Source: a virus
Virus record (IMG/VR): IMGVR_UViG_3300022804_000001
DNA length: 64,000 bases
Strand: one strand, 5' to 3'
In this document: positions 1 to 64,000 of the stretch, one piece after another
Position numbering within the stretch: position 1 is the stretch's first letter
How the letters are laid out: each line of letters begins with the position of its first letter
Made by a program: the position numbers and the translations under genes
Notes under the pieces: generated by a model
What the model was told of the DNA's origin: nothing
What the model saw: the letters and a program-made list of their open reading frames with translations, nothing else
Database searches by the model: none

Positions 1-167
1 ACACAGCACACCACAAAAGGTATAATAATAGATTAGTCTATTACACAAGAAATACGCAATACACAAAATAAGAAATATGGACACAACAAGACCAGTTCAG
101 ACCCGTCAAGTCCATAATTCTGAATAAACATCTATTAAACAGCCGTAAAATAAAATATAATGGTAGT

Positions 168-425
168 ATGTCAAGATCAGTAAAAATATCTTTCCCAGAT
201 ACAACTTATGATAAAACTATAAAATTCGCTGAACACATCGACTGTGTTTCAAGAACAGAGAACCCACAACCATCCGATGCAGTCAGGAAAGCTTTTCGCA
301 TAATACTCAGATATTATGGAGATGATAAATTTCAAGAGTGTTTGGAGAAGGAAGGAATAGATACACTCGCTTTCATTCAGAAGTGCGTCAATAGAGGGAT
401 AAAAGAAAGTTTAGGTGAAACCTAA
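168..425 (+). CDS. small hypothetical protein, possible ribbon-helix-helix DNA-binding fold
   Basis: 85-aa ATG ORF. N-terminus SVKISFPDTTYDKTIKFAE has the strand-helix pattern of RHH proteins. TATAAT at 156-161 lies 6 nt before the ATG (possibly leaderless). No clear SD. Confidence 0.4.
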   Translation: MSRSVKISFPDTTYDKTIKFAEHIDCVSRTENPQPSDAVRKAFRIILRYYGDDKFQECLEKEGIDTLAFIQKCVNRGIKESLGET

Positions 426-430
426 AAGGA

Positions 431-469
431 TGGGAAAAGAAAAAGGCAGATAACCGAAGTTACCTGCCT
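431..469 (-). terminator. intrinsic terminator for the leftward gene 493-2067
   Basis: Hairpin 444-469 (AGGCAGATAAC / GTTACCTGCCT, loop CGAA, one mismatch), followed on the minus strand by the T-rich run TTTTTCTTTTCCC (443-431). It lies between convergent genes. Confidence 0.6.
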
Positions 470-492
470 AAACAGTGAAACGCAATCTGGAC

Positions 493-2067
493 CTACTCAG
501 GATCCGGAAAACCGTCATGAGAACCGCCGCGCGTTTCACAGGAATTGTTGTTGTTCGGATTATAGTGGTTCCCACACCAAGGACAGTAGTAACGCGACGA
601 CGTGCTTGACGTTGTACTACTACTCCCCACTGTCACCGTATAACTCGGCTCAACAATAGAACCATCCGACAATTGCGTATAAGCCGTGATAACATGATCA
701 CCCGACGCATAAGAAGGAATACTCCAACTGAACGACGCACTCGTGCTACTCCCATTCCCAGTGTCTGTCTGTTTCAGCAAACCTAAACCATCAATACCAG
801 GACCCGCAATATACCAATAAACATACTGATAACCAGACGGAACACTCACACCCGCAGTATGCGTACCCCCCGATGAAGCTGTATAACTACTACCAGAAGA
901 TGGGGATAAAGAAGCAGAGCCCGGCGTCGAAACCTTGGGCGTTGATGGGGTCGGCGTGGAGGGTGTTGATGGGGTTTGTGCCGTGCTGTCATACCCTCCA
1001 CGTGTCGTGCATTTTTTATTTGGGCATACATTACTTGAGCTGCATTGATAATACCACTCTTTACAAGGCATCATTGACTTTGTAAACCCGTAATACCATT
1101 GACCCGGACATTTCTTTATGTGAGATGCGATCGTCACTAAAGGTCGAGCATAAAACGGACTACCAGGTTCACTTTTTACTCGCGGACCATTGATCCCTGA
1201 CCCCCAAAGATATTCACGCGGACCTTTTTTACCGCAGCCTCCACGACATAAAACAAGTTTATGTGTTTCATATTCAGGGCAGTCTGGGTTTGAATCATTT
1301 GGACAATTCCAATACGTCCTATTATTGCAAGGAGACTCACTACAAGTCTCCAAATGCCCTTTATATCCGCCTGCTGATCCACCTTCAGATAAAGTCACGA
1401 TGTTATCAAGGCCATACTTAGAAGCACTGTAGACCGTGCTACACTTGGAATTACTACACTTCACCGATAGATTAGTATCAACGCCAATTTCATCCGATAG
1501 TATTTTACCTTTCTTTGTCGGTGTCATGTCATCTGATTTCGTTGTCGGTGAGTTCCATTTAGATTTATTATACGCATCCACATGAGCAATATAATGATCA
1601 TAGGCACTATCAACCAACTTAAACTGTGCAGCAACATCAACTTTTTTCTTCTGAATTTCAATCGTCTTTCCTATCAATGCTTTCTTCAAATCGAGATCGT
1701 CGGAAGCAGTAATTACTATTATCGACGCGTTCGTAGCTGTATCTTTAATGCTTCCCCATATAGCAAAATCCGTGGGAATCGCGTCACTTGCTAACTTGGC
1801 CGCCTCTTTTCTCATTGTAGACTTATTAGAATTGTACGAAACAGTTAATGCAGCACGTTCTGCTTCTAACACAATTAGATCGGCATAATAGATTATATAG
1901 TCATCTTTTTCAGTATCAAATTTACCATAAGCATCGTTCGCCCAATACACCGTATCGTTTACGCCTTTCTCAATATCATGAGAAAAGGATATTATCGGAC
2001 ATACGAAAAAAATAAATCCGAAAATAAAAAGAGTTTCGAAAAACCTGACAAACAATTTATTTTTCAT
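493..2067 (-). CDS. exported cysteine-rich protein with Pro/Thr/Ser linkers
   Basis: 524-aa ORF. Hydrophobic N-terminal signal/anchor (LFIFGFIFFVCPIISFS). More than 20 Cys clustered in the middle third. TPSTPSTPTPSTPKVSTP linker and Ser/Thr tracts. C-terminal CPWC motif. Confidence 0.7.
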   Translation of the reverse strand: MKNKLFVRFFETLFIFGFIFFVCPIISFSHDIEKGVNDTVYWANDAYGKFDTEKDDYIIYYADLIVLEAERAALTVSYNSNKSTMRKEAAKLASDAIPTDFAIWGSIKDTATNASIIVITASDDLDLKKALIGKTIEIQKKKVDVAAQFKLVDSAYDHYIAHVDAYNKSKWNSPTTKSDDMTPTKKGKILSDEIGVDTNLSVKCSNSKCSTVYSASKYGLDNIVTLSEGGSAGGYKGHLETCSESPCNNRTYWNCPNDSNPDCPEYETHKLVLCRGGCGKKGPREYLWGSGINGPRVKSEPGSPFYARPLVTIASHIKKCPGQWYYGFTKSMMPCKEWYYQCSSSNVCPNKKCTTRGGYDSTAQTPSTPSTPTPSTPKVSTPGSASLSPSSGSSYTASSGGTHTAGVSVPSGYQYVYWYIAGPGIDGLGLLKQTDTGNGSSTSASFSWSIPSYASGDHVITAYTQLSDGSIVEPSYTVTVGSSSTTSSTSSRYYCPWCGNHYNPNNNNSCETRGGSHDGFPDPE

Positions 2068-2081
2068 TATTCAAACCCCTT

Positions 2082-2747
2082 TTAGCGAGACATCTCATGA
2101 AATTCTGCTATTAATGCCCTTGCTTCCGCAAGTGTCAACGAACCATCTACAATCCCTGGAACAATATCGGCTAACGCCCCTGCTGCTTTTCTTTTCTGAC
2201 GCACCAAGATGATAGCCGACATTTTGATCCCCGCAGGAGGTGAGCTTTTATACATAGTATCAGCTTTCAATGTATAATACATCTCGCGTTCTTCAAAGGT
2301 GAGCGGGCGATTGTAGTGAAACTTCTTTCCATTGCTGCCCGAAGTATAAAATGGAGGAATATCGTCAGGATCAATATCCGCTGGCAGTTGTGGTAGTTGT
2401 GTAATATCCACCTCCCCTGCGACAGACAAATCCGGTGTGACAGGTTTAGACTGCGTGGTATCATCAGACACCTCAACAGGCTCAGGCGTTCCCTCCTGCC
2501 ACACATCAGGTGCGTCAATAGGCACTTCATGCCAATGGTCACCATGCAGCACCATCTTGAAGCCGTTTCTCGCGAGTGGCGGTTGTTTAGTTTTCTGCTT
2601 ATTCTGCTCTTCCAACAGTCTATTCGATTCAGCTAACTCTTCTTTGAGTTTCTGAAATTCAGCGCGTTCTTTCATAAACAAGAACACACCGGTAATACCA
2701 AGTAATAGAATGAGGGTAGCGATCCCCCAATACTTCTTATTTCTCAT
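2082..2747 (-). CDS. membrane-anchored protein with histidine-triad (HxxHxH) motif
   Basis: 221-aa ORF with AAGGAG RBS. N-terminal TM (WGIATLILLLGITGVFLF), then a coiled-coil segment. FKMVLHGDHWHEVPI matches the HGDH[YW]H..P histidine-triad signature of Pht-type zinc-binding surface proteins. Confidence 0.7.
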   Translation of the reverse strand: MRNKKYWGIATLILLLGITGVFLFMKERAEFQKLKEELAESNRLLEEQNKQKTKQPPLARNGFKMVLHGDHWHEVPIDAPDVWQEGTPEPVEVSDDTTQSKPVTPDLSVAGEVDITQLPQLPADIDPDDIPPFYTSGSNGKKFHYNRPLTFEEREMYYTLKADTMYKSSPPAGIKMSAIILVRQKRKAAGALADIVPGIVDGSLTLAEARALIAEFHEMSR

Positions 2748-3009
2748 GAGTTTTACTCCTTAAAATAAAAGAGTTATCCCTATACTTGCGTTAAGCAAGC
2801 AGGGTCTGTTTGTATACAATTATTGTAGTAATAGAGAGGACTTTGTAGTCTTGTCTCATATTGTGCTTCCTTAATATAACGAAGCAGGTTAATTATTTAG
2901 ACAGACTACAGAGATTCGAAAGGAAAGAGTATATATTATGCAATCTCTGTAGAGGTCGCTGGTCTCTATTACAAGTGACACAAGTGTCAGTAAGTGTTAT
3001 TATAGACAC

Positions 3010-3133
3010 CAGCGCTGTCAGGTCTGGTCTGGCAGTGCTGCGCATCGACGGTGTTAATTAGTAGTCACACTGTCGGTGCTACGCATCGACGGTGATCCCA
3101 TCACTGTCGGTGCGTTCTTAAAGCACCTCCGAC
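3010..3133 (+). promoter_or_regulatory. multi-hairpin structured RNA element (attenuator-like or ncRNA)
   Basis: Hairpin 3010-3021/3029-3040. Four 12-nt segments follow: S1 3042-3053, S2 3068-3079, S3 3083-3094, S4 3102-3113. S1:S2, S2:S3 and S3:S4 can all pair. Every non-Watson-Crick pair is G-T in the plus sense only. Confidence 0.5.
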
Positions 3134-3336
3134 GTAATCCACGCAACTCGTGAATTTCTAACATCTAATATGTATTGTAGAAAAAGTATTAAAAATAGTC
3201 AATACATTCCACAATTTACAAGGATTATACACTATTTCCATTTTTTACACAAGTTTTTTTGTAAATTTATATGAATTTGTGTTATATTATATAATATTTT
3301 AAGGCAAATATATGACAACAATTAAGGAGACTTATT

Positions 3337-3540
3337 TTGCCCCGTCTAAATACGAAAAAAATTGTTAAAGCATGTCAACGATCTTTTGCAGGTAACTCAG
3401 ACGAGGAAATATCAAAAGAACTGGATGTGCATCCCGCAACCATTAGCCGTTGGCGACAACTCCCTTTATGGAAACAAGTAGAAGAAAGTTTAATTGAGAA
3501 AGCAATTGATCAATATTCCGCAACGGAGGATGTGGAATAG
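3337..3540 (+). CDS. small helix-turn-helix DNA-binding protein
   Basis: 67-aa ORF with TTG start preceded by AAGGAG (3323-3328). SDEEISKELDVHPATISRWRQ is a typical HTH segment. Confidence 0.6.
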   Translation: MPRLNTKKIVKACQRSFAGNSDEEISKELDVHPATISRWRQLPLWKQVEESLIEKAIDQYSATEDVE

Positions 3541-3567
3541 TAAACACAATCAATCATCAAAAGTATT

Positions 3568-4074
3568 ATGTCAAGACGCAAAACACCCAGACTTTATGGT
3601 ATCGGCTGTAAGTTCATATTCCCCGGTGCGGTTATTTTAGATGGTCGTCTTAAACCTGACAGACCCAGAGTTGTCGGGGTTGTCCGGTGGTGTCCTCTCA
3701 ATGCCGGTTATGTTTTATGTCCATTTGTAAAACGTGCTTTTGTTTTTCGGACATCTTTTCCGCAATATTTCAAATCTCCACAGCGTGCGTGGGAGTGGTT
3801 AACACATCACACAACAGACTGGACTTATGGGAAATATCAAACATCGTGGCGACCGCTCACCGAACCTGTTTTACGAAATCGGAAAAGAATTCGATTTTTG
3901 ACAGACATTAGGTTGCGTCGAACTTTAGGTCAATTGCTTTTAGCGGGGATCTGTGCGTTTTGGAAACCAGAAAGTATGCTATTGGGTGTGCTTGTAAAGG
4001 TAGGGACAGTTGGGCTGGTATTGAGTGCTGCTTTAGATACATTTTGTTTATGGACAGATTATTTCAAGAAGTAG
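3568..4074 (+). CDS. hypothetical basic protein with C-terminal hydrophobic segments
   Basis: 168-aa ATG ORF. No obvious SD. Arg/Trp-rich with a C-terminal TM-like stretch (LLLAGICAFW...VGLVLSAAL). Confidence 0.4.
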   Translation: MSRRKTPRLYGIGCKFIFPGAVILDGRLKPDRPRVVGVVRWCPLNAGYVLCPFVKRAFVFRTSFPQYFKSPQRAWEWLTHHTTDWTYGKYQTSWRPLTEPVLRNRKRIRFLTDIRLRRTLGQLLLAGICAFWKPESMLLGVLVKVGTVGLVLSAALDTFCLWTDYFKK

Positions 4075-4242
4075 TATAACAATATGATATTCCATTTTTT
4101 ACAAAAAAATCGTTGGCATAAGAGTGTTAAATTGTTAGGATATTCCACGGATTTAATAGATTATATACAAGTTGGCACTTAAGAAATGAAATATCTCGTA
4201 AAAAATGAGAGTATATTGGAGGAAAGAGAGGAAGATTGCGCC

Positions 4243-4410
4243 CTGGAATGACCCCGAATAAAAAGCCGTTTGTGGACGCTCGCCAAGTGACCCATATGGT
4301 ATATTCAGAGATCAATCAGTCTCAGAAAGTGTAATACACTTTTTACTTACTTACAAGAGAGTAAGACTCAAAATCCCCTTTACTATATAACTGGAGAATG
4401 ACCCCAAGTA
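4243..4410. repeat. direct repeat pair CTGGA(GA)ATGACCCC(G/A)A(A/G)TAAA
   Basis: Copies at 4243-4260 and 4391-4410 share the 10-mer GAATGACCCC plus flanks. They lie in the non-coding region upstream of the Rep-like gene. Confidence 0.5.
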
Positions 4411-4463
4411 AAGATGTTTTTGAATCCAAAAAGGACTTAATGACTTAAGGACTTTTTGTAAAA

Positions 4464-4574
4464 GTTTGTCAAATGTTTAAGGATTTTTAATGAATAAAAA
4501 CCTAAATGTCCCAGTGTAGTAAGTTTGAAACTGATAGTATTTTATCAAATTTTGTTAATGTTTGTCAAATGTTT
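4464..4574. repeat. direct repeat pair GTTTGTCAAATGTTT
   Basis: Exact 15-mer at 4464-4478 and 4560-4574. Both copies are followed by TAATGAATAAAA (about 4489-4500 and 4605-4616). Candidate operator or iteron sites. Confidence 0.55.
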
Positions 4575-4606
4575 TTTGTAAAAAACTTAATTTTAGGAGA
4601 ATTCTA

Positions 4607-5593
4607 ATGAATAAAACTGTAAATAACGGTATAATCGATTCAAATTCATCTTCTCAACTCCCTTTATTCTCCCCAAATTCTGATCATTTAGACGACTCTA
4701 AAATCCAAGAATCGACGATGCAGGTGCCGTGTGGTGCTTTTAGCATATTCGATTTATCGTGTCATCGTTTGAATGAGTTTGATCGTGCTGTTTACTGGAT
4801 GATCAATGAGCATAGCAATTGGGATACCGGTATATCTCACGGTTTACCGTATCGTGTTTTGACAGATTTATTGAATGTGAATCATTCATCGCAAGTGAAG
4901 CGTGCTGTTCGTCATTTGATTGATGCGGGTTTTTTAGAGATTGTGGGTAATCGTCTGAGTGATGGAGCGAATATTTATCGTGTTATTCACCACAAGTGTT
5001 TACCGGATGAAGTTCCATTAGATAAAGATAATCGTCCTTTGAAGTGTGCTGTTCCTCGTGGTAAGGGTTCTGGATCATCGTTATTATCTAAGGGTGAGAT
5101 TAGTTGGCGTGAGTTTGTGCAGTGGATGGTCAATAAAGTTTCATCGGACTGGAGTACGGGTGAAGTTCTGATGACGGTTAATATGGCGAATGATCGTCTT
5201 AGGCTGAGTGGTCAAACGATATGTAATTCATTTAGGAGTTTGGAAGCGTCTGGTTTATTGGAGCGTATTTCAGCCAAGTTTCGTGCGAGTATTTTCCGTA
5301 TTTTCCCTAAGCCGTATCCAAAGCGTAAGGATCGTGCGGAGGATAAGGGAAAAAAGCCTTTGCCGAGGATAGGTGATTGGTATTATAGTTATAATAGGCG
5401 TTGGTGTTTTCATAAGGACAATTTTCATGTATTGAGGAAGGATGAGTTTGGGAAGTGGCGGGATAGTAGTATGCAGGAGTTGTATAAGGTTAATGTTACG
5501 ATCCACTGTGATTTTAATGATTATATGTCAGCCTATGCTTCGGAAGAGTTTTCTGATGCTCTTAGCGACTTGAGATTAGCCTTATTGAATTAA
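4607..5593 (+). CDS. putative replication-initiator-like protein with two winged-helix segments
   Basis: ATG at 4607 follows AGGAGA (4595-4600); the track start at 4562 is TTG. VKRAVRHLIDAGFLEIVGNR and FRSLEASGLLERISAK resemble wHTH recognition regions of Rep/DnaD-type initiators. Repeats lie upstream and an AT-rich region downstream. Confidence 0.55.
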   Translation: MNKTVNNGIIDSNSSSQLPLFSPNSDHLDDSKIQESTMQVPCGAFSIFDLSCHRLNEFDRAVYWMINEHSNWDTGISHGLPYRVLTDLLNVNHSSQVKRAVRHLIDAGFLEIVGNRLSDGANIYRVIHHKCLPDEVPLDKDNRPLKCAVPRGKGSGSSLLSKGEISWREFVQWMVNKVSSDWSTGEVLMTVNMANDRLRLSGQTICNSFRSLEASGLLERISAKFRASIFRIFPKPYPKRKDRAEDKGKKPLPRIGDWYYSYNRRWCFHKDNFHVLRKDEFGKWRDSSMQELYKVNVTIHCDFNDYMSAYASEEFSDALSDLRLALLN

Positions 5594-5942
5594 AATTTGT
5601 TCCGCGCGTGCTAATTGAAATTGGTTAACCAAGAATTGGTACGTGAAAAAAGTAAAAAATTATGGCTTATGAATCCAGTGTTCATCAATGTTCATGGAAA
5701 ATCAAGAAAAAGGTTGGTAGCATAACCACAATGCCACATGTGATTTATAAAGATTGCAGGGTAACATATATTGTTTACTTAAATTGTGTTTTATTGGTTG
5801 GCATTAAAGGTGTTTGGAATTAGAGCGTACCTTCCTTAATTTCACTGGATTTAATAAGTTTTCAGATTTTAATCTTCATTATTTTTTCCTAAAAAATGAA
5901 GTATTACGTTTTTGTTTTAAAAATTAATTTGGAGTAAACATT

Positions 5943-6248
5943 TTGATATATTCCCAAGAAGCTTTGAATCTGATGGCGGATGACTTGTATGATCTTTTGT
6001 CTGGTGATGATGGTATAGCCCCTGAATATAATGTTGGAAATGAGGATCTTATTGCGGTTGACACGGTATACAAGCGTGTCAGAGAGATTCCATCGGAATC
6101 TGGGAAGCGTCTCAAGTATATTGATGAGTTTACTTTTCATATTCTGTTGGGTATTCTTTCGGAACGCAATAAAGTTGAGCTGCGTTCTGCGCATGGTCGG
6201 GGTGTTGGTTATTTTTTTCTGCTTAGGGTGATTGAGGAATCTGAATAA
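5943..6248 (+). CDS. hypothetical protein
   Basis: 101-aa ORF with TTG start 8 nt after GGAG (5931-5934). An alternative ATG lies at 5973. Confidence 0.4.
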   Translation: MIYSQEALNLMADDLYDLLSGDDGIAPEYNVGNEDLIAVDTVYKRVREIPSESGKRLKYIDEFTFHILLGILSERNKVELRSAHGRGVGYFFLLRVIEESE

Positions 6249-6255
6249 TATAGGA

Positions 6256-6278
6256 CAGGGGCGTGGCAACACTCCCTG
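6256..6278 (+). promoter_or_regulatory. GNRA-loop hairpin + TCCCTGATA element (class II, copy 1)
   Basis: CAGGGG(C)GTG-GCAA-CAC-TCCCTG, then ATATATCTTT and the ATG at 6289. No SD for the downstream gene. Confidence 0.6.
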
Positions 6279-6288
6279 ATATATCTTT

Positions 6289-6603
6289 ATGCCTGCAAAA
6301 TGTCAACGTTTACTAACTTATGATGGTAAAAAGAAACTGGGATACATATTTACTGATGGGTGTGTTCCCTTGATACAACAAACCCCGGTTAATGCGAGCT
6401 TACGCGGTTCACTTGAAAGTGTGTTCCTTGTTGACTGGAATGCATTAACAGAAGAACAGCAAGACGCAGTAATTCACTATATGATGGATAAATTTGATGA
6501 AGGAATTCCTGACCAAATTAGAATGGAGATTTCAGATAAAGGTCACTTTCCAATTCGTGATAAGTATATCATTGAAAGTTACGACATGCGTTATTTAATG
6601 TAG
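6289..6603 (+). CDS. hypothetical protein
   Basis: 104-aa ATG ORF directly after the class II hairpin. Confidence 0.6.
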   Translation: MPAKCQRLLTYDGKKKLGYIFTDGCVPLIQQTPVNASLRGSLESVFLVDWNALTEEQQDAVIHYMMDKFDEGIPDQIRMEISDKGHFPIRDKYIIESYDMRYLM

Positions 6604-6659
6604 CTGAAATTAGCACTCCGCTACACAGTCGTCAATCTGAATGAGTATTGGAGATATTC

Positions 6660-7010
6660 ATGCAATCACATGACACACAAACGATTCTTTCACATGTGCC
6701 AAAAGACGCAAAGGCAGTTGCGTTTTGTGTAACAGCGTCTGACAACATTCCAAAGTTTATAGATTTGGTTGTTGATAAGATGAGCAACGAGGATCTTGGA
6801 TATCAACGTGCTATTCTTGTTTATGAAAATACCATTCCTCGTTCTCAAGGGGAAAACATTCTAATATCCATCGTGAAGAAGCTCAAAAAGCGTCCGCAGG
6901 GAAATCGAGACATCCACATTCATGCCCAGACAGCAAGTCGAGATGAAATCAGTGAGATAGTCCAAAGATGCAAACAGACCGATCAAATAATGATTTGGAG
7001 AAACGATTAA
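6660..7010 (+). CDS. hypothetical protein
   Basis: ATG at 6660 lies 6 nt after GGAG (6650-6653); the track start at 6648 is TTG. Confidence 0.6.
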   Translation: MQSHDTQTILSHVPKDAKAVAFCVTASDNIPKFIDLVVDKMSNEDLGYQRAILVYENTIPRSQGENILISIVKKLKKRPQGNRDIHIHAQTASRDEISEIVQRCKQTDQIMIWRND

Positions 7011-7055
7011 AGTATCTTGCTAAGCGGTCTTATCGGAAAATATGTAAGGAGACAC

Positions 7056-7649
7056 ATGAACAAACGCAAACGTAGAAATAAAAGAATTGAACCACCCAAC
7101 GCTAAAATCACGCGCACTTCAGAACCCAAATCTGCGACATTCGCTACTTATGTAATGGACGCTATAAGTATCGTTGAATATCATCCTGATGACAAAGCAC
7201 AAGACCCGGCAACCCAAGTCCACGTTCTCATGCGGATAAAAGACTATGATGAGGCTGTTTTTGCATTGCGATTCAAAAAACCTGAGATACTCGGTTTCTT
7301 TATAGAAGAGCTTATTGCATTTAGGAAGCATGTCTGGGCAGATGCGGAATCTGTCAACCCGGATGTTGTTATTACAGATGACCAGTTCTCGAGTAATGAT
7401 TTGCTTGATAATCTTGAGGAAGAGGTTACGATATTATCTGAAGGGTATTATCGTTGTTCTGATTGTAATCGGATAGCATTCCTGATGTCTGACGGTAGCA
7501 CGATGACGACCTTTGATGAGCACTTACGTTTTATGGATAAACACAGCATTCCGGATGGGTTTGAAACTGAAAATCTACCACTCAACATCTGTCCGGCTTG
7601 TGATGAGTCCATCCCAAAGAGGTTAAACAATCATAATGGACAATCTTGA
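7056..7649 (+). CDS. hypothetical protein with basic N-terminus and C-terminal zinc-ribbon-like CxxC pairs
   Basis: ATG at 7056 follows AAGGAG (7046-7051). N-terminus MNKRKRRNKR. CSDCNR ... CPACDE motifs near the C-terminus. Confidence 0.6.
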   Translation: MNKRKRRNKRIEPPNAKITRTSEPKSATFATYVMDAISIVEYHPDDKAQDPATQVHVLMRIKDYDEAVFALRFKKPEILGFFIEELIAFRKHVWADAESVNPDVVITDDQFSSNDLLDNLEEEVTILSEGYYRCSDCNRIAFLMSDGSTMTTFDEHLRFMDKHSIPDGFETENLPLNICPACDESIPKRLNNHNGQS

Positions 7650-7857
7650 TCTTGAAAAGTTGTTTGATCCAGTTCTGGTGCAGATCTATAACATGGAAGT
7701 ATCGGAATACGGGAAACCGTTTGTTGTGTGTCGCGACCATTTGGAAAAGTTGGAAAATCGGTTGCGAAAAAATACGGAAGGCATTTGTCAGGTTTCTATC
7801 ATCGCATTATTCCCGCTCAATCAAGTTTGCCAAGAGTGCGATGAGGACAATGTATAA
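7636..7857 (+). CDS. hypothetical small protein (CxxC near C-terminus)
   Basis: 73-aa ATG ORF overlapping the previous stop by 14 nt. Preferred over the overlapping 7646-7897 frame. Confidence 0.5.
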   Translation: MDNLDLEKLFDPVLVQIYNMEVSEYGKPFVVCRDHLEKLENRLRKNTEGICQVSIIALFPLNQVCQECDEDNV

Positions 7858-7872
7858 GGAGAGAATAAGCCA

Positions 7873-8079
7873 ATGCGATGGGTCACAGAAGAAATGAAGA
7901 AAAAGTTTGTAAGCCTACATAATGAGGGAAAAACCAACACAGAAATCGCCGAAATAACAGGTTACCACCGCGTTACCGTTGGAAAACATCTTATCGAACT
8001 TGTCGGATACCAAATAGAGCCAAAAAACTGGAAGGAATTCCGACTTCAACTCGAAAGAGACAGGAAAGCAAAAGAATAG
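7873..8079 (+). CDS. small helix-turn-helix protein
   Basis: 68-aa ORF with AAGGAG RBS. KTNTEIAEITGYHRVTVGKHL is a typical HTH. It is the last gene of this rightward cluster. Confidence 0.65.
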   Translation: MRWVTEEMKKKFVSLHNEGKTNTEIAEITGYHRVTVGKHLIELVGYQIEPKNWKEFRLQLERDRKAKE

Positions 8080-8169
8080 TATTCATGTTAGTATTTCTCC
8101 TGTTCATAGTTGTAATAATCGGTCTATGTGTTATTTTTATTCGGAGCATTTAGGGTTTAATATCGGTAA

Positions 8170-8418
8170 TCAACTTGGTTTTGATTCTTTTTTTATTTTT
8201 TCTATTTCAGATAGGATTGTAAGTAATATCTCCTCAGCATCTTCTCTGCTTGTTTTTTTGGGGTCTATGACGATTTCATCTAAGAGTTCTTCTCCTGTTA
8301 TTAGGTTCTTGCACTTTACTTGAACGCCAAACTGCGATTTTTCATAGTATGTAAATTGGTCTCCTAAACAGATTATATTTGCTGTCGTCTGAATGTTTTT
8401 ATCTGCTAAATAGTCCAT
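8170..8418 (-). CDS. hypothetical soluble small protein
   Basis: 82-aa ORF from the internal ATG (8416-8418) of the 148-aa track ORF, whose own start is TTG. It begins 10 nt after the stop of 8429-8635. No SD. Confidence 0.4.
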   Translation of the reverse strand: MDYLADKNIQTTANIICLGDQFTYYEKSQFGVQVKCKNLITGEELLDEIVIDPKKTSREDAEEILLTILSEIEKIKKESKPS

Positions 8419-8428
8419 TGAGTTTATA

Positions 8429-8635
8429 TTATTCAAATATATAGAAAATCCAAAGTAAAACTGAAGCGGGGACAGCATACTTTCCGATAATACCGTGAAT
8501 AGAAAAAAAGAGAATACCACCAAAATAAACCATCCCAATAGTAAGAGCAAGTTTGTATGCCACAGGTTTATCAGGCATAATTGCAAATATAAATATACCG
8601 GTAATTGCTGAAGCAAGTATTGTGTTTTCTATCAT
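8429..8635 (-). CDS. small two-TM membrane protein
   Basis: 68-aa ATG ORF with two hydrophobic helices. It is the first gene of a short leftward unit divergent from the early genes. Confidence 0.5.
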   Translation of the reverse strand: MIENTILASAITGIFIFAIMPDKPVAYKLALTIGMVYFGGILFFSIHGIIGKYAVPASVLLWIFYIFE

Positions 8636-9111
8636 AATCGGTTAATTCCAGTGAGTTTATTTAGTATAAAAGATTGTATCATAGAAACAGGAAACAGGCG
8701 TTATGTTTTTAACATTTCGGTGTATTTTCTGTGTACAAATTCGGCATAATCCTATTCTATTTTCAATTTACCTATTGTTAACCGATTGAGACAGCAAAGT
8801 TTTTTTTCGTCTCACAATCGGGAATTGCCTCAAAATTCCGAATTATACGCTATGTATACGATATGCTATCCTATGCGTATGTAGTCTCCGTCTGAATTAT
8901 CAACCTTTCTCTCCCCAAAATTATTTTTTTATATTATTTTTCGTGTGTGTGATTAGTCGTGGCACTACGCCCTGTATAGGTTTGTGTGTCCTAAAAGCCC
9001 CTATACCCCCTCTTGCCTTGTAAAAATCTGATGTAGTTGATTTCTGACTGGCGCGGTCGTCTGATCTTGTCGTCGTGCATCCAGATTGGTATATTTTCGT
9101 TGATCTCGTGA

Positions 9112-9173
9112 TTGAATGACACAAAAGGACACTTTTAGGTCATTCAAAACACCAGAAACACATCAAAACACCA
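9112..9173. promoter_or_regulatory. long hairpin plus TCAAAACACCA direct repeats
   Basis: TTGAATGAC-AC-AAAAG-GACA-CTTTT-AG-GTCATTCAA (9112-9147). TCAAAACACCA occurs at 9144-9154 and 9163-9173 (19-nt period). The element sits inside an ~830-nt non-coding region. Confidence 0.4.
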
Positions 9174-9448
9174 TCCAAACAACGAAAACACTTGACAAAA
9201 TATCCGTTATGTGATACGCTATGATATACTATAATCCAAGTGTTTTACATAGATATACCTAAAGATATAAAAGATATATCAATCGTTGATAAACCTTGAT
9301 TATACTTGACTTTCTGAAGATTAAAAAATGTCTTGGAGAGGCAAGGAACACACAATTAACCAGTAATTGTATAGTTCATTGACAAGTAAATAAAAGCGGT
9401 CGGTTGACTATTCCCAAAGCATCGGGTGACGGTCAAAAGGCTGTATTA

Positions 9449-9458
9449 CCTAACGGAG
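9449..9458 (+). promoter_or_regulatory. CCTAACGGAG translation-initiation motif (class I, copy 1, no GC hairpin)
   Basis: ATTACCTAACGGAGAGGTAACATG precedes the ATG at 9466. Confidence 0.7.
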
Positions 9459-9465
9459 AGGTAAC

Positions 9466-9762
9466 ATGGTATCAATACACGGTCACGAGATCACTGTACT
9501 GAATCACGGAATATCCGATCATGCAATAGGTGTAGACATCAAACGTCACGCAAAAATAGAAATTAACGGAAAATTGGAAATTGGTGACGTGGTATTCACG
9601 GAAACAATAAGGGAATATTACGAAATGAAGTTTCACTTAAATAGTCGGTTAAATAGGTGCATATTGCACGTTGCGGCACGTGATGAATTCACGAATCTAC
9701 GTGTTAGACTTCAGAACATGAAACCCATCACAACCGTCATTGGTTCGGTCATTGATTGGTAA
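9466..9762 (+). CDS. hypothetical protein
   Basis: 98-aa ATG ORF behind the class I motif. Confidence 0.7.
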   Translation: MVSIHGHEITVLNHGISDHAIGVDIKRHAKIEINGKLEIGDVVFTETIREYYEMKFHLNSRLNRCILHVAARDEFTNLRVRLQNMKPITTVIGSVIDW

Positions 9763-9768
9763 CAACAC

Positions 9769-9806
9769 GGGCGCGGTCTAATGATCGCGTCCATTACCTA
9801 ACGGAG
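9769..9806 (+). promoter_or_regulatory. class I element: GC hairpin + CCTAACGGAG (copy 2)
   Basis: GGGCGCGGTC-TAAT-GATCGCGTCC (9769-9792; 10 bp, 2 G-T in the plus sense), then ATTACCTAACGGAG (motif 9797-9806). ATG at 9814. Confidence 0.7.
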
Positions 9807-9813
9807 ATACTCA

Positions 9814-10173
9814 ATGAATGAAGTGACTGCACAGATACAAGCGAAAAATGACGCGCTAAGGCAAGGGCTATTTACACCAGAAGGTGGCATGTGTTCGGTC
9901 ACGCGTGGCGTGCATGATCTACCAGTAGAAGCAAAGGCTCAAGTTTTATTGGCAGTCAAGAATTATGATAACTTCAACGAGGACAATGATCCACACGGAG
10001 AACACGAATTCGGAATCGTTGAACTTGAAGGAATTCCCAAAGTATTCTGGAAGATAGATTATTTTGAAGATGCGAAAATGGATTGCAACCCAGATTCAAA
10101 CTTTGGGGAAAATGAAGAAGATTTTATAAATGCTTATCGCTTGCTTACAATCATGTTAGCAGATGAGTATTAA
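9814..10173 (+). CDS. DUF3768-like protein
   Basis: 119 aa. NDPHGEHEFG...VFWKIDYFED...YRLLTIMLADEY matches my recollection of the DUF3768 signature (NDPxGEHDFG / WKIDYYD / TIMLAxEY), a family common on plasmids and phages. Confidence 0.75.
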   Translation: MNEVTAQIQAKNDALRQGLFTPEGGMCSVTRGVHDLPVEAKAQVLLAVKNYDNFNEDNDPHGEHEFGIVELEGIPKVFWKIDYFEDAKMDCNPDSNFGENEEDFINAYRLLTIMLADEY

Positions 10174-10182
10174 ACAACCAAT

Positions 10183-10222
10183 GGGCGCGTCGTTGGGCGC
10201 GTCCAACTTATACCTAACGGAG
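10183..10222 (+). promoter_or_regulatory. class I element (copy 3)
   Basis: GGGCGCG (10183-10189) pairs with CGCGTCC (10198-10204); the region also reads as the direct repeat GGGCGCGTC x2. CCTAACGGAG at 10213-10222. ATG at 10231. Confidence 0.65.
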
Positions 10223-10230
10223 AAATAACC

Positions 10231-10932
10231 ATGACTTATGACATTCAAGACGAGCGGAACGAACGCGAAAAGAGGGCGACGTGGGGTTTTGTCGTTTGCA
10301 CGGCAGACTTCGGAGACTACCGAACATACGTTGCACGTCCAGTCAAAGAAAAGGGCGAGGCGGACGTAATTATGAACGTAATGCAGAATCGTGATGACCT
10401 CAAACGCGTACGTTATGTGTGTGGCACGGAAACAAAAGAGGGATTAACATACCGTCCACGATTGCGAGAAAATGAACGCGTCTATATTCACAACTTCAAT
10501 TCCTTTTTACCTCAAAAAGAATGTGTGCATGTAGGTGCGCGTGTCTCTTATTATCCAATACGCGGCAATATAGAAGTTTCTAAAGAGTTGAAGCATGGGG
10601 TCACGGAGGTTGTTATCGGTGGAGATAGAGGCGGACGTGCATTGGCACTTGATGAGTGGATAATCTCTGAATTGCTACCGAACAAAGATTTGCATCAACG
10701 TGACGACCAGTGGCGCGCATGGGTAATCGGTGATGATTATATTCATCGTGTTTTGGACTTGCTACTTATTGAGAATCAAGCAAACCAGCGTCACGATGCT
10801 CTGGTAATGATGCGAAACTATCAACGAGAAACGTTTGATTATTTCATCGGTGACGAGATCCTTGATGCAGAGGCTATCGTAGATCTATCCACAAAAGAGG
10901 TGAAAGGCGTTTTATTGACACTTACCTCGTGA
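10231..10932 (+). CDS. hypothetical protein
   Basis: 233-aa ATG ORF behind a class I element. Confidence 0.7.
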   Translation: MTYDIQDERNEREKRATWGFVVCTADFGDYRTYVARPVKEKGEADVIMNVMQNRDDLKRVRYVCGTETKEGLTYRPRLRENERVYIHNFNSFLPQKECVHVGARVSYYPIRGNIEVSKELKHGVTEVVIGGDRGGRALALDEWIISELLPNKDLHQRDDQWRAWVIGDDYIHRVLDLLLIENQANQRHDALVMMRNYQRETFDYFIGDEILDAEAIVDLSTKEVKGVLLTLTS

Positions 10933-10967
10933 ATTCCTTTTATCGTGTTGGATACACGAAAGGAATT
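10932..10967 (+). other. interrupted 14-bp hairpin at gene end
   Basis: AATTCCTTT-TAT-CGTGT-TGGAT-ACACG-AAAGGAATT overlaps the stop codon of 10231-10932. No U-tract, so it is not a canonical terminator. Confidence 0.35.
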
Positions 10968-11075
10968 ACTGATTGGCAACTATGGCGATGATTCGGCATA
11001 CTTGAAAATGGACAGTAGTATGTGCAAGCAGATAACGGCACACTATGCACAATTTATGAAATCCTAATCTAACAC

Positions 11076-11113
11076 GGACGCGATCTGTTGGTCGCGTCCA
11101 CTACCTAATGGAG
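11076..11113 (+). promoter_or_regulatory. class I element (copy 4)
   Basis: GGACGCGATC-TGTT-GGTCGCGTCC (11076-11099; 10 bp, 1 G-T), then CTACCTAATGGAG (variant motif 11104-11113). ATG at 11121. Confidence 0.7.
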
Positions 11114-11120
11114 AAATGAC

Positions 11121-12266
11121 ATGAAAATAACTTTTGAAAAATCGGATCTACTGCATGCACTGAATCTTGTTAACGGTGCTTGCGGTGGGTCGGATACGTT
11201 ATCCATTCTCTCTTGTGTTATGATTTGTGGAGAGGCTGGAGTGGTTGAAATCACGGGTAACGACTTGGAAATAGCGGTAAAAGTAGAGACACCAGCGATC
11301 ATTGAAAAGGACGGAATGATCGCGGTACCTGCCAAGCGTTTATTGGAATTAGTGAAGGAACTGCCAACGGACAAACCGATTGATTTTGAAGCTTACGGGA
11401 ATAAGAACAAGGACGGGACGATAATTATTAATAAGCTAAAAATTACTTGTGGTGTTGATACCTATCACATGGTCGGTTTGAATGCGGATGATTATCCAGA
11501 GCGAGTAGAAGTAGAAGGGAAAACCTTTACGATAGCATGTAGCGAGTTACAAAATGTGCTGCGTCAAACGGAATTTGCAGCGTCTAAAGAAGGCTTTAGA
11601 TACCAACTCAATGCGATTTTCTTTAATCAGCACGAAGCGGTTGCAACGAATATGAACATCTTGGCAAGGGTTGCATGTCCTGTCCAAACACCAAAATTTA
11701 TTATTCCACTTCAAGCTGCAAAGGAACTACAAAAAACTTTGAAGCATTTAGACTCTGATATAGCTGTCACTGTTGGCAATAATCTGATAAGTTTTGTGTC
11801 TAACCATGTTACGCTGACAAGTCGCTTGATAACGGGAGAGTATTTGCTCTATTGGGAGATTATTCCGAAAAAATATTGGCTCACTACACCAATATTGGAG
11901 GAAGAGATAGAACTATTGACACATGAATATAGCGTTACCGTCTCTAAATCCGATTTTACGGAAGCACTCAAACGTGTATCTGTGTTTGCATGTGATAAGA
12001 CGTTCCTTGTCATTTTAGAGATTGAATCGGGTAAAATACATCTCTCGTGTGAGGATGATGAGGGTAGTTCAACCGAGTGGGTTGCGTGTTCGGGTTCGGG
12101 TTCGGTGCGTATTGGTCTTAACGCGCGTGCATTACTTGAAATTTTATTCCGTGTTGATGGAGAGTCGTTGGTGATTGAGTTTGGAGATGCTGAAACAGCA
12201 ATCCTTTTCAAATCATCGGATACGGATGATTTTATTAGTGTAATGGGTCCGATGTCTTTAGAATAA
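11121..12266 (+). CDS. dnaN: DNA polymerase III beta subunit (sliding clamp)
   Basis: 381 aa. MKITFEKSDLLHALNLVNGA...TLSILSCVMI...ITGNDLEIAV...VPAKRLLELVKELP aligns by eye with the DnaN N-terminus. The length is typical. Confidence 0.85.
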   Translation: MKITFEKSDLLHALNLVNGACGGSDTLSILSCVMICGEAGVVEITGNDLEIAVKVETPAIIEKDGMIAVPAKRLLELVKELPTDKPIDFEAYGNKNKDGTIIINKLKITCGVDTYHMVGLNADDYPERVEVEGKTFTIACSELQNVLRQTEFAASKEGFRYQLNAIFFNQHEAVATNMNILARVACPVQTPKFIIPLQAAKELQKTLKHLDSDIAVTVGNNLISFVSNHVTLTSRLITGEYLLYWEIIPKKYWLTTPILEEEIELLTHEYSVTVSKSDFTEALKRVSVFACDKTFLVILEIESGKIHLSCEDDEGSSTEWVACSGSGSVRIGLNARALLEILFRVDGESLVIEFGDAETAILFKSSDTDDFISVMGPMSLE

Positions 12267-12272
12267 CAATAT

Positions 12273-12362
12273 GGCGCGGTTTGAAACCGCGTCTGGGCAG
12301 AAGTAAAGGCTTAACGAAATAATAGGTATCTGTCCTACGGAGCCGCCTAAAACCTAACGGAG
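12273..12362 (+). promoter_or_regulatory. class I element (copy 5, extended spacer)
   Basis: Hairpin GGCGCGG(TT)-loop-(AA)CCGCGTC at 12273-12293. Degenerate CCTACGGAG at 12334-12342. CCTAACGGAG at 12353-12362. ATG at 12369. Confidence 0.6.
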
Positions 12363-12368
12363 AAATTT

Positions 12369-13109
12369 ATGAATACTCAAAACACGTTTCACAAAGGTAT
12401 GTCTACACCGTGGGGAAGTATCAACGAGTATACCAAGATCGCGGAAGGCATCATAAGTGTTTCAACCCCTGGTCATGGAGGTCTCTGGTTATCTGATGAA
12501 CGGATTGCACAACTACCAGAAAGTTATGAACCGTTTACAGGGACAAAGCGATGGGCAGAGGAAGATGAGGACGCAGCATTAGTGTTGCAATATCTTGGTT
12601 TGCTTTCATTGATACCAGAGCCATTAACGTTGGAAGTCACACAAGTGGACATTGACAAAGGGCGAGAAAGCCGTAAAACTGCTTGGTATGATACAAAACA
12701 GGGCGGTCCCATTGTGGAAGCCTACAAACGCGTCACGGGGGACGATTGTGGTGAAATGCTTTGCCATAAGTATTTGTCTCCAAAGCCAGGTGGTTTTAGA
12801 TTAGCTATACTCTGCGATGCTGCGATAGCATTCATGCATGCGTTTGATGCAGGTGAGAACGTTGATACATCAACTTTCACATTAGAGCCATATATTGTTT
12901 ATGAACGTGTGAAATTTACTCTCACCGATAAAGACGGCAAGGAATGGATTGATAAGGTTAGCGGTTTCATGGCAAAGCGTATACTTGAAGGGGACAAAGA
13001 GACGTGGGATTTCTATGAACGCATCTATGTCACCGATAAAATTGCTAAAGTGACTCACGAGGACAAAGTTATCTGGGAACGTGAATCAGAGAGCAAGAAT
13101 TACAGCTAA
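12369..13109 (+). CDS. DUF7007-like protein (TPWG...HGG...W.EED signature)
   Basis: 246 aa. MSTPWGSINEYTKIAEGIISVSTPGHGGLWLS...RWAEEDEDAALV resembles a plasmid/ICE-borne family as I recall it. Needs HMM confirmation. Confidence 0.55.
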   Translation: MNTQNTFHKGMSTPWGSINEYTKIAEGIISVSTPGHGGLWLSDERIAQLPESYEPFTGTKRWAEEDEDAALVLQYLGLLSLIPEPLTLEVTQVDIDKGRESRKTAWYDTKQGGPIVEAYKRVTGDDCGEMLCHKYLSPKPGGFRLAILCDAAIAFMHAFDAGENVDTSTFTLEPYIVYERVKFTLTDKDGKEWIDKVSGFMAKRILEGDKETWDFYERIYVTDKIAKVTHEDKVIWERESESKNYS

Positions 13110-13116
13110 AATAATA

Positions 13117-13150
13117 GGGCGCGGCTATGCCGCGTCCACACCTAACGGAG
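13117..13150 (+). promoter_or_regulatory. class I element (copy 6)
   Basis: GGGCGCGGC-TAT-GCCGCGTCC (13117-13137; 9 bp, 3-nt loop, 1 G-T), then CCTAACGGAG at 13141-13150. ATG at 13159. Confidence 0.7.
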
Positions 13151-13158
13151 ATGTAATA

Positions 13159-13653
13159 ATGAAATTACGCACTTTTGAATGGAACGGAGACTGGGAAAAT
13201 TGTCGTGCTGCTGCGGATTCTGGAAAGTTTGACGCGGGCTTGGCAAAGATGGTGGGTAAAAAAATGTATAAAGCATACCGACTTGAACAAGGCTCGGATG
13301 AACCTATGAAAGTTGGTTGGTCAATGCTAACGTCACATACTTTTGATGTGTTGTGGACAACTCACGAGAGAGTAAAACACTTATCCGAAAAAGAGGCAAA
13401 GGTTTTATTTCTTGCTGCAAGCGATATATTTCAGAAGTTAGAGTTTGGCGGTAGAACTACAGCGGAAAAACACGATGATTTACGTGACAGGATGTCAAGG
13501 CTCTGCGAAATGGCTTATGAAATGAATCTTGTTATAGATAAGCACGTGGATTATGACTGGGACAAATATGAAAGCCGATGGGAACAGGTTGAAGAAATGG
13601 AGGAAGAATATCAAACTCTCTTTTCTGAAACAGTACGGATATACAGCAATTAA
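13159..13653 (+). CDS. hypothetical protein
   Basis: The in-frame ATG at 13159 follows the class I motif. The track start at 13081 lies inside the previous gene. Confidence 0.65.
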   Translation: MKLRTFEWNGDWENCRAAADSGKFDAGLAKMVGKKMYKAYRLEQGSDEPMKVGWSMLTSHTFDVLWTTHERVKHLSEKEAKVLFLAASDIFQKLEFGGRTTAEKHDDLRDRMSRLCEMAYEMNLVIDKHVDYDWDKYESRWEQVEEMEEEYQTLFSETVRIYSN

Positions 13654-13659
13654 CAACAT

Positions 13660-13698
13660 GACGCGTCCATTTGGGCGCGTCTATTACCACCAACGGAG
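13660..13698 (+). promoter_or_regulatory. class I element (copy 7)
   Basis: GACGCGTCC-ATTT-GGGCGCGTC (13660-13681; 9 bp, 1 G-T), then the variant motif CCAACGGAG at 13690-13698. ATG at 13706. Confidence 0.65.
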
Positions 13699-13705
13699 GT
13701 AAATT

Positions 13706-14140
13706 ATGGCTATACCTGATCTTAATAAAGGCAATTTTGTTGTATGTAATGATGGTAGGCGGGGATATGTAACAGAGATTGAAGTTGATCGCTATAACAA
13801 CTCAATATGGGTTTGGGTATCAAATGACGATGGAAACGAATTTGAAATTTCTTTTTGTGCTATAACTCACATCATGCGGAAACGCGTCTTTGTAGCAACT
13901 CTCAACGTATCACTTCGGGCAGGATTGAGTAAGGAAGTTAGAGAGAACTATCGTAAATTTGAGTATCGCTTGTGGTTTGTCGCAGATGATATGGAACATG
14001 CAAAGAAAAAATGGTGGGATATTGCTAAATCACATCGGTTAAAAATATCGTTTGGCTTTATGAATACAGCATGTACAGTATATGACATTGTGACAGGTAG
14101 AAAATGGGATGTTAAACTGAAGGAACATAGAAAATCATAA
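13706..14140 (+). CDS. hypothetical protein
   Basis: 144-aa ATG ORF behind a class I element. Confidence 0.7.
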   Translation: MAIPDLNKGNFVVCNDGRRGYVTEIEVDRYNNSIWVWVSNDDGNEFEISFCAITHIMRKRVFVATLNVSLRAGLSKEVRENYRKFEYRLWFVADDMEHAKKKWWDIAKSHRLKISFGFMNTACTVYDIVTGRKWDVKLKEHRKS

Positions 14141-14185
14141 CGCAACGCTGGTGCGCGAGGCAGGGTTCAATTCCTTGCTTGCGTA
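14140..14185 (+). other. tRNA 3'-half mimic (T-arm + acceptor 3' strand); candidate attP core
   Basis: CAGGG-TTCAATT-CCTTG (14161-14177) carries all the invariant T-loop positions (G53 T54 T55 C56 R57 A58 ... C61), followed by 7 nt (CTTGCGT) and A. ACGCAA at 14140-14145 pairs with TTGCGT at 14079+100 offset, i.e. 14179-14184. There is no D-arm or anticodon arm, so this is not a full tRNA. Confidence 0.5.
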
Positions 14186-14239
14186 TTTTGTATCTGATGG
14201 ACAGATACAAACAGGGCAAGACAATAGTCCTACCCTGTA

Positions 14240-14298
14240 CCTAACGGAGAAATTCCACCTAACGGAGAGTTTCTCCAGTCTCAATTTACCTAACGGAG
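14240..14298 (+). promoter_or_regulatory. three tandem CCTAACGGAG motifs (class I copies 8-10; two are orphans)
   Basis: Motifs at 14240-14249, 14258-14267 and 14289-14298. Only the last is followed by a start codon (14305). The second overlaps the small hairpin GGAGA-GTT-TCTCC. Confidence 0.7.
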
Positions 14299-14304
14299 GA
14301 ATTT

Positions 14305-14562
14305 ATGTCAAGACAAAAGAGAAAAGGCACACCACTTACTTACGATCCTGTTCCATGCGAGGTTGATGTCTATGTAACTTTTGAAGGAAAGGATGCTGAA
14401 GAATGGAGCGAAACGTGGAACGCAGTTATTACAAAATCTGGTAAAATAGATGTTATTCACGGTAATGGCAAAGAGTATCGTTCAATGGAGGAACTAAAGG
14501 ACGATTATGTTGTCGGTTACTGTGTAGAAACACGCCACACCGTTGGCGTAGAAGTCAAATAG
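14305..14562 (+). CDS. hypothetical protein
   Basis: 85-aa ATG ORF behind a class I motif. Confidence 0.65.
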   Translation: MSRQKRKGTPLTYDPVPCEVDVYVTFEGKDAEEWSETWNAVITKSGKIDVIHGNGKEYRSMEELKDDYVVGYCVETRHTVGVEVK

Positions 14563-14587
14563 AGAGGCTAACGATAAATCAATGAGG

Positions 14588-14609
14588 CAGGGGCGTGCAA
14601 GCGTCCCTG
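14588..14609 (+). promoter_or_regulatory. class II hairpin (copy 2)
   Basis: CAGGGGCGT-GCAA-GCGTCCCTG (9 bp, 2 G-T, GNRA loop), then ATATTCT and the ATG at 14617. No SD. Confidence 0.6.
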
Positions 14610-14616
14610 ATATTCT

Positions 14617-15132
14617 ATGTATGAATACGAAGAACAAGTAATAGAAATCACGAAAGGCAAGGTTGAAGGCAAAAACTGCGTCTACGAGTTTATACTCGGT
14701 TTTTGTGAAGGACCCGTTTATCCGTATATCACCATAGACTATTGGGTACTTCCCGATGGTGTGTCAACAGACAAATTCGCTGGACGTTCTCCACAAGGGT
14801 TGGTAAGCGTTCTGACCGAAAAGAATTATCCTGTTCCTGCTATATTAGAACTTTGGCAGGAACAAACAAAACGGGTTACAAATTCAATGTTATCTGGTGC
14901 TGAAGATATGACTTTGGACGGCTTGAGACAGCATTATGTCAAACAACTTACGGAGGACGATATTAAAGAGTTTATCCGCCAAGAAGTCAGTGAGATGTTC
15001 CAGGAAACAACCATTACCCTTGCATTACATACATACTGGGGAATCAGAGCAGCCAATGATTGGAACGAAGGTCTTGAACAGATATTATTGCAACGATATG
15101 GAGGAGAGGCAGAGACATGCGAATGTCCCTGA
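14617..15132 (+). CDS. hypothetical protein
   Basis: 171-aa ATG ORF directly behind a class II hairpin. Confidence 0.65.
   Translation: MYEYEEQVIEITKGKVEGKNCVYEFILGFCEGPVYPYITIDYWVLPDGVSTDKFAGRSPQGLVSVLTEKNYPVPAILELWQEQTKRVTNSMLSGAEDMTLDGLRQHYVKQLTEDDIKEFIRQEVSEMFQETTITLALHTYWGIRAANDWNEGLEQILLQRYGGEAETCECP
15110..15131 (+). promoter_or_regulatory. class II hairpin (copy 3)
   Basis: CAGAGACAT-GCGA-ATGTCCCTG (8/9 bp, GNRA loop), then ATACAACA and the ATG at 15140. It is embedded in the 3' end of the previous gene. Confidence 0.55.
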
Positions 15133-15139
15133 TACAACA

Positions 15140-15424
15140 ATGAGAGGAATAGCAAGAACGTTGAAACATCAAAAACTTCGGAAGCGGTTTCCTGAAGGTG
15201 TCTCTATGTTCATTCATCAAGTATCACCGTTAACTTGGAAGTTGCGGATTATCTGTCTAAAGCAAGAACGTCTAAAGCAAAATTGTGTTTTCGGTACGTT
15301 AACACATGACGGTGGCGAGTCTGGGAGAGAAATTCTCACAAGTAAAATGTCGCATATTGAGAAAGTTCTTCGCCAAGCAGGTGTTACTCCGATCATCACA
15401 CCAAAGGAGGATATAAATGAGTAA
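15140..15424 (+). CDS. hypothetical protein upstream of integrase
   Basis: 94-aa ORF from the in-frame ATG at 15140 of track ORF 14936-15424. The start is chosen because class II hairpin copy 3 sits 8 nt upstream. It overlaps the integrase start by 8 nt. Confidence 0.45.
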   Translation: MRGIARTLKHQKLRKRFPEGVSMFIHQVSPLTWKLRIICLKQERLKQNCVFGTLTHDGGESGREILTSKMSHIEKVLRQAGVTPIITPKEDINE

Positions 15425-16157
15425 AGGTATGCGTCCACTTTCAAATGTGGAAATTGAAAAAGTCACCGAAGCATTACGTGCGTCCGATGGTATGTATAGC
15501 GTTCGCAATACTGGACTTTTTTTGCTTGGTGTATCTGTAGGCGGACGTATCTCCGAGATGTTGTCTCTGACAATCCGAGATGTTTGGGATTTCAAAGGGG
15601 ATAAACCGATTGATGATTTCTATTTTCGGAAAGAGATTGTCAAAGGCAAAGAGGAAGCGCGTCGTGTTCCATTGAACCTTGATGGTCGGAATGCTATCGG
15701 TATGTTAGTCGCTTGGCAAGAGACGCACACAGGTAGCATAAAGCCTTCTGATCCGCTCTTTCTTTCACGCAAAAGCGATTCTGATGGAAATAAGCGACCT
15801 TTCCAACGTAAGCAGGCTGAACGCATACTCAAGAATGCGTTTGCAGCTGCAGGGCTTACAGGAAGGCTAAATACCCACACATTACGAAAAAGTTTCGCGA
15901 CGCGTCTTTACAATGTGCGTCGCGATATTGTAGCAGTGCAAGAGGCGTTAGGTCATGCTTCAATCGTGACCACACGCGAATATCTTGGTGTGGACTATAG
16001 TATGCTGCGGTCGGATGTGGAACGGATAGCAATTGCAGCGGGACCAGAGAACACCACGCCAGTTTGTCGGGCAACAGATGAAGAACTGATGGTAGAACTT
16101 CTCAAGCGCGGATACCATAACCTAAAAGACGAAACGAGTAATGACGAGATTCAATAA
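15417..16157 (+). CDS. int: tyrosine recombinase / phage integrase (short form)
   Basis: 246 aa with AAGGAGG RBS. GGRISEMLSL (catalytic Arg box) and HTLRKSFATRLY...EALGHASIVTTREYLG (H-x-x-R ... Y) are classic tyrosine-recombinase motifs. No N-terminal arm-binding domain. Confidence 0.85.
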   Translation: MSKGMRPLSNVEIEKVTEALRASDGMYSVRNTGLFLLGVSVGGRISEMLSLTIRDVWDFKGDKPIDDFYFRKEIVKGKEEARRVPLNLDGRNAIGMLVAWQETHTGSIKPSDPLFLSRKSDSDGNKRPFQRKQAERILKNAFAAAGLTGRLNTHTLRKSFATRLYNVRRDIVAVQEALGHASIVTTREYLGVDYSMLRSDVERIAIAAGPENTTPVCRATDEELMVELLKRGYHNLKDETSNDEIQ

Positions 16158-16213
16158 CGGTTTTTAGGTGTCGTTATTTTCAGAATCATCTATAATCTTG
16201 TGAGGAAAAATAA

Positions 16214-16570
16214 GTGAAAGCAAAAGATAAACTCAAAAAATGGGTTGACGAAAACCCTGAAGGTTATCTTGAAATGAGTTTCAGAGAGATAGCTAATGAG
16301 ATTGGTATTAGCCACGCAACTGTTGACAGAAACTTAATCAGAATTATCGCTGAACGTGACGGTCTGCTTCCATCTCAAGTAAAATTCAAACGGAGCGAAG
16401 CAGGCTTCACTTTTACTACCGCGGGCGATACGAAGCTCTCTGACGAGCAAATTAACAAAATCCAGGAGTTGTGGAATCAAGGGTTCTATGATCTTGACGA
16501 TATAGCATACATTGTTAAAGTTGATAAACGGACAGTTGAGAAGTATCTGTCAAAAATTGAAAGGAGTTGA
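16214..16570 (+). CDS. DNA-binding protein with two HTH-like segments
   Basis: 118 aa, GTG start 8 nt after GAGGA. MSFREIANEIGISHATVDRNL and DLDDIAYIVKVDKRTVEKYL are the HTH-like segments. Confidence 0.6.
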   Translation: MKAKDKLKKWVDENPEGYLEMSFREIANEIGISHATVDRNLIRIIAERDGLLPSQVKFKRSEAGFTFTTAGDTKLSDEQINKIQELWNQGFYDLDDIAYIVKVDKRTVEKYLSKIERS

Positions 16571-16571
16571 A

Positions 16572-17237
16572 GTGAACGCGTTAGTCCCAATCCAAAAGAA
16601 ATATGAAATACAAGATCATGGTCTCAACCTTTTCTTTTACAAAGACAACAGGGAATATCTGTTTGTTTTTGAGGATAAAGAATCCGATATAGACATTGAG
16701 CATCATGAGGGTAGACTTATCTATATTCCGTATTCACTGATGCTTGTAGATGCGTTTTACAATGGCGTGCTAACACCCATGGATATGATGTTACCTTGCA
16801 CTGATACCGATGCGAATTCTATGTTAGCGTGGGTTATTATTCATACTATTAGTGATCGGCAAAACAGACCACCTGGCATGACTGCAGCCATGTCCATCAC
16901 GCTCAATTGTATGCTATGTGCAGTTGCTCGCGAAAAAATAACGTCACTTGATCCACAGGTAGTCGCTCTGATCGATATAGAAAAAGTTAATTTTTTTGAG
17001 AAGTTATTCGCTGGTGAGAAGATCGCCGATGACGATGTATCTACTCGTGACAGTGTCATGATGCTTGTTGCTGAGTACGTTGACCAGTTTTTTGAAGATT
17101 GTGTAATACCGCTATACGAAGGAGATGTTTCAGGGCTTATCAAGACAATTTCTGGCTATTACAAAAGGTTTGCGGAATCCATAGCGGATAGAGTAGATGT
17201 TATTCAATTTCACCCTGAAGTATTGGAAAAATTATAG
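16572..17237 (+). CDS. hypothetical protein
   Basis: GTG at 16572 lies 5 nt after AAGGAG (16561-16566). The track start at 16512 lies inside the previous gene. Confidence 0.55.
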   Translation: MNALVPIQKKYEIQDHGLNLFFYKDNREYLFVFEDKESDIDIEHHEGRLIYIPYSLMLVDAFYNGVLTPMDMMLPCTDTDANSMLAWVIIHTISDRQNRPPGMTAAMSITLNCMLCAVAREKITSLDPQVVALIDIEKVNFFEKLFAGEKIADDDVSTRDSVMMLVAEYVDQFFEDCVIPLYEGDVSGLIKTISGYYKRFAESIADRVDVIQFHPEVLEKL

Positions 17238-17239
17238 AT

Positions 17240-17767
17240 ATGAAAAATGAATTCTACCATTATTCACAAAAACCGATCATTAACCTAAACCAACAAGAAA
17301 TTGTGTTTGGTGATACCTACGATGAAAAACGTAAGCATGGTAAATACCACTTATGTCCTTTCATGAAACCTGATGGTTTTTGGTTTTCCCCGGAAAATGA
17401 CAAGCAAGAGTATGATGGCAGTTGGCGCGACTACTTGCAACAAGAATGTCACGGAGGTGAGCTTTTAAATTACAAGTATCATGTGGAGTTAGCATCGTGT
17501 GCGAACTTATTGATATTAGATACAGTTGCAAAGATGTATGAGTTTAACAAAAGGTATTTGTTGTATTACGAAGAGCCGGTGCTTCGTTCACTTGCGATTT
17601 TATGGCAGAAAGTTGCTTTAGACTATCAAGGTATCATCATAGCACCCTACCACGATTCTCTACGGTTACATCCAAATTTTCGTTGGTATTACCTCTGGGA
17701 TTGTGCATCGGGCTGTGTATGGGATATATCGGCAGTTCAATCTATTAAACTACAACAAGGTGGTTAA
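17240..17767 (+). CDS. hypothetical protein
   Basis: 175-aa ATG ORF, the last gene of the rightward block. Confidence 0.6.
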   Translation: MKNEFYHYSQKPIINLNQQEIVFGDTYDEKRKHGKYHLCPFMKPDGFWFSPENDKQEYDGSWRDYLQQECHGGELLNYKYHVELASCANLLILDTVAKMYEFNKRYLLYYEEPVLRSLAILWQKVALDYQGIIIAPYHDSLRLHPNFRWYYLWDCASGCVWDISAVQSIKLQQGG

Positions 17768-17784
17768 TTTTGACCACCCTTTTC
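17759..17784 (+). terminator. hairpin at the early/late convergence point
   Basis: GGTGGT-TAATTTTG-ACCACC followed by CTTTTC. It overlaps the stops of both convergent genes. Confidence 0.4.
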
Positions 17785-17998
17785 ATTTCCAGATAGCCAC
17801 CACGACGGCAGCGATAGCAACAGAGATGGCAATCCAAGATTTTATATCTGTCCAGAATTCGCCGCGTCCTTCAAGTTTGCCACGCACCCATGCCATGCCT
17901 TGCTCCAGCGATGATAATCTACCTTCGATAGACGACATTCTCTCATTCATTTGGGAGAGTTGATCTAATATGAGTTCTTCAAACTTTTCTTGATTCAT
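17783..17998 (-). CDS. small tail-anchored membrane protein (coiled coil + C-terminal TM)
   Basis: 71 aa. RBS AACGGAGAAACGGAGG. C-terminal WIAISVAIAAVVVAIW. It has its own upstream sigma70-like promoter. Confidence 0.65.
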   Translation of the reverse strand: MNQEKFEELILDQLSQMNERMSSIEGRLSSLEQGMAWVRGKLEGRGEFWTDIKSWIAISVAIAAVVVAIWK

Positions 17999-18092
17999 TG
18001 GGGTCCTCCGTTTCTCCGTTTGTTTCGCCTACCAGCAGGACAGCTTGAGGGCTGCCCTTTGCAATGCTGGCTTCGGCACGAAGATCGTAACG

Positions 18093-18121
18093 TATTATAA
18101 TATGTTTTTAAGATGGTATCA
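18093..18121 (-). promoter_or_regulatory. near-consensus sigma70 promoter (TTGATA-17-TATAAT), leftward
   Basis: Minus strand: TTGATA (18121-18116), 17-nt spacer, TATAAT (18098-18093). An ~85-nt leader precedes the gene at 17998. Confidence 0.6.
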
Positions 18122-18284
18122 ACAAAAATCAGAAATAACAGCAATCAGGCAAGGGACACACCGATGCCACTTGGTGTGCTTTCCTTTGGCGAGGTTACCT
18201 TGCTTCTTGCTGTTTCAACTGCAAGGAGATGCTACCTTCGGTGGTGGTGGTTGAAGGTATGCGTCTCTATTTGTCTTGCATGTT

Positions 18285-18479
18285 CTAAAACTCTATCCGA
18301 AAAAGTCTCACGACAAGTTTCTGAATCCAATTCAGATGTCGGAAATGCATATCTATTGCTTTGAGCCGTGCTTCTGCATCTTCCGCTTTTTTCTGCCACT
18401 CTTGTATCTTCGCTTTCTGGGCTTTGATGAGTGTTTCTCGGAGTTCGTATTTTCGTTTAAGTTCAGTTTCGGTGTCCAT
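18285..18479 (-). CDS. hypothetical coiled-coil protein (frame B)
   Basis: 64-aa ORF with a helical, heptad-like sequence but no SD. It overlaps 18353-18559 in another frame. The two may be one gene split by a frameshift. Confidence 0.35.
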   Translation of the reverse strand: MDTETELKRKYELRETLIKAQKAKIQEWQKKAEDAEARLKAIDMHFRHLNWIQKLVVRLFRIEF

Positions 18480-18559
18480 AGTTTTGGAATATAAAGTACT
18501 GGTTTTCTCGGCTGTGGGACTTCAACCTTCTTTTCTTCCCCAAGTAAACTGTTTTTCAT
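18353..18559 (-). CDS. hypothetical small protein (frame A) immediately after the giant gene
   Basis: The ATG at 18559 abuts the giant-gene stop (TAAATG) with GAGGTG upstream. The C-terminal half is an extremely basic, low-complexity read of the coiled-coil frame. Confidence 0.35.
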   Translation of the reverse strand: MKNSLLGEEKKVEVPQPRKPVLYIPKLWTPKLNLNENTNSEKHSSKPRKRRYKSGRKKRKMQKHGSKQ

Positions 18560-21500
18560 TTATTCACCTCGTATTTGCTGTATGCGTGGAATCTCGCGCA
18601 CAAACGGGAATCGTAAACCGAATTCAGTAGCAGCAGCCCTTGGTTTACCAGCAAATAACTCACCAGCAATACGTGAAGTAATACCGATCACCGGTGCGCT
18701 AAAGAAGCTGCTAATCATCTGTGATGCACGATACGGGTTTTGGTCAGATATTTGTGATATTTCAATAATAGTTGATATTGCGCCAGCAGCTTGTGATTGT
18801 GCCAGTGCTTCAAGAATGCGATTACGATCTTCATCGCGTTCGCGTCCCCGCAGTGCATTGAACACAGAAGTCATCACAGCAGCAGAACCCATCATGAAGC
18901 CTGCACCGATAGCGAGACGCATAGCAGGCTTAAGATTTCCCGCTTTCGCTTGTTTTGCAGCGTATCGCATCTGCTCCCAAATAAATTGATGCATTTGTGC
19001 GCTCCATGCTTTGTATTTGAAAAAAGTTCGTAGCATCGGATTTTTCTTTGTGAGAAAATTTGGCATAGACAGTGCGTTATATCCTTTAAAAATGCGTGTT
19101 GACACATATCTTGCCGATTTTGCCATCTCATCACCAATCAGATCAACCATCGGATGTGTCGGTGCTGGCGTGTCAGGTGGACGTAACCCACCAAGCATCA
19201 TTGCGCCATCAAGGACACGTCTTTCAGCCTCTTTTACAAGGTCATCCAAAGATGGAGCTTCATTGTTAGTCAAAGCTTCGTTATACTGTTGTACTGCAGC
19301 AGGTGATATGTTTAGTTCCTGTAATCGTGAAATTGTATTTTTGTTTGGGTTCTGAATGTGTGCTTGTATAGCGTCGCGAGCAGTTTCCCAACCGACAGCT
19401 GTTCCCATGAGTCGCGACCATTTCTCCGTTGTTGTGAATCCTATCATAGACATATACCGGTTTTGCAACTCACCTTGTGCGAGGTAATCACGAGCTTTAT
19501 TAAGTGTTGCCCCAAAGCGCGGTAGCATTTGACGAAACTCAGTGTCAGTGCTAAATCGTTGTAAACCTATCATTAAAGGTTTTGAACCGGACATTGCTGC
19601 CAACCACGGTACCTCTGCGATATTCTGTGCTGCGTTGCCGAATCCAAGTGTAAACATTGTTGTCATTGAGTTTAGAAGTTGCCAAAACTTGTTGGATTGA
19701 CTATCAACAGGCTCAAGTTGATCCCAGTGTCCAAGTCCTTGCACAATTTTTCGCAATGTTTGTTCACGGAGTTGTCTCGTTTCAAAAAACGGCACCATGA
19801 TCTTAACAAATGTGGTATCTTTTGCAGCTTTCGTTTCTCCTTTGATAGTCCATTGGGCATCACCTTTTTGTTCAATCAGTCCGATGCGCTGTAGAGATTC
19901 AAGCACCTCCGGTGTCCATCCTTCTGGGTTTTCGCGTTGCATTCTCTCAATGTCAACAGGATGGTCAGGTGGTGGTGGCGGTTTATCTTCCCAATACTGT
20001 GGATCGCGGACGGGGTGTTTCCAGTTTCGCAAAATATGGTAGGCTTGTGTTTCACCTTCAACGAAGCTCGGCAGCTTTTCAAACATTTCGTGCGACAATA
20101 AGGTGTCCGTCAACACTTTCAGGGCATGTTCATCAGCATCAAGCGTTGTCTGTTCAAGCCTTGAGAGATATTTTTGTAGACGTGGATGTTTTCCAGTTGC
20201 CGGGTCATGCTGTCCCCACACACTGATTTCAGCGAACCTACGCCAGAATAAAGCCGTGTGGTCAAGTAGTGTCATCACATCACGATTATAGAGTCGATCA
20301 TGTGTTTCTCGTGCAATTTCAAGACTACCAAATCGACCTAATAAGTCAGATTCTTTCGTTGCGAGTTGTTGCTGTGCCATTGCGTAGCTTGCATTCCAAA
20401 ACGCGCGTGCCCCAGCGATAGCAGCTTGTTTGCTATCATAGGTTTCACCTGTGCGAGTGAACTCATAGATCCGTCCATCATCCGTATCACGAATAATGAA
20501 GCCGGGGACTTCTTCTATGTCTGGGTCACGTTCTGCTTCCAACAATCTGTCTAACACACCTGTTTCCACTTGGTTCATAAGTTCTGTCCAGTGTGATCTT
20601 GGATATACATGCGGCATATAGAGATAAGATGTTTCATCAATTGCTTGTTCAAGGGTAAGCGTTGCGCCATCTGAATCCCGAATAAACATTTTGTAATCAT
20701 CTAACCATCTATGTCCGGGCAAGATCGGTGTCCACGGTTTTGGTTCTTTACCACTTGTACTATAAACAAGCAGCTGTTCACCGAGTGCTTCAACTTTTTC
20801 TCGGAGTTGCATCATATAAATATCATGTGCTTTAAGTATTTTCCGCCAAGTTTCCTTCCAACCTGTAGCGATTTGTGCAATTTCAGCGTCCTCTATAGGT
20901 GTATTTTCCTCCATGAAACGGTACACCTGTTCGCTAATCATCGAGTATACAGCCTCCCGTGCAGCACCTTTTTGCCCTTTCGTTCGTTGCTTGGCGAGAT
21001 CAATTAATTCCTTGCGATGCGATTCAAGAGTATTTAGGTCTCGAGCAGTGCCTTGTTCCTGTAGACGGAGCAGGTGTTCTGCGATTTCTCTGATTTCCGC
21101 GCCAACTGGTCCCATCGTTTCAAGATTGCGGTATCCTGACATATACTCGCGACGTGTGCGTTCAAGGTTCAATTTCATTTTCGGTGTGTATCCATCCAGT
21201 TTTGCTTTCAAAGACGCAGCAGGGTCAAACAAACTTCTTAGTCGACTAAAAAACCCAATTTTATCAGGGTTCACTGTTCCTGGTTCTGTGCCGTGTGGCA
21301 CAAAATAACTACCGGGTGCAACTCTGTTGGCTGCTGTTGTATAGTCGCGTAAAACAGGGTCTTGGACACCTTGTGGCAAATCTGAACCTAACACCTGTTT
21401 CTGTTCTAAAGGTATACCGTCTATCCAAGCAGATGCGAATTCAGGCTTACCGCGAATGGTACTGTGCAGGTTTGCCATGCCATCGGTATTATTACCGCGA

Positions 21501-24500
21501 CCGACAAATATATGCATCTTTGTTGCTTGTGCAGCGTTAAGGTATCCGTCCAATGTGCCCAATATATCGCGACGATTCATATCCATAAAGCCCTGTTTTT
21601 CTACAACAGAACGTATGTTTCCAGCGTCATCTGTCATGATGAAGGTTGTCCAGCCATCAGGGGTTTTTAGAAACGAGCCAATAAAAGGAGCTTCAGGCAA
21701 TCCGTTCTGTAGGTCAAGTTTTTGTTCTTCTAACCACATCTCGTCACCAGTCTTATCAAATTGACTTGTTGCATAAGTGCCTTCATTGATGATAACTTCT
21801 GCAGCGAGTCTGTTACCAAAACGATCTCTCCATTTCTGTGTTGTTACTTTGTCATCTGCGGAGAACTTTGCGATCTTACTGGTATGGTTATGCACCCGGA
21901 TAAAATCATCAGCTCCTGTTTCATCCAAAAGTCGTTCAACTTCGTCCATTGAACCGGGAGTTGTTGTATCTGACTGTCCGAGCGAAAACCATTCAGCCCC
22001 AACAACTATATTAGATTTCCGCAGAAGAATAAGCGTGCTTTCAACAAGTGGGTTACGAATGAATTGTGCTAAGATCGCGCCTTCCGCAGCGGAACGCAAA
22101 TTCCGTCCTCGGAGTTGGAAGTATTTGTTCATCTTTATCTGTCTGTCGGTAACTTGAAGCGGTTTACGTTGTAAGGTAGGTGTCTCTTGAATAATCGTGT
22201 TGATTTTCTGACGATATTCTTTGCGGACATCAGCACGTTCTGTTTTTGTTTTGGGATAAGCGTGCTCCCAATTAGCGTTTGGTGATTTACGTTTGTAGTC
22301 CGAGAATTCATCGTTTCGGTCGCGAGCCAGTTCTTCATAGTATTCCAAATCTTCAATATCTTGTTCTGGATCAAAATCATCAGGCATATCATCAGGATCA
22401 AGCCCCATATCTAACATCGCCTGCTGTTTTATAGCTTCTTCATCTTGGACATCTTCGGATTTTTCTTCTGTTGTTTGTTGTTCATCTCCGAATAAACTTG
22501 GTTGTGTAGTTTCTTGGGTTTGTTTTTTCGGTTTTGTCGTTTCTTCAATAACCTCGTTGAGCATATCCAGTTTGCTGGGACCCATATACTCCTTTGTGCC
22601 TTTAAACAAAGATTTTTGTATAGCGACACTTACACCGCTCGCCTTGATGTTTTCAATGGCTTTAGCAACATAGTTGATAACGACATTTGCGATGGGACCG
22701 GTGTCTTTGATACCATTGAACGTACGCATCAGCACGATAGATTCTGGTGTGAGTGTTGGGTCAGCATCCGGCGACATAGAATCTATATGTGCGGCGGCTT
22801 GTCCGATTTTAAAGTTGTTCGGTTCACCACGTAGGTGTGAAAGATATTGTAGTGCGGCGCCGACATCATCAGAGATAGAGAGTGCTTGTACATTCGGGTG
22901 ATAGAGTTGTAGCAACGCATCAAACTTTGCAAGATGTGGCAGCATCATCATCAAAGCGCGTGTATTTTGTGTTGGGACTAATGTGCCATTCTCCTTTGCT
23001 TCAAACATGAGTTTCCCTCGTTCTGAAGTAAAGGTTTTTGCAAGCACAGCATTTTCAAACAGGTGTCTTGCGTTAGGGGCAAGTTTACGCGTGTTACCGC
23101 GTCGGTATCGTGACCGTTCTGCTTGATCCAGCTCGTCTATAAATTCAAGAAATGCTGTTAGATTTTGATCTGTTGGATCTGCTAACATTTCAGCGATTGT
23201 TTTCCGATTACTACCACCTGTTTCTCCGAAACTAAACGCATCAAAAATATCTGATGTCAATGATTCGGCATCTTGGACAGCTTGATGTTCGGCGGTGCGC
23301 GGTGCAGCGTCAGGCGTGTTAGAAGCTTCACCAAACGCTTTCGGATCGCTGATTTCCCCAATAACTTGCCGGACTAATACAGGTTCAGTAAACTGTTCTA
23401 AAACGGCAGGATCTATGCCAAATTCAGGTAATCTTTCTGTGAGAGCTTGTAGGTAGGCTTCGGCTGTTCCACCAGCACGCAAGTAAATAAGTTTCAATAA
23501 GATCAAGCGATGATTCCCACCGACAGCATCATAGGAATTAAGCAGTGTAGGTGTACCGCGTCCCATCCCTTGTGTTTTTTCTAAAGGCAGGTTAGGATTG
23601 AACTGATTAGCCCGTGCGCGTTCCTGTATTTCCTCGTAACGCCCTTCGGCGCGTCCTTGTATTCCTAAATCCCAGTTATATGCGGGGTTACGTTCTAACG
23701 AAACACGATTATCAGAAAGTTTGTGTGATGCAACGGCTGATCTGTGTTCTATCAGTTTATAGACAACAGGTGTTTCTTCCCACGAACCGTCGGATTGTTG
23801 CCAACGAATAACGTCTTGATCCCCTTCATACTCAGGCAACGTTTCGCGTTCCGTATCTACTTCTGCACGCGCAGCTTCTTCGGGAGTAGGTTCGGCTTCA
23901 GGTGTTGCTGGCGTTTGTGTTTCTACTTCCGTTTCTTCGGACGGTGTGTCTTGTGTTTGATCTGTCCGATTCGTGTATGCCAACAATTCCTCAAGTGTGT
24001 TGAATGTTGGATAAAATGCATTCCATTCTCCGTCACCCCAATCATGTTCGTCAAAAGAATGAACATTTTCAGCTGTTGATAATGCTTGCGCTTCATCTAT
24101 TGTCCGTTTTGGATCATAGGCATAAAATATAACCTTTTCTGGCACTTCTTTTGTTTTACTTTCGTCGACAAGCCCAATCCCTGTAAACGTTGTTCCGTCT
24201 TGCGCGAATTTGACTGTGTGTTTACTTATATGTTCTATTCCACCTATACGTTGGTCGCCTTCAAGTAAGGAATATCCGGTATAATGATTTCCCATACCTT
24301 CTAACTCTACACGGGTACTGTCAATTTGTTCGTCTGTAAGATTACCGAGGTATTCTGGTTTAAAGGGTGTTGATACATAGTCACCTTCTATTTCTTCTCG
24401 CAACGGGGTAATATCTTCATTTTCTGTTGTTCCCGCAGTTTCCGTTTCGCTATCTTCTTCAGGTTCTTCTGTTTGTGTTTGCGTTGTTGCTGTGCTGTCA

Positions 24501-26632
24501 GTATTTGTATCATCAGTATCCTCCGGTTGTGCTGGTGCTTGCTCCGTTTTTTTATACATATTCCCGGCTGCCCGCGTTACCTGTCCTGCTAATTCTAATT
24601 GAAAAAGTATCGTAAGCACGTCTTTGGTAGGCAACCCTGAATCCTGTACGATGTTATTAACATTTGTCTCCGCATCAATTGCATTCAAGACGCGTTCTCG
24701 CTGTTCTTCTTCACTTATTTGCTCAGTAGGTTCTTCCGGAGTTTCCTGTGTCTGTTGTGGTTCTGAAACTTCTTCTTCCGTCTCAGATATTTCGTCGGGT
24801 TGTTCCTGTACTGGAGTTTCAGTATCGGTTTCATTTGTTGTTTCTTGCTCAATTTGTTCATCTTCGACTTGTGGGGGTAGTATTTCATTTGCGCGTGTAA
24901 CAACGCGTTGGAAAAGTTGAGCACCTTCTTGTGGTGTCATATTCAGTTCACGTTGCATCTTATTAACAGCATCATTCAATTGTTGTGAGATGTACCGTAA
25001 AGGAGTGCCTTTCTCTATTGCTTCAACATAAGATTGTGCTTGTGTTTCGACAAACTGTTCAGTAGGATCAGACTCTTCGGTTGGTACTGTCTCTGTAGTC
25101 TGTTCGGTAGGCTGCGTTTGTGTTTCTTCGATTTGTTCCGTTGAATCGGGTTGTTCCGTTGGTTGGATTTGTTCTGGTGGTGTTTCTTGTGTTGTATCCT
25201 CTTGAGGTTGCTGTTGCCTTTCTTCTCGACGCAACTCCCGACGTGCTTCCCTTTCTCTACGATTGTTCTGATGGTTTTGCCACATTGAGTTGATGTCTAC
25301 CTTGAATGTTGGAATTTGTGTTGGTCCTGATGCGATAATACGACCATTATCTCTCACACCGGGTTGATGTGAACCGGATAACACAGCGTCGCGTGCGCCG
25401 GCATAACTATCAATGCCGTGCGACTTATCTATGAGGATAGCGTTTTCCACGTCTACTTCGCCAAATGCGCCACCGCTAAACCATACCTGCCAATGTCGAT
25501 TGTCAAATTCACCGGTTTCCGGGTTTGGCACGCGTTTGACAGTCATTGCACCGACACTCGATTCATCGTTGGGGTCACCATAAGCATATTTACGTGTGTT
25601 ATCAAAAGTTTGTTTTGAGCCGGGTGTCTGCGGCATCACAACAGAACCATCAGACATTTGCCATAATTCATGCACAAACGGTACAACGCCACCGGGCAGT
25701 GCTTGTGGTGTTTTCGGGGCTTGTTGTCCGAATTGTATACCTAATCCTGCACCTTGTGTTTGTGGTTCTTGTTCAAGTGGCACAAGATGCATAGGGCGTC
25801 CACTTGGTGGCAGCGTCGTTTTCAAGCCGGGTGGTGTTAGTATTGTACCTGATGGATCACCTGGCAATGTTGTCTGCGATCCAGGAGGTGTTTGTGGTCT
25901 TGCTTGTGTTGTTTGCGGTGTTCTTGGTGGTGTAGGTGGTGGTGTCGTTTGTGAGGGTATTTCAGGTGGCACATCCGGTGGCGGTCCATCAGCTGATAGA
26001 TCGGGTCTACCTTGCAAAGAGCGTGCAAGCCCGCTTGTACCAAGATCAATAGCAACATCTGCACCTAATTCAAGCGGCCATTCTTCTATACCTGTGAACA
26101 CATCAAGAGCTTCAGCTCCACGTGCAGCATGCGTGAAACCACGACTACCTGCTGCGCGCCCAAGCGTAGATGCAAGCGTTGTTCTTCCCGCAGCACGCGC
26201 ACCAGCACCGGCAAGAGCCGTCCCTAATCTACCAACAGGCACAAATGCTGCCAGCCCCGTAAGCGTTTGAAGTGGACGATCGCCAAGCCCACCACCTTCA
26301 GCAACGACTGTGCCTGCTGCACGGAAAGGTGAAGTAACAACACTTTTGGCAACTTCACCGACACCGCCTATAATGCCATGCCTTTGGAAGTGTTCTCCTG
26401 CGGCTTTAACGCCTATGCCGGGGTCACTAAAAGCCCGTGCAATACCGCGTAGTTCCCGACCAACCCCGTAACTTGCATCGTTTAGCGCACGTTCTACTAC
26501 ACCGTAGCGACGCCAGTCATTCCGCAGACGCTCTTGGAACGCCTCCCAAGAACCCGGTGTATTAAACAAACCATAGTTGATGGCATTCGCTATCATTTGT
26601 TGTTCTTCTGGTGTAAACGTTACTGTTGCCAT
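18560..26632 (-). CDS. giant (2,690 aa) polyvalent-type virion/ejection protein
   Basis: One uninterrupted ORF. Pro/Thr linker at aa 215-290. Several Glu/Gln/Thr-rich acidic linkers. wHTH-like segment at aa 646-695. ParB/Srx-like motif DAVGGNHRLILLK at aa ~1035-1047. Exact JAMM motif HNHTSKIAKFSADD at aa 1581-1594. Hydrophobic C-terminal segments. It ends the internal-protein module. Confidence 0.85.
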   Translation of the reverse strand: MATVTFTPEEQQMIANAINYGLFNTPGSWEAFQERLRNDWRRYGVVERALNDASYGVGRELRGIARAFSDPGIGVKAAGEHFQRHGIIGGVGEVAKSVVTSPFRAAGTVVAEGGGLGDRPLQTLTGLAAFVPVGRLGTALAGAGARAAGRTTLASTLGRAAGSRGFTHAARGAEALDVFTGIEEWPLELGADVAIDLGTSGLARSLQGRPDLSADGPPPDVPPEIPSQTTPPPTPPRTPQTTQARPQTPPGSQTTLPGDPSGTILTPPGLKTTLPPSGRPMHLVPLEQEPQTQGAGLGIQFGQQAPKTPQALPGGVVPFVHELWQMSDGSVVMPQTPGSKQTFDNTRKYAYGDPNDESSVGAMTVKRVPNPETGEFDNRHWQVWFSGGAFGEVDVENAILIDKSHGIDSYAGARDAVLSGSHQPGVRDNGRIIASGPTQIPTFKVDINSMWQNHQNNRREREARRELRREERQQQPQEDTTQETPPEQIQPTEQPDSTEQIEETQTQPTEQTTETVPTEESDPTEQFVETQAQSYVEAIEKGTPLRYISQQLNDAVNKMQRELNMTPQEGAQLFQRVVTRANEILPPQVEDEQIEQETTNETDTETPVQEQPDEISETEEEVSEPQQTQETPEEPTEQISEEEQRERVLNAIDAETNVNNIVQDSGLPTKDVLTILFQLELAGQVTRAAGNMYKKTEQAPAQPEDTDDTNTDSTATTQTQTEEPEEDSETETAGTTENEDITPLREEIEGDYVSTPFKPEYLGNLTDEQIDSTRVELEGMGNHYTGYSLLEGDQRIGGIEHISKHTVKFAQDGTTFTGIGLVDESKTKEVPEKVIFYAYDPKRTIDEAQALSTAENVHSFDEHDWGDGEWNAFYPTFNTLEELLAYTNRTDQTQDTPSEETEVETQTPATPEAEPTPEEAARAEVDTERETLPEYEGDQDVIRWQQSDGSWEETPVVYKLIEHRSAVASHKLSDNRVSLERNPAYNWDLGIQGRAEGRYEEIQERARANQFNPNLPLEKTQGMGRGTPTLLNSYDAVGGNHRLILLKLIYLRAGGTAEAYLQALTERLPEFGIDPAVLEQFTEPVLVRQVIGEISDPKAFGEASNTPDAAPRTAEHQAVQDAESLTSDIFDAFSFGETGGSNRKTIAEMLADPTDQNLTAFLEFIDELDQAERSRYRRGNTRKLAPNARHLFENAVLAKTFTSERGKLMFEAKENGTLVPTQNTRALMMMLPHLAKFDALLQLYHPNVQALSISDDVGAALQYLSHLRGEPNNFKIGQAAAHIDSMSPDADPTLTPESIVLMRTFNGIKDTGPIANVVINYVAKAIENIKASGVSVAIQKSLFKGTKEYMGPSKLDMLNEVIEETTKPKKQTQETTQPSLFGDEQQTTEEKSEDVQDEEAIKQQAMLDMGLDPDDMPDDFDPEQDIEDLEYYEELARDRNDEFSDYKRKSPNANWEHAYPKTKTERADVRKEYRQKINTIIQETPTLQRKPLQVTDRQIKMNKYFQLRGRNLRSAAEGAILAQFIRNPLVESTLILLRKSNIVVGAEWFSLGQSDTTTPGSMDEVERLLDETGADDFIRVHNHTSKIAKFSADDKVTTQKWRDRFGNRLAAEVIINEGTYATSQFDKTGDEMWLEEQKLDLQNGLPEAPFIGSFLKTPDGWTTFIMTDDAGNIRSVVEKQGFMDMNRRDILGTLDGYLNAAQATKMHIFVGRGNNTDGMANLHSTIRGKPEFASAWIDGIPLEQKQVLGSDLPQGVQDPVLRDYTTAANRVAPGSYFVPHGTEPGTVNPDKIGFFSRLRSLFDPAASLKAKLDGYTPKMKLNLERTRREYMSGYRNLETMGPVGAEIREIAEHLLRLQEQGTARDLNTLESHRKELIDLAKQRTKGQKGAAREAVYSMISEQVYRFMEENTPIEDAEIAQIATGWKETWRKILKAHDIYMMQLREKVEALGEQLLVYSTSGKEPKPWTPILPGHRWLDDYKMFIRDSDGATLTLEQAIDETSYLYMPHVYPRSHWTELMNQVETGVLDRLLEAERDPDIEEVPGFIIRDTDDGRIYEFTRTGETYDSKQAAIAGARAFWNASYAMAQQQLATKESDLLGRFGSLEIARETHDRLYNRDVMTLLDHTALFWRRFAEISVWGQHDPATGKHPRLQKYLSRLEQTTLDADEHALKVLTDTLLSHEMFEKLPSFVEGETQAYHILRNWKHPVRDPQYWEDKPPPPPDHPVDIERMQRENPEGWTPEVLESLQRIGLIEQKGDAQWTIKGETKAAKDTTFVKIMVPFFETRQLREQTLRKIVQGLGHWDQLEPVDSQSNKFWQLLNSMTTMFTLGFGNAAQNIAEVPWLAAMSGSKPLMIGLQRFSTDTEFRQMLPRFGATLNKARDYLAQGELQNRYMSMIGFTTTEKWSRLMGTAVGWETARDAIQAHIQNPNKNTISRLQELNISPAAVQQYNEALTNNEAPSLDDLVKEAERRVLDGAMMLGGLRPPDTPAPTHPMVDLIGDEMAKSARYVSTRIFKGYNALSMPNFLTKKNPMLRTFFKYKAWSAQMHQFIWEQMRYAAKQAKAGNLKPAMRLAIGAGFMMGSAAVMTSVFNALRGRERDEDRNRILEALAQSQAAGAISTIIEISQISDQNPYRASQMISSFFSAPVIGITSRIAGELFAGKPRAAATEFGLRFPFVREIPRIQQIRGE

Positions 26633-26635
26633 TAT

Positions 26636-28135
26636 TTATAGTCCTAACCTTTTTGCTTCAGCAATCGCTGCTTCAAGTGCCTGTTGTGTCGTAGGATTTG
26701 CTGCACCTTGTGTGATAATTTCTTGGTTGATTTGCGCGCTTAGGTCAGATATTTTCTGCGTAACATCAGTTTGTAAATTCCTTCTATGTTTCAGTGTAGT
26801 AGGTATATTCCCAATTTTTCTGCCTGCCTTTGTGCCAGCGCGCCATGCGCCTTTACCGACACGTGGTATCACCCGTGCTGGATTTGTATATCTGAAAAAC
26901 CTGCCATAGTTACCCGGTAAAAAACCGCCTAATGTTGCAGCACCGGTGTACCCTAAACCTGCCCAGCCGAGATTGCCCCAATTGAACCAACCGTCATCGG
27001 TAACACCTTCATCGATTTGTTTCTGTTGTTCAGGTGTGAGTTTTGGATCAGGCGTACCACTAATACCAAACCAAAAAGCGTTGTATATTTTTTGTTCAAG
27101 TGTGTCAATACCGGCTGGCGTTTTACCAACACGTTGTAGCATTTCATTATAGGTCTCTGCCACCTCTGGATCAGATAAACCCGTGACAAAGCCACCGGCA
27201 TATCTGTTAATATCATCGGGTGTGTACTGAAAAGAATATCCAAGATTACTGCGAACAGAACGTCCTTCCTGTTTTGCCATTTCAAGTATTTGATATTCAG
27301 ATAACTCTGGTGCGAGCCAACCTTTTCTTTGTTTTATGTCTTTGACTTTTTGCGCGAAGCTTCGCCCGCGTGCTTGTGCGAGATCAAAGTATTCCGATCT
27401 AAATGTCGGTGATTTCGCAGTAGGTTGCCCTTCGGCTAATGTGCGCGCATTGAGCAAATTGATATTCGCCTGCAGCTGCTGCACCTCCCACGGCAACATT
27501 TTGTTGATACGATCAAGTTGCGCTTTGCTTAAATCGTATCGAGACGCAGATAACGCCAAATTCCAAGGATGTAGTTCTGCGGATTGATCTGTTGCTTGTC
27601 GCATGGCTCGCACCTGTTCTTGTAGCTGTTCGGGAAGGTATTGTAGGCTTATTTTACTTGCTTCATTTCCAATCCGTTGCGCTTCAAGTAATCCCGGACG
27701 ATATGTACGCATAAATGCGTTATCGTCTCGCATTCTGTCAGTTGCCAATCCTTGCTGTGTGATCTGACCACGTGTGATCTGAACATTGAGCGGGTGTAGT
27801 TCACCGCGTTGTTGATATGTTTGTCCGCTCAATGCATTGGCAAGTTGCATGCCGGTAACCCGATATGGATGAATCTCTGCACTCTGTTCAATTGTCTGTG
27901 CTGTTCCTTGATTTGCGAGTTCTGCTGCAGTTACGCGATGGGGTTGTAATGCTTGTGCAAAATTCCGTCCCTGTTCTGCGGTCGCAAGGTTAGATAATGT
28001 TGTAGCACGATTCAACGCGTGTGTTCGTTCCCATCGGTCATCCGTGATAGTATCGCGTTCGTCGCGATACATATTCGCCAGCCGTCTCCCTAACATCATT
28101 TGTGAGCCTTGTAAAGCACCACTCAAAAATCCCAT
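26636..28135 (-). CDS. internal virion protein candidate
   Basis: 499 aa. Gln-rich helical repeats with a recurring (I/L)HP(Y/L/W)(R/N)(V/L) motif. C-terminal Gly/Trp-rich hydrophobic region. TAATG coupling to the upstream gene. Confidence 0.6.
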   Translation of the reverse strand: MGFLSGALQGSQMMLGRRLANMYRDERDTITDDRWERTHALNRATTLSNLATAEQGRNFAQALQPHRVTAAELANQGTAQTIEQSAEIHPYRVTGMQLANALSGQTYQQRGELHPLNVQITRGQITQQGLATDRMRDDNAFMRTYRPGLLEAQRIGNEASKISLQYLPEQLQEQVRAMRQATDQSAELHPWNLALSASRYDLSKAQLDRINKMLPWEVQQLQANINLLNARTLAEGQPTAKSPTFRSEYFDLAQARGRSFAQKVKDIKQRKGWLAPELSEYQILEMAKQEGRSVRSNLGYSFQYTPDDINRYAGGFVTGLSDPEVAETYNEMLQRVGKTPAGIDTLEQKIYNAFWFGISGTPDPKLTPEQQKQIDEGVTDDGWFNWGNLGWAGLGYTGAATLGGFLPGNYGRFFRYTNPARVIPRVGKGAWRAGTKAGRKIGNIPTTLKHRRNLQTDVTQKISDLSAQINQEIITQGAANPTTQQALEAAIAEAKRLGL

Positions 28136-28977
28136 TACATTCTCCTTGCTAATGGTGATCTAACAGGTAAAGAGCGTTTAGACATAACAAGGCTTGTATC
28201 ACCGAGTTCCACAGGTGAAGCATGTATGCCTGTTGGCAATCTACTTTGTGCATGATTGGCTGCATCTGTTAATACTTGATGCACAGGTCTAATCCGAAAT
28301 GTACGTCCGCGTGATTCGTCGTATAATGGGTGATTCGTCGGTAAATTCGGATTCCTATGTTTCGGATTACGAAATATACCCGAATACACTGTCATCGTCT
28401 CCGGTGGTGCAACAGGCATCGCTTGCACATCCGCACGGACAGGTTCAAGTCCCGGTTGGTAATTTTCACCAAACACTTCTCTATAAGTATCCTGCCATGT
28501 GTGTGTAGGTGTTATCGGTGGCGCAACTTGATGAGGTCGTGTTATAACAGGTCGCGGTTGATAACCGGGTTGTGCCACAGAGCCACCGGGAGTCATAGGT
28601 GTTGGTAGTGGTGTGCGTCTTGACGCTTCAGCAGCACCCGGCACTTCATATCCCGACCTACCCACCGTATTAAACCTGTGCGAACCGTGGCTCGCTTCAA
28701 TCCAAGCTGGATCGGATAATAAACCTTCATATTGAAGTGTATTTATTTGATGTTCACTCAAACCTAACGCATACAATCTGCGAGCTGTCGCTTTTTCATC
28801 TTCTGTCAAATAATTATTAAAAAAAAGACTGTTCGGATCGTGAGGATCATATTGCCATTGGAATGCTTCTGCGATCAGTGCAGGCATGCCTAATGCTTTC
28901 AATATACCGCGTCCAAGTGCACGTGGGGTTTGTTTAAGTGCTGTTCCTAAAGAGGCAGCGGGTCTGGCAATTTGCAT
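28135..28977 (-). CDS. hypothetical virion-module protein (Pro-rich centre)
   Basis: 280-aa ORF, tightly coupled to its neighbours. Confidence 0.6.
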   Translation of the reverse strand: MQIARPAASLGTALKQTPRALGRGILKALGMPALIAEAFQWQYDPHDPNSLFFNNYLTEDEKATARRLYALGLSEHQINTLQYEGLLSDPAWIEASHGSHRFNTVGRSGYEVPGAAEASRRTPLPTPMTPGGSVAQPGYQPRPVITRPHQVAPPITPTHTWQDTYREVFGENYQPGLEPVRADVQAMPVAPPETMTVYSGIFRNPKHRNPNLPTNHPLYDESRGRTFRIRPVHQVLTDAANHAQSRLPTGIHASPVELGDTSLVMSKRSLPVRSPLARRM

Positions 28978-28979
28978 TC

Positions 28980-29252
28980 TTAATGCTCCAGTAGATACTC
29001 TCTACCTTTATCAGTGAGCTGATATTTTTTCTGTTTGAACAATTCTTTTTCTTTGACTTCCTCAAGCAATCCGTATCGTTTAAGGTCTATGACAGCAGCT
29101 GTGACAGCAGCAACAGGTTCAATTTTATTAGGGTCATCAATATACTGACAAATACGAGCAATATCACCCATTGTTTGTACATCTTTAGTCATGAAAGTTT
29201 CAATGACTTTGAGTTCACGTAGTTTCGCTCTATGTCCAAAAGGGATTGACAT
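28980..29252 (-). CDS. small winged-helix DNA-binding-like protein
   Basis: 90 aa. MGDIARICQYI...VIDLKRYGLLEEV...KKYQLTDKGREYL resembles a PadR/MarR-type wHTH. Confidence 0.5.
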   Translation of the reverse strand: MSIPFGHRAKLRELKVIETFMTKDVQTMGDIARICQYIDDPNKIEPVAAVTAAVIDLKRYGLLEEVKEKELFKQKKYQLTDKGREYLLEH

Positions 29253-29261
29253 ATCTTTTCC

Positions 29262-29498
29262 TTATTTCTTTATATCGTAGTTGCCATCGATAATCCGTTC
29301 AGCAAGTGATAGTGCTTCTTCTTTTGAAGCAAAAGCGGCTATTCCTTGATGATCGGCTTCTAATACCCACGGTTTACTCTTGGTAGCTCCAACATTAGAC
29401 CATGACATCATATCCTTAGCAATCTTGTTCGCATTGAAAGATTTTATTTGGCTTCTATTCATGATAACATTGTTGTATTTGAACCAACGTTCTTCCAT
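29262..29498 (-). CDS. hypothetical protein
   Basis: The ATG at 29498 lies 9 nt after GGGAGGA and 1 nt after the upstream stop. The longer track start (29546) would overlap the upstream gene by 47 nt. Confidence 0.5.
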   Translation of the reverse strand: MEERWFKYNNVIMNRSQIKSFNANKIAKDMMSWSNVGATKSKPWVLEADHQGIAAFASKEEALSLAERIIDGNYDIKK

Positions 29499-29499
29499 T

Positions 29500-30423
29500 T
29501 TAGTAAAGTCCTCCCGGTCCTGTATAGAGTCTTGGGGCAGCGCCATGTAAATATTTTCTTGGTGTTGGAAGTGGTTCTATCCCCTCAAGAAACCCATAGT
29601 CAATCTCAGGTTCAGCTACGTTCATTAGACCAGGTGTCGGATTCAAATCGTCAAACGCAACTTCAAAGCCCGGCATCGTTATATCAGGAACTCCCATACT
29701 CATATCTGGCATAGTCGGTATGTGCGGTGCTGAAGGCATCGCATCAGGCAATTCCATGTTCGGTGGAATTGCCATCGGTGTTTGGGGCGGGGGCATTGTC
29801 ATGGGAACTGGTGAACGTGGTATCATCGGTGGCGGTAATACATCCGGCACAGCTGGCGTCCAACCGGGCGTCATCGACGGCGTCAATGGATCACGCGGTG
29901 TCAATGTCGGATCAGGAACATCGTCCCAATCGTTGGGTCCAACCGTCGGTGGCGTTAGCGGAGGATTCGTAAACATCGGTACAAGACCTATAGGTGGAAT
30001 AAATCGACCGCTTCTGCGAGCAGGTAACCCACCGGGATTGTAGGGTGTCATTGCACCACCACCACTGCGTACCATCGCACCACCAGGATTGTAAGGTGTC
30101 ATTGCACCACCGCTACGTACCATCGCACTACCTCCAGTTGGGACAGCTTTACCACCAGCGTTGTAAGGCATCATGCCACCGCCACCACTTTGAACCATAG
30201 AGTTGCTGCTCGGCATCATACCACCGCCACCGCTACGCATCATGTTAGGTCTCATGGTAGCGTTTCCTACCATATCATCAGCAATACTACCCGCGGTTCT
30301 ACCAGCTCGCGCACCTCTACCTGCAGTCCATAACGCACGACCTTCCTTCACTATATCCGCAGCAGAACGAAGCGGTTTACCAGCTCGCATTGCTAACTGA
30401 AGTGCTGTTTTTAGCATTCCCAT
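29500..30423 (-). CDS. Gly/Met/Pro-rich repeat protein (internal virion protein candidate)
   Basis: 307 aa. MVRSGGGAMTPYNPGG-type repeats. The C-terminal half is Pro-rich. AAAGGAG RBS. Confidence 0.65.
   Translation of the reverse strand: MGMLKTALQLAMRAGKPLRSAADIVKEGRALWTAGRGARAGRTAGSIADDMVGNATMRPNMMRSGGGGMMPSSNSMVQSGGGGMMPYNAGGKAVPTGGSAMVRSGGAMTPYNPGGAMVRSGGGAMTPYNPGGLPARRSGRFIPPIGLVPMFTNPPLTPPTVGPNDWDDVPDPTLTPRDPLTPSMTPGWTPAVPDVLPPPMIPRSPVPMTMPPPQTPMAIPPNMELPDAMPSAPHIPTMPDMSMGVPDITMPGFEVAFDDLNPTPGLMNVAEPEIDYGFLEGIEPLPTPRKYLHGAAPRLYTGPGGLY
30030..30245. repeat. 48-nt coding tandem repeat
   Basis: Units at 30030-30077 and 30078-30125 are about 90% identical. Further degenerate units run to about 30245. 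Each encodes a 16-aa MVRSGGGAMTPYNPGG unit. Confidence 0.7.
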
Positions 30424-30451
30424 AATCGTCTCCTTTTAACTATAAAGTAAT

Positions 30452-30477
30452 TTTCATATCTTTTAAAAGATATGAAA
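30452..30477. promoter_or_regulatory. perfect 26-bp AT-rich palindrome
   Basis: TTTCATATCTTTT|AAAAGATATGAAA lies in the 81-nt gap between two late genes, just upstream of the AAAGGAG RBS of 29500-30423. Confidence 0.5.
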
Positions 30478-30504
30478 TGATATGTAAATAATATAAAAGA
30501 TACG

Positions 30505-31257
30505 TTATCTACCTGTAAAACTGGGGTATGTTAGACGGCTTGCACCTGTTTTACTCCTGACTTGAGAGAAGGTATTTCCCAATTTACTTCCTCCACTTAA
30601 TGCTGGACGTTTTGAACCAATACCAGAGTTAACTTTCGGTATATGTGTGAACCCACCCCCTCGTTGTGTTCCGTATCCTCGTGGTGTTAATATCGGACTT
30701 CTGACACTGAACGGACTTTCTCCTAAAGAGACCGTCGGTTTCTGTGGTTGGCTATTCCGAAGTTCGTGTAGCAACCCTACAGTGTTCACAATTCCCATAC
30801 CTATTTGTCCTAATTCCGATCTACGTTGTGCGAGTAGATCATGTCCAAATCCCATACCCTGAAGCGATTGTGCTGCTAATGCATTCGTAAGTGCTTTGCT
30901 CTGTTCGGTATAGGTATCTGCCATGATTCGTCCAGCAATTGTACTATTTGTTAATCCTGATCTGCCTAAATAACCGCCTAACTCATGACGCATCTGATCG
31001 TAGTGTCCGCTCAACTGGTTCGCAAGATGGTTTTTGTAGCTAACTGGTAGAATTCCACTCGCTAACGCATCTGCTTGCTCAAGACGTTCTGCATTTTCTT
31101 CTGCGCCGAAATAACCTGATAGTCCGCCAATAAGCCCACCACCGATCGCGCCGATTACTGTACCGGGACCAGGGAAAAGTGAACCTATTGATGCACCTGT
31201 TGCGGCGCCGCTTAAGAGACCTGTGCCGGTGTCTGTTAGGTATGTTCGCCAAGCCAT
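30505..31257 (-). CDS. glycine-zipper membrane protein (internal virion protein candidate)
   Basis: 250 aa. N-terminal GATGASIGSLFPGPGTVIGAIGGGLIGGLSGYFG glycine-zipper TM segment. Confidence 0.6.
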   Translation of the reverse strand: MAWRTYLTDTGTGLLSGAATGASIGSLFPGPGTVIGAIGGGLIGGLSGYFGAEENAERLEQADALASGILPVSYKNHLANQLSGHYDQMRHELGGYLGRSGLTNSTIAGRIMADTYTEQSKALTNALAAQSLQGMGFGHDLLAQRRSELGQIGMGIVNTVGLLHELRNSQPQKPTVSLGESPFSVRSPILTPRGYGTQRGGGFTHIPKVNSGIGSKRPALSGGSKLGNTFSQVRSKTGASRLTYPSFTGR

Positions 31258-31466
31258 ACGGGTACTCCTCTCTGTTGTAAGGGCTTTATCATAACATGTT
31301 GATCATAAAATGCATTCTCTATCACACCTGAACCCCAATCTCGATGAAAAGCATCTAAATCAGCTAACACCGGCGGACGATTTGGCGGACACACTACGCT
31401 AAAAGGTGGTAGCAGCGCAAGACACATACAACCTATACTGGACTTTAGAAATTGGCGTCTATCCAC
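31236..31466 (-). CDS. small protein with twin-arginine (Tat) signal
   Basis: GTG at 31466-31464 lies 6 nt after GGGAGGA and overlaps the upstream stop (TAGTG). VDRRQFLKSSIGCMCLALLPPF matches the (S/T)RRxFLK consensus plus an h-region. 76 aa. Confidence 0.55.
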   Translation of the reverse strand: MDRRQFLKSSIGCMCLALLPPFSVVCPPNRPPVLADLDAFHRDWGSGVIENAFYDQHVMIKPLQQRGVPVWLGEHT

Positions 31467-31921
31467 TACTGTTCCTCCCAGTTCGGTCTGCTTGTTTTGC
31501 GTTGTGAGATAGGTGTGCAAGCCGTTATATCTTTGGTGTCTGTCGAAATCTCTATCATACGCGTTGCACCTCTTGAACAAATAATAAATTTTCCAACGAA
31601 TTCGGTATCGTGTGGCACATTAGGCAATCGTAGATGTAATTTACCTGTGTGTTCTCCATCATTTGGGTTTGGGTGTGTTGGTTCAAACCGTACCAGTGGT
31701 ATGTCTGTTGTAAGTTCATTTTCCTCTAAAGATGCGTCTTGTTCAGTGCGGTACCACTCTAACAAAAAAGCAAAAGCAGGCGGATCTCCGGGTGTATAAG
31801 TAAAGTTGCAAATGACTCTTGCGTTTGGTGCGCCGACGATTTCATCTTTTATATCCAATGTGGGTAGTTCATTCACATGGTCTTTGACTTGTGCGTATGC
31901 AACAAAACGTATCTTTGACAT
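31466..31921 (-). CDS. hypothetical protein
   Basis: 151-aa ATG ORF. Confidence 0.6.
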   Translation of the reverse strand: MSKIRFVAYAQVKDHVNELPTLDIKDEIVGAPNARVICNFTYTPGDPPAFAFLLEWYRTEQDASLEENELTTDIPLVRFEPTHPNPNDGEHTGKLHLRLPNVPHDTEFVGKFIICSRGATRMIEISTDTKDITACTPISQRKTSRPNWEEQ

Positions 31922-31932
31922 ATTTCACACTT

Positions 31933-32874
31933 TCAGAAACATGATTCATAAAATGGCAAATTCTCTTCACAATAGTTTAGTGAGACTTTAGGAAACCACT
32001 CCGAAAGTAGTTCATAAAGTAACGGATCCTTCTCGGCAAATTCTTCATACGACTTATACTGTTGGGTTGTGAAGTCATCTCCAATATCGAAAAACCATGT
32101 CGCAAGTCCTTCTGCAAAATACTCCCAGTAAGCACCATGAAGTCTATTTGCTGCTTCAAAGGCAACCTCTACCTTCTCCAAGAATCCTGGTTGTAAACGC
32201 TCTATCTCCACATCTAATACGTGCGCTAATTCGTGAACAAATATCCATAACCTGTCTGATCTATAATTTCTGCCTTTCAAACGAGCCCTGCAATAACCAT
32301 TTATTCCAGGTGCGTTAAGATTGTGTGATACGTCACAACCGCTGGAGAACCATAGGTTGACGACCTCTGGGACATCCCATCCAGTTATAAAGTTTTTGAC
32401 AAGAATCATGTAAAATCCCTGTTCCATTCGTAGACGATTTCGAAGTTCAGGATGTTTTGATGTTATTGTCAAAATAGCCTCTCTGGCTTTAATAACAAGC
32501 AAATCTTCTACTTCTTCATGGGATACAATAGCTATACCATCAGCATCAATATATTTCGTATAGAACGCTTTCTGCAGCGTAAGCAGATCAGACTCCTCTA
32601 ATTCCTCTATCGGAACACCTGGAAATTTACGTTCTAAATTTTGTTTGAAAGTTTCATCAGCCCCTTCTGTAAAATACACACCTCGCCATGCTCTTATTCT
32701 GTCTTCTCTACCTGGTCCCATCGCTATTTCAAACACTTCATTTGGAGGCACAGTAACAGTAGGTGCACCAATAGATTCTAAACTCACAACCTGCACTGGG
32801 TCTAATGGAAGCTCATCACATCCCCAAATGCATAAAACTAAGCAAATAATCAGTAAATAACTTCTGACCTTCAT
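31933..32874 (-). CDS. exported HExxH zinc metallopeptidase (gluzincin / lethal-factor-like motif spacing), possible lipoprotein
   Basis: 313 aa, GGAG RBS. Signal peptide with Cys (LVLCIWGC). FVHELAHVLD followed ~30 aa later by YFAEGLATWF, which resembles the HExxH...E-FFAE arrangement of the ATLF/M34-like family. Confidence 0.6.
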   Translation of the reverse strand: MKVRSYLLIICLVLCIWGCDELPLDPVQVVSLESIGAPTVTVPPNEVFEIAMGPGREDRIRAWRGVYFTEGADETFKQNLERKFPGVPIEELEESDLLTLQKAFYTKYIDADGIAIVSHEEVEDLLVIKAREAILTITSKHPELRNRLRMEQGFYMILVKNFITGWDVPEVVNLWFSSGCDVSHNLNAPGINGYCRARLKGRNYRSDRLWIFVHELAHVLDVEIERLQPGFLEKVEVAFEAANRLHGAYWEYFAEGLATWFFDIGDDFTTQQYKSYEEFAEKDPLLYELLSEWFPKVSLNYCEENLPFYESCF

Positions 32875-32899
32875 TGAACGAATTCTCCTTTATAGTGTT

Positions 32900-32928
32900 T
32901 TGACATCTTTTACTTTTTTACATATAAT
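32900..32928 (+). promoter_or_regulatory. consensus sigma70 promoter TTGACA-17-TATAAT
   Basis: TTGACA at 32900-32905, exactly 17-nt spacer, TATAAT at 32923-32928. It lies 28 nt upstream of the ATG at 32957 (GAGG RBS). Confidence 0.8.
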
Positions 32929-32956
32929 ATTCTAAACCCTGAGTTGAGGTTATCAG

Positions 32957-33955
32957 ATGCGTAAGAATTCGCAACCTTTTCCTGATGGGCGTGTATCGTC
33001 TAAAAGTTTGATTGATCCGATCTATAAAGTGTTCTGGAACTTACCGACACTTGAAGAACCCCCTCCTACACCTGACAATCCGAGTTCAAATGTTATTGCG
33101 TTGAGTATTTTGTTCACGGATGCGTATAAACGCGTTGCGAACCTTGAGGCTTGGGTTCGTGGTGTTATTTATTCTCGTTGGTCAGCGTTGAAGTATACGG
33201 ATGCTGTATCCGAAAATGTTGCGGTCAAGCTCTATATTGAGGACATACTCAGACCCTCCCTTGAATCAACACTCATATCTAACTTTGTTGATCCTGACAA
33301 AGACGTATTGTGGTTTAGTGCGCCTCCTCTTGAAAGAAGTGATGATGGTTTCTGGGGTCATTTAGGCAAACAGATGTGTCCATATTGGGATACCCAGTTA
33401 GCCGATTATGATCGTATTCTTGTATGGGACGCGGATACGTTTTTCTTGCCCCGTCCACACACCATGTTTACAAAACTAAAAAGTCTTGAATCTGCTATGA
33501 TCGGTTATATTTTTGCGATAACAATGCCTTGGAAAGACTTCTACTATACATTCAAACACAAACTACGCAAGGATACCCGAAAAAGTGGTATTGAAATTGA
33601 AGAGTTGCTTGCTATGTCAGATATTGTATTTGACGAGTTCCCGGAGACCATCCAAAAACCGTTTGGCTCTATGTGGTCTTATCCGCCTAAACATTACCAT
33701 ACACACCATCAAGATTTTGTCCAGTGGATGCAGACGTACGCCCCTTACTATGGCAACGACGAGCTGGCTGCGGTTTGTTGGTCACACAAGTTTGGGATAA
33801 ACATCAAATCCCTTGATATTCTGTTAGATCTAAGAATGTATGATACACCTTCGTTTTTGACAAGTCCTGACACACACACCCAAAAAAATGTTTTACATGG
33901 ATTACCTTCAGTATCTCGGGAAGAAGTTTTCCGTGAAACACTGAAGATAATGTAG
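32957..33955 (+). CDS. GT-A-like glycosyltransferase paralogue (DxD), opposite strand
   Basis: 332 aa. ILVWDADTFFL (DxD). Shares the KLY(I/V)E and LGK boxes with 36476-37495 and 38072-39043. Confidence 0.55.
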   Translation: MRKNSQPFPDGRVSSKSLIDPIYKVFWNLPTLEEPPPTPDNPSSNVIALSILFTDAYKRVANLEAWVRGVIYSRWSALKYTDAVSENVAVKLYIEDILRPSLESTLISNFVDPDKDVLWFSAPPLERSDDGFWGHLGKQMCPYWDTQLADYDRILVWDADTFFLPRPHTMFTKLKSLESAMIGYIFAITMPWKDFYYTFKHKLRKDTRKSGIEIEELLAMSDIVFDEFPETIQKPFGSMWSYPPKHYHTHHQDFVQWMQTYAPYYGNDELAAVCWSHKFGINIKSLDILLDLRMYDTPSFLTSPDTHTQKNVLHGLPSVSREEVFRETLKIM

Positions 33956-33961
33956 GGATTT

Positions 33962-34411
33962 CTATGGATCTGTCAATGTGCCTTGTTGTATTGCGACCAA
34001 ACCGTAGATATTTGTTCCGTGTGCAACATTCGGTGTTCTACCATCAATTTCACCTTCTAACCAACCTGTTGGCGTTTCAGAGTCTTCAGATCGAGTTGCA
34101 TCTTGCGATCCCCTTGTAAATCCGTTATGGGAAAGACCTACACCTGACGGTGTATTTGATTCAGAAGCCTGATTTGGTATAGCCGGAATGTTGCCGTCTG
34201 CTGCCTCTGCTTCAATGAGTGCAGCTGCAGCATCTCTTGCTTCCGGTGTGCTAAAAAAGAAGACCTCTATGGAATCCGCTGCGGGACCGACCCCAGGATC
34301 ATACCGAATCCTTTTTGTGAATGCCGTTTCAGCACCGTGTGATTGATAACTGTCATTAGAATAGACCTCTATATCAGCGGGGATACTATCTGCTATTCGG
34401 AGTGTAAACAT
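33962..34411 (-). CDS. hypothetical protein
   Basis: The ATG at 34411 lies 1 nt after the upstream stop. An alternative GTG at 34429 lies 9 nt after AAGGAG. The C-terminal half is Ser/Thr/Gly-rich. Confidence 0.5.
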   Translation of the reverse strand: MFTLRIADSIPADIEVYSNDSYQSHGAETAFTKRIRYDPGVGPAADSIEVFFFSTPEARDAAAALIEAEAADGNIPAIPNQASESNTPSGVGLSHNGFTRGSQDATRSEDSETPTGWLEGEIDGRTPNVAHGTNIYGLVAIQQGTLTDP

Positions 34412-34412
34412 G

Positions 34413-34883
34413 TCAGTTGCATTTGGCACTATTTTCTTCTCCTTCCTTGTTTGTGTAATAAGCACAAGCAATTGCGCGCCTATTTTCGTTTTTGTGGTTT
34501 ACGTCAAGCATGGTATAAGCTTGTTCCATTTTTAAAATTGTTTTTTCATCTGCTAATGCTTTATTGAGTAAATAACACAGCGTTGGTTCAGTGATAAGTT
34601 TATCCAAAATATCTATGCGTGTGTAAGTATCGAGTAGTTTTTCTATCTCAAGCGGTCTTGGTTTTCTACTTTTGTATAATCCGCAGACAACCGCCAATAC
34701 TTCCTTGTTATCGTAAGTTACCTCGACGACATGACCTTCGCGACGCGTTTGTTGAAGTTGTTCTTCTGACAAATCAGGATTCAGCACAAAGCAGAGCAGT
34801 GGTTCATCTTCTGCAAGCATATCCTGAATTTTCTCTTGATCATCTGTTACTTCAAATATAAAACCATCCATAACTGTTGTCAT
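34413..34883 (-). CDS. hypothetical protein
   Basis: 156-aa ATG ORF with GAGGA RBS. Confidence 0.6.
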   Translation of the reverse strand: MTTVMDGFIFEVTDDQEKIQDMLAEDEPLLCFVLNPDLSEEQLQQTRREGHVVEVTYDNKEVLAVVCGLYKSRKPRPLEIEKLLDTYTRIDILDKLITEPTLCYLLNKALADEKTILKMEQAYTMLDVNHKNENRRAIACAYYTNKEGEENSAKCN

Positions 34884-35001
34884 CAGTAAATCCTCATTGT
34901 AAAGATCGCTGTCCGGTTTGGCATAGCGATCATAGCTTCCGCTACAGAATAAAACGGTATGATCACGGCATATATATTTCTGAATTTTCGTTTTTTGATT
35001 C

Positions 35002-35436
35002 TCACTTATGCATTCCTAAGACGACGAGTCCGTGTTGAGCCCTTACATCTGTTAATGCGTCAAAGATAGAAGCGTTGACTTTATTGTTTTCCAGGACATT
35101 AGTGAGTAGTTCTTTACTTACGAGAAATGGTGTATCTTTAACGAATTCATCAAGGTATGGATATGTGCTTTCAGGCAGATGGTACAATGCTCCTCCATCG
35201 AGGTCTATGTTATAGACGGGTGTTCCAGCTTCATCTATGTTGTTAATATCAAACAACACGACGGGTACGTTTGGTTTTATTGCGAGATGAAAATCTATAA
35301 AAGCGTTGATTTTCAGTGTAATATCAGTTGGATCTTCATCTTTCATCTCCGCAGGTGCGATGACAGCGAATTCAGTTTTATGTCTTTCAGAAGCACAAAC
35401 AGCCATATCGAATCTTGAAATTCTATCATTTTTCAT
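35002..35436 (-). CDS. hypothetical protein
   Basis: 144-aa ORF with an ATGA overlap to the upstream glycosyltransferase. Confidence 0.6.
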   Translation of the reverse strand: MKNDRISRFDMAVCASERHKTEFAVIAPAEMKDEDPTDITLKINAFIDFHLAIKPNVPVVLFDINNIDEAGTPVYNIDLDGGALYHLPESTYPYLDEFVKDTPFLVSKELLTNVLENNKVNASIFDALTDVRAQHGLVVLGMHK

Positions 35437-36476
35437 AGGATACTCCTGATGAAGTTGTTGAGTTGTTCTTGTGTAGCTTTGTAAGAGAAGTGTTCTTCAG
35501 CATATTTTCGTGCTTTGACCCCGAGTTCTTTGTCAGGGAGTTGTGTAAAATCCGCAGTCAGTTCTGCGAGAGCATCAATACACTCCTTTATATCAACAAA
35601 GCGAGCCGTCGTAGGTTGCTCATCATAGCATCGATGTTTGCCACAGACGCGTGGTTTACCACTTGAGAGAAGTTCCATCCCGAACCGATTGCAAGTTTCA
35701 TACTTCGGGTTCAACACACCGACCGCTGCCTTTCCGATTGTAGATGCGACCTTTGCTTGTGGCACTTGCCCATAAAACAGTTCAGTGTGTTTCTTGAGTT
35801 CGTGTTGAAGCCGTAAATCAGGTGGATTGAAATCTCCCCATCCGCCGGCACTTCCGACATAAGCGGTTTTATATTGTTTTTTATATTGCTTAAGTTCTTC
35901 AAATAACCGAATAAAGAACTCGGTTTGTTTCGCGTAGCTAATCGTCCCACCCGCAACGATAATTTTCTCCGTGTTCTCACTGGGTCTAAAGAGGTCGGTA
36001 TTTATCGGCTCATATAACACACCCAACACGGGCAGGTCAAAGTCTCTGAAATAATCTGCCTGCCATTCGCAGTTAGCGATCCATGCAGTAACTATTGTCT
36101 TGAGGCGATTGAGTTCATTTCCTGTCCAGCGAAAGATTTCCGAGTCACTGCCGTAGACAATCTTCGGTGCTGGATATGCCTCTAATTCCGAAACACGTTC
36201 CTCAAATCGTTCACGCGGGTTCAACAATCCCATTAGCTCAATCATAATCAAGTCATATTGCTTGATGGTATTAGCATCCTGCTGAGAACGCTCCTGCGGT
36301 GGTAGCCAAGTCTTTTCAATAGGGACTTCTGCAGCAGCAGTTGGCAGGCGATCTGCTACAGTAACGTCGTGCATATCCCATGCCTCTTGCATGCTGATAG
36401 TTTTCGTTCCCATTCCCCCAGCATTGCGATTTCTATTAAGAAAGTCAGTTCGAGTATAATAAAGTATATTTGCCAT
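35433..36476 (-). CDS. GT-B fold glycosyltransferase (GT4-like)
   Basis: 347 aa. The C-terminal half has ...IVAGGTISYAKQTEFFIRLFEEL...AYVGSAGGWG... and ETCNRFGMELLSSGKPRV, resembling the E-x7-E / G-x-P-V region of GT1/GT4 enzymes. Confidence 0.6.
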   Translation of the reverse strand: MANILYYTRTDFLNRNRNAGGMGTKTISMQEAWDMHDVTVADRLPTAAAEVPIEKTWLPPQERSQQDANTIKQYDLIMIELMGLLNPRERFEERVSELEAYPAPKIVYGSDSEIFRWTGNELNRLKTIVTAWIANCEWQADYFRDFDLPVLGVLYEPINTDLFRPSENTEKIIVAGGTISYAKQTEFFIRLFEELKQYKKQYKTAYVGSAGGWGDFNPPDLRLQHELKKHTELFYGQVPQAKVASTIGKAAVGVLNPKYETCNRFGMELLSSGKPRVCGKHRCYDEQPTTARFVDIKECIDALAELTADFTQLPDKELGVKARKYAEEHFSYKATQEQLNNFIRSIL

Positions 36477-37495
36477 TAGAAATTCCTTGTTAAATCTACA
36501 TAAAGTTTCGACATATACTCATCTGTTCTATCTTGTTCTCCAGCAAATACATGGACATGTGAGAAAAACGGATTAGTGCTGCCATGCAAATAATGACCTA
36601 TGACTGCATTCTGGTCAAAATACTGCCGAACACTCATTTTATTTTCAATCGAAAATGGTCTTTGATGAACATCAGGATACATATAATAGTAAGAAATAAA
36701 CAAGTTTTCATCTTGTCCACTCCTCTTGTAAAATGCCATTAAAAACTCATGTAAGTCGGGGTCGGATAAATTATACAATGTTAGACTGCTGTTGATATGA
36801 TATAATTCTTGAGGTCGGTTTACGGATGGATGTCCTGCTTTCTTCATAATTTCGGTCATTTGCGTCTTGAACGGCTCTGTTCTATCAAAATCATCAATAC
36901 CTAATCCTGTTGAGAGAATATGTATAATAGCATAAAAATCTACCGGTGCAGGGTCATTTGCTGTCCAAAAAGCGACAGTCTCAAAATCTAACAACTTGAT
37001 CTGTTCATAAAGATTTACAGGTTGATTAGGAACTGAGAGATACATATCACTATCAAGAAGCATTATAGTCTGATGATCCATCAAACGCTCGTCAAAAAGT
37101 GGTGATAACTTCCAACCAAGCGGTGCAGTATTGAGATCAAATTGATTTTCCCACCCATTTGTATCGAATAACATTCTGTGACGACCGCAAACATCAAAAT
37201 AATCAAACACAGCACTACTGAGTACTTCAACAGATTTTTGCACGTAAAAATAAATAGGTATACGCCTCGCTAAAAAATCTGAATTCCTTAATAAACACGC
37301 TGCTGCCCAAACTGCTGAATGACAATGTAATTGAAATTCCGTTGAGGAAAAAGGTGCAGATAAAGTGTTTCGCTCATCCTTAAATAACGGTATGACAACT
37401 ACTAAATCACTGTCGTAATCAGGTTCGTATTTGGGGAAATTGAATATAGGTAATTTCTCAATATAAGGTTTGTCAAATTTAGGAGTATCCGCCAT
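36476..37495 (-). CDS. GT-A-like glycosyltransferase paralogue (DxD)
   Basis: 339 aa. VVVIPLFKDE, IYFYVQ, LGWK and LLDSDMYL boxes are collinear with 38072-39043 and 32957-33955. Confidence 0.55.
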   Translation of the reverse strand: MADTPKFDKPYIEKLPIFNFPKYEPDYDSDLVVVIPLFKDERNTLSAPFSSTEFQLHCHSAVWAAACLLRNSDFLARRIPIYFYVQKSVEVLSSAVFDYFDVCGRHRMLFDTNGWENQFDLNTAPLGWKLSPLFDERLMDHQTIMLLDSDMYLSVPNQPVNLYEQIKLLDFETVAFWTANDPAPVDFYAIIHILSTGLGIDDFDRTEPFKTQMTEIMKKAGHPSVNRPQELYHINSSLTLYNLSDPDLHEFLMAFYKRSGQDENLFISYYYMYPDVHQRPFSIENKMSVRQYFDQNAVIGHYLHGSTNPFFSHVHVFAGEQDRTDEYMSKLYVDLTRNF

Positions 37496-38075
37496 TTTCT
37501 CTCACCTTGAAAATAATATTACTGTGGTCGCGTCTTCGAATCGCTTCCATTGAAGGATTACCTCTGTAGATTTGGATTTTTGTGTCATTAAATAATTCTA
37601 CACGTTGATCTATTTCTACATCAGGGACATCTTCAACAACTATCGCTGCATGTCTCTCATGCATAAACTGTTGATAATGCTTCCAAAAGAAATGTTGATC
37701 TTCTACATTATGTGAACCATCATCGATCAACAAATCAAAAGGTGCGAACGGATTGATATGATCTAAAACTTCTGGAACATAAGCATCTGAATGTATAAAA
37801 GCCATGCCTGTTGGAAGATCCGTATCTAACGGCTCGCGATCTACACCGACATATCTATTAATGTAAGTCATTTTCGCAAAAGCATGATAACTCGCTTCAA
37901 CACCCATATTGCTGACACCGACTTCAAGCACTTTTAACGGGCGCTGAATCCGACAAAGCAGTAAAGCAAAGATCATATCGTAAAACTCGTCATACCGATG
38001 ACTATGCATTTTATCAGTGTTGCTATCTGTCCGTAAATACGCTGTTGCAGGTTTAATAATGAATTCTTGTATCAA
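37479..38075 (-). CDS. class I SAM-dependent methyltransferase
   Basis: 198 aa. LKVLEVGVSNMG (motif I), YVGVD (post-I) and FDLLIDDGSH (CmcI / O-methyltransferase-like motif). Confidence 0.65.
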   Translation of the reverse strand: MIQEFIIKPATAYLRTDSNTDKMHSHRYDEFYDMIFALLLCRIQRPLKVLEVGVSNMGVEASYHAFAKMTYINRYVGVDREPLDTDLPTGMAFIHSDAYVPEVLDHINPFAPFDLLIDDGSHNVEDQHFFWKHYQQFMHERHAAIVVEDVPDVEIDQRVELFNDTKIQIYRGNPSMEAIRRRDHSNIIFKVRENGGYS

Positions 38076-39043
38076 AGATGAACCCCCATATCATGTTCTA
38101 AAATTTCTTTGTGATCTTGAACTGAAATATTCGCCATATGAAGTAAATATGGATCTGTCCCCTCATGCAGACTTGATAACGTATCAGAATGTGCCAAATT
38201 AAAATCAAAATTTTTCGAAATATCAAAAACTTCTTTTTTCTTCTGATGCCACATCGAAATAACACATTCATCGTCTTGCATAAGCCTGCCTGCACGGATA
38301 AGCCAATCTAAATCTTCTGATCGATGATGATGCAAATTTCTGATCGGATACGCTGTGAAAAATCCGCCACAAGTAATAAAGTCTCCAATGCCAGAATTTA
38401 TGTAAGGGGCAAGTTCCGCCTCACTTAAAAGTTCATTCGCTCGTTTTTCCCATTCCAAAATACATTCCCCCGGCGTAGAATTTAAAAGCAAACCGCCATA
38501 CCAATGTCCTTTAGAAATTACATCCTGCAAATCAGATGTCGATAATCCATAACAACCAATTGAGTTTTGCGAAAACATGTCAATTTTCTCAAAAAACCTT
38601 AGCTGCGTCCGCCGCGGCGAAGCAATACATAAGTCTGCATCACATGAAAATACCCAACTATAATCGTAAAAATATGAATCGCTTAACATCGAGAAACTCT
38701 TACCAAGATGAGTGACAGGATCACCTCGCAACTTCTCAGAATTCATGACAATTACATCCGATGAGATATCAACACTGTTCTTCTCAAGTAAAGACGAAAT
38801 ACGGTCTAATATCTCATTCTCTACATAGAGTTTTATGCTAATATCATGCACACGCGCATCACTAAATAAAATCCATGACCGCAGTGAATAACACGCTAAT
38901 TGTAGCATATTTTCCGACGGCACATAATGCGCGTTACCTTCCCTACCAAAAAGCGGTATAACCACGATGGCATCTTTGCTTTTACCGGGATAAGATTCTA
39001 TATCACGGCTAAGATGAGGAAATTGTGCTGCAAGATTATCCAT
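38072..39043 (-). CDS. GT-A-like glycosyltransferase paralogue (DxD)
   Basis: 323 aa. IVVIPLFGREGN, IKLYVEN, HLGKSF and SCDADLCI. Confidence 0.55.
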   Translation of the reverse strand: MDNLAAQFPHLSRDIESYPGKSKDAIVVIPLFGREGNAHYVPSENMLQLACYSLRSWILFSDARVHDISIKLYVENEILDRISSLLEKNSVDISSDVIVMNSEKLRGDPVTHLGKSFSMLSDSYFYDYSWVFSCDADLCIASPRRTQLRFFEKIDMFSQNSIGCYGLSTSDLQDVISKGHWYGGLLLNSTPGECILEWEKRANELLSEAELAPYINSGIGDFITCGGFFTAYPIRNLHHHRSEDLDWLIRAGRLMQDDECVISMWHQKKKEVFDISKNFDFNLAHSDTLSSLHEGTDPYLLHMANISVQDHKEILEHDMGVHL

Positions 39044-39752
39044 CTTGATCCACCAATATTCTGTCTTGATCTTTTACCCATTGGTCATGTCCAAACCATC
39101 TTGTATCAATACTTTTGATAGCGTAAGAAGTATCCCAAATAGAGTAAGTGCCAGGAACATCGACCATTTCACCGATCATCACCTCAAATGAACCGTTTGG
39201 ATTATTCTTGAAAGTTTCACGCAAGAACTTCGCACCTTCCCGGCTCATCAACAACCCTGAGTCTCCTGTGCCGAGTACCCCTTTACAGATTTTGGAAGTC
39301 GGTATCACAGGCACTTTCGGACGCGCCATTTCACCAAATGCCGGTGTATACCAAGACAACTGCAAGAACAGGAATGGATCGCTAAACGCGTTCGTTAGAA
39401 AATGACAGCACTCCTCAAGTTCTGGATATGTCAACAATAAAAGTTTGTCGTCCTGATTGTAGTATCCGTAAGCGTATTTCTCATCTGCTGCGATTGCTTC
39501 CATGATGCGATTTGTTCCCCACAGATAGCCGAGCGTGCCACGACCTACTTCCCGCAGTTTATCAAACTCTTCAAATCCGTCAGCAACCGCAGCATCGCAC
39601 ATCGCATCAGAAGACTCATACGATTTGCCATACTCAGCCTTATGAAATGTACAATGCTTATACGCATTATTGAGATGCGTTTCAAGATTACCAATGATGA
39701 TGTGTTTCCGATCTGTGCGGAAATCAAGATTGAGAAAGTGAAAGCCTATCAT
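39036..39752 (-). CDS. GT25-like glycosyltransferase (tentative)
   Basis: The ATG at 39752 overlaps the upstream stop (ATGA). MIGFHFLNLDFRTDRK..., GTLGYLWGTNRIMEAI and YNQDDKLL resemble the GT25 (Lic2B/LgtB-type) N-terminal pattern. Confidence 0.45.
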   Translation of the reverse strand: MIGFHFLNLDFRTDRKHIIIGNLETHLNNAYKHCTFHKAEYGKSYESSDAMCDAAVADGFEEFDKLREVGRGTLGYLWGTNRIMEAIAADEKYAYGYYNQDDKLLLLTYPELEECCHFLTNAFSDPFLFLQLSWYTPAFGEMARPKVPVIPTSKICKGVLGTGDSGLLMSREGAKFLRETFKNNPNGSFEVMIGEMVDVPGTYSIWDTSYAIKSIDTRWFGHDQWVKDQDRILVDQDG

Positions 39753-40057
39753 CAATCTGCTCCCGGATGGCACGTATGAAACGGTGTATCTGTCGAATGT
39801 TCCGCTAATACAACAGAAGGTGTCAAGTCTTCATCATTGTGTCCAGCAAAAGCATCAGGATAAAGTGATTCGACTTCACTCGGACAGTGTGCGAGATGTG
39901 GAATTACCAAACGGCAATCACCATCTATCTCCCAATACTCGTCCGCGGGTACATAACGCTGCTCTTTGAAAGACCACATCATTTTGCTATGATGCTTGAG
40001 AGGTGGCGTCTGAGGATCTTCTACTATATACTGAAATTTTAATTCCGGTTCACCCAT
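39752..40057 (-). CDS. hypothetical protein
   Basis: 101-aa ATG ORF, the first gene of the glycosylation operon. Confidence 0.55.
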   Translation of the reverse strand: MGEPELKFQYIVEDPQTPPLKHHSKMMWSFKEQRYVPADEYWEIDGDCRLVIPHLAHCPSEVESLYPDAFAGHNDEDLTPSVVLAEHSTDTPFHTCHPGAD

Positions 40058-40081
40058 CTTATTATCTCCTTATTTTAGATT

Positions 40082-40399
40082 TTAAATATCGTTATACCTA
40101 TCTCTCTTTCTTTTTTCACCAAGTTGATCTAATGCTTTTTCTGTCAGTTGATGATGATACCAGCCGAGTGGCAGATGAATCTCGTATCTGCCGTCGGTTT
40201 TAACCACTTCTAACTTATGGTGCTTGAGTCTCCTTTTGTTGCCATGCCAGATATGCCAGAAGTTACGCCAGTTCGTTGCACGAAAAATCGCGTATTTATA
40301 TATCCTGCGGACATATACCAGTTCGGGATACTCTCCACCAAGCGTTTTTACTTTTATCGTCACATTGGTCTGGTCTGGTTCAACTTCAAAAATGTTCAT
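40082..40399 (-). CDS. hypothetical basic protein
   Basis: Internal ATG at 40399 (MNIFEVEP...). The track start at 40483 is TTG and would cover a GC hairpin (40465-40482). No SD for either start. Confidence 0.4.
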   Translation of the reverse strand: MNIFEVEPDQTNVTIKVKTLGGEYPELVYVRRIYKYAIFRATNWRNFWHIWHGNKRRLKHHKLEVVKTDGRYEIHLPLGWYHHQLTEKALDQLGEKRKRDRYNDI

Positions 40400-40552
40400 T
40401 ATTTTATTGTAAAATACCAAACGATGATATATACTTAACAATGCATTGTTGGTGGGGAATTTCGGTTGCCTCGCACGAGGCAATCCCTACCATAACCGAC
40501 CGAAATCGGATAACAATGTATAATAACAGTGCGAACCTATAAGGAACACAAA

Positions 40553-40930
40553 ATGAAGTACTTTATCATTACACTCATGTTACTCAGTACCGTTCTATCA
40601 GCTCAGGCTGAACTGACACAAGACGATCTTGACAAAATTCAAAAGATTGTTGATGCCACTGAAACTCGGCTGAAAGAATACGTCAACATCAAAATTGACC
40701 CACTTGAAAAAAATATGAACAACCAATTTGAGCATGTTGACAAACGCATCACCGACACGAGAAATACGATATACGCGCTCATCGCTCTTATTATCGTTGC
40801 CATCGGTCTACCAGCTTGGCGTGACAGAAAAGACCGCAAATTTGAATCACAAATCGAAAAACAGATAGAAACCCTGACGGCTGAAATGGAGAACCTCAAA
40901 AACGAACGCATCCAATCTTCACAAGATTAG
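40553..40930 (+). CDS. exported/membrane coiled-coil protein, opposite strand
   Basis: ATG at 40553 after AAGGA. Signal peptide MKYFIITLMLLSTVLSAQA, an internal TM (IYALIALIIVAIGLPAW) and coiled-coil segments. Confidence 0.6.
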   Translation: MKYFIITLMLLSTVLSAQAELTQDDLDKIQKIVDATETRLKEYVNIKIDPLEKNMNNQFEHVDKRITDTRNTIYALIALIIVAIGLPAWRDRKDRKFESQIEKQIETLTAEMENLKNERIQSSQD

Positions 40931-40958
40931 GGATAGGTGGGGAAAACCCCATCCTAAC

Positions 40959-41189
40959 CTATTCAACTGTCATCTCGTTTAGCATATCTTCACAAGCGAT
41001 TCTGAAATCGTGTAGTTTTGCGAGTGCGTTGTGTTTCTTCTCTGTTTCCGGCACTTCTTCGGTGATAAGTTTCTGTGCGTTATGAATTCTTCTCTCAAGC
41101 GATACCCTGAGTTTCTGTGTGGGTAATGCGTCCTCTACAGCGTTTTTTTCATCGTTATGATGATGTGTAATTTTGTCTAAAATACCCAT
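40959..41189 (-). CDS. hypothetical small protein
   Basis: 76-aa ATG ORF immediately downstream of the endolysin. Confidence 0.55.
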   Translation of the reverse strand: MGILDKITHHHNDEKNAVEDALPTQKLRVSLERRIHNAQKLITEEVPETEKKHNALAKLHDFRIACEDMLNEMTVE

Positions 41190-41192
41190 CTT

Positions 41193-42026
41193 TTATTCTC
41201 CTTTCAGATTGAAATACTTTTCATCACCGGTGTCTATCACCAGTGATACATGGTTATAGCGCGAATAGTTTTTTCGTGCTGCTTCTGATAACAATAACTC
41301 ACTGGCAGCCTTTTTCCAGTCCTGTGTTTTGACAGCGTCAATGAATTTCACAAACCCTTTGAAGTGCGGCAAGCCTAAGTTGTAAATAATGTCCAAGATT
41401 GCTTCTTGTCGGACTGTATCTATTTTATGCCAATCGCTACCGAACACACGCACTGCGTCTGTTAGAACAGACTTCAGATCATCTGCTAACAGGAGGTGCA
41501 TATCGTGTTTGGTTAGGGGTTTGGTAAATATCTGTTTTGCGGATTCAATAGAACTGATCTTGATACGTCCTTGTTGGATAGTCGCTGATTCAATAAGCAG
41601 ATCATAATCAAGGTTTGGGACAATTGCGCGGAGTTCTGCTGTTGTGACACCGTTTGTTTGGAGTGACCGACCGATTCCGATGGTCACAATTCCTTCTGAA
41701 TCGAGATACGGTTCTGGTTGGACACCTTCTTCAGCAATTATTAACTTTGCTATTCGAGATAGAGGCATACCCGACCTATTTTCCAACATATTGATATGTT
41801 TAATATGCGGATTCGGTTCAGTTGGTATCGGTGCATCTATTGCAGGTGCTGGTTGCGTCTCAATACTTTTGATTTTATTTTCAATACGAACATCCCATGT
41901 GACGACATATACCAACACAGCGATAATGGTGATTACCCATAAGATCTGCAGTGAATATGGTAATATTTTCTTAATCATTGTTTTATACCTTGATGGTTCT
42001 TGCCAGTGAATCTTATTCATTTTCAT
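41193..42026 (-). CDS. GH24 (T4-type) lysozyme endolysin with N-terminal membrane anchor
   Basis: 277 aa. EEGVQPEPYLDSEGIVTIGIGR reproduces the T4 lysozyme catalytic spacing E-x8-D-x5-T. N-terminal TM ILWVITIIAVLVYVVTW plus a Pro-rich linker. Confidence 0.85.
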   Translation of the reverse strand: MKMNKIHWQEPSRYKTMIKKILPYSLQILWVITIIAVLVYVVTWDVRIENKIKSIETQPAPAIDAPIPTEPNPHIKHINMLENRSGMPLSRIAKLIIAEEGVQPEPYLDSEGIVTIGIGRSLQTNGVTTAELRAIVPNLDYDLLIESATIQQGRIKISSIESAKQIFTKPLTKHDMHLLLADDLKSVLTDAVRVFGSDWHKIDTVRQEAILDIIYNLGLPHFKGFVKFIDAVKTQDWKKAASELLLSEAARKNYSRYNHVSLVIDTGDEKYFNLKGE

Positions 42027-42331
42027 TCACGCTGGACATGTTTTTGATGTTCTTTTTCAGCAATATCATGCACCTTATGCATAGCATCTTGTATTGTTAA
42101 CAAGACCTCTTTGTCGACACCGGCTTTATGTAATTCAGATACAAAATGGAGCACTTGACCGGATGTGGTGACAATCCCTAATACCGAATGTGTCTTGTCA
42201 TCTATCGCAGTGATCTGATCCGAGATTTTTTGTTCCGCCTCTATTGCAGATGCACAACCGGACAGGAATGAACAAAACACGATTATTAAAGCGAATGCTA
42301 TAAATAAGATAAGCAGTTGTGTTGTTTTCAC
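42023..42331 (-). CDS. lipoprotein (spanin-like position)
   Basis: 102 aa, GTG start 7 nt after AAGGAG. Lipobox FLSGC. The C-terminal segment is paralogous to 42398-42577. Confidence 0.6.
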   Translation of the reverse strand: MKTTQLLILFIAFALIIVFCSFLSGCASAIEAEQKISDQITAIDDKTHSVLGIVTTSGQVLHFVSELHKAGVDKEVLLTIQDAMHKVHDIAEKEHQKHVQRE

Positions 42332-42397
42332 GATATTTCTCCTTTTATAAATTTATAAGTTGGCGGGCAGTGGAGTAGACGACACTGCCCATAAGTT

Positions 42398-42577
42398 CTA
42401 ATCTTGATGAGATCGGACATGTTTGGCATGATGGTCATCAACAAGATCATGCAACTCTTGTATAAAGTTGTTCACCTCATCTATGATCGCTGTATCCACA
42501 CCTTTATTGTGAAGATCAAGGATCATCTGAGCAGCCTTGTGAAGTAGTTTCAAACCGAGTAAAAGTGTTCCAAACAT
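42398..42577 (-). CDS. small protein paralogous to the C-terminus of the lipoprotein (not in the ORF track)
   Basis: 59 aa: MFGTLLLGLKLLHKAAQMILDLHNKGVDTAIIDEVNNFIQELHDLVDDHHAKHVRSHQD. AAGGAG RBS and TAAATG coupling. It aligns with ELHKAGVDKEVLLTIQDAMHKVHDIAEKEHQKHVQRE in the lipoprotein. Confidence 0.55.
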   Translation of the reverse strand: MFGTLLLGLKLLHKAAQMILDLHNKGVDTAIIDEVNNFIQELHDLVDDHHAKHVRSHQD

Positions 42578-42835
42578 TTATGATCTCCTTTTTCGTTGTA
42601 AAATCTTTTCAAATGCGTCAAATATGTTTCCCAATGTTTGTAAAATGTTTGGGATCAGCTGTGCCATGTGCCACAATGCTAATAGTATGATACTGTGATG
42701 GAATTTTAGAAATAGACCATCAAAGAGTGTTGTCAATAATAAGATCAAGCCTACAGAAAATTGTAAATACGGGTTTTGAACAATACGATGAACGCAACCC
42801 ATTTTATGGGGCGCGTGCTCCGTAGGCGTTTTCAT
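42578..42835 (-). CDS. holin-like two-TM protein
   Basis: ATG at 42835 lies 7 nt after AAGGTG. Two hydrophobic helices and a strongly basic C-terminus (KILQRKRRS). It sits upstream of the endolysin. Confidence 0.5.
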   Translation of the reverse strand: MKTPTEHAPHKMGCVHRIVQNPYLQFSVGLILLLTTLFDGLFLKFHHSIILLALWHMAQLIPNILQTLGNIFDAFEKILQRKRRS

Positions 42836-43184
42836 GCTTATCACCTTCGAAAAAGCCTAAAACGATTATTGAGATTAAAAAACCGATCACAGGTATATAA
42901 TTCAAAATCGTGTAATAGCCTTCCCTGTTGAGGTCATGCCATCTCTTTGTGTTCAAGGCAATATGCATCCAAAAACAGGTGATACCAATTACAGATCCTA
43001 TTGTTAGATTGTGTAGACTAAACATTTTCCATGTGAGTTGGTGTGGTATACTAAAGTGAAAAATAAAAGACAGTAGGGCAGCTATCAGAACCGCAAGCAG
43101 ATTGCCAAGCCACCAACGGCTTCTACCGATCCGTCCGTTTGTATTGAATAATAAATGTACTATGTTTCTCTGTTCGTTATTCAT
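42804..43184 (-). CDS. DUF805 family inner-membrane protein
   Basis: 126 aa, AGGAGG RBS. GRIGRSRWW ... KRWHDLNREGYY ... IPVIGFLISIIVLGFFEG ... NAYG matches the DUF805 (YhaH-like) pattern. Confidence 0.75.
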   Translation of the reverse strand: MNNEQRNIVHLLFNTNGRIGRSRWWLGNLLAVLIAALLSFIFHFSIPHQLTWKMFSLHNLTIGSVIGITCFWMHIALNTKRWHDLNREGYYTILNYIPVIGFLISIIVLGFFEGDKHENAYGARAP

Positions 43185-43491
43185 CTGGTTCCTCCTTTAT
43201 AGGTTGACAAACTTAAGATTTGTAAAGAAATCGATCATATCTGTGTCTGTGATAAGGCTATCCAGCACAGAGATAAATGCTTTTGTTGAAAGGGTTGTGT
43301 GAGGATGCACCGTCTCAAAGACGGATGCAAACGTACCAGGATACTTTGTTTCAATGTAGCTAATGATTGTATGTGAGTCTGGTCACCAGATTTCTATAGA
43401 ACATTATTGTTTTCCTTTCTATCAAACGTGTATCCAATTCCGATTATTTCCGTTTATTCGGACAAATACAAACAACATAGGACAACTCTGT

Positions 43492-43917
43492 ATGTCAAAA
43501 TTATCTGTTACGGAAGCTTTGAAACTCGTTGATGTTTCTAAAACGACACTCTATGCAGACATCTCAAAAGGTATTCTTTCTTGCGATGTTGACGCAAAAG
43601 GACGAAAACAAATTGACCCTTCTGAACTACAACGTGTCTATGGCGCGTTGAAGGCGGAACAAAACGGGACACCCAATTTGAACAATTCTAAACAGAATCA
43701 AACACATTCAATACCTTCTGAAAATGACCCTGAGATCGTCTCATTGCTGAAATCCCAGATTGAACGTCTTGAAACAGAAGTGTCTGTCGCACGCGAACGT
43801 GAACAAAACTTGATGGAAATGCTCGCTGTTGAACAACAAAAGACACTCCGGATACTACCCGCACCCAAAGAGAATAAAAAACGATGGACACTTCGAAATA
43901 TATTCCGACTCACTTGA
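43492..43917 (+). CDS. MerR/excisionase-type HTH protein with coiled-coil tail, opposite strand
   Basis: ATG at 43492 (the track start at 43363 lies upstream in frame). LSVTEALKLVDVSKTTLYADISKGIL is HTH_17/Xis-like. Confidence 0.6.
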   Translation: MSKLSVTEALKLVDVSKTTLYADISKGILSCDVDAKGRKQIDPSELQRVYGALKAEQNGTPNLNNSKQNQTHSIPSENDPEIVSLLKSQIERLETEVSVAREREQNLMEMLAVEQQKTLRILPAPKENKKRWTLRNIFRLT

Positions 43918-43923
43918 GTTCAT

Positions 43924-44679
43924 CTAATGAACGCCAGCAGCGTCTAATATCTGTTTCAGCACTGCATCCACTTGATCGTTTGTGTAAATAACACTGGGAC
44001 CAAACTCAAGGGCACTCGAACTGATGACGAGCAGCTCTATTTCTATCGTTTCTTGCACTGTGATAGAATTCGGAGCGAGTGCCTCAATAAATTCCATGAT
44101 TTGATCGCGACCGTGCGGTGGATCGTTTGCGTATTCCTCAAGCACGCCGATTTTATCGGGAATGTCCCCCCATGCAAAGGTAATACCACCCGGTAGTTCT
44201 AAATCTATTTCGTTAGGATAGACAGGATATTTCTTTGCTGCTTTTAGACTGGTACGGATTGCTTTCTGAATAGAAACTGCTTCAAACGCATGCTCTAACT
44301 TGCCAAATCCTTTGTGAACATCGTCAATCACCTCTTTGGCATATTTCACGATGTCCTGCTTCGCTTCGTCAAGTAGTTCATTTATCTCTTTCTTTGCATC
44401 TGATGCGACTTTCAAAACTTCAGACTTTACGTCATCTGCGAGATGTTCTACCTTCTTCTCAACTTCATGAAATGCCTTTTCTACAACATTATCCACGATG
44501 TTTAACTCCTTTAGCGCGGCATTAGCCGCTGATTCTACACCTTGTGCAACACTTTCAGCCGTTTGCTTTGCTGTGTGTTCAACTTCATGCTCAACTTGTG
44601 AACCCGTTCGTTCAACAGTATGCACAGCTTGGTTTGCTGCGTGTTGCACCTTATGTTTTAGTTTCTTTAAAAAACTCAT
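43924..44679 (-). CDS. hypothetical protein with N-terminal amphipathic helical repeats
   Basis: 251 aa, GAGGAG RBS. Repeated HxVE / AKQ-type helical segments. Confidence 0.6.
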   Translation of the reverse strand: MSFLKKLKHKVQHAANQAVHTVERTGSQVEHEVEHTAKQTAESVAQGVESAANAALKELNIVDNVVEKAFHEVEKKVEHLADDVKSEVLKVASDAKKEINELLDEAKQDIVKYAKEVIDDVHKGFGKLEHAFEAVSIQKAIRTSLKAAKKYPVYPNEIDLELPGGITFAWGDIPDKIGVLEEYANDPPHGRDQIMEFIEALAPNSITVQETIEIELLVISSSALEFGPSVIYTNDQVDAVLKQILDAAGVH

Positions 44680-44722
44680 AATCGTCTCCTCATGTCAATG
44701 GTTTCTTGACAACCCGTATCAT

Positions 44723-45493
44723 TTATCTCGGAGGACCGTAGGCGACATACATGGATGCCGAGTTGTTACCTGCAGCACAAGCATCCTCACGTAACGTCAC
44801 CTGAATCTTACCAGAACCTTGTTCGGGGGCGGTCACTTTCGCTTCCATAAAACTACCATTGCCATGCAGATGAGAGACCTGTCCAACATCCGAACTAAGA
44901 TCATCTAAATTGACCCCACTCACATTGCGATCCCAAATGATTGCTATTCGCATCGATTCAGCATGTGCGAGATAACGACGTTCCGGATATACCCAACCTG
45001 TCGCTTTTTTGCCCCAACTGAAATTCAGTGTATCGTGTTCAAACGGCTCACCTATTACTTCGTTGTTGCGATATGCAAATGATAAGAGAAGTTCTCCAGA
45101 TTGAAGAAAACCGTAATGTTGTTGCGGGGCTTTCAACGATACCTTATACAGCTTTGGCGATAACTTCTCAAAATTGCTCAGCTCTGGTAAACGTATTGCA
45201 TTATCATGTCGAAGACGATTTGTGATACTATTTCCATCATGATCTATCACACTATAATCAAGATCATCCAACTCAAAGCCAGACACATCCTTATTCCAAC
45301 GAATCTTGACTGGTACAGATTCGCCATTCCCTAAAGCAAACGGATTGTTATAAGACGATTCTGATGTAAAAGTCGCGCGTGCTAACTGTGCGCGAACAAT
45401 CTTAACTGACATAATAATCCCTACAGAAAATATAGCCATCAAGCACAGGATTGTAAGAAACGATCGTTTGTTAATACCTCGAAAATACTTCAT
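44723..45493 (-). CDS. membrane-anchored/exported protein with two Ig-like repeats
   Basis: 256 aa with an N-terminal TM. Repeats VPVKIRWNKDVSGFELDDLDYSV and MRIAIIWDRNVSGVNLDDLSSDV...AAGNNSAS, resembling bacterial SbsA/Big_5-type Ig domains. Confidence 0.6.
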   Translation of the reverse strand: MKYFRGINKRSFLTILCLMAIFSVGIIMSVKIVRAQLARATFTSESSYNNPFALGNGESVPVKIRWNKDVSGFELDDLDYSVIDHDGNSITNRLRHDNAIRLPELSNFEKLSPKLYKVSLKAPQQHYGFLQSGELLLSFAYRNNEVIGEPFEHDTLNFSWGKKATGWVYPERRYLAHAESMRIAIIWDRNVSGVNLDDLSSDVGQVSHLHGNGSFMEAKVTAPEQGSGKIQVTLREDACAAGNNSASMYVAYGPPR

Positions 45494-45633
45494 TTGTATA
45501 TACCTCCATATTCACCTTGTTTTATGACAAGGTATGCATTGTGTTTTCCGTCAACGTTACATCTGTTTCGGTTGTTTATAGAATACTGCTTGTAATCTAT
45601 TTTGAGTTGTTTCCTTCTGAAATAGCTAATCAT
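45490..45633 (-). CDS. small basic protein (not in the ORF track)
   Basis: 47 aa: MISYFRRKQLKIDYKQYSINNRNRCNVDGKHNAYLVIKQGEYGGIYK. AAGGAG lies 6 nt before the ATG. The stop overlaps the next start (ATGA). Confidence 0.5.
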   Translation of the reverse strand: MISYFRRKQLKIDYKQYSINNRNRCNVDGKHNAYLVIKQGEYGGIYK

Positions 45634-45666
45634 TTCGTGCTCCTTTCAATTGGTATAAAATCATAA

Positions 45667-46731
45667 CTATATCTGACGCGCCTGTAATATCCCATATCGA
45701 GCACCCTCACTATCTACCCTATCATAAATCCACCAGAGATTATCTGTCGTCGGATTGTAGGTCACACCCGCTACAGCATGCTCCGTTCTAACATCCCTAC
45801 TGCGAACCCTTGTGCCAGAGGTATCACAGCAAAATATATGCTCATTACCACCCGTAAAATGATTTTGCGGTATCCAAAAATGATCATCAGCATACACAAG
45901 ACCCCACTGAGCCTCGCCCAAAACATATCTATCAAAATCATCATAATTTGTCGCCCTCGCTAAGGTAATCGCACCCGACTGCTCAACACCCGATAAATTG
46001 AACTTGCGTATCTGATAATTACGAGCATCTAAACCCCATAGATATGTCCCATCAAACGTCAGACTCTCAATATAAATAGGGTTGCCAGTAATCGTATAAC
46101 CATTAACTAATTCACCCGAACTATTGACCTTATTCAAATAGGCTTCTGTCCTACTATTGTTGCCGCCACACCACCACCAATGCTCCCCATCAAAACATCC
46201 ACCCGACGGTCTAATCGGTGATCCTTCCGATGATTCAAAACTTTCTGTTAACTGCTCTACACCCGCTATATTGAATGCGTTTACATAATCCAGTCTCGGA
46301 TTTATATCAACATCCGTTGTATTAAAAATATAAACACGCTGCGATGATTGATTGAAACCCAGCCCCAAAACAATACGATTCGGGATAAGATTTTCCACAA
46401 AAGCATGCGTACGCGTAATCGTAAACTCATTACTATCCACATTCGGAACACCATCTCTACGCGCCGTAAACTTCAAAGCTATCGTCTGACCCAAAATCGC
46501 CCTATAGTTTAATCGTCCACCACCCCGATACGTCCAGCCGTCAGGTAACGTGTAACCATCCGCAAGCTCAAATCGTGTTTCGCTTGCCGGTTCATTCACA
46601 TAGTTTCGCGACTGGATCTGACGCTGATTAGAATCCTCCCATGTCAAATCAGGCAACGGCTGCCATACAATCGGAACAGGTGGAGCATCCGATTCCACAC
46701 GAAGCTCACACACATCAAAATAATCAGGCAT
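45667..46731 (-). CDS. receptor-binding protein candidate, beta-propeller-like
   Basis: 354 aa. N-terminus MPDYFDVCELRV is shared with two upstream genes. Recurrent Trp-containing blades (GEHWWWCGG, DGTYLWGLD, DDHFWIPQ, TDNLWWIYD). Confidence 0.55.
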   Translation of the reverse strand: MPDYFDVCELRVESDAPPVPIVWQPLPDLTWEDSNQRQIQSRNYVNEPASETRFELADGYTLPDGWTYRGGGRLNYRAILGQTIALKFTARRDGVPNVDSNEFTITRTHAFVENLIPNRIVLGLGFNQSSQRVYIFNTTDVDINPRLDYVNAFNIAGVEQLTESFESSEGSPIRPSGGCFDGEHWWWCGGNNSRTEAYLNKVNSSGELVNGYTITGNPIYIESLTFDGTYLWGLDARNYQIRKFNLSGVEQSGAITLARATNYDDFDRYVLGEAQWGLVYADDHFWIPQNHFTGGNEHIFCCDTSGTRVRSRDVRTEHAVAGVTYNPTTDNLWWIYDRVDSEGARYGILQARQI

Positions 46732-46732
46732 A

Positions 46733-48208
46733 CTACGGATCCGATGTTATCGTGTCTTGATCCATATAAAAACGAGGATACCACCGATGCACCAACGGGC
46801 TATCGGGCGTATTCGGTGCTACAATCGTTGCTGTCCCGGTTTTTTGTGCCGTATAGCCTCCCGTATTATCATAGGCTGAAAGCGTGATACGCGGATCATC
46901 AGACTCCATAACAGGATTACGGTTGTTATCTGCATCTGACTCGCTTTCATGTATCGATACACCATAACCCCTCGCTGCTGGCACACCTCGCGTATAGGTG
47001 AACATAATCATCATCGTAGATCCTTCGTCCATCGTGATGATTTCTTGAACATCTATTTGAGCAGGAACACGATTCAGAATGTCAATAGAATAGGTTGTTT
47101 GCCAATGTTGAACACTGCCATCTCCGTTGTCACGACTAATCCGTGCCAAACCCCAAACCCGTTTATCCGAAGACACATAAGGTAAGTCCATTTGCAGAAC
47201 ACCTGTTTGTGAACCTGTCCGCTGAGTTGGGGATGTCGGTGAAAAAACAAGATTACTCGGTATACCATCTGAAGAAGTCAACCTATTCCTATTATTCTGG
47301 GCATCTGATTGTGAGTTGTAGAAACCCACATGATTAAACTGATTCGCATAAGGTGCTCCAGCATTATAGGTTACAGGTGTGAAAACCCTATACCCTTCTA
47401 TACCCTCACCACTGGTGATCCTGATAGTCGGGGCAATCGTATTCAGAATGGTCAACGTGTACGTTGCATAATCTACAACCGAACCCCCTTGAACAATCTC
47501 TACACGACCATACCAGTTCGTATTTGATGTAACAGCAGGAAGAGACGTGCTATAAGAAATACTGCCATCCCGTTCACGAATCGGTTGTCCTGATAACCCC
47601 GAAAGTTGTGAACTTGTAGGAGCTATATTCACACTCGGTCTACCACTTGTGATCGGATTCCGATCATTATTCGCATCCGATAGCGAGTTGTGAAACGAAT
47701 GACGGATCTCAGTCGCAAGCGGAGAACCCGCATTATACATAATCGTGGCAGAGAAGTCCGTCATCTCATAAGCACTATGGCTCTGTGCCATGCTAATCGA
47801 TGCCGTTACAGACTGGTAGACACGTATCCGTGTCGTCGATGACGCAGTGCCATAAGAACTTGTTACCGTAAAGACAACATACCAATCTACATAGACCGGA
47901 CTCGTGCCAGGTAATGTTGGAGCAACAACCGTCACCGGTTGCAAACCGCCCGAATTCGCGGGCCATGTACTCCAAGTCCGCTCCGTATAACTTATATCAG
48001 GATTACTGCCTCCTTCGCTTACCGCATTGCGAGCACTGTTCTGCAACACATGCGAAAAATCATTCATCACCGGATAGCCAACGACAACGCTGACATCAAA
48101 CGAAATAGATTGACCCTCATGCACAGTCACCATCGAAGGGGCATAGACCTCTGGAGCTCTATTTGCTCTAACATCAAGCCTGACGACATCAACATAATCT
48201 GGCATCAA
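46733..48208 (-). CDS. tail fibre/spike-associated protein with four tandem ~110-aa domains
   Basis: 491 aa. N-terminus MMPDYVDVVRLDV. The last three domains carry an S-x-SDA-x-N(N/D)RN motif (SLSDANNDRNP, SQSDAQNNRNR, SESDADNNRNP); the first domain is degenerate. Confidence 0.6.
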   Translation of the reverse strand: MMPDYVDVVRLDVRANRAPEVYAPSMVTVHEGQSISFDVSVVVGYPVMNDFSHVLQNSARNAVSEGGSNPDISYTERTWSTWPANSGGLQPVTVVAPTLPGTSPVYVDWYVVFTVTSSYGTASSTTRIRVYQSVTASISMAQSHSAYEMTDFSATIMYNAGSPLATEIRHSFHNSLSDANNDRNPITSGRPSVNIAPTSSQLSGLSGQPIRERDGSISYSTSLPAVTSNTNWYGRVEIVQGGSVVDYATYTLTILNTIAPTIRITSGEGIEGYRVFTPVTYNAGAPYANQFNHVGFYNSQSDAQNNRNRLTSSDGIPSNLVFSPTSPTQRTGSQTGVLQMDLPYVSSDKRVWGLARISRDNGDGSVQHWQTTYSIDILNRVPAQIDVQEIITMDEGSTMMIMFTYTRGVPAARGYGVSIHESESDADNNRNPVMESDDPRITLSAYDNTGGYTAQKTGTATIVAPNTPDSPLVHRWYPRFYMDQDTITSDP

Positions 48209-48508
48209 CTACGCCTCATACACAAACCTATTACTTTCAGTGTTCGGGATACCATGAGCACTCTGACAGACATGTGCAGCCACATAAATCTCCGCTGTCG
48301 CATCTGTTTGGACATCTACCAAAAACTGAGTGCCGTTACCTCTAAAGTCGCTTAGTGTTCCACCAGTAATCTCAATATCCGTTTCTGCGAAATCTATAAC
48401 TCGCTCTGAAAATGTAATAAGAATCACATTGTCCCGAAAGATAGAAATCTCACAAGACGGCGTCGTATACAACAGACGCAGAATAAACGGTATCCTTACT
48501 TCACGCAT
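48209..48508 (-). CDS. small Ig-like domain protein
   Basis: 99 aa. ITFSERVIDFAETDIEITGGTLSDFRGNGTQFLVDV follows the same Ig-like pattern as 55161-56717 and 44723-45493. Confidence 0.5.
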   Translation of the reverse strand: MREVRIPFILRLLYTTPSCEISIFRDNVILITFSERVIDFAETDIEITGGTLSDFRGNGTQFLVDVQTDATAEIYVAAHVCQSAHGIPNTESNRFVYEA

Positions 48509-48867
48509 TATGTGCCCTGATCTACAACCAGATAAGCATAAAGAGTCGCTGCAGAAACACCGCTATTGACAGTTAACAATAGCTTCGCTGTCCCCGCTGT
48601 CATATCAATGTCTCTAAACTCATGGGAGTAAGCATTCTCGTCATCAGCTCCTAATCTGTTGTTTCGATCCGAATCCGTGAATAACTGCAAACGAGAATTA
48701 CGAAGTTGTGCCTCAGTAATCGGAGGTCCCCCACGATCAAACGTCACATCAAACTCTATACCTTGACCAATATAGACTTCCAAAGTGTTATCACTATCAA
48801 TCGTTACCGTCGGTTCAGATGTCGCAACAACACTCAATTGGATCGGAATCAACCTTTCATCCGGCAT
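48508..48867 (-). CDS. single-domain paralogue of the 46733-48208 repeat
   Basis: 119 aa. N-terminus MPDERLIPIQLSV. FTDSDRNNRLG motif. Confidence 0.55.
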   Translation of the reverse strand: MPDERLIPIQLSVVATSEPTVTIDSDNTLEVYIGQGIEFDVTFDRGGPPITEAQLRNSRLQLFTDSDRNNRLGADDENAYSHEFRDIDMTAGTAKLLLTVNSGVSAATLYAYLVVDQGT

Positions 48868-49769
48868 TAACTACTCCAGTAGTCTGCGGTACTATTGTAA
48901 TCCGCAGGAATATTATGATAAGTTCTATCTGTTGTTTGCCCATGAGAATTAATAACATCTAAGGTGAAATCAGAAACACGATCAACATCGCCAACACCCG
49001 TCAAATCCCACGTGCGAACCCATAACGCACCAAAATCAGGTCCCGACGGATAACCCGTTGACGCAGCTTTCAATCGCTGAAAAAACTCCACATTGTAAGC
49101 ACCATCACCATCAGGATCAAGTGTCCTGGGACCCTTAATCGATTCCTTCACTATCGATTCAACAATAAGCCAGTCAAAAGTGCCAGAAACCCCCATGTCA
49201 TACATCAACTTGATAACATAGTCCGCACTCCGAAGCCAATAGCCTAAGTGCGTCGTGATGTTCGGAACAAGATCAGCATACTCAGGAGCTTCCAAAAGCC
49301 ACGCCTTTTTCTGAGCACGCCACGCTCGGATTTTAGCAATCGCACGCGCTTTTTTCTCGGTATCTGTCAACGCACCCGGTATCCACGCCGGTTGTGTACC
49401 ACTCGGTGTTTCTGCCGAATCCGTTTCACCAGATACTTTGAACACAGTCGCTGCAGCACTGTGCTCTATCACTTGGTAATCAGGTCTCGGTAGTGATACA
49501 CCCGGTGGAACTACCCCTGCTATCCAAACATGCACATCGGAACTATCAATCAGGTAGCGATAAATCGTATCCGCATAGCCGTTCGGTGTGTTCAGACTTT
49601 CAGTCGTCCGAGATGATGTCCTAAAATCAAAATCAGTGACAATATCAACGCCAGCAACAACACGCTTGATTTGAAGATGTCTATCCGAAAGAACTAATAT
49701 CTTTTTCACTTCAGGCGCAAGCGGCACAGCCGATTGTCTCACATAGTTGATATACAGTTTCGTTGCCAT
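48867..49769 (-). CDS. hypothetical tail-module protein
   Basis: 300-aa ORF coupled to both neighbours by 1-nt overlaps. Confidence 0.6.
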   Translation of the reverse strand: MATKLYINYVRQSAVPLAPEVKKILVLSDRHLQIKRVVAGVDIVTDFDFRTSSRTTESLNTPNGYADTIYRYLIDSSDVHVWIAGVVPPGVSLPRPDYQVIEHSAAATVFKVSGETDSAETPSGTQPAWIPGALTDTEKKARAIAKIRAWRAQKKAWLLEAPEYADLVPNITTHLGYWLRSADYVIKLMYDMGVSGTFDWLIVESIVKESIKGPRTLDPDGDGAYNVEFFQRLKAASTGYPSGPDFGALWVRTWDLTGVGDVDRVSDFTLDVINSHGQTTDRTYHNIPADYNSTADYWSS

Positions 49770-51748
49770 TATGCACCTTTCATCCCCATAATCCGTTGAA
49801 GCTGGAAATCACTCCCATAAGAGTGGGTAAATCTAAACGATGTATCACTCACCCAACCCAGTGTCGCAGCAATACCACGAGTGTCTATTTCTACCAAATC
49901 CGAAGATGCTGCAAACGCTGTTGCTGGACACGCATTCCACGTCGGTCTGTTCCTACCCCGTGAACGAAAGAATAAAACTTTGTAGTCTGAAAACTTGCGA
50001 CCCGCATCCAGATTATGTGTCGCAGCCAGATCGTCAGCATCATCAGGACTAATATTACCTGTCCAAAGCGTCTCAAGATTATCACGAGGATCATTCGCCT
50101 CTACCATCAAAGAACTATTCAGTTTCAGGTATCGGTCCTGTATAGCAACATTACGAACCAATACATTGGATTTCTTGATATGACGGACAGTATACGTGCC
50201 ATCAAAATCACCAACACTAAATACTTCTGACCAAGTTCCCGAAAAAGTAAAAATACCATTACCACTCCGAACACCTGCTGAAGTTATTTCAAACACATTT
50301 AGATCACCAAACTGAAGCCTATCACCAACTGCCAAAGCTTCTATGTCTGATCGCTGATCTGTGCTATCAGAATCCGTTTCAAAGATTTTCAGCTCCCCAG
50401 ACTCTACATAAAATTGACCCGTTGCCGGAGAACTCGTCGATGTCCACCCCCACGAGCCGAATGTAGAATATATACCAACTTCTATTTCTACCGGTGTATC
50501 GCTCGAAGGTGCTACAACACTCAATGGACTTTCCGGTGTGCCATCTCCGTCAATAGTCGCATCCGTTGATACTGCTGTTAGCCAGTTCGACAATACATCT
50601 GCTGCTAACTTCGCAAGTTCAATCTCACCATTGCCAATGTTGAAACCGTGAATCGCACCCGCTATTATCGCCCGGTTCTCTTTGATATAGTAAAGCGTAT
50701 GACTACCTGATGTTGGAACCGTCCCCTTCAATACAGAGGCTGAAAATGAATAAACACCTGATGCATCCGTTGGGGCAGCGATAATCTCTACTATCGCACT
50801 TGTACCAATATGAAGATAATCTCCTAACGCTAAACTCCCAAGCACTCCCGAATTGTCAGCACTACTCCCATCCGTCATGTTGACATGCAGCGCATTGCTA
50901 CTCCAACCCGCATTACCCGATGTCGGATTCCCACTCGAACCAAATGTATACGAACCTATCGATAAAATCCGTCCGATTTCACCCGTCGCTTCATTTGAGA
51001 CAACACCAAGTGGACTATCTGATGTACCACTACCTTGAAGCGTGGCATCTGTTACAAGTGATGTAATACCGTCCGCACCGCGAATGTCTATCGCTAACGC
51101 AAGGTCTAATGTAAAACCATCTTCACCAAGATACTGATCAACCGCAGGTTTCGGATTCGTTCCACCCGACCAGTCTACAACTTTCAGAACACGCCTTGCG
51201 TTATCGCTTTCAACAGCAATTTCAGGTGTCCAAGCATTCGCACCCGCACCACCAGTACCACCCGCTTGACCAACGGGACCGCGTATATCAACCGCATCCG
51301 CTACCGCTGACACAAAACCAGCTGCTCCTACATATTGACCCGTCGCCGGTTTACTACCTCCTCCTCCTGTCCAATCAGATACTTGTAGCACACGACGCGT
51401 ATCGTCTGATACTGTCGCAAATACGGGTGTCCAACCATCATCACCATCATTGCCTTGTCCCGATGTGCCGGGAGAGGTAACATTGACCCAGTCCTCACCA
51501 TTTACTGAGATAAAACGCGCTTTGGTTGTCGTATTGATCCAGTACTGCGTTAAACCCGAAACTTGATCACTATCTGCAGGATCACTCGCTTCCGCATGGA
51601 TAATAGCCTTCGAAATAGCATTACGGAGAAGTAATGATGCTATGTCACGAAAACGACCACTCATGCTGAACACGATTGACATGCCACTGTCAAACACATT
51701 CGCTTCTAATATATCAGGAACATCTGATAACTGCCGTTCCGCCATCAA
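49769..51748 (-). CDS. tail fibre protein with internal repeats
   Basis: 659 aa. Duplicated W-TP...RRVL.V.DW.GG...P..GQY.G..G......A.DIRG module. Duplicated G(S/D)GT.(D/E)SPL.VV motif. Confidence 0.7.
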   Translation of the reverse strand: MMAERQLSDVPDILEANVFDSGMSIVFSMSGRFRDIASLLLRNAISKAIIHAEASDPADSDQVSGLTQYWINTTTKARFISVNGEDWVNVTSPGTSGQGNDGDDGWTPVFATVSDDTRRVLQVSDWTGGGGSKPATGQYVGAAGFVSAVADAVDIRGPVGQAGGTGGAGANAWTPEIAVESDNARRVLKVVDWSGGTNPKPAVDQYLGEDGFTLDLALAIDIRGADGITSLVTDATLQGSGTSDSPLGVVSNEATGEIGRILSIGSYTFGSSGNPTSGNAGWSSNALHVNMTDGSSADNSGVLGSLALGDYLHIGTSAIVEIIAAPTDASGVYSFSASVLKGTVPTSGSHTLYYIKENRAIIAGAIHGFNIGNGEIELAKLAADVLSNWLTAVSTDATIDGDGTPESPLSVVAPSSDTPVEIEVGIYSTFGSWGWTSTSSPATGQFYVESGELKIFETDSDSTDQRSDIEALAVGDRLQFGDLNVFEITSAGVRSGNGIFTFSGTWSEVFSVGDFDGTYTVRHIKKSNVLVRNVAIQDRYLKLNSSLMVEANDPRDNLETLWTGNISPDDADDLAATHNLDAGRKFSDYKVLFFRSRGRNRPTWNACPATAFAASSDLVEIDTRGIAATLGWVSDTSFRFTHSYGSDFQLQRIMGMKGA

Positions 51749-52314
51749 ATTACCTCTACAACACGAGTGCCTTCACTATCAACCAACTGATAACCATCCA
51801 AATCTACCAAGAATGTCCAAGATTCCGCTCGTGATACAAGCATAAAACCATCCGAATCTACAAGCCAATCACCGTTGCTGTCTACAAGATAAGGTAACAC
51901 CGGCATGTCCGGTTCACCTTGTTGACCATCCGGGAGTGGGTCCAACTCAAAGGCTAAGTAATGATCTCCTTCAAACTGCGGTGTAAAAACTAAATGAAAA
52001 AAATGTAAGCCCTCTTCTTCAGATAACGTCGGGGGGGTGATAGACACATTCCTCGGTGTCCTGTCTCTCCCAAGTTCAGGGGTGCCCGCTTCCAAATCCG
52101 CAATACTACCAAACCATAACGCACCCCACTCTACACCCGGACGACCCAAAACACCTATGTTATACTCAAAAGTTAAGGTATGCTCCTCTAAACCATCTAT
52201 CGAAATCTTACGAACCAACGTCACATCTAACGGAACACTGCTATCGCTGACACCACCATCACTATCAACCACAGGACGAGGAACTATCTCAAACTCAGTG
52301 ATGATCTCTGGCAT
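51745..52314 (-). CDS. hypothetical tail-module protein
   Basis: 189-aa ORF with an ATGA overlap. Confidence 0.55.
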   Translation of the reverse strand: MPEIITEFEIVPRPVVDSDGGVSDSSVPLDVTLVRKISIDGLEEHTLTFEYNIGVLGRPGVEWGALWFGSIADLEAGTPELGRDRTPRNVSITPPTLSEEEGLHFFHLVFTPQFEGDHYLAFELDPLPDGQQGEPDMPVLPYLVDSNGDWLVDSDGFMLVSRAESWTFLVDLDGYQLVDSEGTRVVEVI

Positions 52315-52853
52315 TAAGTATCACCTTCCTCGCGAACCAAGACACGACCAATAATGCCTAACTCAAAAGTTTGAGGCGTAAACGTGACCTCTACATAATG
52401 CTTACCTGTTTCCAATGAAGGTGTCTGTGGACTAAAAGATACATCTGTCGGCTCTTCCTCACTCGGAACAGATTGGGGTTGCTGTTCGCCATCTAAACGA
52501 TACCACTCCACATCAAATGACATTGCAGCGGGTGCATTCGCGACACGCCTATATGCAGCGACCACTTTCTTCGGTGCTCCCGCTGATACCTCTACCTGAC
52601 GAATAAACTCTACACTTGATCCTTCTTCAAAATGTTCAGATACCTCCTCCTTAAATAACTTGCCACCAACCTTTGTATAACGATAAAGCTTGTCTCCTTC
52701 CATAAAATGAGCACGCGTGCCTTCCGCTATACCCGATAAACTTGACTCCTTAGTCAGAAGCGGGATACATAACTCCCGCAAAGCAAGATTCACTTGTTGA
52801 AATGCGCGCTGCACATCTGATGGCACATTATGCGGAATTACTACGTTTCTCAT
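52314..52853 (-). CDS. hypothetical tail-module protein
   Basis: 179-aa ORF. Confidence 0.55.
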   Translation of the reverse strand: MRNVVIPHNVPSDVQRAFQQVNLALRELCIPLLTKESSLSGIAEGTRAHFMEGDKLYRYTKVGGKLFKEEVSEHFEEGSSVEFIRQVEVSAGAPKKVVAAYRRVANAPAAMSFDVEWYRLDGEQQPQSVPSEEEPTDVSFSPQTPSLETGKHYVEVTFTPQTFELGIIGRVLVREEGDT

Positions 52854-52862
52854 CTTTAGCCT

Positions 52863-53468
52863 CTAACGGGAAATATAATGCTCGCCCCAACACAACTCAA
52901 TCGTTTCACTACTTGAGAGAGCCGTTGGAAGCCGGTAGAACAATCTGTCAACTCTACTAAACGGGATCTTCATAAATCTACCTGCCCGAACCTTGCCAAG
53001 CAGCTTCCTAGTAGACGGGGTATACGCGTCCTCTGCTGTAACACCAAACTCAACAAGACCATCAGATTCCTCATCATTGGTAACTACAAACATATTGATT
53101 ATATGGGGAAATAGAACAAACTGTAGACTCGATTCAATCCCCGAATTTTTGATACCTTCAATATCATCTATAGGCTTGGTAAACTCTACTTCTTGACCAT
53201 CATGATTGAGAATTTGTAGATACTGTTTATATCCCTCGTTAAGTATGACTAAATGCCATTCCTTAATCTCAAGCACATCGCTACGAAGTGTACCAATATT
53301 GAGTTTCCGATCGTTATCATCTACAAGCGCACCCGTGTTCGCATGTGGCATCAATCGATACCAAGCATTCGCTGAAAGTGAGTCATCTAATTCTAAACAT
53401 CCACCGAGTGCGTTTCCTTGTCGAATAGGTGTCGGAACCCGATTAAGGTCTCGTGAATAAATTGACAT
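52863..53468 (-). CDS. virion structural protein (tail candidate)
   Basis: 201-aa ORF. The call rests on position only. Confidence 0.5.
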   Translation of the reverse strand: MSIYSRDLNRVPTPIRQGNALGGCLELDDSLSANAWYRLMPHANTGALVDDNDRKLNIGTLRSDVLEIKEWHLVILNEGYKQYLQILNHDGQEVEFTKPIDDIEGIKNSGIESSLQFVLFPHIINMFVVTNDEESDGLVEFGVTAEDAYTPSTRKLLGKVRAGRFMKIPFSRVDRLFYRLPTALSSSETIELCWGEHYISR

Positions 53469-53470
53469 GC

Positions 53471-55156
53471 TCAGCTCCTAAATAATTCGTTTGTCATAAT
53501 ACGATCTATAGGGGCATCACTCTCAGTCGCTATTTCAACAGTGAAATTGCGACCACGTAGGTTGACACCAAGCCGTTGACTCCAGACATCTGATGTTTGT
53601 TCCACAACAATTTGTCCACTTTCTTCACCTTGTTCAGTTTTCGCGATAACATCAATCACAGCTGGACCCATCGCGTACACATGAACAGACCGAAACTTAT
53701 CGTGTGTCCGCCGCAGTTCAGGGTTGCTACGCCACGTTCTGCGAATTCCTGCACCATCATCGGTATCACCTACAAACAACAGAAACAGTCGTCCATCTAT
53801 GACTGTAAAAAGTCTCTCAGGATACCCTTTACTGATGGATCTCACAGCATATCTGTCTTGCCACCATCGCCTGTATTCCGTATCATACATAAGCGTTGTG
53901 TTTGGATATCCGCTAACACTTTCTTCCAAACTTGACGGAATACTGATAAAATAATCCTTTTCGTAGGTGAAAGCGACAACACGTGATATTTCAGGTTCAC
54001 CCATATTCGTTACCGGCAATACTATCGCATCAAAGATCGCTTGAACAGGATCGCTGATCGTGCGTGCTGTCCGGCTATTGAACCGATACACATACCGATT
54101 AGATGCCAGAAAAAAGTGTTCCCCTCCCATATCCACGACCGATTCCGGCGCAATACAGCCAATACGGACGCCTCTATCGTCCTGCGGCGCAATAAAATCT
54201 ACCACCTGGTGTAACTCTGCAAGCGGATCCGTCGAGATGAGCTGGATTTGATTTGTCGCATAAACAACCAGCAAGTTATCACGAATAAACCGCAACCCTG
54301 TAATAAATCCTTCGCCTAAATCTAAATCAATAAAATCCGTAAAGTTTTGGAACAACTTTTCAGCGGTCGCAGCATCATAATACGAAAGCCAGACACGATT
54401 TGACCTCTCGGATGCAGCATAAAGCCGAAATTCGTTAGTATCCGCATACAGAAAATTCGGTTGGCCGCTACCAACATGGATCAGTTCCGGGTAACTTTTT
54501 ACATTGTAATCTGTCAATTCAAAGGTGTAACGCAGCCGTGTGTCCTCTACAGGAAACCGCGCCATCCAATACCAATATTCACCCGACTCATCTGATATAT
54601 CTTGATTACGAAGCGCACGATACACATCTACATAAACACCTTCTGGCAAATTAGATGTTAGCTCTATATCAACCGTCGTTCTTACCTGCTCCGCTACGTC
54701 CGGTTCCAGATCGTTGATCGCGTTACCTTCACTGCTGATGTCCGTAACGATATTGTCTATCCGGATCGACTCACTGGGTTCAGAAACAACAACCTTCTCT
54801 GTTAAAAGTTCAAAAACATCCGCTTTACGTTGTCCCGGATATGCACCTTGATGATCCTCAAGGTCGTCCTGGTCTCCTGTAAGTTTTACATACTGCAATC
54901 GAAGTCTAATCGATTGAAATCCAAAATCATCATTGGGCAGCTCTGTTAAGGTGCTGATGGACACTATTCTCGGTTCATCCGGTTTCGGCAAATAAAATGC
55001 AGACACCTTCGGCACATTCGGCGGATCCGGCACTTCCACAACAAAAGAACCTTTGTTTGTGCCAATAAACACAAGATTATCAAGTGCCTGAAACACGACA
55101 CGTTCATCGCCTTCCTTAATCAAGTAGCCACCTTCGGCAAAATCTTGTAAAGCCAT
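53471..55156 (-). CDS. large virion structural protein (tail tube/nozzle candidate)
   Basis: 561-aa ORF, beta-rich. The call rests on position only. Confidence 0.5.
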   Translation of the reverse strand: MALQDFAEGGYLIKEGDERVVFQALDNLVFIGTNKGSFVVEVPDPPNVPKVSAFYLPKPDEPRIVSISTLTELPNDDFGFQSIRLRLQYVKLTGDQDDLEDHQGAYPGQRKADVFELLTEKVVVSEPSESIRIDNIVTDISSEGNAINDLEPDVAEQVRTTVDIELTSNLPEGVYVDVYRALRNQDISDESGEYWYWMARFPVEDTRLRYTFELTDYNVKSYPELIHVGSGQPNFLYADTNEFRLYAASERSNRVWLSYYDAATAEKLFQNFTDFIDLDLGEGFITGLRFIRDNLLVVYATNQIQLISTDPLAELHQVVDFIAPQDDRGVRIGCIAPESVVDMGGEHFFLASNRYVYRFNSRTARTISDPVQAIFDAIVLPVTNMGEPEISRVVAFTYEKDYFISIPSSLEESVSGYPNTTLMYDTEYRRWWQDRYAVRSISKGYPERLFTVIDGRLFLLFVGDTDDGAGIRRTWRSNPELRRTHDKFRSVHVYAMGPAVIDVIAKTEQGEESGQIVVEQTSDVWSQRLGVNLRGRNFTVEIATESDAPIDRIMTNELFRS

Positions 55157-55160
55157 CGTT

Positions 55161-56717
55161 CTATGAATCGCTTTGCCACGGGAACGTTTCTAATGTGCCA
55201 CCTACAATAGTGGGTGCTGTGCCCGGTTGCCATACACCACTTCGATACCATAATGCTAAATCAAATGATAATGATGAAGCATCCGCACCGTAAGCTTTGA
55301 TAAGAAAACTATAGTTATCGGTGCGTAGTCCTCGCCGCACATTTTCCGCATATTCTGCATCAGAACCGTCATCATTCACTGCAGAAGTGTCGTCAGAATC
55401 ACCGATACTCACTATAATAGAAAGATTTGCATCAGAAGCAGTGGCTATTACCGCTTTTTCTATCGCCATCAAAGCAGCCGCGGTGCCTTCTTCAAAAGTG
55501 GTAAAACGTACTTCTTCATTTGGACCAGGATACCCGATGGGGACAGGCGGTGTGAAATATGCCGCCGCCGTCGGTGTCCCCGTTGCTTCTGCTTCCCTAT
55601 CCGTTGCCGCGATACCCTGAATAGAACACATAATATCTTCAGATCCAAATTGAATGTATCTACCGTTACTCACATTCCATCGGTGCGCTGTAATACCATC
55701 TGAGGAATTTCTTTCTGAAACAACTATCCTGGGCAACCAAATACCCCTTTTTATCACGATTTCGCCCCCTATTTCTGTCCGTGGTTGTGGTTGTTCTTCT
55801 GTGATTGTTGATACAGGATGCAAATAAGGTATAACAAGTTCATTTGACGCCTCATTTGCATTCCCTGCCGCATCTTCGGCAACACCCGCTGGAATGGATA
55901 TTTTTATTTCACCATCCGATGTCAATTCTGGTGTAACCGTTGCTGTATACAAACGTCCATTCGTGCTTGAAAAATTACTCAGTGATGCCCCTTCAATCGA
56001 CGGATCACTTTCAACAAAATTACGAACACTTTCTGAATACGCGATTGCCAGTGTGAAGGCTTCTGATACAATCACACTGCCTGTCCGTGTCAATGTTACC
56101 GTCGGGGCTGTCGTATCCGATACCGCAGGCATCATCGTATCAGGTCTACGATAAAATACTGACCCTTGAAGAGACGCTTGATTGCCATTCCCTGCCGCAT
56201 CTTGTGCAACATTCGCAGCAATACTGACCGTTATTAATCCGCTGTCCGTCAGTGTAGGTGTGATTAATAGAATATAGGTTGTATTGTTACCACTAAATTC
56301 ACTAACAGTTCCACCCGCTACTGTTACATCATCGGCTGTAAAACCAAAGACAGGTTCAGAAAACTTGATACCCAAGACAAATGGGCCCGTTACGGATTCA
56401 CCAATCTCTACACCAAACGCAATAGCAACAGTCGGACGCGTCGTATCTGGAACATCCGGGACGACCGGCGTTTCGCCTAACGTAATTGTGGCACGCTCAG
56501 ACGGCTCGCTTAAGCCAACCGCATTCACCGCAAAAACTTCAAATTCATAATCATTCTCAGCAAGCCCAGCAATAATCTCAAACAGATCGTCAGCACCCGC
56601 AGAAATATAATCTGACCACGTTTCTTCCCCGATGACACGATACCGATACTGATAATCTGTAATAGGAGAACCGCCATCATTCAACGGACGATCCCATTCT
56701 ATTCGGACATTCGCCAT
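55161..56717 (-). CDS. FN3 + two Ig-like domain virion decoration/fibre protein
   Basis: 518 aa. N-terminal FN3 signature (VRIEWDRPLNDGGSPITDYQYRYR...YEFEVFAVNAVGLSEPS). Two repeats of F..I.FSE.V.GF..DD..V.GG...F......Y...TP.L...G.I.VSI.A.VA.DAAGN.N.AS. Confidence 0.7.
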   Translation of the reverse strand: MANVRIEWDRPLNDGGSPITDYQYRYRVIGEETWSDYISAGADDLFEIIAGLAENDYEFEVFAVNAVGLSEPSERATITLGETPVVPDVPDTTRPTVAIAFGVEIGESVTGPFVLGIKFSEPVFGFTADDVTVAGGTVSEFSGNNTTYILLITPTLTDSGLITVSIAANVAQDAAGNGNQASLQGSVFYRRPDTMMPAVSDTTAPTVTLTRTGSVIVSEAFTLAIAYSESVRNFVESDPSIEGASLSNFSSTNGRLYTATVTPELTSDGEIKISIPAGVAEDAAGNANEASNELVIPYLHPVSTITEEQPQPRTEIGGEIVIKRGIWLPRIVVSERNSSDGITAHRWNVSNGRYIQFGSEDIMCSIQGIAATDREAEATGTPTAAAYFTPPVPIGYPGPNEEVRFTTFEEGTAAALMAIEKAVIATASDANLSIIVSIGDSDDTSAVNDDGSDAEYAENVRRGLRTDNYSFLIKAYGADASSLSFDLALWYRSGVWQPGTAPTIVGGTLETFPWQSDS

Positions 56718-56718
56718 A

Positions 56719-57132
56719 TTATTCCTCTACGCGAGACACACGGACATTTTGTGGCGTGCCCGATACTGTTGCCCCAGATTCGTCCAATGTTACGCGTATA
56801 TTCCGAGGTGCACTTGATGCCACCGCTGCCAAAAGACTCGCACGCACGCTGCGAGGCGACCCCGGTTCTATGATCGCCTTGATAAAATCTTCATCAGATA
56901 GACGTGTCCACTTCAACCTCCCATTCACAACCACAAGCAAAACTGACCGGTAGGCAAAAACTTCCGTGATACCGGCTTCATCTAAAAGACGCGTCATACC
57001 CTCGCGACGCACAAGCCACCCTTGTTTATCAGAGCGACAGTCCCGGCAAAAAGCAGCATACGCTTCTCGCCCGCGTGAAGCATGTTCTGCAGGATTGGTT
57101 ACCAGACCACCAGCAAACGTCGTCACTTCCAT
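56719..57132 (-). CDS. hypothetical virion-module protein
   Basis: 137-aa ORF. Confidence 0.55.
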   Translation of the reverse strand: MEVTTFAGGLVTNPAEHASRGREAYAAFCRDCRSDKQGWLVRREGMTRLLDEAGITEVFAYRSVLLVVVNGRLKWTRLSDEDFIKAIIEPGSPRSVRASLLAAVASSAPRNIRVTLDESGATVSGTPQNVRVSRVEE

Positions 57133-57606
57133 TTATAACTTTTGTCCTACTAAAGCAGTGCCCTGTTCAAGACCGTTTTTGAAATCATTGATAAACTCTT
57201 CCATTTCAACCTTGCCGGTCACTTCTGCTTCATGAAAAACGTCCATCTCCTCCTCAGTGATATGCTGAATTTCATCATCTATATCAAGCGGTTCATAGGT
57301 TTTCTTAAACACATCCGCAGACACCACCCCTATGTAAACAGCACCCGTTGCTGGGTCGGTATACCTAATTTCCCAGTCCCCTACATTCCCTATGAAAATC
57401 TCTCCGCCACCATCAACACGATAAGGTGTTTGATAACGCGTTTCTATCGCAAGCTCAAAAGCATCAACCATTTTCTGGGGGTTCTGAATTTCCCTAAACT
57501 TCGCCATCTGCTTCAGTTTCCTCCGGTATCCCTCGGTAATCGCCTGTTCGCCTACGAGACGCATGCCGATCTGGAACTTCCTGGTATATGTCATGAAATT
57601 CTGCAT
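57133..57606 (-). CDS. hypothetical protein (start uncertain)
   Basis: 157-aa maximal ORF. Internal starts at 57564 and 57507 would reduce the overlap with 57494-57706 to as little as 14 nt. Confidence 0.5.
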   Translation of the reverse strand: MQNFMTYTRKFQIGMRLVGEQAITEGYRRKLKQMAKFREIQNPQKMVDAFELAIETRYQTPYRVDGGGEIFIGNVGDWEIRYTDPATGAVYIGVVSADVFKKTYEPLDIDDEIQHITEEEMDVFHEAEVTGKVEMEEFINDFKNGLEQGTALVGQKL

Positions 57607-57706
57607 CGCTGACTTTCATTTCATTCCCATTGCGATCAGTAATTATCCAGTTTCCATCCGCCTGCTGTTCAGCATCCCACATCTCTACTCTCTTTTTAAC
57701 TAACAT
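57494..57706 (-). CDS. hypothetical small protein
   Basis: 70-aa ORF. WIITDRNGNEMKVSDAEFHDIYQEV resembles WEIRYTDPATGAVYIGVVSADVFKKTYEPL in the next gene. Confidence 0.5.
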   Translation of the reverse strand: MLVKKRVEMWDAEQQADGNWIITDRNGNEMKVSDAEFHDIYQEVPDRHASRRRTGDYRGIPEETEADGEV

Positions 57707-57714
57707 GTTTCCTC

Positions 57715-58896
57715 CTAAAATGCGCGACCCGTAAAACGCCCGTTTCTATAGTTAACATACGGACCGCGTCGGTTAGAAAGTCGAACGCGCTTAGGGACAC
57801 GTTGAATATCACCACGCGTTTTGAGCGTGGCTTGCGCACGTGCATACATAATATCGCGCTTCGAACGTGCTTCATAATCGTTCGCCGCTCCCAGATTATA
57901 CTGTCCTTTCCGCATCGCCTTCTCTAATGTCATGTCAATAATCGTTGGATGATACCGAGCCGGCGGATAATAAGGTAAAGCAAGCTCTTCATCACGATTC
58001 AGCACGGGTGGACACGTGTTGCGATAATAATCTATTTCAAGATCGTTTTTCATGCAGTGTAGTTGTATCCACGCCGCGTTTGCCCCATCTGTTGTATCCA
58101 CGCCAATTTGCACACCGGGACCTTGATACAAACCACGATCCGCGTTGCGGTAATCCGCATCACTGTGTAGCTGCATGCGCCAACTCACAACATTATCCAA
58201 AAGCGTTACAGGAGCATTTGTAAAATCAAATAGCACCCATTCAGGTTCAACATTCACCGTCAATGCCGGAATAGGATGTGATTTCAACGTGTATTCACTC
58301 ACAGAATCACCTTCCGCTGCTGTCGGTGTCATCCACATCTGCATATCACCAGGATACGGGTGTCCCTCACGTTTTAGCCAGACACCGATATGACTGATCT
58401 CAGCACGCGGTTCATCCGTATTTTCAAGTTCTAAACTAAATTGGGATTCGTAAACCGCCTCATCTTCAAATATGTTTACAAACTCGGTGCCTTCCCCTGA
58501 AAAAGTGCGTTCATAGAAAGCCCTTTTGTCAGGTACAGGATATAAACCTATTTTATCTTGAAAAATATAAAATTCTGATGGCTCACCTATGTAGAAAATA
58601 GAGCCGTGTGCAGTAAGCAAAGTCTGTTTATCTACATAAATGAGCGGTTCAGGTTTCGTTGAATACTGATCCTGGTATCGCACATCGATGAGTTCTCCAA
58701 AATCATCCGGAAGCAAATATTCCTGTACACCTGGCAACGTCGTTGTTTTCACTTCTGCTGGAACAGACAATGCCTCGCGGGCATGACGTGTGAGCGCAAA
58801 CTCCGCCCACCGCACAAGTTCATCTTCTTTCCAGTGTCCGTTGCGTTCACCAAGCTCATCGTAGACACTTTGGAGAATCTCATTCAATGATGCCAT
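57715..58896 (-). CDS. virion structural protein (head-tail adaptor candidate)
   Basis: 393-aa ORF two genes downstream of the capsid gene. The N-terminal pattern ...PGVQEYLLPDDFGELIDV is reminiscent of adaptor/connector families. Weak evidence. Confidence 0.45.
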   Translation of the reverse strand: MASLNEILQSVYDELGERNGHWKEDELVRWAEFALTRHAREALSVPAEVKTTTLPGVQEYLLPDDFGELIDVRYQDQYSTKPEPLIYVDKQTLLTAHGSIFYIGEPSEFYIFQDKIGLYPVPDKRAFYERTFSGEGTEFVNIFEDEAVYESQFSLELENTDEPRAEISHIGVWLKREGHPYPGDMQMWMTPTAAEGDSVSEYTLKSHPIPALTVNVEPEWVLFDFTNAPVTLLDNVVSWRMQLHSDADYRNADRGLYQGPGVQIGVDTTDGANAAWIQLHCMKNDLEIDYYRNTCPPVLNRDEELALPYYPPARYHPTIIDMTLEKAMRKGQYNLGAANDYEARSKRDIMYARAQATLKTRGDIQRVPKRVRLSNRRGPYVNYRNGRFTGRAF

Positions 58897-58904
58897 ACTG
58901 ACCT

Positions 58905-59762
58905 CTATTCAGCGGCAGGTGCGACTGTTGAAGCTGTGTAACCCAGATCCGTACGTGTTGGTACTTCTCCAGGCATCAGTTCACACTCAATTAGAGCGGG
59001 AATGATGAGCGAAGCATTATCAGTCGCTAATGTCACTGTATCCAGAGCGGTTGCCGTCTTGTGTTCAGTTGTATCCGTGCCAGGAGCAACCGCACCACTA
59101 ATGGCACTGTTAATAGTCGCAACAGTTGTGAGATCGTCGCCTGCCGTGACTGCAACATTCGTAGTGGCAGCACCTAACTTAATAGCACCCGTCAAACAAT
59201 ACCCACCCCAAAAATACTCGTTCATTTTCAAACCATCCCACTGCTGAACCACCGCTGAAGTCGCTTTATCCAGCTGAGTGGTCTTACGAGCAAACCAGGG
59301 AGCAAATATCTTAATATCAGAATCAGTGCCAAGCGCAGTTGTCAATGTGCCCTCTTTCGTCAACCATTCAACAACTAACTTATGATCTTCAATATCAATA
59401 ATCACAGCAATCTGTCCAACACCAGCACCACCGGTGACATGCAACATCGCAAACTCTTTTTGTCGAGAGCGGTTCTTAACATGTCGTAGGTTAGATGAAC
59501 TTCCAAGCAACTCCACGCTGTCGCCGACATTTATTTCTTTCGTGCCAGCTGACGCAGCGTTAGCAAGGTTGGTAATCGTGAACATCTCATACCACGGTTC
59601 AACAGTATCACCATAGTCAAGGTCGTTACCAGCTTTGAGATACTGCCATACATACCCTGTTTCCTGGTCACGAAATATTGAACCCAGAGGATGCACAGGC
59701 TCATCATGCACATCCAGTAAACCTTGATCACCCGCACGGGCAACTTGAGGGATTAAAGCCAT
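58905..59762 (-). CDS. capsid-associated protein (decoration candidate)
   Basis: 285-aa ORF directly after the major capsid gene. Ala/Thr-rich C-terminal half. Confidence 0.45.
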   Translation of the reverse strand: MALIPQVARAGDQGLLDVHDEPVHPLGSIFRDQETGYVWQYLKAGNDLDYGDTVEPWYEMFTITNLANAASAGTKEINVGDSVELLGSSSNLRHVKNRSRQKEFAMLHVTGGAGVGQIAVIIDIEDHKLVVEWLTKEGTLTTALGTDSDIKIFAPWFARKTTQLDKATSAVVQQWDGLKMNEYFWGGYCLTGAIKLGAATTNVAVTAGDDLTTVATINSAISGAVAPGTDTTEHKTATALDTVTLATDNASLIIPALIECELMPGEVPTRTDLGYTASTVAPAAE

Positions 59763-59774
59763 CAGTGTCCTCCT

Positions 59775-60737
59775 TTATCCTGTAGCTGCCGGATTAACGT
59801 CGCCGTAGAGTCCTTGCCTACGTAGACTATTCGGCATCACATTTCCGAACCAGATCACAACCATAAACTGTCCCAAATTACGAGGCATTACCATCCAATC
59901 ACGCTTCTTCATATTGTAGCGTTCATGGCTTGTCCAAAAGATATGGTCAAAGTTCAAAGCATATACCTTATGGCGTGTGGGACCATCCGTATCACAGTTT
60001 TTGTCCTTGATAACAGGGATACCGCGGATCGTAATGTTGCGGAACTGAGCATTCGCCAGCATGGTATTTTCAAAACGCTCTTTCGGGTCAAGCGTTGCCT
60101 CTATCCTGTCATACATTTGGGTTGATGTTAGCAATATGTCCGGTTCAATCTCACCATCAGAAACATCAGAAATAAGAGTTGTGAGATCAAACATATTGAA
60201 TGCGCGTGCCGTACTACTTCTTTTGATGAAGGATCGCCACCATTCATATTTACTACGGTCAATGTTGCCAAACATACCCCGATTTTCAAAGATGTCGCCC
60301 AGTCCATTGATCTGGAGTGTGCCACCACCGCGAGAATAGAGATGTCGGCTGAAACGCTCACGCATGAATTTCATATAGAGCGAAATCCGTCGCGATGTAT
60401 AGTTCCAAAAAGCTGTTTCACTACTGCCATTGTCCGCAATATCAGAATCCCAAAGTGGTATCGTTTGCACATAGTATCTTGGGCGATACTGCGCGGCATC
60501 GTGACCTTCCACTTCATTTGTGTTAAAGCCACCACGCGCCTCAATCGCACCACCCGTTTGACCGGTTTCGTCCTTACTGATCTCCAAACCAGTTCGGACA
60601 TACGTGCCACCAGGATACGTGCGCTCGGTTGTTTTCAATGCCATCAAACCGACATGCTTGTGGAACACCTCATCCGTGATAATCCCATCCGCATAATCGT
60701 GCGTAAAAGCATTGAGTTCGCCTAAATTGGCTGACAT
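59775..60737 (-). CDS. major capsid protein (by synteny)
   Basis: 320-aa ORF immediately downstream of the scaffold-like and portal-like genes. Size is typical of HK97-fold podovirus-type coats. Confidence 0.6.
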   Translation of the reverse strand: MSANLGELNAFTHDYADGIITDEVFHKHVGLMALKTTERTYPGGTYVRTGLEISKDETGQTGGAIEARGGFNTNEVEGHDAAQYRPRYYVQTIPLWDSDIADNGSSETAFWNYTSRRISLYMKFMRERFSRHLYSRGGGTLQINGLGDIFENRGMFGNIDRSKYEWWRSFIKRSSTARAFNMFDLTTLISDVSDGEIEPDILLTSTQMYDRIEATLDPKERFENTMLANAQFRNITIRGIPVIKDKNCDTDGPTRHKVYALNFDHIFWTSHERYNMKKRDWMVMPRNLGQFMVVIWFGNVMPNSLRRQGLYGDVNPAATG

Positions 60738-60773
60738 TCTTTCCTTCCATTACCACCACCAAAAATTATGTGT

Positions 60774-61721
60774 TTATGCAAAAGCCGAATAATGTTGAGC
60801 AATCGAAGCACCATCAAACGGGTTCAGTTTCCCACCACCACGTGGTTCGTCTGTATTATTTGTTGATGTACCATTATTGCTATTAGAAGATTGTTGCTGT
60901 CCAACAACACCCGTGTTTTTGCCACGATTTTCAGTTGCCTCTTGCACTTGGGTCTGAACCTGTTCTTGTTGCTGCTGGTTCTGTTGTTGAACTATTCTGG
61001 CGTAAAGCGCAGACTCCGCCAAAATGTTCACATCTTGAACTCTACCGTTAGACCTTTGAAAAGCCGATTCAAGTTCAGCGCGTGTCACGTTGTAATGCTG
61101 CATCGCACGTTGAATTTCGAACTCAGTATTCGTTCTCTCAGAAGTATCTTCAGCAGCCTGTAACTGCTTTTTGGTCTCATGCAACTCTTTGCGAGTTGTG
61201 TTAATACCATCAACAAGTTTTTTCGTAAAACTGACCAACTTCTTCTCGCCATCAGAGACTAATTCCTCTTCATCAATCACATCATCAAACGTTATTTCCT
61301 CAAAGGTATCCTCTTCCACCGGCGTAGATTGATGTTGGGCAAGTTGTTGAGCAACCTGTGCAGCAACTTTGGCTTCGTTAGCAACTTGAATCGCATAAGC
61401 AGCCGCCGGATCAAACTGCGCGGAGGACTGCTGTGGGTTGCCTTGTTGTGGATTGCCTTGTTGTTGGTTCTGATCACCTTCCTGTGAGTTATTATTCTGT
61501 TGAGAATTATCATTCTGTTGTGAGTTACCATTTTGCCCCGATGGTTCAGATTCAGAGACGTTACCGCTCTCGTTCCCTTCAAATGGAGGTACTCCCTGAT
61601 TCTGTTGTTGGCTCTGACCACCACCCTGCTCTTCTTGATTAGATTGCGTTGTTTGGGTCGTCCCTATCAGCGCATCAGCAGTGCCAGTGGGTTGTACTGT
61701 CCGACCAAAAATACCTGACAT
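60774..61721 (-). CDS. scaffolding protein
   Basis: 315 aa. The Gln/Asn-rich low-complexity N-terminal half includes a 15-nt tandem repeat encoding QQGNP x2. The C-terminal half is helical. It lies between portal and capsid. Confidence 0.6.
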   Translation of the reverse strand: MSGIFGRTVQPTGTADALIGTTQTTQSNQEEQGGGQSQQQNQGVPPFEGNESGNVSESEPSGQNGNSQQNDNSQQNNNSQEGDQNQQQGNPQQGNPQQSSAQFDPAAAYAIQVANEAKVAAQVAQQLAQHQSTPVEEDTFEEITFDDVIDEEELVSDGEKKLVSFTKKLVDGINTTRKELHETKKQLQAAEDTSERTNTEFEIQRAMQHYNVTRAELESAFQRSNGRVQDVNILAESALYARIVQQQNQQQQEQVQTQVQEATENRGKNTGVVGQQQSSNSNNGTSTNNTDEPRGGGKLNPFDGASIAQHYSAFA

Positions 61722-61736
61722 AAGTTATTCTCCTTT

Positions 61737-63902
61737 TTATTTATCACGTTCATTCTTTTTACGCTTAGCTTCATTTTTTGCAGCTATTTCTCTTTGTACA
61801 CGTGCACGGATTTCAGCTTCAGCCAGACGATATTGCCCTTCTGTATGGATTTCTTCCAGCTTCTGCTCATGTTCATCTTCATCAATTTCACGTTCAACAG
61901 CGAGCTGTTCCTCCATCATCTCTTTTTCCGATTCCATTTGTGAGGCAACCTCTTCCATTTTTAATCTCAGATCACGCATCCAATTCGGAAACTTGGTTTT
62001 CTCCATCAAACTTTGAATAGTAATAGCACCAATATCAAAATAATCCCGAGCCATCGTCGCTACCGCTTGCTGCGTCATACCACGCGTGCCCGTTTGGAGG
62101 CTTACATCAAAACTAATGAGATCAGAAGCTGGTAATTCCCATACTTGCTGGATTTCGTCATCATATTTGTCTATCTGCTCAAAGATATACGAGGCAAGTA
62201 TCTCGTATTCCTCCGGTGTGGTTTCCATTTCAGCATCCTCAAGCTGCTGCTGTAGGATTTGTTGTTTCTCCTGAATCATCGCAACCGCATCATAGCGGCT
62301 CGGCAACAACAAATTCACCGGGTTAAAACTGCCAAATTCCTCCTGAACCTGCCGCGTGTCCATATACTTGAACTTGCGTTCATCCGGCACAAAATCAAGA
62401 AACAAGCTCCCAATACAACGCAGTGCCTCCTTAATACCCTGATCCAAGAAAGTAGAGTGCATACTCGGCACAGTCATTGTCGACTGCTGCTGTATATCCA
62501 AAGCAACACCAGACTCCAGTTGGTTCGATTGCTGTCCTCTCTGTATCTCAGCTATACCCGATATTTCATCTATGTCTAACTCTGCCGAAATTGCCGACTC
62601 CACAACCTCTTTTGATAAACTTGGTGGAATCAGCCATCTCACACCACCGTCAGGAGAATTCGAATCAAAAGATACAATCGTTTCACCCGGTTCGCCTACC
62701 ACATCCTCTTGGCTCACATTCGATAACTGCGAAATAACCAAAATCGGATTAGACGCAAGCGACGCATGGTCAGCAATCTGTGAACGACGCTTGTTCAACT
62801 CCATCTGAGGCGATAGACAATGCCAAACAACTGAAGGTGAATAGATACGCTCCAAGTTAGGCGACATAGATAACGCCACATACGGATTGAACCCTAACTT
62901 GTTCGCTTTATCACGAAGCAGCTTGCCATCACAAATCGTGATAATACGACCATTCGGATACTTAAGCGGCGGAATCTCCTCCGAATCGTCATCTATCTCC
63001 ACTCCTTCAACACGCGTATCATCGTAATACAGGCATTCGTAAACATCGTAGGTATCCTTTCGTTTACCGCGACCAGGATGCATGGTGTGCATAGATGCAC
63101 CACCAGTGCCACCACCGCCTCGCGACGATTTACCCGTATTCAAATTGTCAACATATTGCTCTAAACGCGTTAAAGGTCTCCCTTTCGTGTCATTAACAAA
63201 ACCTGATCGAATTTCACCACCCGGATCCACATCATAAATACTCAGAATATCATTCCGAGTCATCTCCATCTTATGGATGACATACTTACACTTGAGTTTG
63301 CCGTCCCGGATCATCGCGCCTTCGTCTATAAATAAATCATAGTTGCTAACAGGCTCTATCTTGACCGTGCCACGACCACCATCGCCGTGTATATCCCAAA
63401 ATATCTTCAAAAACGATGTGGAATGCGACACCATCTGTTTAAGTGCCATCCCAAAAACAGAAAGCCAACTATTACGCTCCCACTCATGCGCAACAAACAT
63501 ATCCAACGTGTCAGCTATAATCGTATTGGCAGCATCACGACCAACATATTCCCATTCCGGTAAGCCTTCCATCAACAACGACACCCATTTCTCATGCATC
63601 TTGTGCAACTTGTTGATTGTGAGTTTCGCTTGCCAAGGGGAAAGTTCTACACGACCACCAAACGTCTCAAGCCAATCCCACTGCTCACCATCCAAAAAAC
63701 GATCACACGTCTCCCACATCCGAACAGCTTTGGTACGATAATCGCTTTCTTCGGACTCTTGTAAAAACCTCCTTACTAAATCTACCGCCTCAATTAGCGG
63801 CGTTTCATCAGGGTTATCCCTACGAATCGAACCAAGCTCCGACAACCGCCGACGTGGATCTAATCGCTCCGTGAAAATTGTGTCTGAACCCGGAAATAAC
63901 AC
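61737..63902 (-). CDS. portal protein (by size and synteny)
   Basis: 721 aa. The GTG start overlaps the upstream stop (TAGTG). Highly charged helical C-terminal tail. Scaffold and capsid genes follow. Confidence 0.6.
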   Translation of the reverse strand: MLFPGSDTIFTERLDPRRRLSELGSIRRDNPDETPLIEAVDLVRRFLQESEESDYRTKAVRMWETCDRFLDGEQWDWLETFGGRVELSPWQAKLTINKLHKMHEKWVSLLMEGLPEWEYVGRDAANTIIADTLDMFVAHEWERNSWLSVFGMALKQMVSHSTSFLKIFWDIHGDGGRGTVKIEPVSNYDLFIDEGAMIRDGKLKCKYVIHKMEMTRNDILSIYDVDPGGEIRSGFVNDTKGRPLTRLEQYVDNLNTGKSSRGGGGTGGASMHTMHPGRGKRKDTYDVYECLYYDDTRVEGVEIDDDSEEIPPLKYPNGRIITICDGKLLRDKANKLGFNPYVALSMSPNLERIYSPSVVWHCLSPQMELNKRRSQIADHASLASNPILVISQLSNVSQEDVVGEPGETIVSFDSNSPDGGVRWLIPPSLSKEVVESAISAELDIDEISGIAEIQRGQQSNQLESGVALDIQQQSTMTVPSMHSTFLDQGIKEALRCIGSLFLDFVPDERKFKYMDTRQVQEEFGSFNPVNLLLPSRYDAVAMIQEKQQILQQQLEDAEMETTPEEYEILASYIFEQIDKYDDEIQQVWELPASDLISFDVSLQTGTRGMTQQAVATMARDYFDIGAITIQSLMEKTKFPNWMRDLRLKMEEVASQMESEKEMMEEQLAVEREIDEDEHEQKLEEIHTEGQYRLAEAEIRARVQREIAAKNEAKRKKNERDK

Positions 63903-64000
63903 TATAATCTACCATTTTGGATCGCACTCAAAATAAAGTCTGTTACGCCAGAACGCGTCATAAGCAAGTCAATATCAATGTTCCTCGATTCAGCCAGCTT
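63902..64000 (-). CDS. 3' end of an upstream ORF (terminase large subunit suspected from position only)
   Basis: The frame is open from the window edge to TAG at 63904-63902 (...KLAESRNIDIDLLMTRSGVTDFILSAIQNGRL*). Confidence 0.35.
   Translation of the reverse strand, partial: KLAESRNIDIDLLMTRSGVTDFILSAIQNGRL

Follow-up and report, generated by a model that had tools for sequence, protein, structure and literature searches.

Organization of the locus

The stretch of viral DNA that was analysed (64,000 nucleotides, here called the window) covers most of a ~71-kb temperate podovirus-like phage, in which the late genes are carried on the minus strand and the early genes on the plus strand, and which encodes an integrase and a sliding clamp. 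A cluster of hairpins lies between a leftward operon and the rightward genes. An earlier note on this DNA had placed it in a 590-nt divergent gap; the gap between the called genes was 589 nt (2748-3336), but it was not empty, as a 22-codon remnant ORF lies inside it on the minus strand. To the right of the element were a 67-aa HTH gene (3337), a 168-aa gene, and a Rep-like gene. No CI-type repressor was seen near the element in the window.

The leftward operon encodes two exported proteins, of which the 221-aa protein is type-II anchored and carries an HGDHWH motif. Homologues of the operon proteins were annotated as Poribacteria proteins, and the chromosomal contigs that encode them measured as much as 5 Mb. 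The 221-aa protein falls in a large Poribacteria family of type-II anchored proteins starting with M-R/N-x-K-x-Y/I-W-G (for example, at loci L135, L136, L146, and L150), and His-rich motifs (HGDHWH, HHHGDHDN, and SADHDN), which hint at metal binding, were observed in several proteins linked to the module described below. The remnant ORF corresponds to a small Cys-rich gene that had decayed in the window phage and in the IMG/VR contig L006, which was near-identical to the window within the element. In relatives and host copies, intact counterparts of 65-102 aa, beginning with MRRDY or MRQYY, followed the module. On the minus strand at 2778-2804, the SD of the 221-aa gene was immediately preceded by a hairpin (CCCUGCUUGC-UUAAC-GCAAGUAUAGGG) and a U-rich stretch that together resembled a terminator, and a comparable hairpin occupied the equivalent position in L106, L109, L114, and L119.

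The features of the locus are listed from left to right, with the strand and, for the parts of the module, the type of evidence.

493-2747, minus strand: leftward operon for exported proteins of 524 aa (493-2067) and 221 aa (2082-2747)
2791-2859, minus strand: remnant ORF of 22 codons (MRQDYKVLSITTIIVYKQTLLA, then stop), relic of a small Cys-rich membrane-protein gene
2900-3204: whole module of ~300 bp, with promoters, leader, and hairpins
2906-2952, minus strand: hairpin I2, 11-bp arms and 25-nt loop (repeat search, A-C polarity)
2957-3014, minus strand: hairpin I1, 12-13 bp arms (2958-2970/3001-3013) enclosing P(+) (repeat search)
2975-3003, plus strand: predicted promoter P(+), GTGACA-17-TATTAT with a TG extension (TGtTATTAT, 2995-3003) (promoter scan)
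3010-3040, plus strand: hairpin A, 12-bp stem and 7-nt loop (fold, covariation, RNAalifold)
3042-3079, plus strand: hairpin B, 12-bp stem and 14-nt loop (covariation, G-T polarity, RNAalifold)
3083-3113, plus strand: hairpin C, tandem duplicate of B, 16-bp stem and 3-nt loop (repeat search and fold)
3106-3133, plus strand: hairpin D, GGTGC/GCACC with an irregular extension (sequence)
3131-3165, strand not assigned: hairpin E, outer stem GACGT/ACATC and inner stem CCACG/CGTG (sequence and host copies)
3202-3174, minus strand: predicted promoter P_L, near-consensus sigma-70-type, TTGACT-17-TACAAT (promoter scan, 10/12 match)

The earlier note had read the hairpin cluster as hairpin A followed by four segments, S1 to S4, in which S1:S2, S2:S3, and S3:S4 could pair in a mutually exclusive manner. 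The sequence check found the arms of hairpin A at 3010-3021 and 3029-3040 and segments S1 (3042-3053), S2 (3068-3079), S3 (3083-3094), and S4 (3102-3113) with coordinates and sequences as described. The duplicated 19-mer (3035-3053 and 3076-3094) and the GGTGC/GCACC helix arms (3109-3113 and 3123-3127) were likewise in place, and all four distinct non-Watson-Crick positions were G-T on the plus strand. A repeat search of the element recovered direct repeats of 25 nt and 12 nt. When the segment 2990-3140 was folded, as the earlier note had proposed, the plus strand gave three long hairpins with a folding energy of -70 kcal/mol (z = -7.4; none of 200 shuffles was as stable), compared with -51.6 kcal/mol (z = -3.6) for the minus strand.

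The first codons of the remnant ORF (AGACUACAAAG in the leftward RNA; 2841-2851) were complementary to the 3' arm of I2 (2903-2913), and this arm could alternatively pair with the translation start region of the remnant ORF.

Copies in related phages

Eight distinct phage copies were compared: the window, L105 (an ENA contig), L106 and L109 (reached via Rep homologues), and L115, L116, and L118 (reached via homologues of the 221-aa protein), with two copies in L118. The leftward gene set was present in every phage relative. On the right, the window and L105 had an HTH gene, a LexA-like repressor gene converged on the element in L106, L109, L115, and L118, and L116 had host-like DNA, so that the tie to the first rightward early gene, drawn in the earlier note, did not hold among relatives. 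The region corresponding to 3337-4074 showed a mosaic swap of the HTH and 168-aa genes (plus strand) for the LexA-like (S24 peptidase) repressor gene (minus strand) in these same four phages.

L118 contained two full modules (5093-5269 and 2508-2689), each located before a leftward gene. The second module was upstream of a 207-aa gene, with a YWG-type membrane anchor start, which precedes the terminase gene, and the differences between the two copies of hairpin B were compensatory. In L106, two copies of a 22-bp direct repeat (4986-5040) were found immediately upstream of the -35 box of P_L, and such repeats were also present in L109 (4935-4965). Located by the 3' end of the LexA-like gene, they are candidate operator or activator sites.

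Hairpins A, B, and D were shared by the phage copies, and hairpin C was absent from L105, L115, L116, both copies of L118 (L118a and L118b), L106, and L109. Hairpin C represents a recent tandem duplication of 34-41 nt, which explains the existence of the S2:S3 alternative and makes the 1-2-3-4 topology a by-product. The 5' arm of hairpin D coincided with the 3' arm of the preceding hairpin in the window lineage, and in L106 and L109 hairpin D was a separate stem of 15-17 bp with two to four G-T pairs and no overlap with B.

Several sequence searches gave no further phage copies. A blastn search of the gap against a phage database gave no match, and an IMG/VR scan with the 19-mer returned one true relative and seven chance matches in GC-rich coding DNA. 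IMG/VR scans with the 221-aa protein, the Rep protein, and two hairpin patterns yielded no additional copies. A metagenome scan for two GTGCTRCGCAT boxes 26-34 nt apart gave 94 loci, all of them unrelated repeats or chance matches. The terminase-anchored search led to one Poribacteria contig and two distant phages, all without the element.

A multi-copy module in Poribacteria

A covariance model was composed of the -10 box of P(+) and hairpins A and B. It found no further copy in the window, 12 matches in the Poribacteria MAG that holds L110, and ~520 matches in 92 of 151 Poribacteria genomes. There were up to 23 matches per genome, scattered over complete chromosomes. The terminase of the window's phage family was absent from three Poribacteria genomes with 12-23 copies. 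The element is therefore a multi-copy host module and is not phage-specific.

The whole architecture recurred in 72 copies that were oriented and inspected, and a ribosome-binding site and ORF followed P_L in 68 of them. Most of these ORFs began with a hydrophobic N-terminal segment, as judged by eye and not by a predictor, which suggests that the downstream genes mostly encode secreted or membrane-anchored proteins. Pfam named only two of 29 downstream genes, one as a DNA methylase and one as a WD40 protein. The right-hand neighbours of host copies were arbitrary. In the host copies inspected, hairpin B was followed directly by the D/E region or by P_L, with no hairpin C between them.

When 20 paralogues of one chromosome, all before unrelated downstream genes, were compared, conservation was limited to a block of ~300 bp, with a GACAG box left of I2 at one end and the -35 box of P_L at the other. 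The ends of the block were short, contained TTGACA, and faced inward; nothing longer was seen. In genome G031, seven copies were duplicated along with a small gene for a Cys-rich membrane protein (74-102 aa, starting MRRDY) and a member of the 221-aa family. The loop length of I2 ranged from 13 to 117 nt across copies. In the G031 copies L157, L159, L160, and L163, the I2 loop held a nested structured insert of ~60-90 nt (GGGGAATGCCTAAAG...GCGAATGCGC...), which recurred elsewhere in the same flanks and resembles a second small dispersed repeat.

The Rfam search gave no match over the whole window and a chance-level hit only (E = 0.13) in 2850-3260, in line with the earlier note, which knew of no described riboregulator with such a sequence. 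Among open-access full texts, none was found that paired Poribacteria with 'antisense RNA'.

Covariation and strand polarity of the hairpins

Compensatory changes supported the helices of hairpins A and B in both sets of copies. In the eight-copy MAFFT alignment (A6), which was not fitted to a structure, 93.6% of the cells were paired, eight of 24 pairs changed on both sides, and none of 500 shuffles reached the covariation score. The pairing dropped to 20-60% in slid controls on this alignment, and RNAalifold returned the same two hairpins, A and B. Among 71 distinct copies, 93.5% of the cells of A and B were paired and 11 of 24 pairs changed on both sides (171 cells; 0/500 shuffles), although these pairing counts are inflated because the 71-copy alignment (A8) was fitted to the model structure. 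For hairpin B, 97.9% of the cells were paired, seven of 12 pairs changed on both sides, and the only mismatches were G-T, with no A-C. In the stem of hairpin A, L109 had a C-G to T-A change, L106 had lost both bases of one pair, and other copies had G-C/T-A and A-T/G-C swaps. Loop lengths varied from 6 to 15 nt and more, which fits hairpins and not protein half-sites of fixed spacing. The earlier note had held that repeats conserved as DNA with no compensatory changes would speak against an RNA; compensatory changes were what the comparison revealed.

A mismatch read as A-C on the plus strand is a G-U pair in a minus-strand RNA, and the wobble cells therefore report which strand is paired as RNA. 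In hairpins A and B, 25 G-T and 3 A-C cells were counted in the eight phage copies. The corresponding numbers in the 71 distinct copies, leaving out the doubtful outermost pair, were 222 and 9, and all nine A-C cells were at the helix base. Together with the compensatory changes, the deleted base pair, and the variable loops, this polarity bears out the proposal of the earlier note that selection acted on a plus-strand RNA and not on double-stranded DNA. The mean folding energy of the A-B region was -36.8 kcal/mol for the plus strand and -25.7 kcal/mol for the minus strand, and the plus strand was the more stable in 64 of 70 copies.

The block to the left had the opposite polarity. The arms of I1 occurred as 32 distinct arm pairs among the 71 copies, all complementary, with 68 A-C and 4 G-T cells in the plus-strand reading. 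For I2, the counts were 0 G-T and 9 A-C in the phage copies, and 6 G-T and 46 A-C in 28 copies of the CTACAG type, in which I2 could be delimited reliably. These opposite polarities indicate selection on the plus-strand RNA for A, B, and D and on the minus-strand RNA for I1 and I2, with the change of polarity at the conserved -10 box of P(+). Judged from the alignments, such a pattern would be impossible for sites in double-stranded DNA and possible for two overlapping, opposed transcripts. Hairpin E, which only some subfamilies have, gave 11 G-T and 7 A-C cells.

G-U pairs were kept at three fixed stem positions in 40 to 62 of the 71 copies, and in hairpin A they were conserved at stem positions 5 and 9. 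This retention suggests that selection favoured hairpins whose fold is strong in the antisense RNA but weak in the mRNA. The sequence of stem A was conserved beyond what pairing needs, which could reflect a protein partner.

Two facing predicted promoters

The pattern TGnTAnnAT was present in all eight phage copies and in 69 of 71 distinct copies. Conservation within the P(+) box followed the extended -10 pattern, with TG, T-12, A-11, and T-7 nearly invariant. The predicted start of P(+) was at ~3009-3012, at most a few bases away from the first base pair of hairpin A. With the extended -10 box located just upstream, the plus-strand RNA would begin at the base of hairpin A, which places this hairpin at its predicted 5' end.

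P_L was found in every phage relative as TTGACA, TTGACT, or TTGATA, a spacer of 17 or 18 nt, and TATAAT, TACAAT, or TAAAAT, despite diverged surroundings. On the minus strand, 41 of 71 copies had a match of at least 11/12 within 125 nt of hairpin B. None of the 71 had such a match on the other strand, shuffles gave 0.4%, and the spacer was 17 nt in 47 of 52. The predicted start of P_L was near 3167, from which the leftward RNA would cross E, D, C, B, and A, then I1 and I2, and continue into the leftward genes. Hairpin E was located at the predicted 5' end of this transcript, and hairpin I1 would be able to form solely in the leftward RNA.

The evidence for both predicted promoters is the conservation of their motifs. 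As positioned, P(+) is a promoter of antisense type, on the opposite strand and inside the predicted transcribed region of its target. A scan of 2600-3500 for a plus-strand terminator (a hairpin with a U-run) found none, and none was found on reading the host copies. The plus-strand RNA of the window might continue into the HTH gene.

Comparison with known regulatory systems

Cis-antisense RNAs transcribed from face-to-face promoters include those of P22 sar/ant, lambda OOP, coliphage 186 pR/pL, and Anti-Q of pCF10 prgQ/prgX. The module resembles these phage and plasmid switches in several respects: the opposite-strand promoter is in the 5' part of the transcription unit, the putative antisense RNA is short and rich in stem-loops, the convergent promoters are 100-200 bp apart, and the element is carried by a temperate phage, by the repressor region. 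The covariation and the G-T excess in A and B (222 versus 9 cells) likewise place selection for stable stem-loops on the antisense strand. Unlike those switches, the module occurs up to 23 times per host genome before unrelated genes, has no recognisable terminator for the antisense RNA, and contains leader hairpins I1 and I2, one of which encloses the antisense promoter. It also differs in being common to a sponge-symbiont phylum and its phages.

When compared with type I toxin-antitoxin systems such as hok/sok, the module shares the multiple copies in chromosomes and prophages, the long folded 5' leader, a structured (here putative) antisense RNA over that leader, and a small membrane-protein ORF that is often first. 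Unlike in those systems, the first ORF encodes 65-102 aa with an exported Cys-rich part, heads an operon, and is decayed in the window, and other copies of the module precede a DNA methylase gene, a WD40 protein gene, and others. The regulated gene was not a small hydrophobic toxin ORF. The Correia elements of Neisseria and the pneumococcal BOX elements are similar in having hundreds of intergenic copies and stable RNA hairpins, and they can supply promoters. They differ from the module in that its orientation is fixed with respect to the downstream gene, its architecture is conserved with two opposed strand polarities, and its ends are short and TTGACA-bearing, with no long terminal inverted repeats seen. 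As in trp-type attenuators, 1:2, 2:3, and 3:4 pairing is possible, although in the window alone; unlike in attenuators, there is neither a leader peptide nor a terminator U-tract, and segments 3 and 4 are a private duplication.

Alternative explanations

We consider it somewhat better than an even bet that the element is a cassette in which a cis-antisense RNA and convergent promoters control the leftward operon, and that the phage captured it together with this host-type operon. The retained G-U pairs and the architecture of the module favour this reading. One other explanation, which we regard as unlikely, is a free-standing multi-copy family of small RNAs, in which the P(+) RNA (A-B-D) acts in trans elsewhere or binds a protein and its location opposite P_L is a secondary matter. 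The sequence conservation of stems A and B across paralogues, a promoter and 5' hairpin of its own, and up to 23 copies per genome would suit such a family, but the RNA always belongs to one kind of module, where it faces P_L and precedes a gene of fixed orientation; its loops are free in sequence and length, which leaves no conserved seed, and no terminator was found. A slightly poorer prospect is a dispersed repeat, selfish or neutral, comparable to REP, BOX, Correia, or MITE elements, which would carry its promoters and hairpins by chance and have no dedicated regulatory role. It would account for the hundreds of copies, the discrete ~300-bp block with unrelated flanks, the short inward-facing ends containing TTGACA, and the nested repeats in I2 loops. 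It is at odds with the constant orientation towards the downstream gene, seen in 68 of 72 copies, with covariation, strand-specific wobble, and both promoter motifs kept across deep divergence, and with the G031 copies, which were duplicated with their genes and not as bare elements.

The attenuator-like model of the earlier note, in which a plus-strand leader would control the rightward early operon (HTH gene at 3337) through exclusive pairings of S1 to S4, was largely refuted by comparison, and we now hold it to be very unlikely. The P(+) transcript does point at the HTH gene with no terminator between them in the window and L105, S2:S3 pairing is possible in the window, and D and the 3' arm of B or C are in competition in the window lineage. 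Nevertheless, hairpin C was confined to the window and L006 and was absent from at least six of eight distinct phage-contig copies. No U-tract comes after the hairpins (the sequence behind C is GTTCTTAAAGC), no plus-strand terminator was detected, and no leader peptide preceded by an SD was apparent. The sole plus-strand ORF across the region was a TTG-started frame of 66 aa (2861-3061) that begins upstream of P(+), with no SD apparent. In addition, the right-hand gene was the converging LexA-like repressor gene in L106, L109, L115, and L118 and was arbitrary in the host, and other promoter-like sites were located nearer the HTH gene (3259-3295). The hairpins are probably the antisense-RNA part of the cassette and not a phage attenuator. 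Operators, iterons, or cruciforms acting as DNA for a phage or host protein, such as an HTH or LexA-like repressor, are highly improbable. Palindromes do lie in the control region beside repressor-type genes in several phages, and the stem sequences are well conserved; against this, the spacing of the arms varies (loops of 6-15 nt and more), the mismatches are strand-specific with opposite polarity in adjacent blocks, which double-stranded DNA does not explain, and copies exist in genomes without these phages.

Three further candidates were rejected. Hairpin promoters of the N4 type are not the answer, as searches of PHROGs, Pfam, and PDB sequences matched the 2,690-aa protein to no RNA polymerase. 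The reading of CTGT...CAG in stem A as a LexA box conflicts with its variable spacing and strand-specific mismatches. An invertible promoter in I1 was rejected because only 28-38 nt separate the arms and the polarity indicates RNA.

Proposed mechanism

From the structure, strand polarity, promoter motifs, synteny, and copy distribution, we infer that both RNAs are made and that the antisense RNA acts on the leftward operon. In this reading, the segment 2900-3204 is a copy of a regulatory cassette of ~300 bp that is indigenous to the genomes of Poribacteria, and the phage would have captured the cassette and its operon as cargo from the host or would share them with it. Transcription from P_L would yield the mRNA for the leftward genes, whose leader would be some 300-420 nt long. 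P(+), located in the loop of leader hairpin I1, would produce an RNA that starts with hairpin A and carries A, B, (C), and D, and this RNA would be the exact complement of the initial ~150 nt of the P_L transcript.

The hairpin-capped and probably stable antisense RNA, together with convergent transcription, may hold down or gate the leftward operon. One possible route is the formation of an RNA duplex that leads to processing or decay, along with opening of the base of I1, since the duplex would cover the 5' arm of I1. A second possible route is promoter interference. The conserved G-U pairs would keep the hairpins strong in the antisense RNA, and the mRNA segment complementary to them would fold weakly and stay accessible for pairing. 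The sign of regulation may also be the opposite, with the antisense RNA protecting the mRNA.

Implications

With these comparisons, the hairpin cluster of a single phage becomes part of a large RNA or regulatory family for which neither an Rfam match nor a description in open-access papers was found. The adjacent blocks of opposite G-U polarity, split at a conserved promoter, provide an unusually clean case for two opposed transcripts read from sequence. Both predicted promoters resemble ordinary sigma-70 promoters, which makes the cis-antisense model directly testable in E. coli reporters.

A wider reading, which we offer as speculation and judge rather unlikely, is that the module serves as a phylum-wide 'plug-in' switch before 10-20 accessory loci per genome and has been borrowed by temperate phages for cargo genes. 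The loci under such a switch would mostly encode predicted secreted or surface proteins, including eukaryote-like WD40 proteins. The combination of interference and antisense pairing would make these loci switch-like, and surface and secreted proteins could vary from cell to cell without DNA rearrangement.

Poribacteria are an uncultivated phylum of sponge symbionts, for which no description of regulatory RNA was found. The phage carries a control cassette of host type in front of an exported-protein operon of host type, and the cis-antisense reading would bear on how the phages of these symbionts express their cargo.

Follow-up and report, generated by a model that had tools for sequence, protein, structure and literature searches.

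A small and highly stable GNRA-capped hairpin found just upstream of the start codons of three early genes in a 64-kb stretch of phage DNA (64,000 nucleotides, the window hereafter) is a sense-strand RNA structure under selection. Since it is kept by compensatory mutation in related phages, it is most likely a split ribosome binding site like those of T4 genes 38 and 25, repeated here as a cassette at mosaic junctions, an explanation to which we give about an even chance.

Hairpin copies in the window

The three copies of the preliminary description were recovered, all on the plus strand, at 6256-6278 (c1), 14588-14609 (c2) and 15110-15131 (c3), ahead of ATGs at 6289, 14617 and 15140. The 9-mer TCCCTGATA has three exact matches in the window, again all on the plus strand, against 0.39 expected, and at least three were seen in 2 of 100 shuffles. 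A covariance model trained on copies from the window and related contigs was used to scan the entire 64-kb window with filters off; it scored c1, c2 and c3 at 41.8, 37.7 and 32.5 bits and gave no fourth copy in the window, the next best score being 10.2 bits. The loop is GCAA in c1 and c2 and GCGA in c3. Hairpin c1 (CAGGGGCGTG-GCAA-CAC-TCCCTG) has 9 pairs and a bulged C (-11.8 kcal/mol). The gene upstream of it (5943-6248) ends in a TAA (6246-6248), 3 nt past which an AGGA block resembling a Shine-Dalgarno (SD) sequence (6252-6255) touches the 5′ foot, and a 10-nt A/U tail without G (ATATATCTTT, 6279-6288) leads to the start codon. Hairpin c2 (CAGGGGCGT-GCAA-GCGTCCCTG) forms 9 pairs, two of them G·U (-15.0 kcal/mol), with GAGG (14584-14587) adjoining it on the 5′ side and a 7-nt tail, ATATTCT (14610-14616); its ortholog is c17 in contig L032. 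Hairpin c3 (CAGAGACAT-GCGA-ATGTCCCTG) has 8 pairs and an A·C mismatch (-7.6 kcal/mol). The SD-like block on its 5′ side (GGAGGAGAGG, 15100-15109) is strong (-9.3 kcal/mol against the anti-SD) and falls within the upstream coding sequence, and its tail (ATACAACA, 15132-15139) is 8 nt long; it has orthologs in L032 (c18, with the identical mismatch) and L031 (c16).

All three starts match the N-termini of orthologs. The gene behind c1 (6289-6603, plus strand, 104 aa, function not assigned) has orthologs with the same hairpin upstream in L024, L029, L030, L033 and L013. The start of the 171-aa gene behind c2 (14617-15132, plus strand) fits the N-termini of nine homologs, and hairpin c3 with its tail supplies the last seven codons of this gene (AETCECP) and the TGA (15130-15132). 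The 94-aa gene behind c3 (15140-15424, plus strand, MRGIARTLKHQ...) had been considered doubtful except for the support lent by the hairpin. That support is borne out by an L031 ortholog (69% identity, N-terminus MRGIARALKHQ) which begins at the equivalent ATG, 8 nt past c16, a variant of the c3-type hairpin; judged by this comparison, 15140-15424 is a real gene starting at 15140.

Conservation in related phages

Ten related phage contigs hold 17 further copies, among early genes and on the sense strand in every case, which with the window makes 20 copies, 17 distinct sequences and 11 contigs. Over the 17 distinct sequences 97-98% of the stem positions are paired, and when the 3′ partner is shifted by 1-3 columns as a control the pairing drops to 37-51%. 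Double-sided changes occur in 8 of 10 stem pairs, giving 27 compensatory cells, a result matched by none of 500 shuffles. GNRA loops are present in 16 of the 17 distinct copies, and G·U pairs number 19 in the sense against 3 in the antisense orientation; the G·U bias and the loops follow the sense direction at every copy, including c8, which is located among minus-strand genes. Covariation, loops and G·U bias together establish a selected sense-strand hairpin. The preliminary description had proposed such a structure. Its statement that G-T pairs occur in the plus sense only stands as a bias; it is not strictly true in the window because on the minus strand the A·C mismatch of c3 would read as a G·T pair.

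Ribosome binding site and spacing

The same description called the starts SD-less and their ATGs devoid of any GGAG. The latter is correct for the 7-10 nt tail, but each copy has an SD-like purine block of AGGR type right against its 5′ foot, and its tail is as long as the canonical distance from SD to ATG in these phages, so that the starts can no longer be called SD-less. The four nucleotides before the stem are AGGA, TAGG, AGGG, GAGG or GGGA in 20 of 20 copies, usually 3-4 nt past the upstream stop codon, and six contigs share the flank AATAAT-N2-3-AGGR at the junction orthologous to c1. The predicted anti-SD pairing of the flanks averages -4.5 kcal/mol over the 15 copies then known, where random 10-mers give -0.4 and the tails +2.6; copies with TAGG have a weak SD (-1.8 kcal/mol). 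The tail from hairpin to ATG measures 7-11 nt over all copies and 7-10 nt in the 15 that stand ahead of a real gene, where only 2 G occur in about 125 nt, and none of the tails contains an SD. Ordinary early genes of these phages carry an SD-like 4-mer in 55 of 60 cases, with a spacing peak at 7-8 nt. At an orthologous junction in L012 which lacks the hairpin the order is TAG-TTTT-GAGGA-TATAAA-ATG, the window counterpart being TAA-TAT-AGGA-[hairpin]-ATATATCTTT-ATG. From this arrangement we infer that the flank serves as the SD and that folding of the hairpin is required for, or at minimum compatible with, initiation.

The cassette thus reads stop codon, 3-4 nt, AGGR, a G+C-rich GNRA-capped hairpin of 9-10 bp, an A/U-rich tail of 7-11 nt and start codon. 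The linear SD-AUG distance of 29-35 nt would be too far for initiation. A fast-folding hairpin could loop out the intervening 22-24 nt, leaving SD and AUG parted by the tail alone, whereupon the 30S subunit would bind the SD with the AUG set in the P site. Weak AGG-type SDs may gain further support from stacking of the SD:anti-SD helix on the hairpin. Against a split site, orphan copies persist without a downstream gene and the TAGG SDs are weak; also, a plain spacer needs no conserved foot, G·U beside C-G or common GNRA loop.

Junction context and alternative explanations

Across the related genomes at least seven types of hairpin junction are found. In L024 the c4 copy joins the ...EYQDLF gene (homolog of 13081-13653) to a DUF3768 gene (homolog of 9814-10173), for both of which the window has ordinary junctions with the hairpin before the SD (Class I) at 13706 and 9814; such counterparts indicate that the hairpin junctions described here (Class II) are interchangeable with ordinary SD junctions. 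Five of the 20 copies (c6, c8, c15, c18 and c20) are orphans with nothing but mini-ORFs of 2-20 codons behind them, but the hairpin is intact and the AGGR flank present in all five, showing that the element can persist without a downstream gene. Because of these orphans, and of the clustering of copies near a small tyrosine recombinase gene, a stabiliser or attenuator, a protein operator and a recombination site stay as rivals. As a general intercistronic hairpin, the element would be a protective stabiliser of the 3′ end, a partial terminator (attenuator) or an endonuclease landmark for the upstream cistron, and its nearness to the next start would be mere tight gene packing. We regard this as unlikely, although several features agree with it. 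The upstream stop lies 7-10 nt ahead of the stem in 13 copies and in the tail in c3 and c18; c6, c15 and c20 close a gene with no real gene after it, c20 being followed by a 150-nt AT-rich spacer with promoter-like boxes; U-rich tails are frequent (ATTTTCTT, ATTTTATT, TATTTTTTA) and c2 was flagged as terminator-like; and there are junctions where upstream gene and hairpin have been inherited together ahead of a different downstream gene. Moreover, many other junctions of these phages have the order stop-hairpin-SD-ATG, and as those hairpins lie 5′ of the SD, hairpins in these phages may generally serve some purpose other than bridging. But tails such as that of c3, TATAAAC and AGACCAG contain no U-tract, while canonical U-tract terminators are found elsewhere in the window (e.g. 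17759-17778). If transcripts were cut or ended in the tail, the downstream genes would have no ribosome binding site at all. This reading also leaves the invariant AGGR, the SD-free tail and its canonical length unexplained.

An operator through which a phage or host RNA-binding protein co-regulates a small early regulon, as translational repressor or activator or as a boxB/N-like antitermination factor, is improbable in our estimate. Copies at unrelated genes do share the foot CAGGGG/TCCCTG, a G6·U beside C7-G and the GNRA fold, a protein bound 7-11 nt from the AUG would govern access of the 30S subunit, and one early protein (7056-7649) opens with the Lys/Arg-rich MNKRKRRNKR. However, the foot changes by compensation (TAAGGGG/CCCCTTG, CGAAGG/CCTTCG, CGGAAG/CTTCCG), even among copies inside L025, which means that structure and not sequence is kept. 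No early gene product matched an RNA-binding or antiterminator family, and the Lys/Arg-rich protein was not found in the examined parts of L013, L025 and L026, which carry hairpins. The boxB of the lambda and P22 nut sites is likewise a small hairpin of early phage transcripts with a GNRA-type loop fold, but its stem is 5 bp long and carries a pentaloop, boxA accompanies it, and each early operon has one, placed downstream of the promoter with no link to start codons. The boxB-like antitermination site suggested earlier does not fit an element whose stem has 9-10 bp and a tetraloop, which lacks a conserved boxA-like sequence and which is placed at start codons of several intercistronic junctions. 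Still more improbable is a DNA-level element, that is, a site of recombination or a cassette border, perhaps folded as a single strand, serving the neighbouring small tyrosine recombinase, or a recombinogenic shuffling linker resembling the PeSL cassettes discussed below. All copies except c1 of the window do lie within about 1.3 kb of a gene for a tyrosine recombinase of 200-250 aa, which two copies bracket in L012, L024, L029 and L030, and mosaic breakpoints coincide with copies: window-L024 homology begins 18 nt ahead of c1, the L022 homolog of 14617-15132 is without either flanking hairpin, and c3 and c18 stand in for the natural C-terminus of the upstream protein. Yet copies of one genome differ in their central 8-10 bp, which would block classical strand exchange between them, a two-monomer core site needs more than 22-24 nt, and no R′/R″-type core sites are present; G·U bias and loops track the mRNA sense, the SD-like flank and fixed start-codon distance serve nothing in recombination, and inherited gene order can account for the clustering. 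We give hardly any credence to a promoter with an extended -10 element (TGnTATAAT-like) in the conserved ...CCCTG-A-TAnnnn tail. Most tails contain TG-N-TA(T/C)... (TGATATATC, TGATATTCT, TGATACAAT) and c20 has a perfect TATAAT, but the T at position 6 is missing in about half of the copies and the hexamer ends 0-4 nt ahead of the ATG, so that transcription would start in or after a start codon which ortholog N-termini show to be used. A promoter consensus scan gave 50 sites against 44.5 by chance, none at hairpin copies.

Comparison with known systems

Split (non-contiguous) sites are known from T4 (Gold 1988; Nivinskas et al. 1999; Malys & Nivinskas 2009; reviewed in PMC3014915), where a hairpin brings SD and AUG closer together: in gene 38 the spacing drops from 22 to 5 nt, and at the intercistronic junction of gene 25 from 27 to 11 nt (PMC3014915, PMC7297116). 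As here, SD and AUG are linearly too distant and a stable hairpin between them brings the spacing to 5-11 nt, the gene 25 site overlaps the upstream gene at an intercistronic junction (compare c3), and the structure is kept in related phages and missing in more distant ones. T4, however, has a single gene-specific hairpin per site, whereas in the window group the candidate is one sequence-related GNRA-capped hairpin of 22-24 nt that occurs at several unrelated junctions per genome, at mosaic breakpoints and with some orphans. The non-contiguous translation initiation regions of E. coli thrS and rpmE (Sacerdot et al. 1998; PMC7297116) likewise show that the ribosome tolerates a stable stem-loop within the initiation region, where it arranges the initiation elements. 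Those hairpins are autoregulatory operators bound by their own gene product; the genes served here are unrelated to each other and no autoregulatory protein was recognised. Cluster K mycobacteriophages carry start-associated sequences (SAS, and extended ESAS), of unproven function but thought to be translational (PMC3203893). They too are short one-orientation repeats just upstream of the starts of some non-structural genes, with the SD included, partly with inverted repeats and at differing gene families across related phages, but sequence, phage group and host are other ones, and in ESAS the SD box follows the inverted repeat, as in Class I of the window, while the Class II hairpin lies between SD and ATG. 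Similarly, the PeSL (promoter-early stem-loop) elements of T4-type phages are mobile regulatory cassettes (PMC2839356), small and intergenic, spanning upstream stop to downstream start with a G+C-rich stem-loop containing G·T pairs, and repeated in plastic early regions at module-shuffling breakpoints. PeSL is defined by a strong sigma-70 promoter and its stem-loop is a terminator 5′ of the SD; Class II has no promoter consensus alongside and its SD is 5′ of the hairpin.

We propose that the cassette is an intercistronic RNA element of polycistronic early transcripts, carried by a group of uncultured temperate phages, the one in the window probably being sponge-associated. If it acts as a split ribosome binding site, a terminating ribosome would be handed straight onto the cassette SD because the upstream stop lies about 7 nt from the stem, and translation of the adjacent cistrons would thereby be coupled.

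Genomic setting

The window is a phage genome, in which the early/replication module occupies the plus strand at ~4.5-17.8 kb and includes a sliding clamp (11121-12266), a 246-aa tyrosine recombinase (15417-16157) and DUF7007 and DUF3768 proteins. The virion and tail genes, the portal gene (61737-63902) and the gene for a giant 2690-aa protein (18560-26632) all lie on the minus strand within 18.5-64 kb. Megablast of positions 4000-18000 against GenBank phages gave no match, and tblastn of the portal protein gave nothing beyond a 24% partial match, with no cultured relative found. ARAGORN found no tRNA in the window and Rfam gave no match over its whole length at gathering thresholds. Contigs of 52-72 kb that are identical or related to the window (those used below carry L numbers) were found in ENA, Logan, IMG/VR and MAG assemblies, samples of the Tara series included, and most relatives were retrieved by looking up exact proteins in the ENA and Logan collections. 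Protein-guided scans gave two distant loci in JGI metagenomes, two in IMG/VR and one in GTDB genomes; a DNA-pattern scan of IMG/VR gave 9 matches, of which 8 were unrelated, at about the chance rate, and contig L009 was the sole relative. The MAG bins holding relatives are one of Candidatus Poribacteria and one of Acidimicrobiaceae, and there is only a hint that the host is a sponge symbiont. As the relatives encode LexA-like repressors, the group is probably temperate. We also note that the giant protein combines long linkers rich in Pro/Thr/Glu/Gln with a DprA winged-helix domain and a weak RadC-like JAB domain; its counterparts in the relatives are 4400-5000 aa long, with added methyltransferase and helicase (AAA_34, Helicase_C_4) domains, and it has the look of a polyvalent protein that is perhaps injected.

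Copies and covariation of the hairpin

The GNRA-tetraloop hairpin (Class II element) was confirmed at all three places given in the preliminary description, 6256-6278 (c1), 14588-14609 (c2) and 15110-15131 (c3), before the genes for a 104-aa protein (6289-6603) and a 171-aa protein (14617-15132) and the MRGIAR gene (15140-15424), and every copy folds as predicted in the plus sense. The 9-mer TCCCTGATA occurs 3 times in the window against 0.39 expected. A covariance model (R2), searched with filters off on both strands of the 64 kb, scored c1-c3 at 41.8, 37.7 and 32.5 bits, the next match having 10.2 bits, and Rfam gave no match to the hairpins of 14100-15200 at E<=10. Three ungapped 10-bp copies formed the covariance model seed, because a MAFFT alignment of the copies put the bulge wrongly. 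Further copies were sought by a scan for GNRA-capped hairpins and then by two covariance models; a loop-agnostic scan, for any hairpin from an SD-like block to a start codon, was too noisy for use. This yielded 17 further copies (c4 onward) in contigs L012, L013, L024, L025, L026, L029, L030, L031, L032, L033 and L035. Each lies on the strand of the neighbouring early genes, even c8, whose neighbours in L013 are minus-strand genes; no copies were found in L015 and L022.

Both the additional copies and the covariation in related genomes, the absence of which had been named as counting against the element, are thus present. In an alignment of the copies (A6, 16 distinct rows) 98% of the cells pair and two-sided changes occur in 8 of the 10 pairs (27 cells); none of 500 shuffles matched this covariation, and controls slid out of register paired in 37-51% only. 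A6 was fitted to the covariance model, yet it describes a simple hairpin and is nearly ungapped. By hand tabulation of 17 distinct hairpins, 159 of 164 stem positions are paired on the sense strand, 19 of them as G·U, against 143 of 164 with 3 G·U for the same hairpins on the antisense strand. The foot changes with compensation (TAAGGGG/CCCCTTG in L013; CGAAGG/CCTTCG and CGGAAG/CTTCCG in L025 and L026), and the predicted stability ranges from -5 to -23 kcal/mol. Every loop but that of c16 is GCAA, GCGA, GTGA or GTAA, a statistic that is partly biased because the copy search was seeded with GNRA loops. The hairpin is kept while its sequence drifts 5' of the 104-aa gene (window, L024, L029, L030, L033 and L013) and 5' of the 171-aa gene (c2 in the window, c17 in L032); it is also kept at the end of the 171-aa gene, where c3 and c18 share an A·C mismatch, and 5' of the MRGIAR gene (c3 in the window, c16 in L031). 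The compensatory changes and the excess of G·U on the sense strand support the earlier claim of a selected RNA structure; as selection is on the structure of the sense strand, RNA is the natural reading.

Related hairpins were seen at other places. A weak Class II relative in L033 (5906-5936, plus strand; CAGGAGCGAT-TCTAA-ATCGTTCCTG; R2 13.6 bits) has the same foot and G·U and a 5-nt non-GNRA loop, with no start codon within 18 nt and AAGGAG 8 nt upstream. At 14211-14238 of the window, ACAGGGCAAGAC-AATA-GTCCTACCCTGT shares the CAGGG/CCCTG foot with Class II and pairs better on the minus strand, with 12 pairs including G·T followed by a T-rich run (R2 10.2 bits there).

Flanks, spacing and a proposed split ribosome binding site

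The 4 nt 5' of the stem are AGGA, TAGG, AGGG, GAGG or GGGA in every copy (the 5' flank of c3 is GGAGGAGAGG), and the predicted pairing of this flank with the 16S 3' end averaged -4.5 kcal/mol over the 15 copies known then, against -0.4 for random 10-mers. The tail, from hairpin to ATG, measures 7-11 nt in 18 of 20 copies; it is rich in A/U and nearly without G, and no SD was found in the tails (+2.6 kcal/mol against the anti-SD). Among ordinary early genes of the window, L029 and L031, 55 of 60 have an SD-like 4-mer, most often 7-8 nt before the ATG and in 48 of the 55 at 5-10 nt, the same range as that of the tails. The starts had been called SD-less, and this is not borne out, as an AGGR-type block abuts every stem and the tail has the length of a canonical SD spacing. 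Measured linearly, AGGR to ATG is 29-35 nt in all gene-preceding copies, which exceeds the ~15 nt above which a ribosome binding site (RBS) counts as split. In 13 copies an ORF of 50 codons or more ends with a stop codon 7-10 nt 5' of the stem (3-4 nt before AGGR); at c3 and c18 the upstream gene reads through the hairpin and stops inside the tail. In L012 the ortholog of the 104-aa gene is hairpin-less and begins with TAG-TTTT-GAGGA-TATAAA-ATG, against TAA-TAT-AGGA-[23 nt]-ATATATCTTT-ATG in the window, and therefore the hairpin looks as if inserted precisely where the SD meets the spacer, in a junction that is otherwise canonical. In L022 this place is taken by another hairpin, AGGTGCGCT-TACAA-AGCGCGCCT, which follows AAGGAAT. 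The analysis establishes the hairpin structure and that it is conserved, the flank with its spacing, and the lack of any other SD.

The best-supported reading of the element is a split (non-contiguous) RBS, to which, judging from sequence comparison, we would give about an even chance. The folded hairpin would take 22-24 nt out of the path from SD to AUG and leave canonical spacing; the SD:anti-SD helix may stack on the hairpin, and the stop codon ~7 nt upstream may pass terminating ribosomes to the SD of the flank. This candidate SD would then be the one used by ribosomes, with folding required. In T4 a hairpin cuts the SD-AUG spacing from 22 to 5 nt for gene 38 and from 27 to 11 nt for gene 25 (at the 26-25 intercistronic junction), and mutations that destabilise these hairpins reduce translation (PMC3014915, PMC7297116). 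The element has every feature of this T4 gene 38/25 class that can be tested in silico, and the putative likeness is one of mechanism.

Gene junctions, mosaic breakpoints and gene starts

Hairpins are frequent between the genes of these phages. Another repeat family in the same region has the box CCTAAYGGAG(A/G), mostly extended to ACCTAACGGAGA, and is presumably the Class I of the preliminary description. Nine boxes are present in the window, all on the plus strand (9449-9459, 9797-9807, 10213-10223, 11104-11114, 12353-12363, 13141-13151, 14240-14250, 14258-14268 and 14289-14299), with three in tandem before 14305 and 7 of the 9 placed 5-7 nt before a start codon. A GGRCGCG...CGCGTCC hairpin stands 5' of 5 of the 9 boxes and also of a variant box before 13706; hairpins just 5' of boxes are at ~9778-9793, 10189-10210, 11080-11101, 13118-13138 and 13661-13685. 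The box and hairpin family is also found in L031. The sole difference between Class I (stop-hairpin-SD-ATG) and Class II (stop-SD-hairpin-ATG) is the order of parts. The junction after the ...EYQDLF gene has Class I in the window and Class II in L024, L030, L029 and L012, and the two are likewise swapped at orthologous junctions upstream of DUF3768.

Homology between the window and L024 starts 18 nt before c1, and the L022 homolog of 14617-15132 (80% identical) is without either flanking hairpin. The hairpin encodes the C-terminus AETCECP (in L032, AEACKCP), in place of the variable native tails of the homologs. Class II copies mark mosaic breakpoints.

The ATGs at 6289, 14617 and 15140 match the N-termini of the orthologs. 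Copy c3 had been cited in support of a doubtful gene at 15140-15424, and the gene proves real, with an ortholog in L031 that is 69% identical. Automatic callers start this MRGIAR gene at 15098 in L018 and L019 and at 15098 and 15140 in L021, and call none in L020. Automatic and hairpin-based starts also differ in L031 (17574 vs ~17508), L029 (8086 vs 8053) and L025 (667 vs 655). Because gene callers mis-start or miss genes behind the element, recognising it improves annotation.

Alternative explanations

Several features are left over by SD bridging. Only 2-20 codon ORFs lie behind the orphan copies c6, c8, c15, c18 and c20, the last of which stands at the end of a gene, with TATAATGCTATAAT, a 150-nt AT-rich spacer and the recombinase gene after it. 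The foot sequence and GNRA fold are common to unrelated genes, beyond what spacing requires, and all copies but one lie within ~1.3 kb of a small tyrosine recombinase gene, which in four contigs has one copy on either side. The orphans, the shared foot and fold, and this clustering therefore keep three rivals alive, namely that the element may be a general RNA stabiliser or attenuator, a protein operator, or a DNA recombination or cassette-boundary site. With regard to termination, the G+C-rich hairpin is present, and only c2 of the window's three copies passes a terminator scan; the tails of several relatives are U-rich, and those of c3, c13, c14, c17 and c18 hold 0-4 U. A boxB-like antitermination site, as proposed earlier, fails on geometry: boxB has a 5-bp stem, a GNRA-like pentaloop and a conserved boxA before it, and a nut/boxB assignment was rejected for a stem of 9-10 bp with a tetraloop, whose 5' flank is a stop codon and AGGR with no boxA-like conserved block. 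The tail (TGnTA...) was also rejected as an extended -10 promoter, since transcription would begin past the ATG; no promoter-like match was found at the three window copies, and the promoter-like sites of the region are at chance level. As for an operator, none of the early proteins matched an RNA-binding or antitermination family in Pfam and PHROG scans, an AlphaFold model of the 104-aa protein (pLDDT 79) had no PDB fold match at E<1, and no early gene present or absent in step with the hairpin was found among the fetched loci. The early operon gave no family match for an N-like arginine-rich-motif protein of the kind that goes with boxB. Its product of 7056-7649 (plus strand), likewise without family match, begins with a stretch rich in Lys and Arg (MNKRKRRNKRIEPP...) and carries a Cys-rich motif at the C-terminal end, but it was absent from the fetched sequence of three contigs that have the hairpin. 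The homolog in L022 has its first 67 nt present twice (573-639 and 7601-7667, 94% identity), the duplicate directly after the 170-aa gene.

A tyrosine-recombinase core has two recombinase-binding arms round a crossover region of 6-8 bp that is identical between partner sites, and attC has 57-141 nt with R''/L''-L'/R' boxes. The element, at 22-24 nt, is too small for such a core, its central bases are unlike between copies of one genome, and no GTTRRRY core was found in Class II elements; in these features it is unlike an integron attC-like or tyrosine-recombinase core site. It also speaks against a DNA site that the G·U and GNRA asymmetry tracks mRNA sense and that the link to start codons plays no part in recombination. 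We consider it improbable that hairpin and AGGR form a self-propagating intercistronic cassette that is also a specific recognition site, for a GNRA-reading factor or for the recombinase. A factor reading GNRA hairpins could time the translation of a small early regulon, or the adjacent minimal tyrosine recombinase could read folded sense-strand DNA, and if the latter is true this would be a miniature integron-like system shifting single genes between phages. Such a cassette would explain the shared foot, the orphans, the placement at mosaic breakpoints and the clustering near recombinase genes, which pure SD bridging does not.

Other elements near the early region

A tRNA-like mini-element has an acceptor-type stem (ACGCAA...TTGCGT) round a T-arm that contains GGTTCAATTCC, and one or two more hairpins come next. 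It is located at 14140-14190 (plus strand) in the window, 8575-8625 in L024, ~8560-8595 in L013 and, as three repeats, 4811-4890, 5656-5735 and 6401-6480 in L015; four contigs carry it upstream of the recombinase gene, at a distance of 0.3-1.3 kb. ARAGORN makes no call on it and Rfam gives no match at E<=10. Possible readings are an attP core that stems from a host tRNA gene and a signal for RNase P-type processing. The 25-nt repeat TTTTGTAAAAGTTTGTCAAATGTTT occurs at 4454-4478 and 4550-4574 (plus strand) and also at 42626-42650. The first two stand just upstream of and across the start of a 343-aa gene (4562-5593), which matches HTH_36 and MarR weakly, and they may form a pair of iterons or operators heading the early region. 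A structured leader (TATAAT-like box ... TAGGGTGCGTGCTTGAAACTGCCCTATTGCGAGCACGCCCCCCAAGTTG-ATG) is kept before a 66-aa gene on the minus strand (13100-13175 in L029, 13477-13550 in L024, 10705-10780 in L033 and 19646-19720 in L012), and its interlocking complements TAGGG/CCCTA and GCGTGCT/AGCACGC could form a pseudoknot. Between c15 and c13 in L025 (559-623, plus strand) a 12-codon mini-ORF contains a near-consensus promoter (TTGACA-17 nt-TAAACT), whose predicted start would have the transcript open with the GAGAGG block and c13.

Relation to known systems and significance

To our knowledge only a few cases of split RBS are known, namely T4 genes 38 and 25 and E. coli thrS and rpmE, each being a single-gene case. 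Unlike these precedents, the element would be a repeated, transferable, GNRA-capped split-RBS cassette, with the chances of the split-RBS mechanism itself evenly balanced. In genomic behaviour it is like the SAS/ESAS of Cluster K mycobacteriophages, in which a 13-bp box, GGGATAGGAGCCC, stands 3-8 bp before the start codon with optional 17-bp inverted repeats upstream (PMC3203893), and like the PeSL cassettes of T4-type phages, which consist of a strong sigma-70 -35/-10 promoter and a stem-loop (PMC2839356). Sequence and part order differ in both comparisons and Class II has no promoter, so that membership of either family was rejected and the resemblance to SAS/ESAS is one of kind only; the Class I box family also resembles SAS/ESAS. 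For synthetic biology, a naturally tuned insulator-plus-RBS design would be on offer. If the split RBS is confirmed, one compact GNRA-capped hairpin would serve many unrelated junctions across a lineage of uncultured phages, with its compensatory evolution visible, and phage gene organisation could include, as a modular and transferable part, a hairpin between SD and AUG.

Follow-up and report, generated by a model that had tools for sequence, protein, structure and literature searches.

Near-identical hairpin-and-box linkers join the first eight genes of a phage early operon and may form a post-transcriptional intercistronic cassette

The first eight genes of the early operon in the window, the 64-kb stretch of phage DNA analysed here, are joined by near-identical linkers of about 50 bases, each composed of a GC hairpin and the box ACCTAACGGAG, and the question that this locus raises is whether such linkers act as DNA, as RNA or as joints for genome exchange. 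The reading favoured here, with a probability of roughly 0.5, is that the linkers constitute a post-transcriptional intercistronic cassette that is also a recombination joint, with every molecular activity deduced from the sequence. An earlier note on this DNA had described real elements, and its views on their confinement, on CCTAAC as more than a Shine-Dalgarno (SD) sequence, on the hairpins as non-terminators and on a role in RNA are upheld, whereas its suggestion of an N4-type promoter is not.

A scan of both strands for CCTAACGGAG with at most one mismatch returned nine matches, all on the + strand and inside 9449-14298 (starts 9449, 9797, 10213, 11104, 12353, 13141, 14240, 14258 and 14289), against a shuffle expectation of 1.63 +/- 1.18, and at least nine matches were reached in 0 of 100 shuffles. 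Together with a tenth copy at 13690, the window possesses eight exact copies, one with a single mismatch (CCTAATGGAG, at 11104) and one degenerate form (CCAACGGAGG). No further copy exists in the rest of the window, the minus strand is free of copies, and the motif has no antisense partner within the 64 kb. The motif block is a single co-oriented gene set that lies 3' of a long non-coding region. In all eight block genes the distance from the end of GGAG to the ATG is 6-8 nt, and this position identifies GGAG as the SD core. The copies at 14240 and 14258 precede no start codon. The earlier claims that a copy precedes every gene from 9466 to 14305, that these two copies are orphans and that the motif is confined to a 5-kb block are all borne out. 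The elements, in window coordinates, are as follows.

9396..9444, + strand: leader hairpin of the operon (fold of 9380-9465, -23.9 kcal/mol, z = -3.09); sequence kept in the related genome L011, first motif copy directly 3'
9449..9458, + strand: motif copy 1 (CCTAACGGAG), ribosome-binding site (RBS) of a 98-aa gene, ATG 9466
9769..9792, + strand: hairpin 1, GGGCGCGGUC-UAAU-GAUCGCGUCC, 10 bp, 6 nt after the stop codon 9760-9762; intergenic MFE -19.3 kcal/mol
9797..9806, + strand: motif copy 2, RBS of a DUF3768 gene, ATG 9814
10182..10205, + strand: hairpin 2, 10 bp; intergenic MFE -18.9 kcal/mol
10213..10222, + strand: motif copy 3, RBS of a 233-aa gene, ATG 10231
11076..11099, + strand: hairpin 3, GGACGCGAUC-UGUU-GGUCGCGUCC, 10 bp, third pair A-U and not G.U, 8 nt after the stop codon 11065-11067 of an in-frame extension; intergenic MFE -21.0 kcal/mol
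11104..11113, + strand: motif copy 4 (CCTAATGGAG), RBS of a DnaN-like sliding clamp gene, ATG 11121
12273..12363, + strand: long 'type 2' linker upstream of a DUF7007 gene, ATG 12369, with hairpin 4 (12273-12293, 9 bp), GGGCAGAAGUAAAGGCUU, a second stem-loop and motif copy 5 (12353-12362) in that order
13117..13137, + strand: hairpin 5, 9 bp; intergenic MFE -18.6 kcal/mol
13141..13150, + strand: motif copy 6, RBS of a 164-aa gene, ATG 13159
13660..13681, + strand: hairpin 6, GACGCGUCC-AUUU-GGGCGCGUC, 9 bp; intergenic MFE -20.8 kcal/mol
13690..13699, + strand: degenerate motif copy (CCAACGGAGG), RBS of a 144-aa gene, ATG 13706
14211..14238, + strand: 12-bp hairpin adjoining the first orphan motif; in relatives this place is taken by a hairpin of other sequence
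14240..14298, + strand: three-copy motif array, with orphans at 14240 and 14258 and the copy at 14289 as RBS of an 85-aa gene, ATG 14305; retained in L011, L013 and L014 with diverged spacers

All six hairpins fold as the earlier note had stated, with stems of 9-10 bp, and share not only a structure but an outer stem sequence in which GG(G/A)CGCG is paired with CGCGUCC. The third stem pair is G.U, once A-U, and the wobble pairs are G.T in the sense of the + strand only, as had been claimed. Folding z-scores range from -2.4 to -4.9 in the five short intergenic segments and reach -1.45 in the longer segment 12267-12368. Each of the six stems starts 6-9 nt 3' of a stop codon, although the stem at 11076 conforms only if the preceding gene is taken to include its conserved read-through extension, which ends at 11067. 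No U-tract follows any of the six (1-3 T per 10 nt downstream), and a canonical terminator with hairpin and U-tract is present elsewhere in the window, at 444-469 on the minus strand, in agreement with the earlier view that none of the six is a canonical terminator. A further hairpin, the seventh, is found at 14588-14609; its stem is related, but it has no motif.

Outside the block, the dominant RBS of the window is (A)AGGAG, with 21 AGGAG or AGGAGG sites against 8 of GGAG or GGAGG without a preceding A, whereas the base 5' of GGAG is C or U in 8 of 8 block genes. An A at this position would pair with 16S rRNA, whereas C or U breaks the complementarity to the anti-SD. Given this difference between the block and the rest of the window, CCTAAC is judged not to be an extended SD sequence, as the earlier note had held in saying that it exceeds what an SD needs.

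The earlier note had proposed a motif search in related contigs, and among relatives recovered from metagenomes the search reveals two layers: the hairpin family is widespread, being found in 8 genomes, and the CCTAAC tail is restricted to one clade of four genomes. The tail clade has 9 motif copies in the window, 9 in L011, 5 in L013 and 10 in L014, identical and on the + strand only. Other genomes (L147, L018 and L012) each have a homogenised tail of their own, in some cases rich in U and similar to a terminator. Hairpin and CCTAAC tail are, judging from this distribution, separable modules with different phylogenetic spread, a distinction that the earlier note missed. Because the motif is identical across four genomes despite protein identities of 49-88%, copies precede non-homologous genes and the orphans are kept, the motif is likely to be selected in its own right. 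Since each of the other genomes has its own tail, intragenomic homogenisation could also account for most of the identity among the copies. Against L011, its closest relative, the window loses homology at 9807 and at 13149 and regains it at 14239; all three edges fall exactly at motif copies, and the segments between them contain different genes. L011 also possesses an extra 58-aa gene with a motif copy on each side, and an orphan hairpin with motif at a replacement junction. Mosaic breakpoints therefore coincide with motif copies, which was likewise missed before.

In the 8 genomes, the family hairpins number 55 sense-strand copies against 13 antisense readings. The third stem pair of the 55 copies is G.U in 33, G-C in 15 and A-U in 7, and a compensated variant, GGGCGUG/CACGUCC, is present in five copies in L018. 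In the L011 orthologue of hairpin 1, a G.U pair becomes A-U and a U-A pair becomes U.G, with pairing kept. A 42-copy alignment contains two-sided changes in five of nine pairs, and its covariation score was reached by 0 of 500 shuffles. Early regions exhibit 128 G.U versus 35 A.C pairs on the sense strand, compared with 5 and 9 in a late-region control. The copies that entered the pair statistics had been chosen for pairing, which makes the paired percentage partly circular, and many of them are related by duplication. Tetraloops include 14 of C(UUCG)G and 6 of G(GCGA)C. The compensatory changes, UUCG/GNRA tetraloops and sense-strand G.U excess indicate that the hairpin family acts as RNA, and they fit the RNA-level role proposed earlier, be it a cassette for processing or stabilisation or the target of an RNA-binding factor.

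Sequence, positions and strand specificity are established, as are the RNA-type conservation of structure, the distribution across the clade and the breakpoints; on this basis, the favoured reading is that the block would be an early polycistronic mRNA in which standardised linkers act in the sense RNA. Each linker runs from the stop codon through a CA-rich spacer of 6-9 nt, the GC hairpin, an A and 3-4 nt (once 8) to ACCUAAC, GGAG, an A-rich spacer of 6-8 nt and AUG. The hairpin would most likely be a stable non-terminating barrier to 3'-to-5' decay and/or a processing mark behind each stop codon, which would give each cistron separate stability, and the C 5' of GGAG would hold the SD core at four bases. 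ACCUAAC may be a class-specific box that marks early cistrons for joint control by a trans-acting factor at translation initiation or cleavage, with a logic analogous to that of T4 RegB, RegA or CsrA. Because they are near-identical, the linkers would also be joints for cassette exchange among related phages. Several points count against this reading: the predicted effect of the hairpin on RBS accessibility is negligible, a decay barrier requires no conserved stem sequence, and some family hairpins of relatives are followed by U-tracts and resemble genuine terminators. No candidate for the trans-acting factor was found, and a CsrA homologue is absent from the window.

It is unlikely, albeit with a real chance, that the linkers are above all recombination joints whose uniformity reflects homogenisation and not an expression signal, with short identical sequences driving exchange, insertion and deletion of early genes, for which PeSL of T4-like phages is a precedent (PMC4122927). 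The homology edges at motif copies, the flanked 58-aa gene and replacement junction of L011, and the genome-specific homogenised linkers (5-6 copies in L147, and those of L012 and L018) all favour such a view. However, identity of 10-13 nt is very short for homologous exchange, any conserved island mimics a breakpoint wherever the true crossover occurred, and the strict 6-8 nt to ATG, the sense-strand G.U bias and the stability of the tail across four diverged genomes are left unexplained. The recombination-joint reading is compatible with the favoured one and not exclusive of it. Distinctly unlikely is that the hairpins terminate transcription between early genes leakily or conditionally, as attenuators, producing falling expression along the operon or serving a nut-like phage antiterminator that reads stem and box. 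GC-rich stems with UUCG/GNRA loops are typical of terminators, U-rich tails follow several family hairpins in L012, L016, L018 and L147 (for example GCCGCGUUUCUUUUUU and GUCCUUUAACCUUUU), and the conserved stem with a linear box recalls the boxB/boxA arrangement. However, no copy in the window or its clade has a U-tract even though the phage uses a canonical terminator elsewhere, six antiterminator loading sites in 5 kb would be unusual, and an N- or Q-like protein was not identified.

It is hardly credible that the linkers are promoters, whether N4-like hairpins or sites where an RNA polymerase or sigma factor of the phage starts at or close to ACCUAAC or GGAG. The conserved sequence does lie immediately 5' of each gene, CTAAC-GGAGA loosely resembles the CTAAAGGGAGA end of T3-type promoters and the AAC...CGTC flanks resemble ECF promoters. 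The earlier note had also taken a giant virion-type protein encoded nearby as a hint to N4, but no RNA polymerase signature was found in this 2690-aa protein, whose only matches are a DprA winged-helix domain, PHROGs without assigned function and, weakly, RadC, and no ORF in the 64 kb has the size of a T7-like polymerase. The geometry and wobble strand are wrong for N4, since stems are 9-10 bp versus 5-7 and the wobbles become C.A on the template strand. Furthermore, AAC-to-CGTC spacing is 19-24 nt versus 16-17 in ECF promoters, sigma-70-like sites are not enriched (56 found versus 46.7 +/- 7.8 expected) and none of those listed overlaps the linker 3' of the hairpin, and transcripts that began at the motif would have their SD right at the 5' end. 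It is very improbable that the hairpins are tRNA-acceptor-like minihelices (G1-C, G2-C, G3.U, unpaired A) that, with a tRNA-like element at 14139-14190, punctuate the mRNA for RNase P or RNase Z. The third-pair G.U is conserved, most copies have an A after the stem, and a covarying T-loop element that lacks an anticodon arm sits at the same intercistronic sites, several times per genome in relatives; however, no CCA follows the unpaired A, G-C or A-U replaces G.U in 22 of 55 copies, the 9-10 bp hairpin is shorter than a 12-bp acceptor/T minihelix, and resemblance is the sole support. Also improbable, if somewhat less so, is that the motif is a DNA operator bound by an elongation-blocking phage repressor, like the stoperators of cluster A mycobacteriophages. 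The motif is asymmetric, has one orientation relative to transcription and many intergenic copies, among them the orphans and the tandem array, genes for a tyrosine recombinase and for HTH proteins are present in the phage, and DNA binding was favoured for the ESAS repeats of mycobacteriophages by Pope et al. (PMC3203893). An operator, however, needs neither a fixed spacing to the start codon nor an embedded SD core, the coupled hairpin is conserved in structure only as sense RNA, the promoter region itself is without the motif, and the variable spacing of the hairpin half-sites (7-10 nt) argues against a dimeric dsDNA site.

The linkers resemble the mycobacteriophage start-associated sequences (SAS/ESAS), which were described in 2011 (PMC3203893) and were functionally untested still in 2025 (PMC12699233). 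Both are short asymmetric repeats with an SD core a few bases 5' of the ATG, in one orientation, before unrelated genes and confined to the non-structural region of the genome; in both, about half of the copies follow an imperfect inverted repeat whose spacer varies and whose consensus differs among subgroups. The inverted repeats of ESAS did not support RNA pairing, and DNA binding was proposed (PMC3203893), whereas pairing is supported here by G.U bias, compensatory changes and UUCG loops. The sequences are unrelated (GGGATAGGAGCCC versus ACCTAACGGAG), the host lineage is another, and here only the 5' side of the SD is extended by conserved bases and all copies are in one 5-kb operon. Repeated stem-loops between cistrons of one mRNA are also known from enterobacterial REP/BIME elements and the RNase III sites of the T7 early operon, where they give segmental stability or processing sites. 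REP stems are sequence-conserved and lie close behind stop codons but are chromosomal and mobilised by RAYT transposases, the T7 sites are irregular helices of about 20 bp, unlike the 9-10 bp stems here, and neither is coupled to a conserved RBS box. PeSLs of T4-like phages are small composite stem-loop repeats between early genes that flank variable genes and match the boundaries of insertions, deletions and replacements between related phages, but they hold a sigma-70 early promoter and a terminator (PMC2839356, PMC4122927), whereas the window linkers are without a detectable promoter, their hairpins without U-tracts, and their conserved box overlaps the RBS. T4 RegB cleaves GGAG in the initiation regions of early genes with a long recognition context (PMC3014915), and an early cistron class that shares a GGAG-type initiation region and is switched off by a phage factor would be a likeness of logic only to RegB/RegA, given that the T4 context lies 3' of GGAG (GGAGRAYARAA) and the conserved part here lies 5'.

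The long linker has a further relative. Segment 12273-12363 matches Rfam RF03113 (Poribacteria-1) over model positions 1-107 of 107 with 38.9 bits and E = 3.9e-4, which is below the gathering score of 74.2 and so does not make it a member by Rfam's criterion. Orthologous sub-threshold matches are present in L011, L013 and L014, and a 10-copy alignment of the element contains compensatory pairs in the first hairpin. The hairpin at 12273 and the motif at 12353 are probably the two ends of an element of about 90 nt related to RF03113, a connection that the earlier note missed. Like the model, the window element has a 5' GC hairpin, then GGGCAGAAGUAAAGGCUU, another stem-loop and a tail with GGAGA at its end, but the tail is CCUAACGGAGA versus cUAAGGAGA in the model, and only one of the six hairpin-motif pairs of the window has the long form. 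RF03113 is a candidate sRNA, whereas the window element clearly lies between cistrons and so is more likely to act in cis than as a free sRNA. Relatives of the phage are found on contigs binned into Candidatus Poribacteria MAGs, and the window comes from an uncultured marine phage that is probably associated with Poribacteria.

The repeated motif described in the earlier note is present in nine copies (CCTAACGGAG, at most one mismatch) in the 64 kb of the window, all on the plus strand and all between 9449 and 14298, against a chance level of 1.63 ± 1.18 matches; none of 100 dinucleotide-preserving shuffles reached nine. At 13690 lies a tenth, degenerate copy (CCAACGGAGG), and the motif in full reads (T)ACCTAACGGAG(A). 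Its described confinement to this 5-kb block of co-oriented early genes also holds, as neither a copy nor the reverse complement is present elsewhere in the 64 kb, and a search of the window for an antisense RNA partner likewise returned no reverse-complement copy. The motif precedes every block gene, with 6–8 nt between the end of the GGAG and the ATG in eight cases, and the copies at 14240 and 14258 are orphans, with no start codon on their 3′ side.

Features of the window (coordinates, strand, description)
9466, 9814, 10231, 11121, 12369, 13159, 13706, 14305, plus: ATG codons behind the motif, GGAG 6–8 nt upstream
9769–9792, 10182–10205, 11076–11099, 12273–12293, 13117–13137, 13660–13681, plus: hairpins 1 to 6
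14240, 14258, 14289, plus: motif array, the first two copies being the orphans
14139–14190, plus: tRNA-like element of ~50 nt, followed by hairpins 14186–14210 and 14211–14238
14584–14619, plus: second linker type, comprising GAGG, the hairpin CAGGGGCG-UGCAAG-CGUCCCUG, AUAUUCU and AUG 14617
444–469, minus: canonical intrinsic terminator AGGCAGGUAAC-UUCG-GUUAUCUGCCU then UUUUCUUUUCCC, 3′ of a 524-aa minus-strand gene

Ribosome-binding site (RBS) calls in the window outside the block comprise 21 AGGAG or AGGAGG sites versus eight GGAG or GGAGG sites without a preceding A, and the dominant form, (A)AGGAG, matches the anti-Shine-Dalgarno (anti-SD) sequence. In the block, however, the base 5′ of the GGAG is C or U in all eight genes, which bears out the earlier claim that CCTAAC exceeds the needs of an SD and suggests that block genes combine a deliberately minimal four-base SD with a conserved 5′ box. 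Extended SD–anti-SD pairing was ruled out, since a C before the GGAG breaks pairing and late genes use AAGGAG. The box is unchanged across four genomes whose clamp proteins are 49–69% identical, it stands before non-homologous genes, and the orphan copies are preserved in relatives while the spacers between them have diverged.

The six hairpins fold as previously described, with stems of 9–10 bp and loops of 3–4 nt, and lie in the linkers (the intercistronic segments running from stop codon to AUG) 6–9 nt 3′ of each stop codon. Folding of the short intergenic segments that hold hairpins 1, 2, 3, 5 and 6 gave minimum free energies of −18.6 to −21 kcal/mol (z −2.4 to −4.9). They have a stem sequence in common, as had been noted: the outer helix GG(G/A)CGCG/CGCGUCC recurs in all six, while inner pairs and loops vary by copy, and the third pair is G.U except in the 11076 copy, where it is A-U. 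A role for the hairpin as an insulator that keeps the RBS open was rejected, with an unpaired probability of 0.49–0.64 in the native sequence versus 0.47–0.62 with the hairpin shuffled and no significant difference.

A scan of eight genomes for the core helix (G[GA]C[GA][CT]G ... C[GA][CT]G[CT]C, the two sides having to pair) found 55 sense-strand copies versus 13 antisense readings, most of which are the same palindromes read backwards. The third stem pair (second core pair) is G.U in 33 of the 55 copies, G-C in 15 and A-U in seven, the fourth and fifth core pairs change jointly to A-U and U-A, and a GGGCGUG/CACGUCC variant has five copies in L018, a related metagenome locus. In an alignment of 42 copies, both sides have changed in five of nine pairs, and 0 of 500 shuffles reached the covariation score. 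When the partners were shifted by one to three columns, pairing in this alignment fell from 96% to 29–55%, the percentage paired being partly circular because the 42 copies were chosen for pairing. An unbiased hairpin scan that treated G.U and A.C alike found 128 G.U versus 35 A.C on the sense strand of early regions, and five G.U versus nine A.C in the late region of the window; its tetraloops include C(UUCG)G (n = 14) and G(GCGA)C (n = 6). Between the window and its relative L011, hairpin 1 differs by G.U to A-U and by U-A to U.G, with pairing preserved. The strand-biased G.U, joint pair changes, tetraloops and pair-preserving differences between orthologues indicate that selection on the hairpin acts on the transcript, and not on dsDNA or the template strand.

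The window is a tailed-phage genome with portal, tail fibre and virion structural proteins encoded on the minus strand. A non-coding region of ~800 nt lies directly upstream of the block, which encodes a DUF2851-like protein, a DUF3768 protein, a 233-aa protein, a DnaN-type sliding clamp, a DUF7007 protein and three small proteins, and a tyrosine recombinase gene is located further downstream. Over the block, separate assemblies of this phage show 100% identity. Three of these independent assemblies (L008, L009 and L010) end in non-coding sequence at ~8.4–9.3 kb, a short way upstream of the block; the region ~8400–9300 may represent either a repeat or a physical terminus of the genome, and the three ends suggest that the block lies beside a physical genome end, in which case its DNA would enter the cell first.

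A blastn search of INPHARED phages with the block returned one irrelevant 58-nt match, a search of IMG/VR for the hairpin-plus-motif pattern gave four single chance matches, and searches of IMG/VR and GTDB with the clamp protein gave relatives of 23% identity or none. Exact look-up of the clamp retrieved only 100%-identical copies of the same phage, and thus no variation. A metagenome scan for CGCGTCC-N3-8-CCTAAYGGAG matched at least 120 loci with a single match each, and no comparable genome with multiple copies was among the matches listed. A protein search with DUF7007 recovered 64 homologues of 88–45% identity.

Related metagenome loci (DUF7007 identity to the window; copies of CCTAA[CT]GGAG; tail, the sequence 3′ of the stem, behind the family hairpin)
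Window: nine copies
L011: 88%; nine copies
L013: 74%; five copies
L012: 71%; no copies; U-rich tails
L014: 69%; ten copies
L147: 65%; tail UUUAACCUUUUGUAAGGAG, in five to six near-identical linkers
L146: 63%
L018: 62%; no copies; tail ACCUACAAAGGAG
L019: 60%; no copies; tail ACCUAUAAAGGAA
L016: 59%; no copies; tails ACCUACGGAG and GUCCUAUUUUGGAG

CCTAA[CT]GGAG was found on the plus strand only. Different tails follow the same hairpin, suggesting that each genome has its own homogenised 'standard linker', and the tail, as judged from these sequences, is a clade-specific module separate from the hairpin. L147 exhibits a homogenised linker of its own: between 1160 and 5170, five to six almost identical linkers of ~50 nt read CUAAC(CUAAC)A-GGGCGUGGC-UUUU-GUUGCGUCC-UUUAACCUUUUGUAAGGAG, so that CUAAC lies 5′ of the stem and the tail is rich in U. 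This indicates that linkers are likely to undergo concerted evolution within genomes. CTAAC was rejected as a universal flank of the hairpin, given that it lies 5′ of the stem in L147 (seven of nine hairpins), 3′ of the stem in the clade of the window, L011, L013 and L014, and is rare elsewhere.

The best-supported reading, whose activities we infer, is that the linker acts post-transcriptionally. The hairpin would most likely be a decay barrier or processing mark, since it follows closely behind the stop codon and lacks a U-tract, and ACCUAAC-GGAG would be a class-specific initiation region through which a putative factor would handle the early cistrons together. The RNA nature of the hairpin, the separable and clade-specific tail, and the selection against rRNA pairing at the base before the GGAG jointly favour recognition by a factor over stronger ribosome binding. 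No credible phage-encoded CsrA was detected by tblastn and signature search, and the 85-aa gene behind the array was ruled out as an autoregulated RNA-binding protein because the array precedes a non-homologous gene in L014.

Of the other explanations considered, attenuating terminators draw on the linkers of some relatives, which look like genuine terminators. The absence of a U-tract reported for the window hairpins is confirmed, however, with one to three T in the 10 nt 3′ of the stem in all six, which have the GC-rich hairpin of an intrinsic terminator but not its immediate U-tract; no linker in the clade of the window has a U-tract, and a plus-strand terminator scan called only the related hairpin at 14588. 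The terminator at 444–469 is conserved in L018 at 1942–1971, which shows that this phage family does employ ordinary U-tract terminators. A DNA operator resembling the stoperators of cluster A mycobacteriophages, dsDNA repressor sites that block elongation, fits the orientation and multiplicity of the motif, but the motif overlaps the RBS and is coupled to an RNA-type hairpin. N4-type early promoters have a 5–7 bp stem and a 3-nt loop, are extruded on the template strand and are accompanied by a virion RNA polymerase. The earlier suggestion of such a promoter is contradicted by the stems of 9–10 bp versus 5–7, by wobbles on the non-template strand only, and by the giant protein, which lacks a polymerase signature. 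That protein (2690 aa, 18560–26632, minus strand) possesses a DprA winged-helix domain, a weak match to RadC-like JAB and PHROGs without an assigned function, and no polymerase signature was found in Pfam or PHROGs; at the equivalent position in L014 (16182–20864), a giant protein of 3798 aa carries AAA_34 and Helicase_C_4 domains. The 2690-aa protein resembles a polyvalent injected protein more than a virion RNA polymerase. An ECF-type promoter was ruled out by an AAC–CGTC spacing of 19–24 nt, and a sigma-70 promoter by the lack of any listed site 3′ of the hairpin in the linkers; promoter-like sites also show no enrichment.

Recombination joints as the primary role were weighed on the mosaic structure of the relatives, where gene content between motif copies differs. 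Nucleotide homology between the window and L011 stops at 9807, where L011 carries an extra 58-aa gene between two motif copies, stops again at 13149 and restarts at 14239, exactly at the first orphan copy, with different genes in between, although any conserved island will resemble a breakpoint. Cassette exchange at linkers is likely a secondary consequence, and the linkers suggest a way in which cassettes of early genes, probably with anti-defence roles, are shuffled. Integron attC sites consist of R″ (RYYYAAC) and R′ (GTTRRRY) boxes that pair around an imperfect hairpin and act with an IntI-type integrase. ACCTAAC fits RYYYAAC, but attC was ruled out because there is no complementary GTTAGGT across any hairpin and no minus-strand motif copy; the window recombinase has 246 aa and only the catalytic Phage_integrase domain.

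Anatomically, the nearest system is the SAS/ESAS of cluster K mycobacteriophages, RBS-sited repeats known since 2011 (PMC3203893) and still without demonstrated function in 2025 (PMC12699233). Both are asymmetric, in one orientation, placed before start codons (SAS 3–7 bp; here 6–8 nt) and restricted to non-structural genes, and some copies (here six of ten) follow an imperfect inverted repeat of variable spacer. The 13-bp SAS consensus, GGGATAGGAGCCC, is not matched by the window motif at up to two mismatches, only the GGAG core being in common, and the inverted repeats here pair as RNA, unlike those of ESAS. The window linkers are a second, unrelated example of RBS-sited early-gene repeats, whose features make the question of function more tractable. 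In logic, the closest precedent is T4 RegB, which cuts GGAG in early initiation regions with a long recognition context (PMC3014915); relative to its 3′ context, GGAGRAYARAA, the window has GGAG and an A-rich 3′ side (e.g. GGAGAAAUAAC), with misfits at the Y and A positions. The PeSL elements of T4-like phages, which mediate shuffling (PMC4122927), also flank indels or replacements between related genomes, as here at breakpoints 9807, 13149 and 14239, but are composites of a stem-loop and a sigma-70 early promoter, whereas no promoter is detected in the window linkers. We rate the linkers as real and conserved, and as belonging with the start-associated or intercistronic phage repeats, with no new mechanism demonstrated.

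In the long linker at 12273–12363, hairpin 4 is followed by GGGCAGAAGUAAAGGCUU, by another stem-loop and by motif copy 5, and the Rfam model RF03113 (Poribacteria-1 RNA) comprises two stem-loops and a conserved GUAAAGGC segment. The linker aligns to model positions 1–107 of 107, with the second stem partly mismatched, at 38.9 bits (E = 3.9e-4 in 6.4 kb). This lies below the gathering score of 74.2, and by Rfam's own criterion the linker is not a member of RF03113. Orthologous elements in L011, L013 and L014 score 34–41 bits, and in an alignment of ten copies from relatives the first hairpin contains compensatory pairs. Homology with RF03113 is plausible, and the intercistronic position suggests a cis-acting element; the finding would re-assign the orphan Rfam motif to intercistronic positions of phage-like elements.

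Punctuation of the operon by tRNA-like elements was also considered. The element at 14139–14190 combines an acceptor-like stem (ACGCAA/UUGCGU) with a D-like hairpin (3 bp, GG loop) and a T-arm (GGUUCAAUUCC); it lacks an anticodon arm and gave no ARAGORN or Rfam match. Thirteen copies were found at ten loci, with up to three per contig; 98.9% of cells in their alignment are paired, and four pairs have changed on both sides. An attP site is unlikely, as the element is multi-copy per contig and covaries. Like the hairpins, it is intercistronic. It is also present on 45–68 kb contigs binned into Candidatus Poribacteria MAGs, and together with the RF03113 match this binning points to Poribacteria, which are sponge symbionts, as the putative host of this uncultured phage family. 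One contig of ~123 kb (L016, the same as L021), carrying the hairpin family and the tRNA-like element, was deposited in a MAG labelled Nitrosopumilus sp., probably a binning error; all other binned relatives are labelled Poribacteria.

A far-reaching proposal, which we consider improbable, is that a family of ~52–124 kb Poribacteria-associated phage-like contigs uses modular RNA 'punctuation' (the G.U hairpin, clade tails such as ACCUAAC, the tRNA-like element without an anticodon arm and the Poribacteria-1-type element) in its first-expressed operon. Dedicated RNA-binding or processing machinery, either phage-encoded or host tRNA-processing enzymes, would cut, stabilise and time the early cistrons, and the same modules would be the joints for cassette exchange of anti-defence genes. 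Poribacteria-1, an 'sRNA' in Rfam, would then be one module of this system and not a bacterial sRNA.

The second linker type at 14584–14619 has a hairpin with a GGGCG/CGUCC core related to the main family. T4 genes 38 and 25 have a split ribosome-binding site, and folding of this hairpin is predicted to form another by bringing the SD-like GAGG to within 7 nt of the start. The type recurs in L012, L013, L016, L018, L019, L022 and L023, where the loop is in most cases GCGA or GUGA.

The 233-aa ORF of the block ends at an in-frame TGA (10930–10932, plus strand), and the same frame stays open for 45 more codons to 11067 (41 from GTG 10945). The extension peptide (...LTLTS*IPFIVLDTRK...) is conserved in L011, L012 and L019, and L016 has Gly and no stop at this position. 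Directly after the UGA begins a hairpin, AAUUCCUUU...AAAGGAAUU, which is conserved and whose inner stem is CGUGU/ACACG. This arrangement suggests possible programmed read-through or recoding across 10930–11067, and with the end of the extension as the real stop, hairpin 3 lies 8 nt from it. Elsewhere on the plus strand, two long hairpins of 12 bp (3010–3040) and 16 bp (3081–3115) with the repeated word GCATCGACGGTG precede by ~1.5 kb a gene (4607–5593) that weakly matches a replication initiator, and 3010–3115 may be an origin or iteron region.
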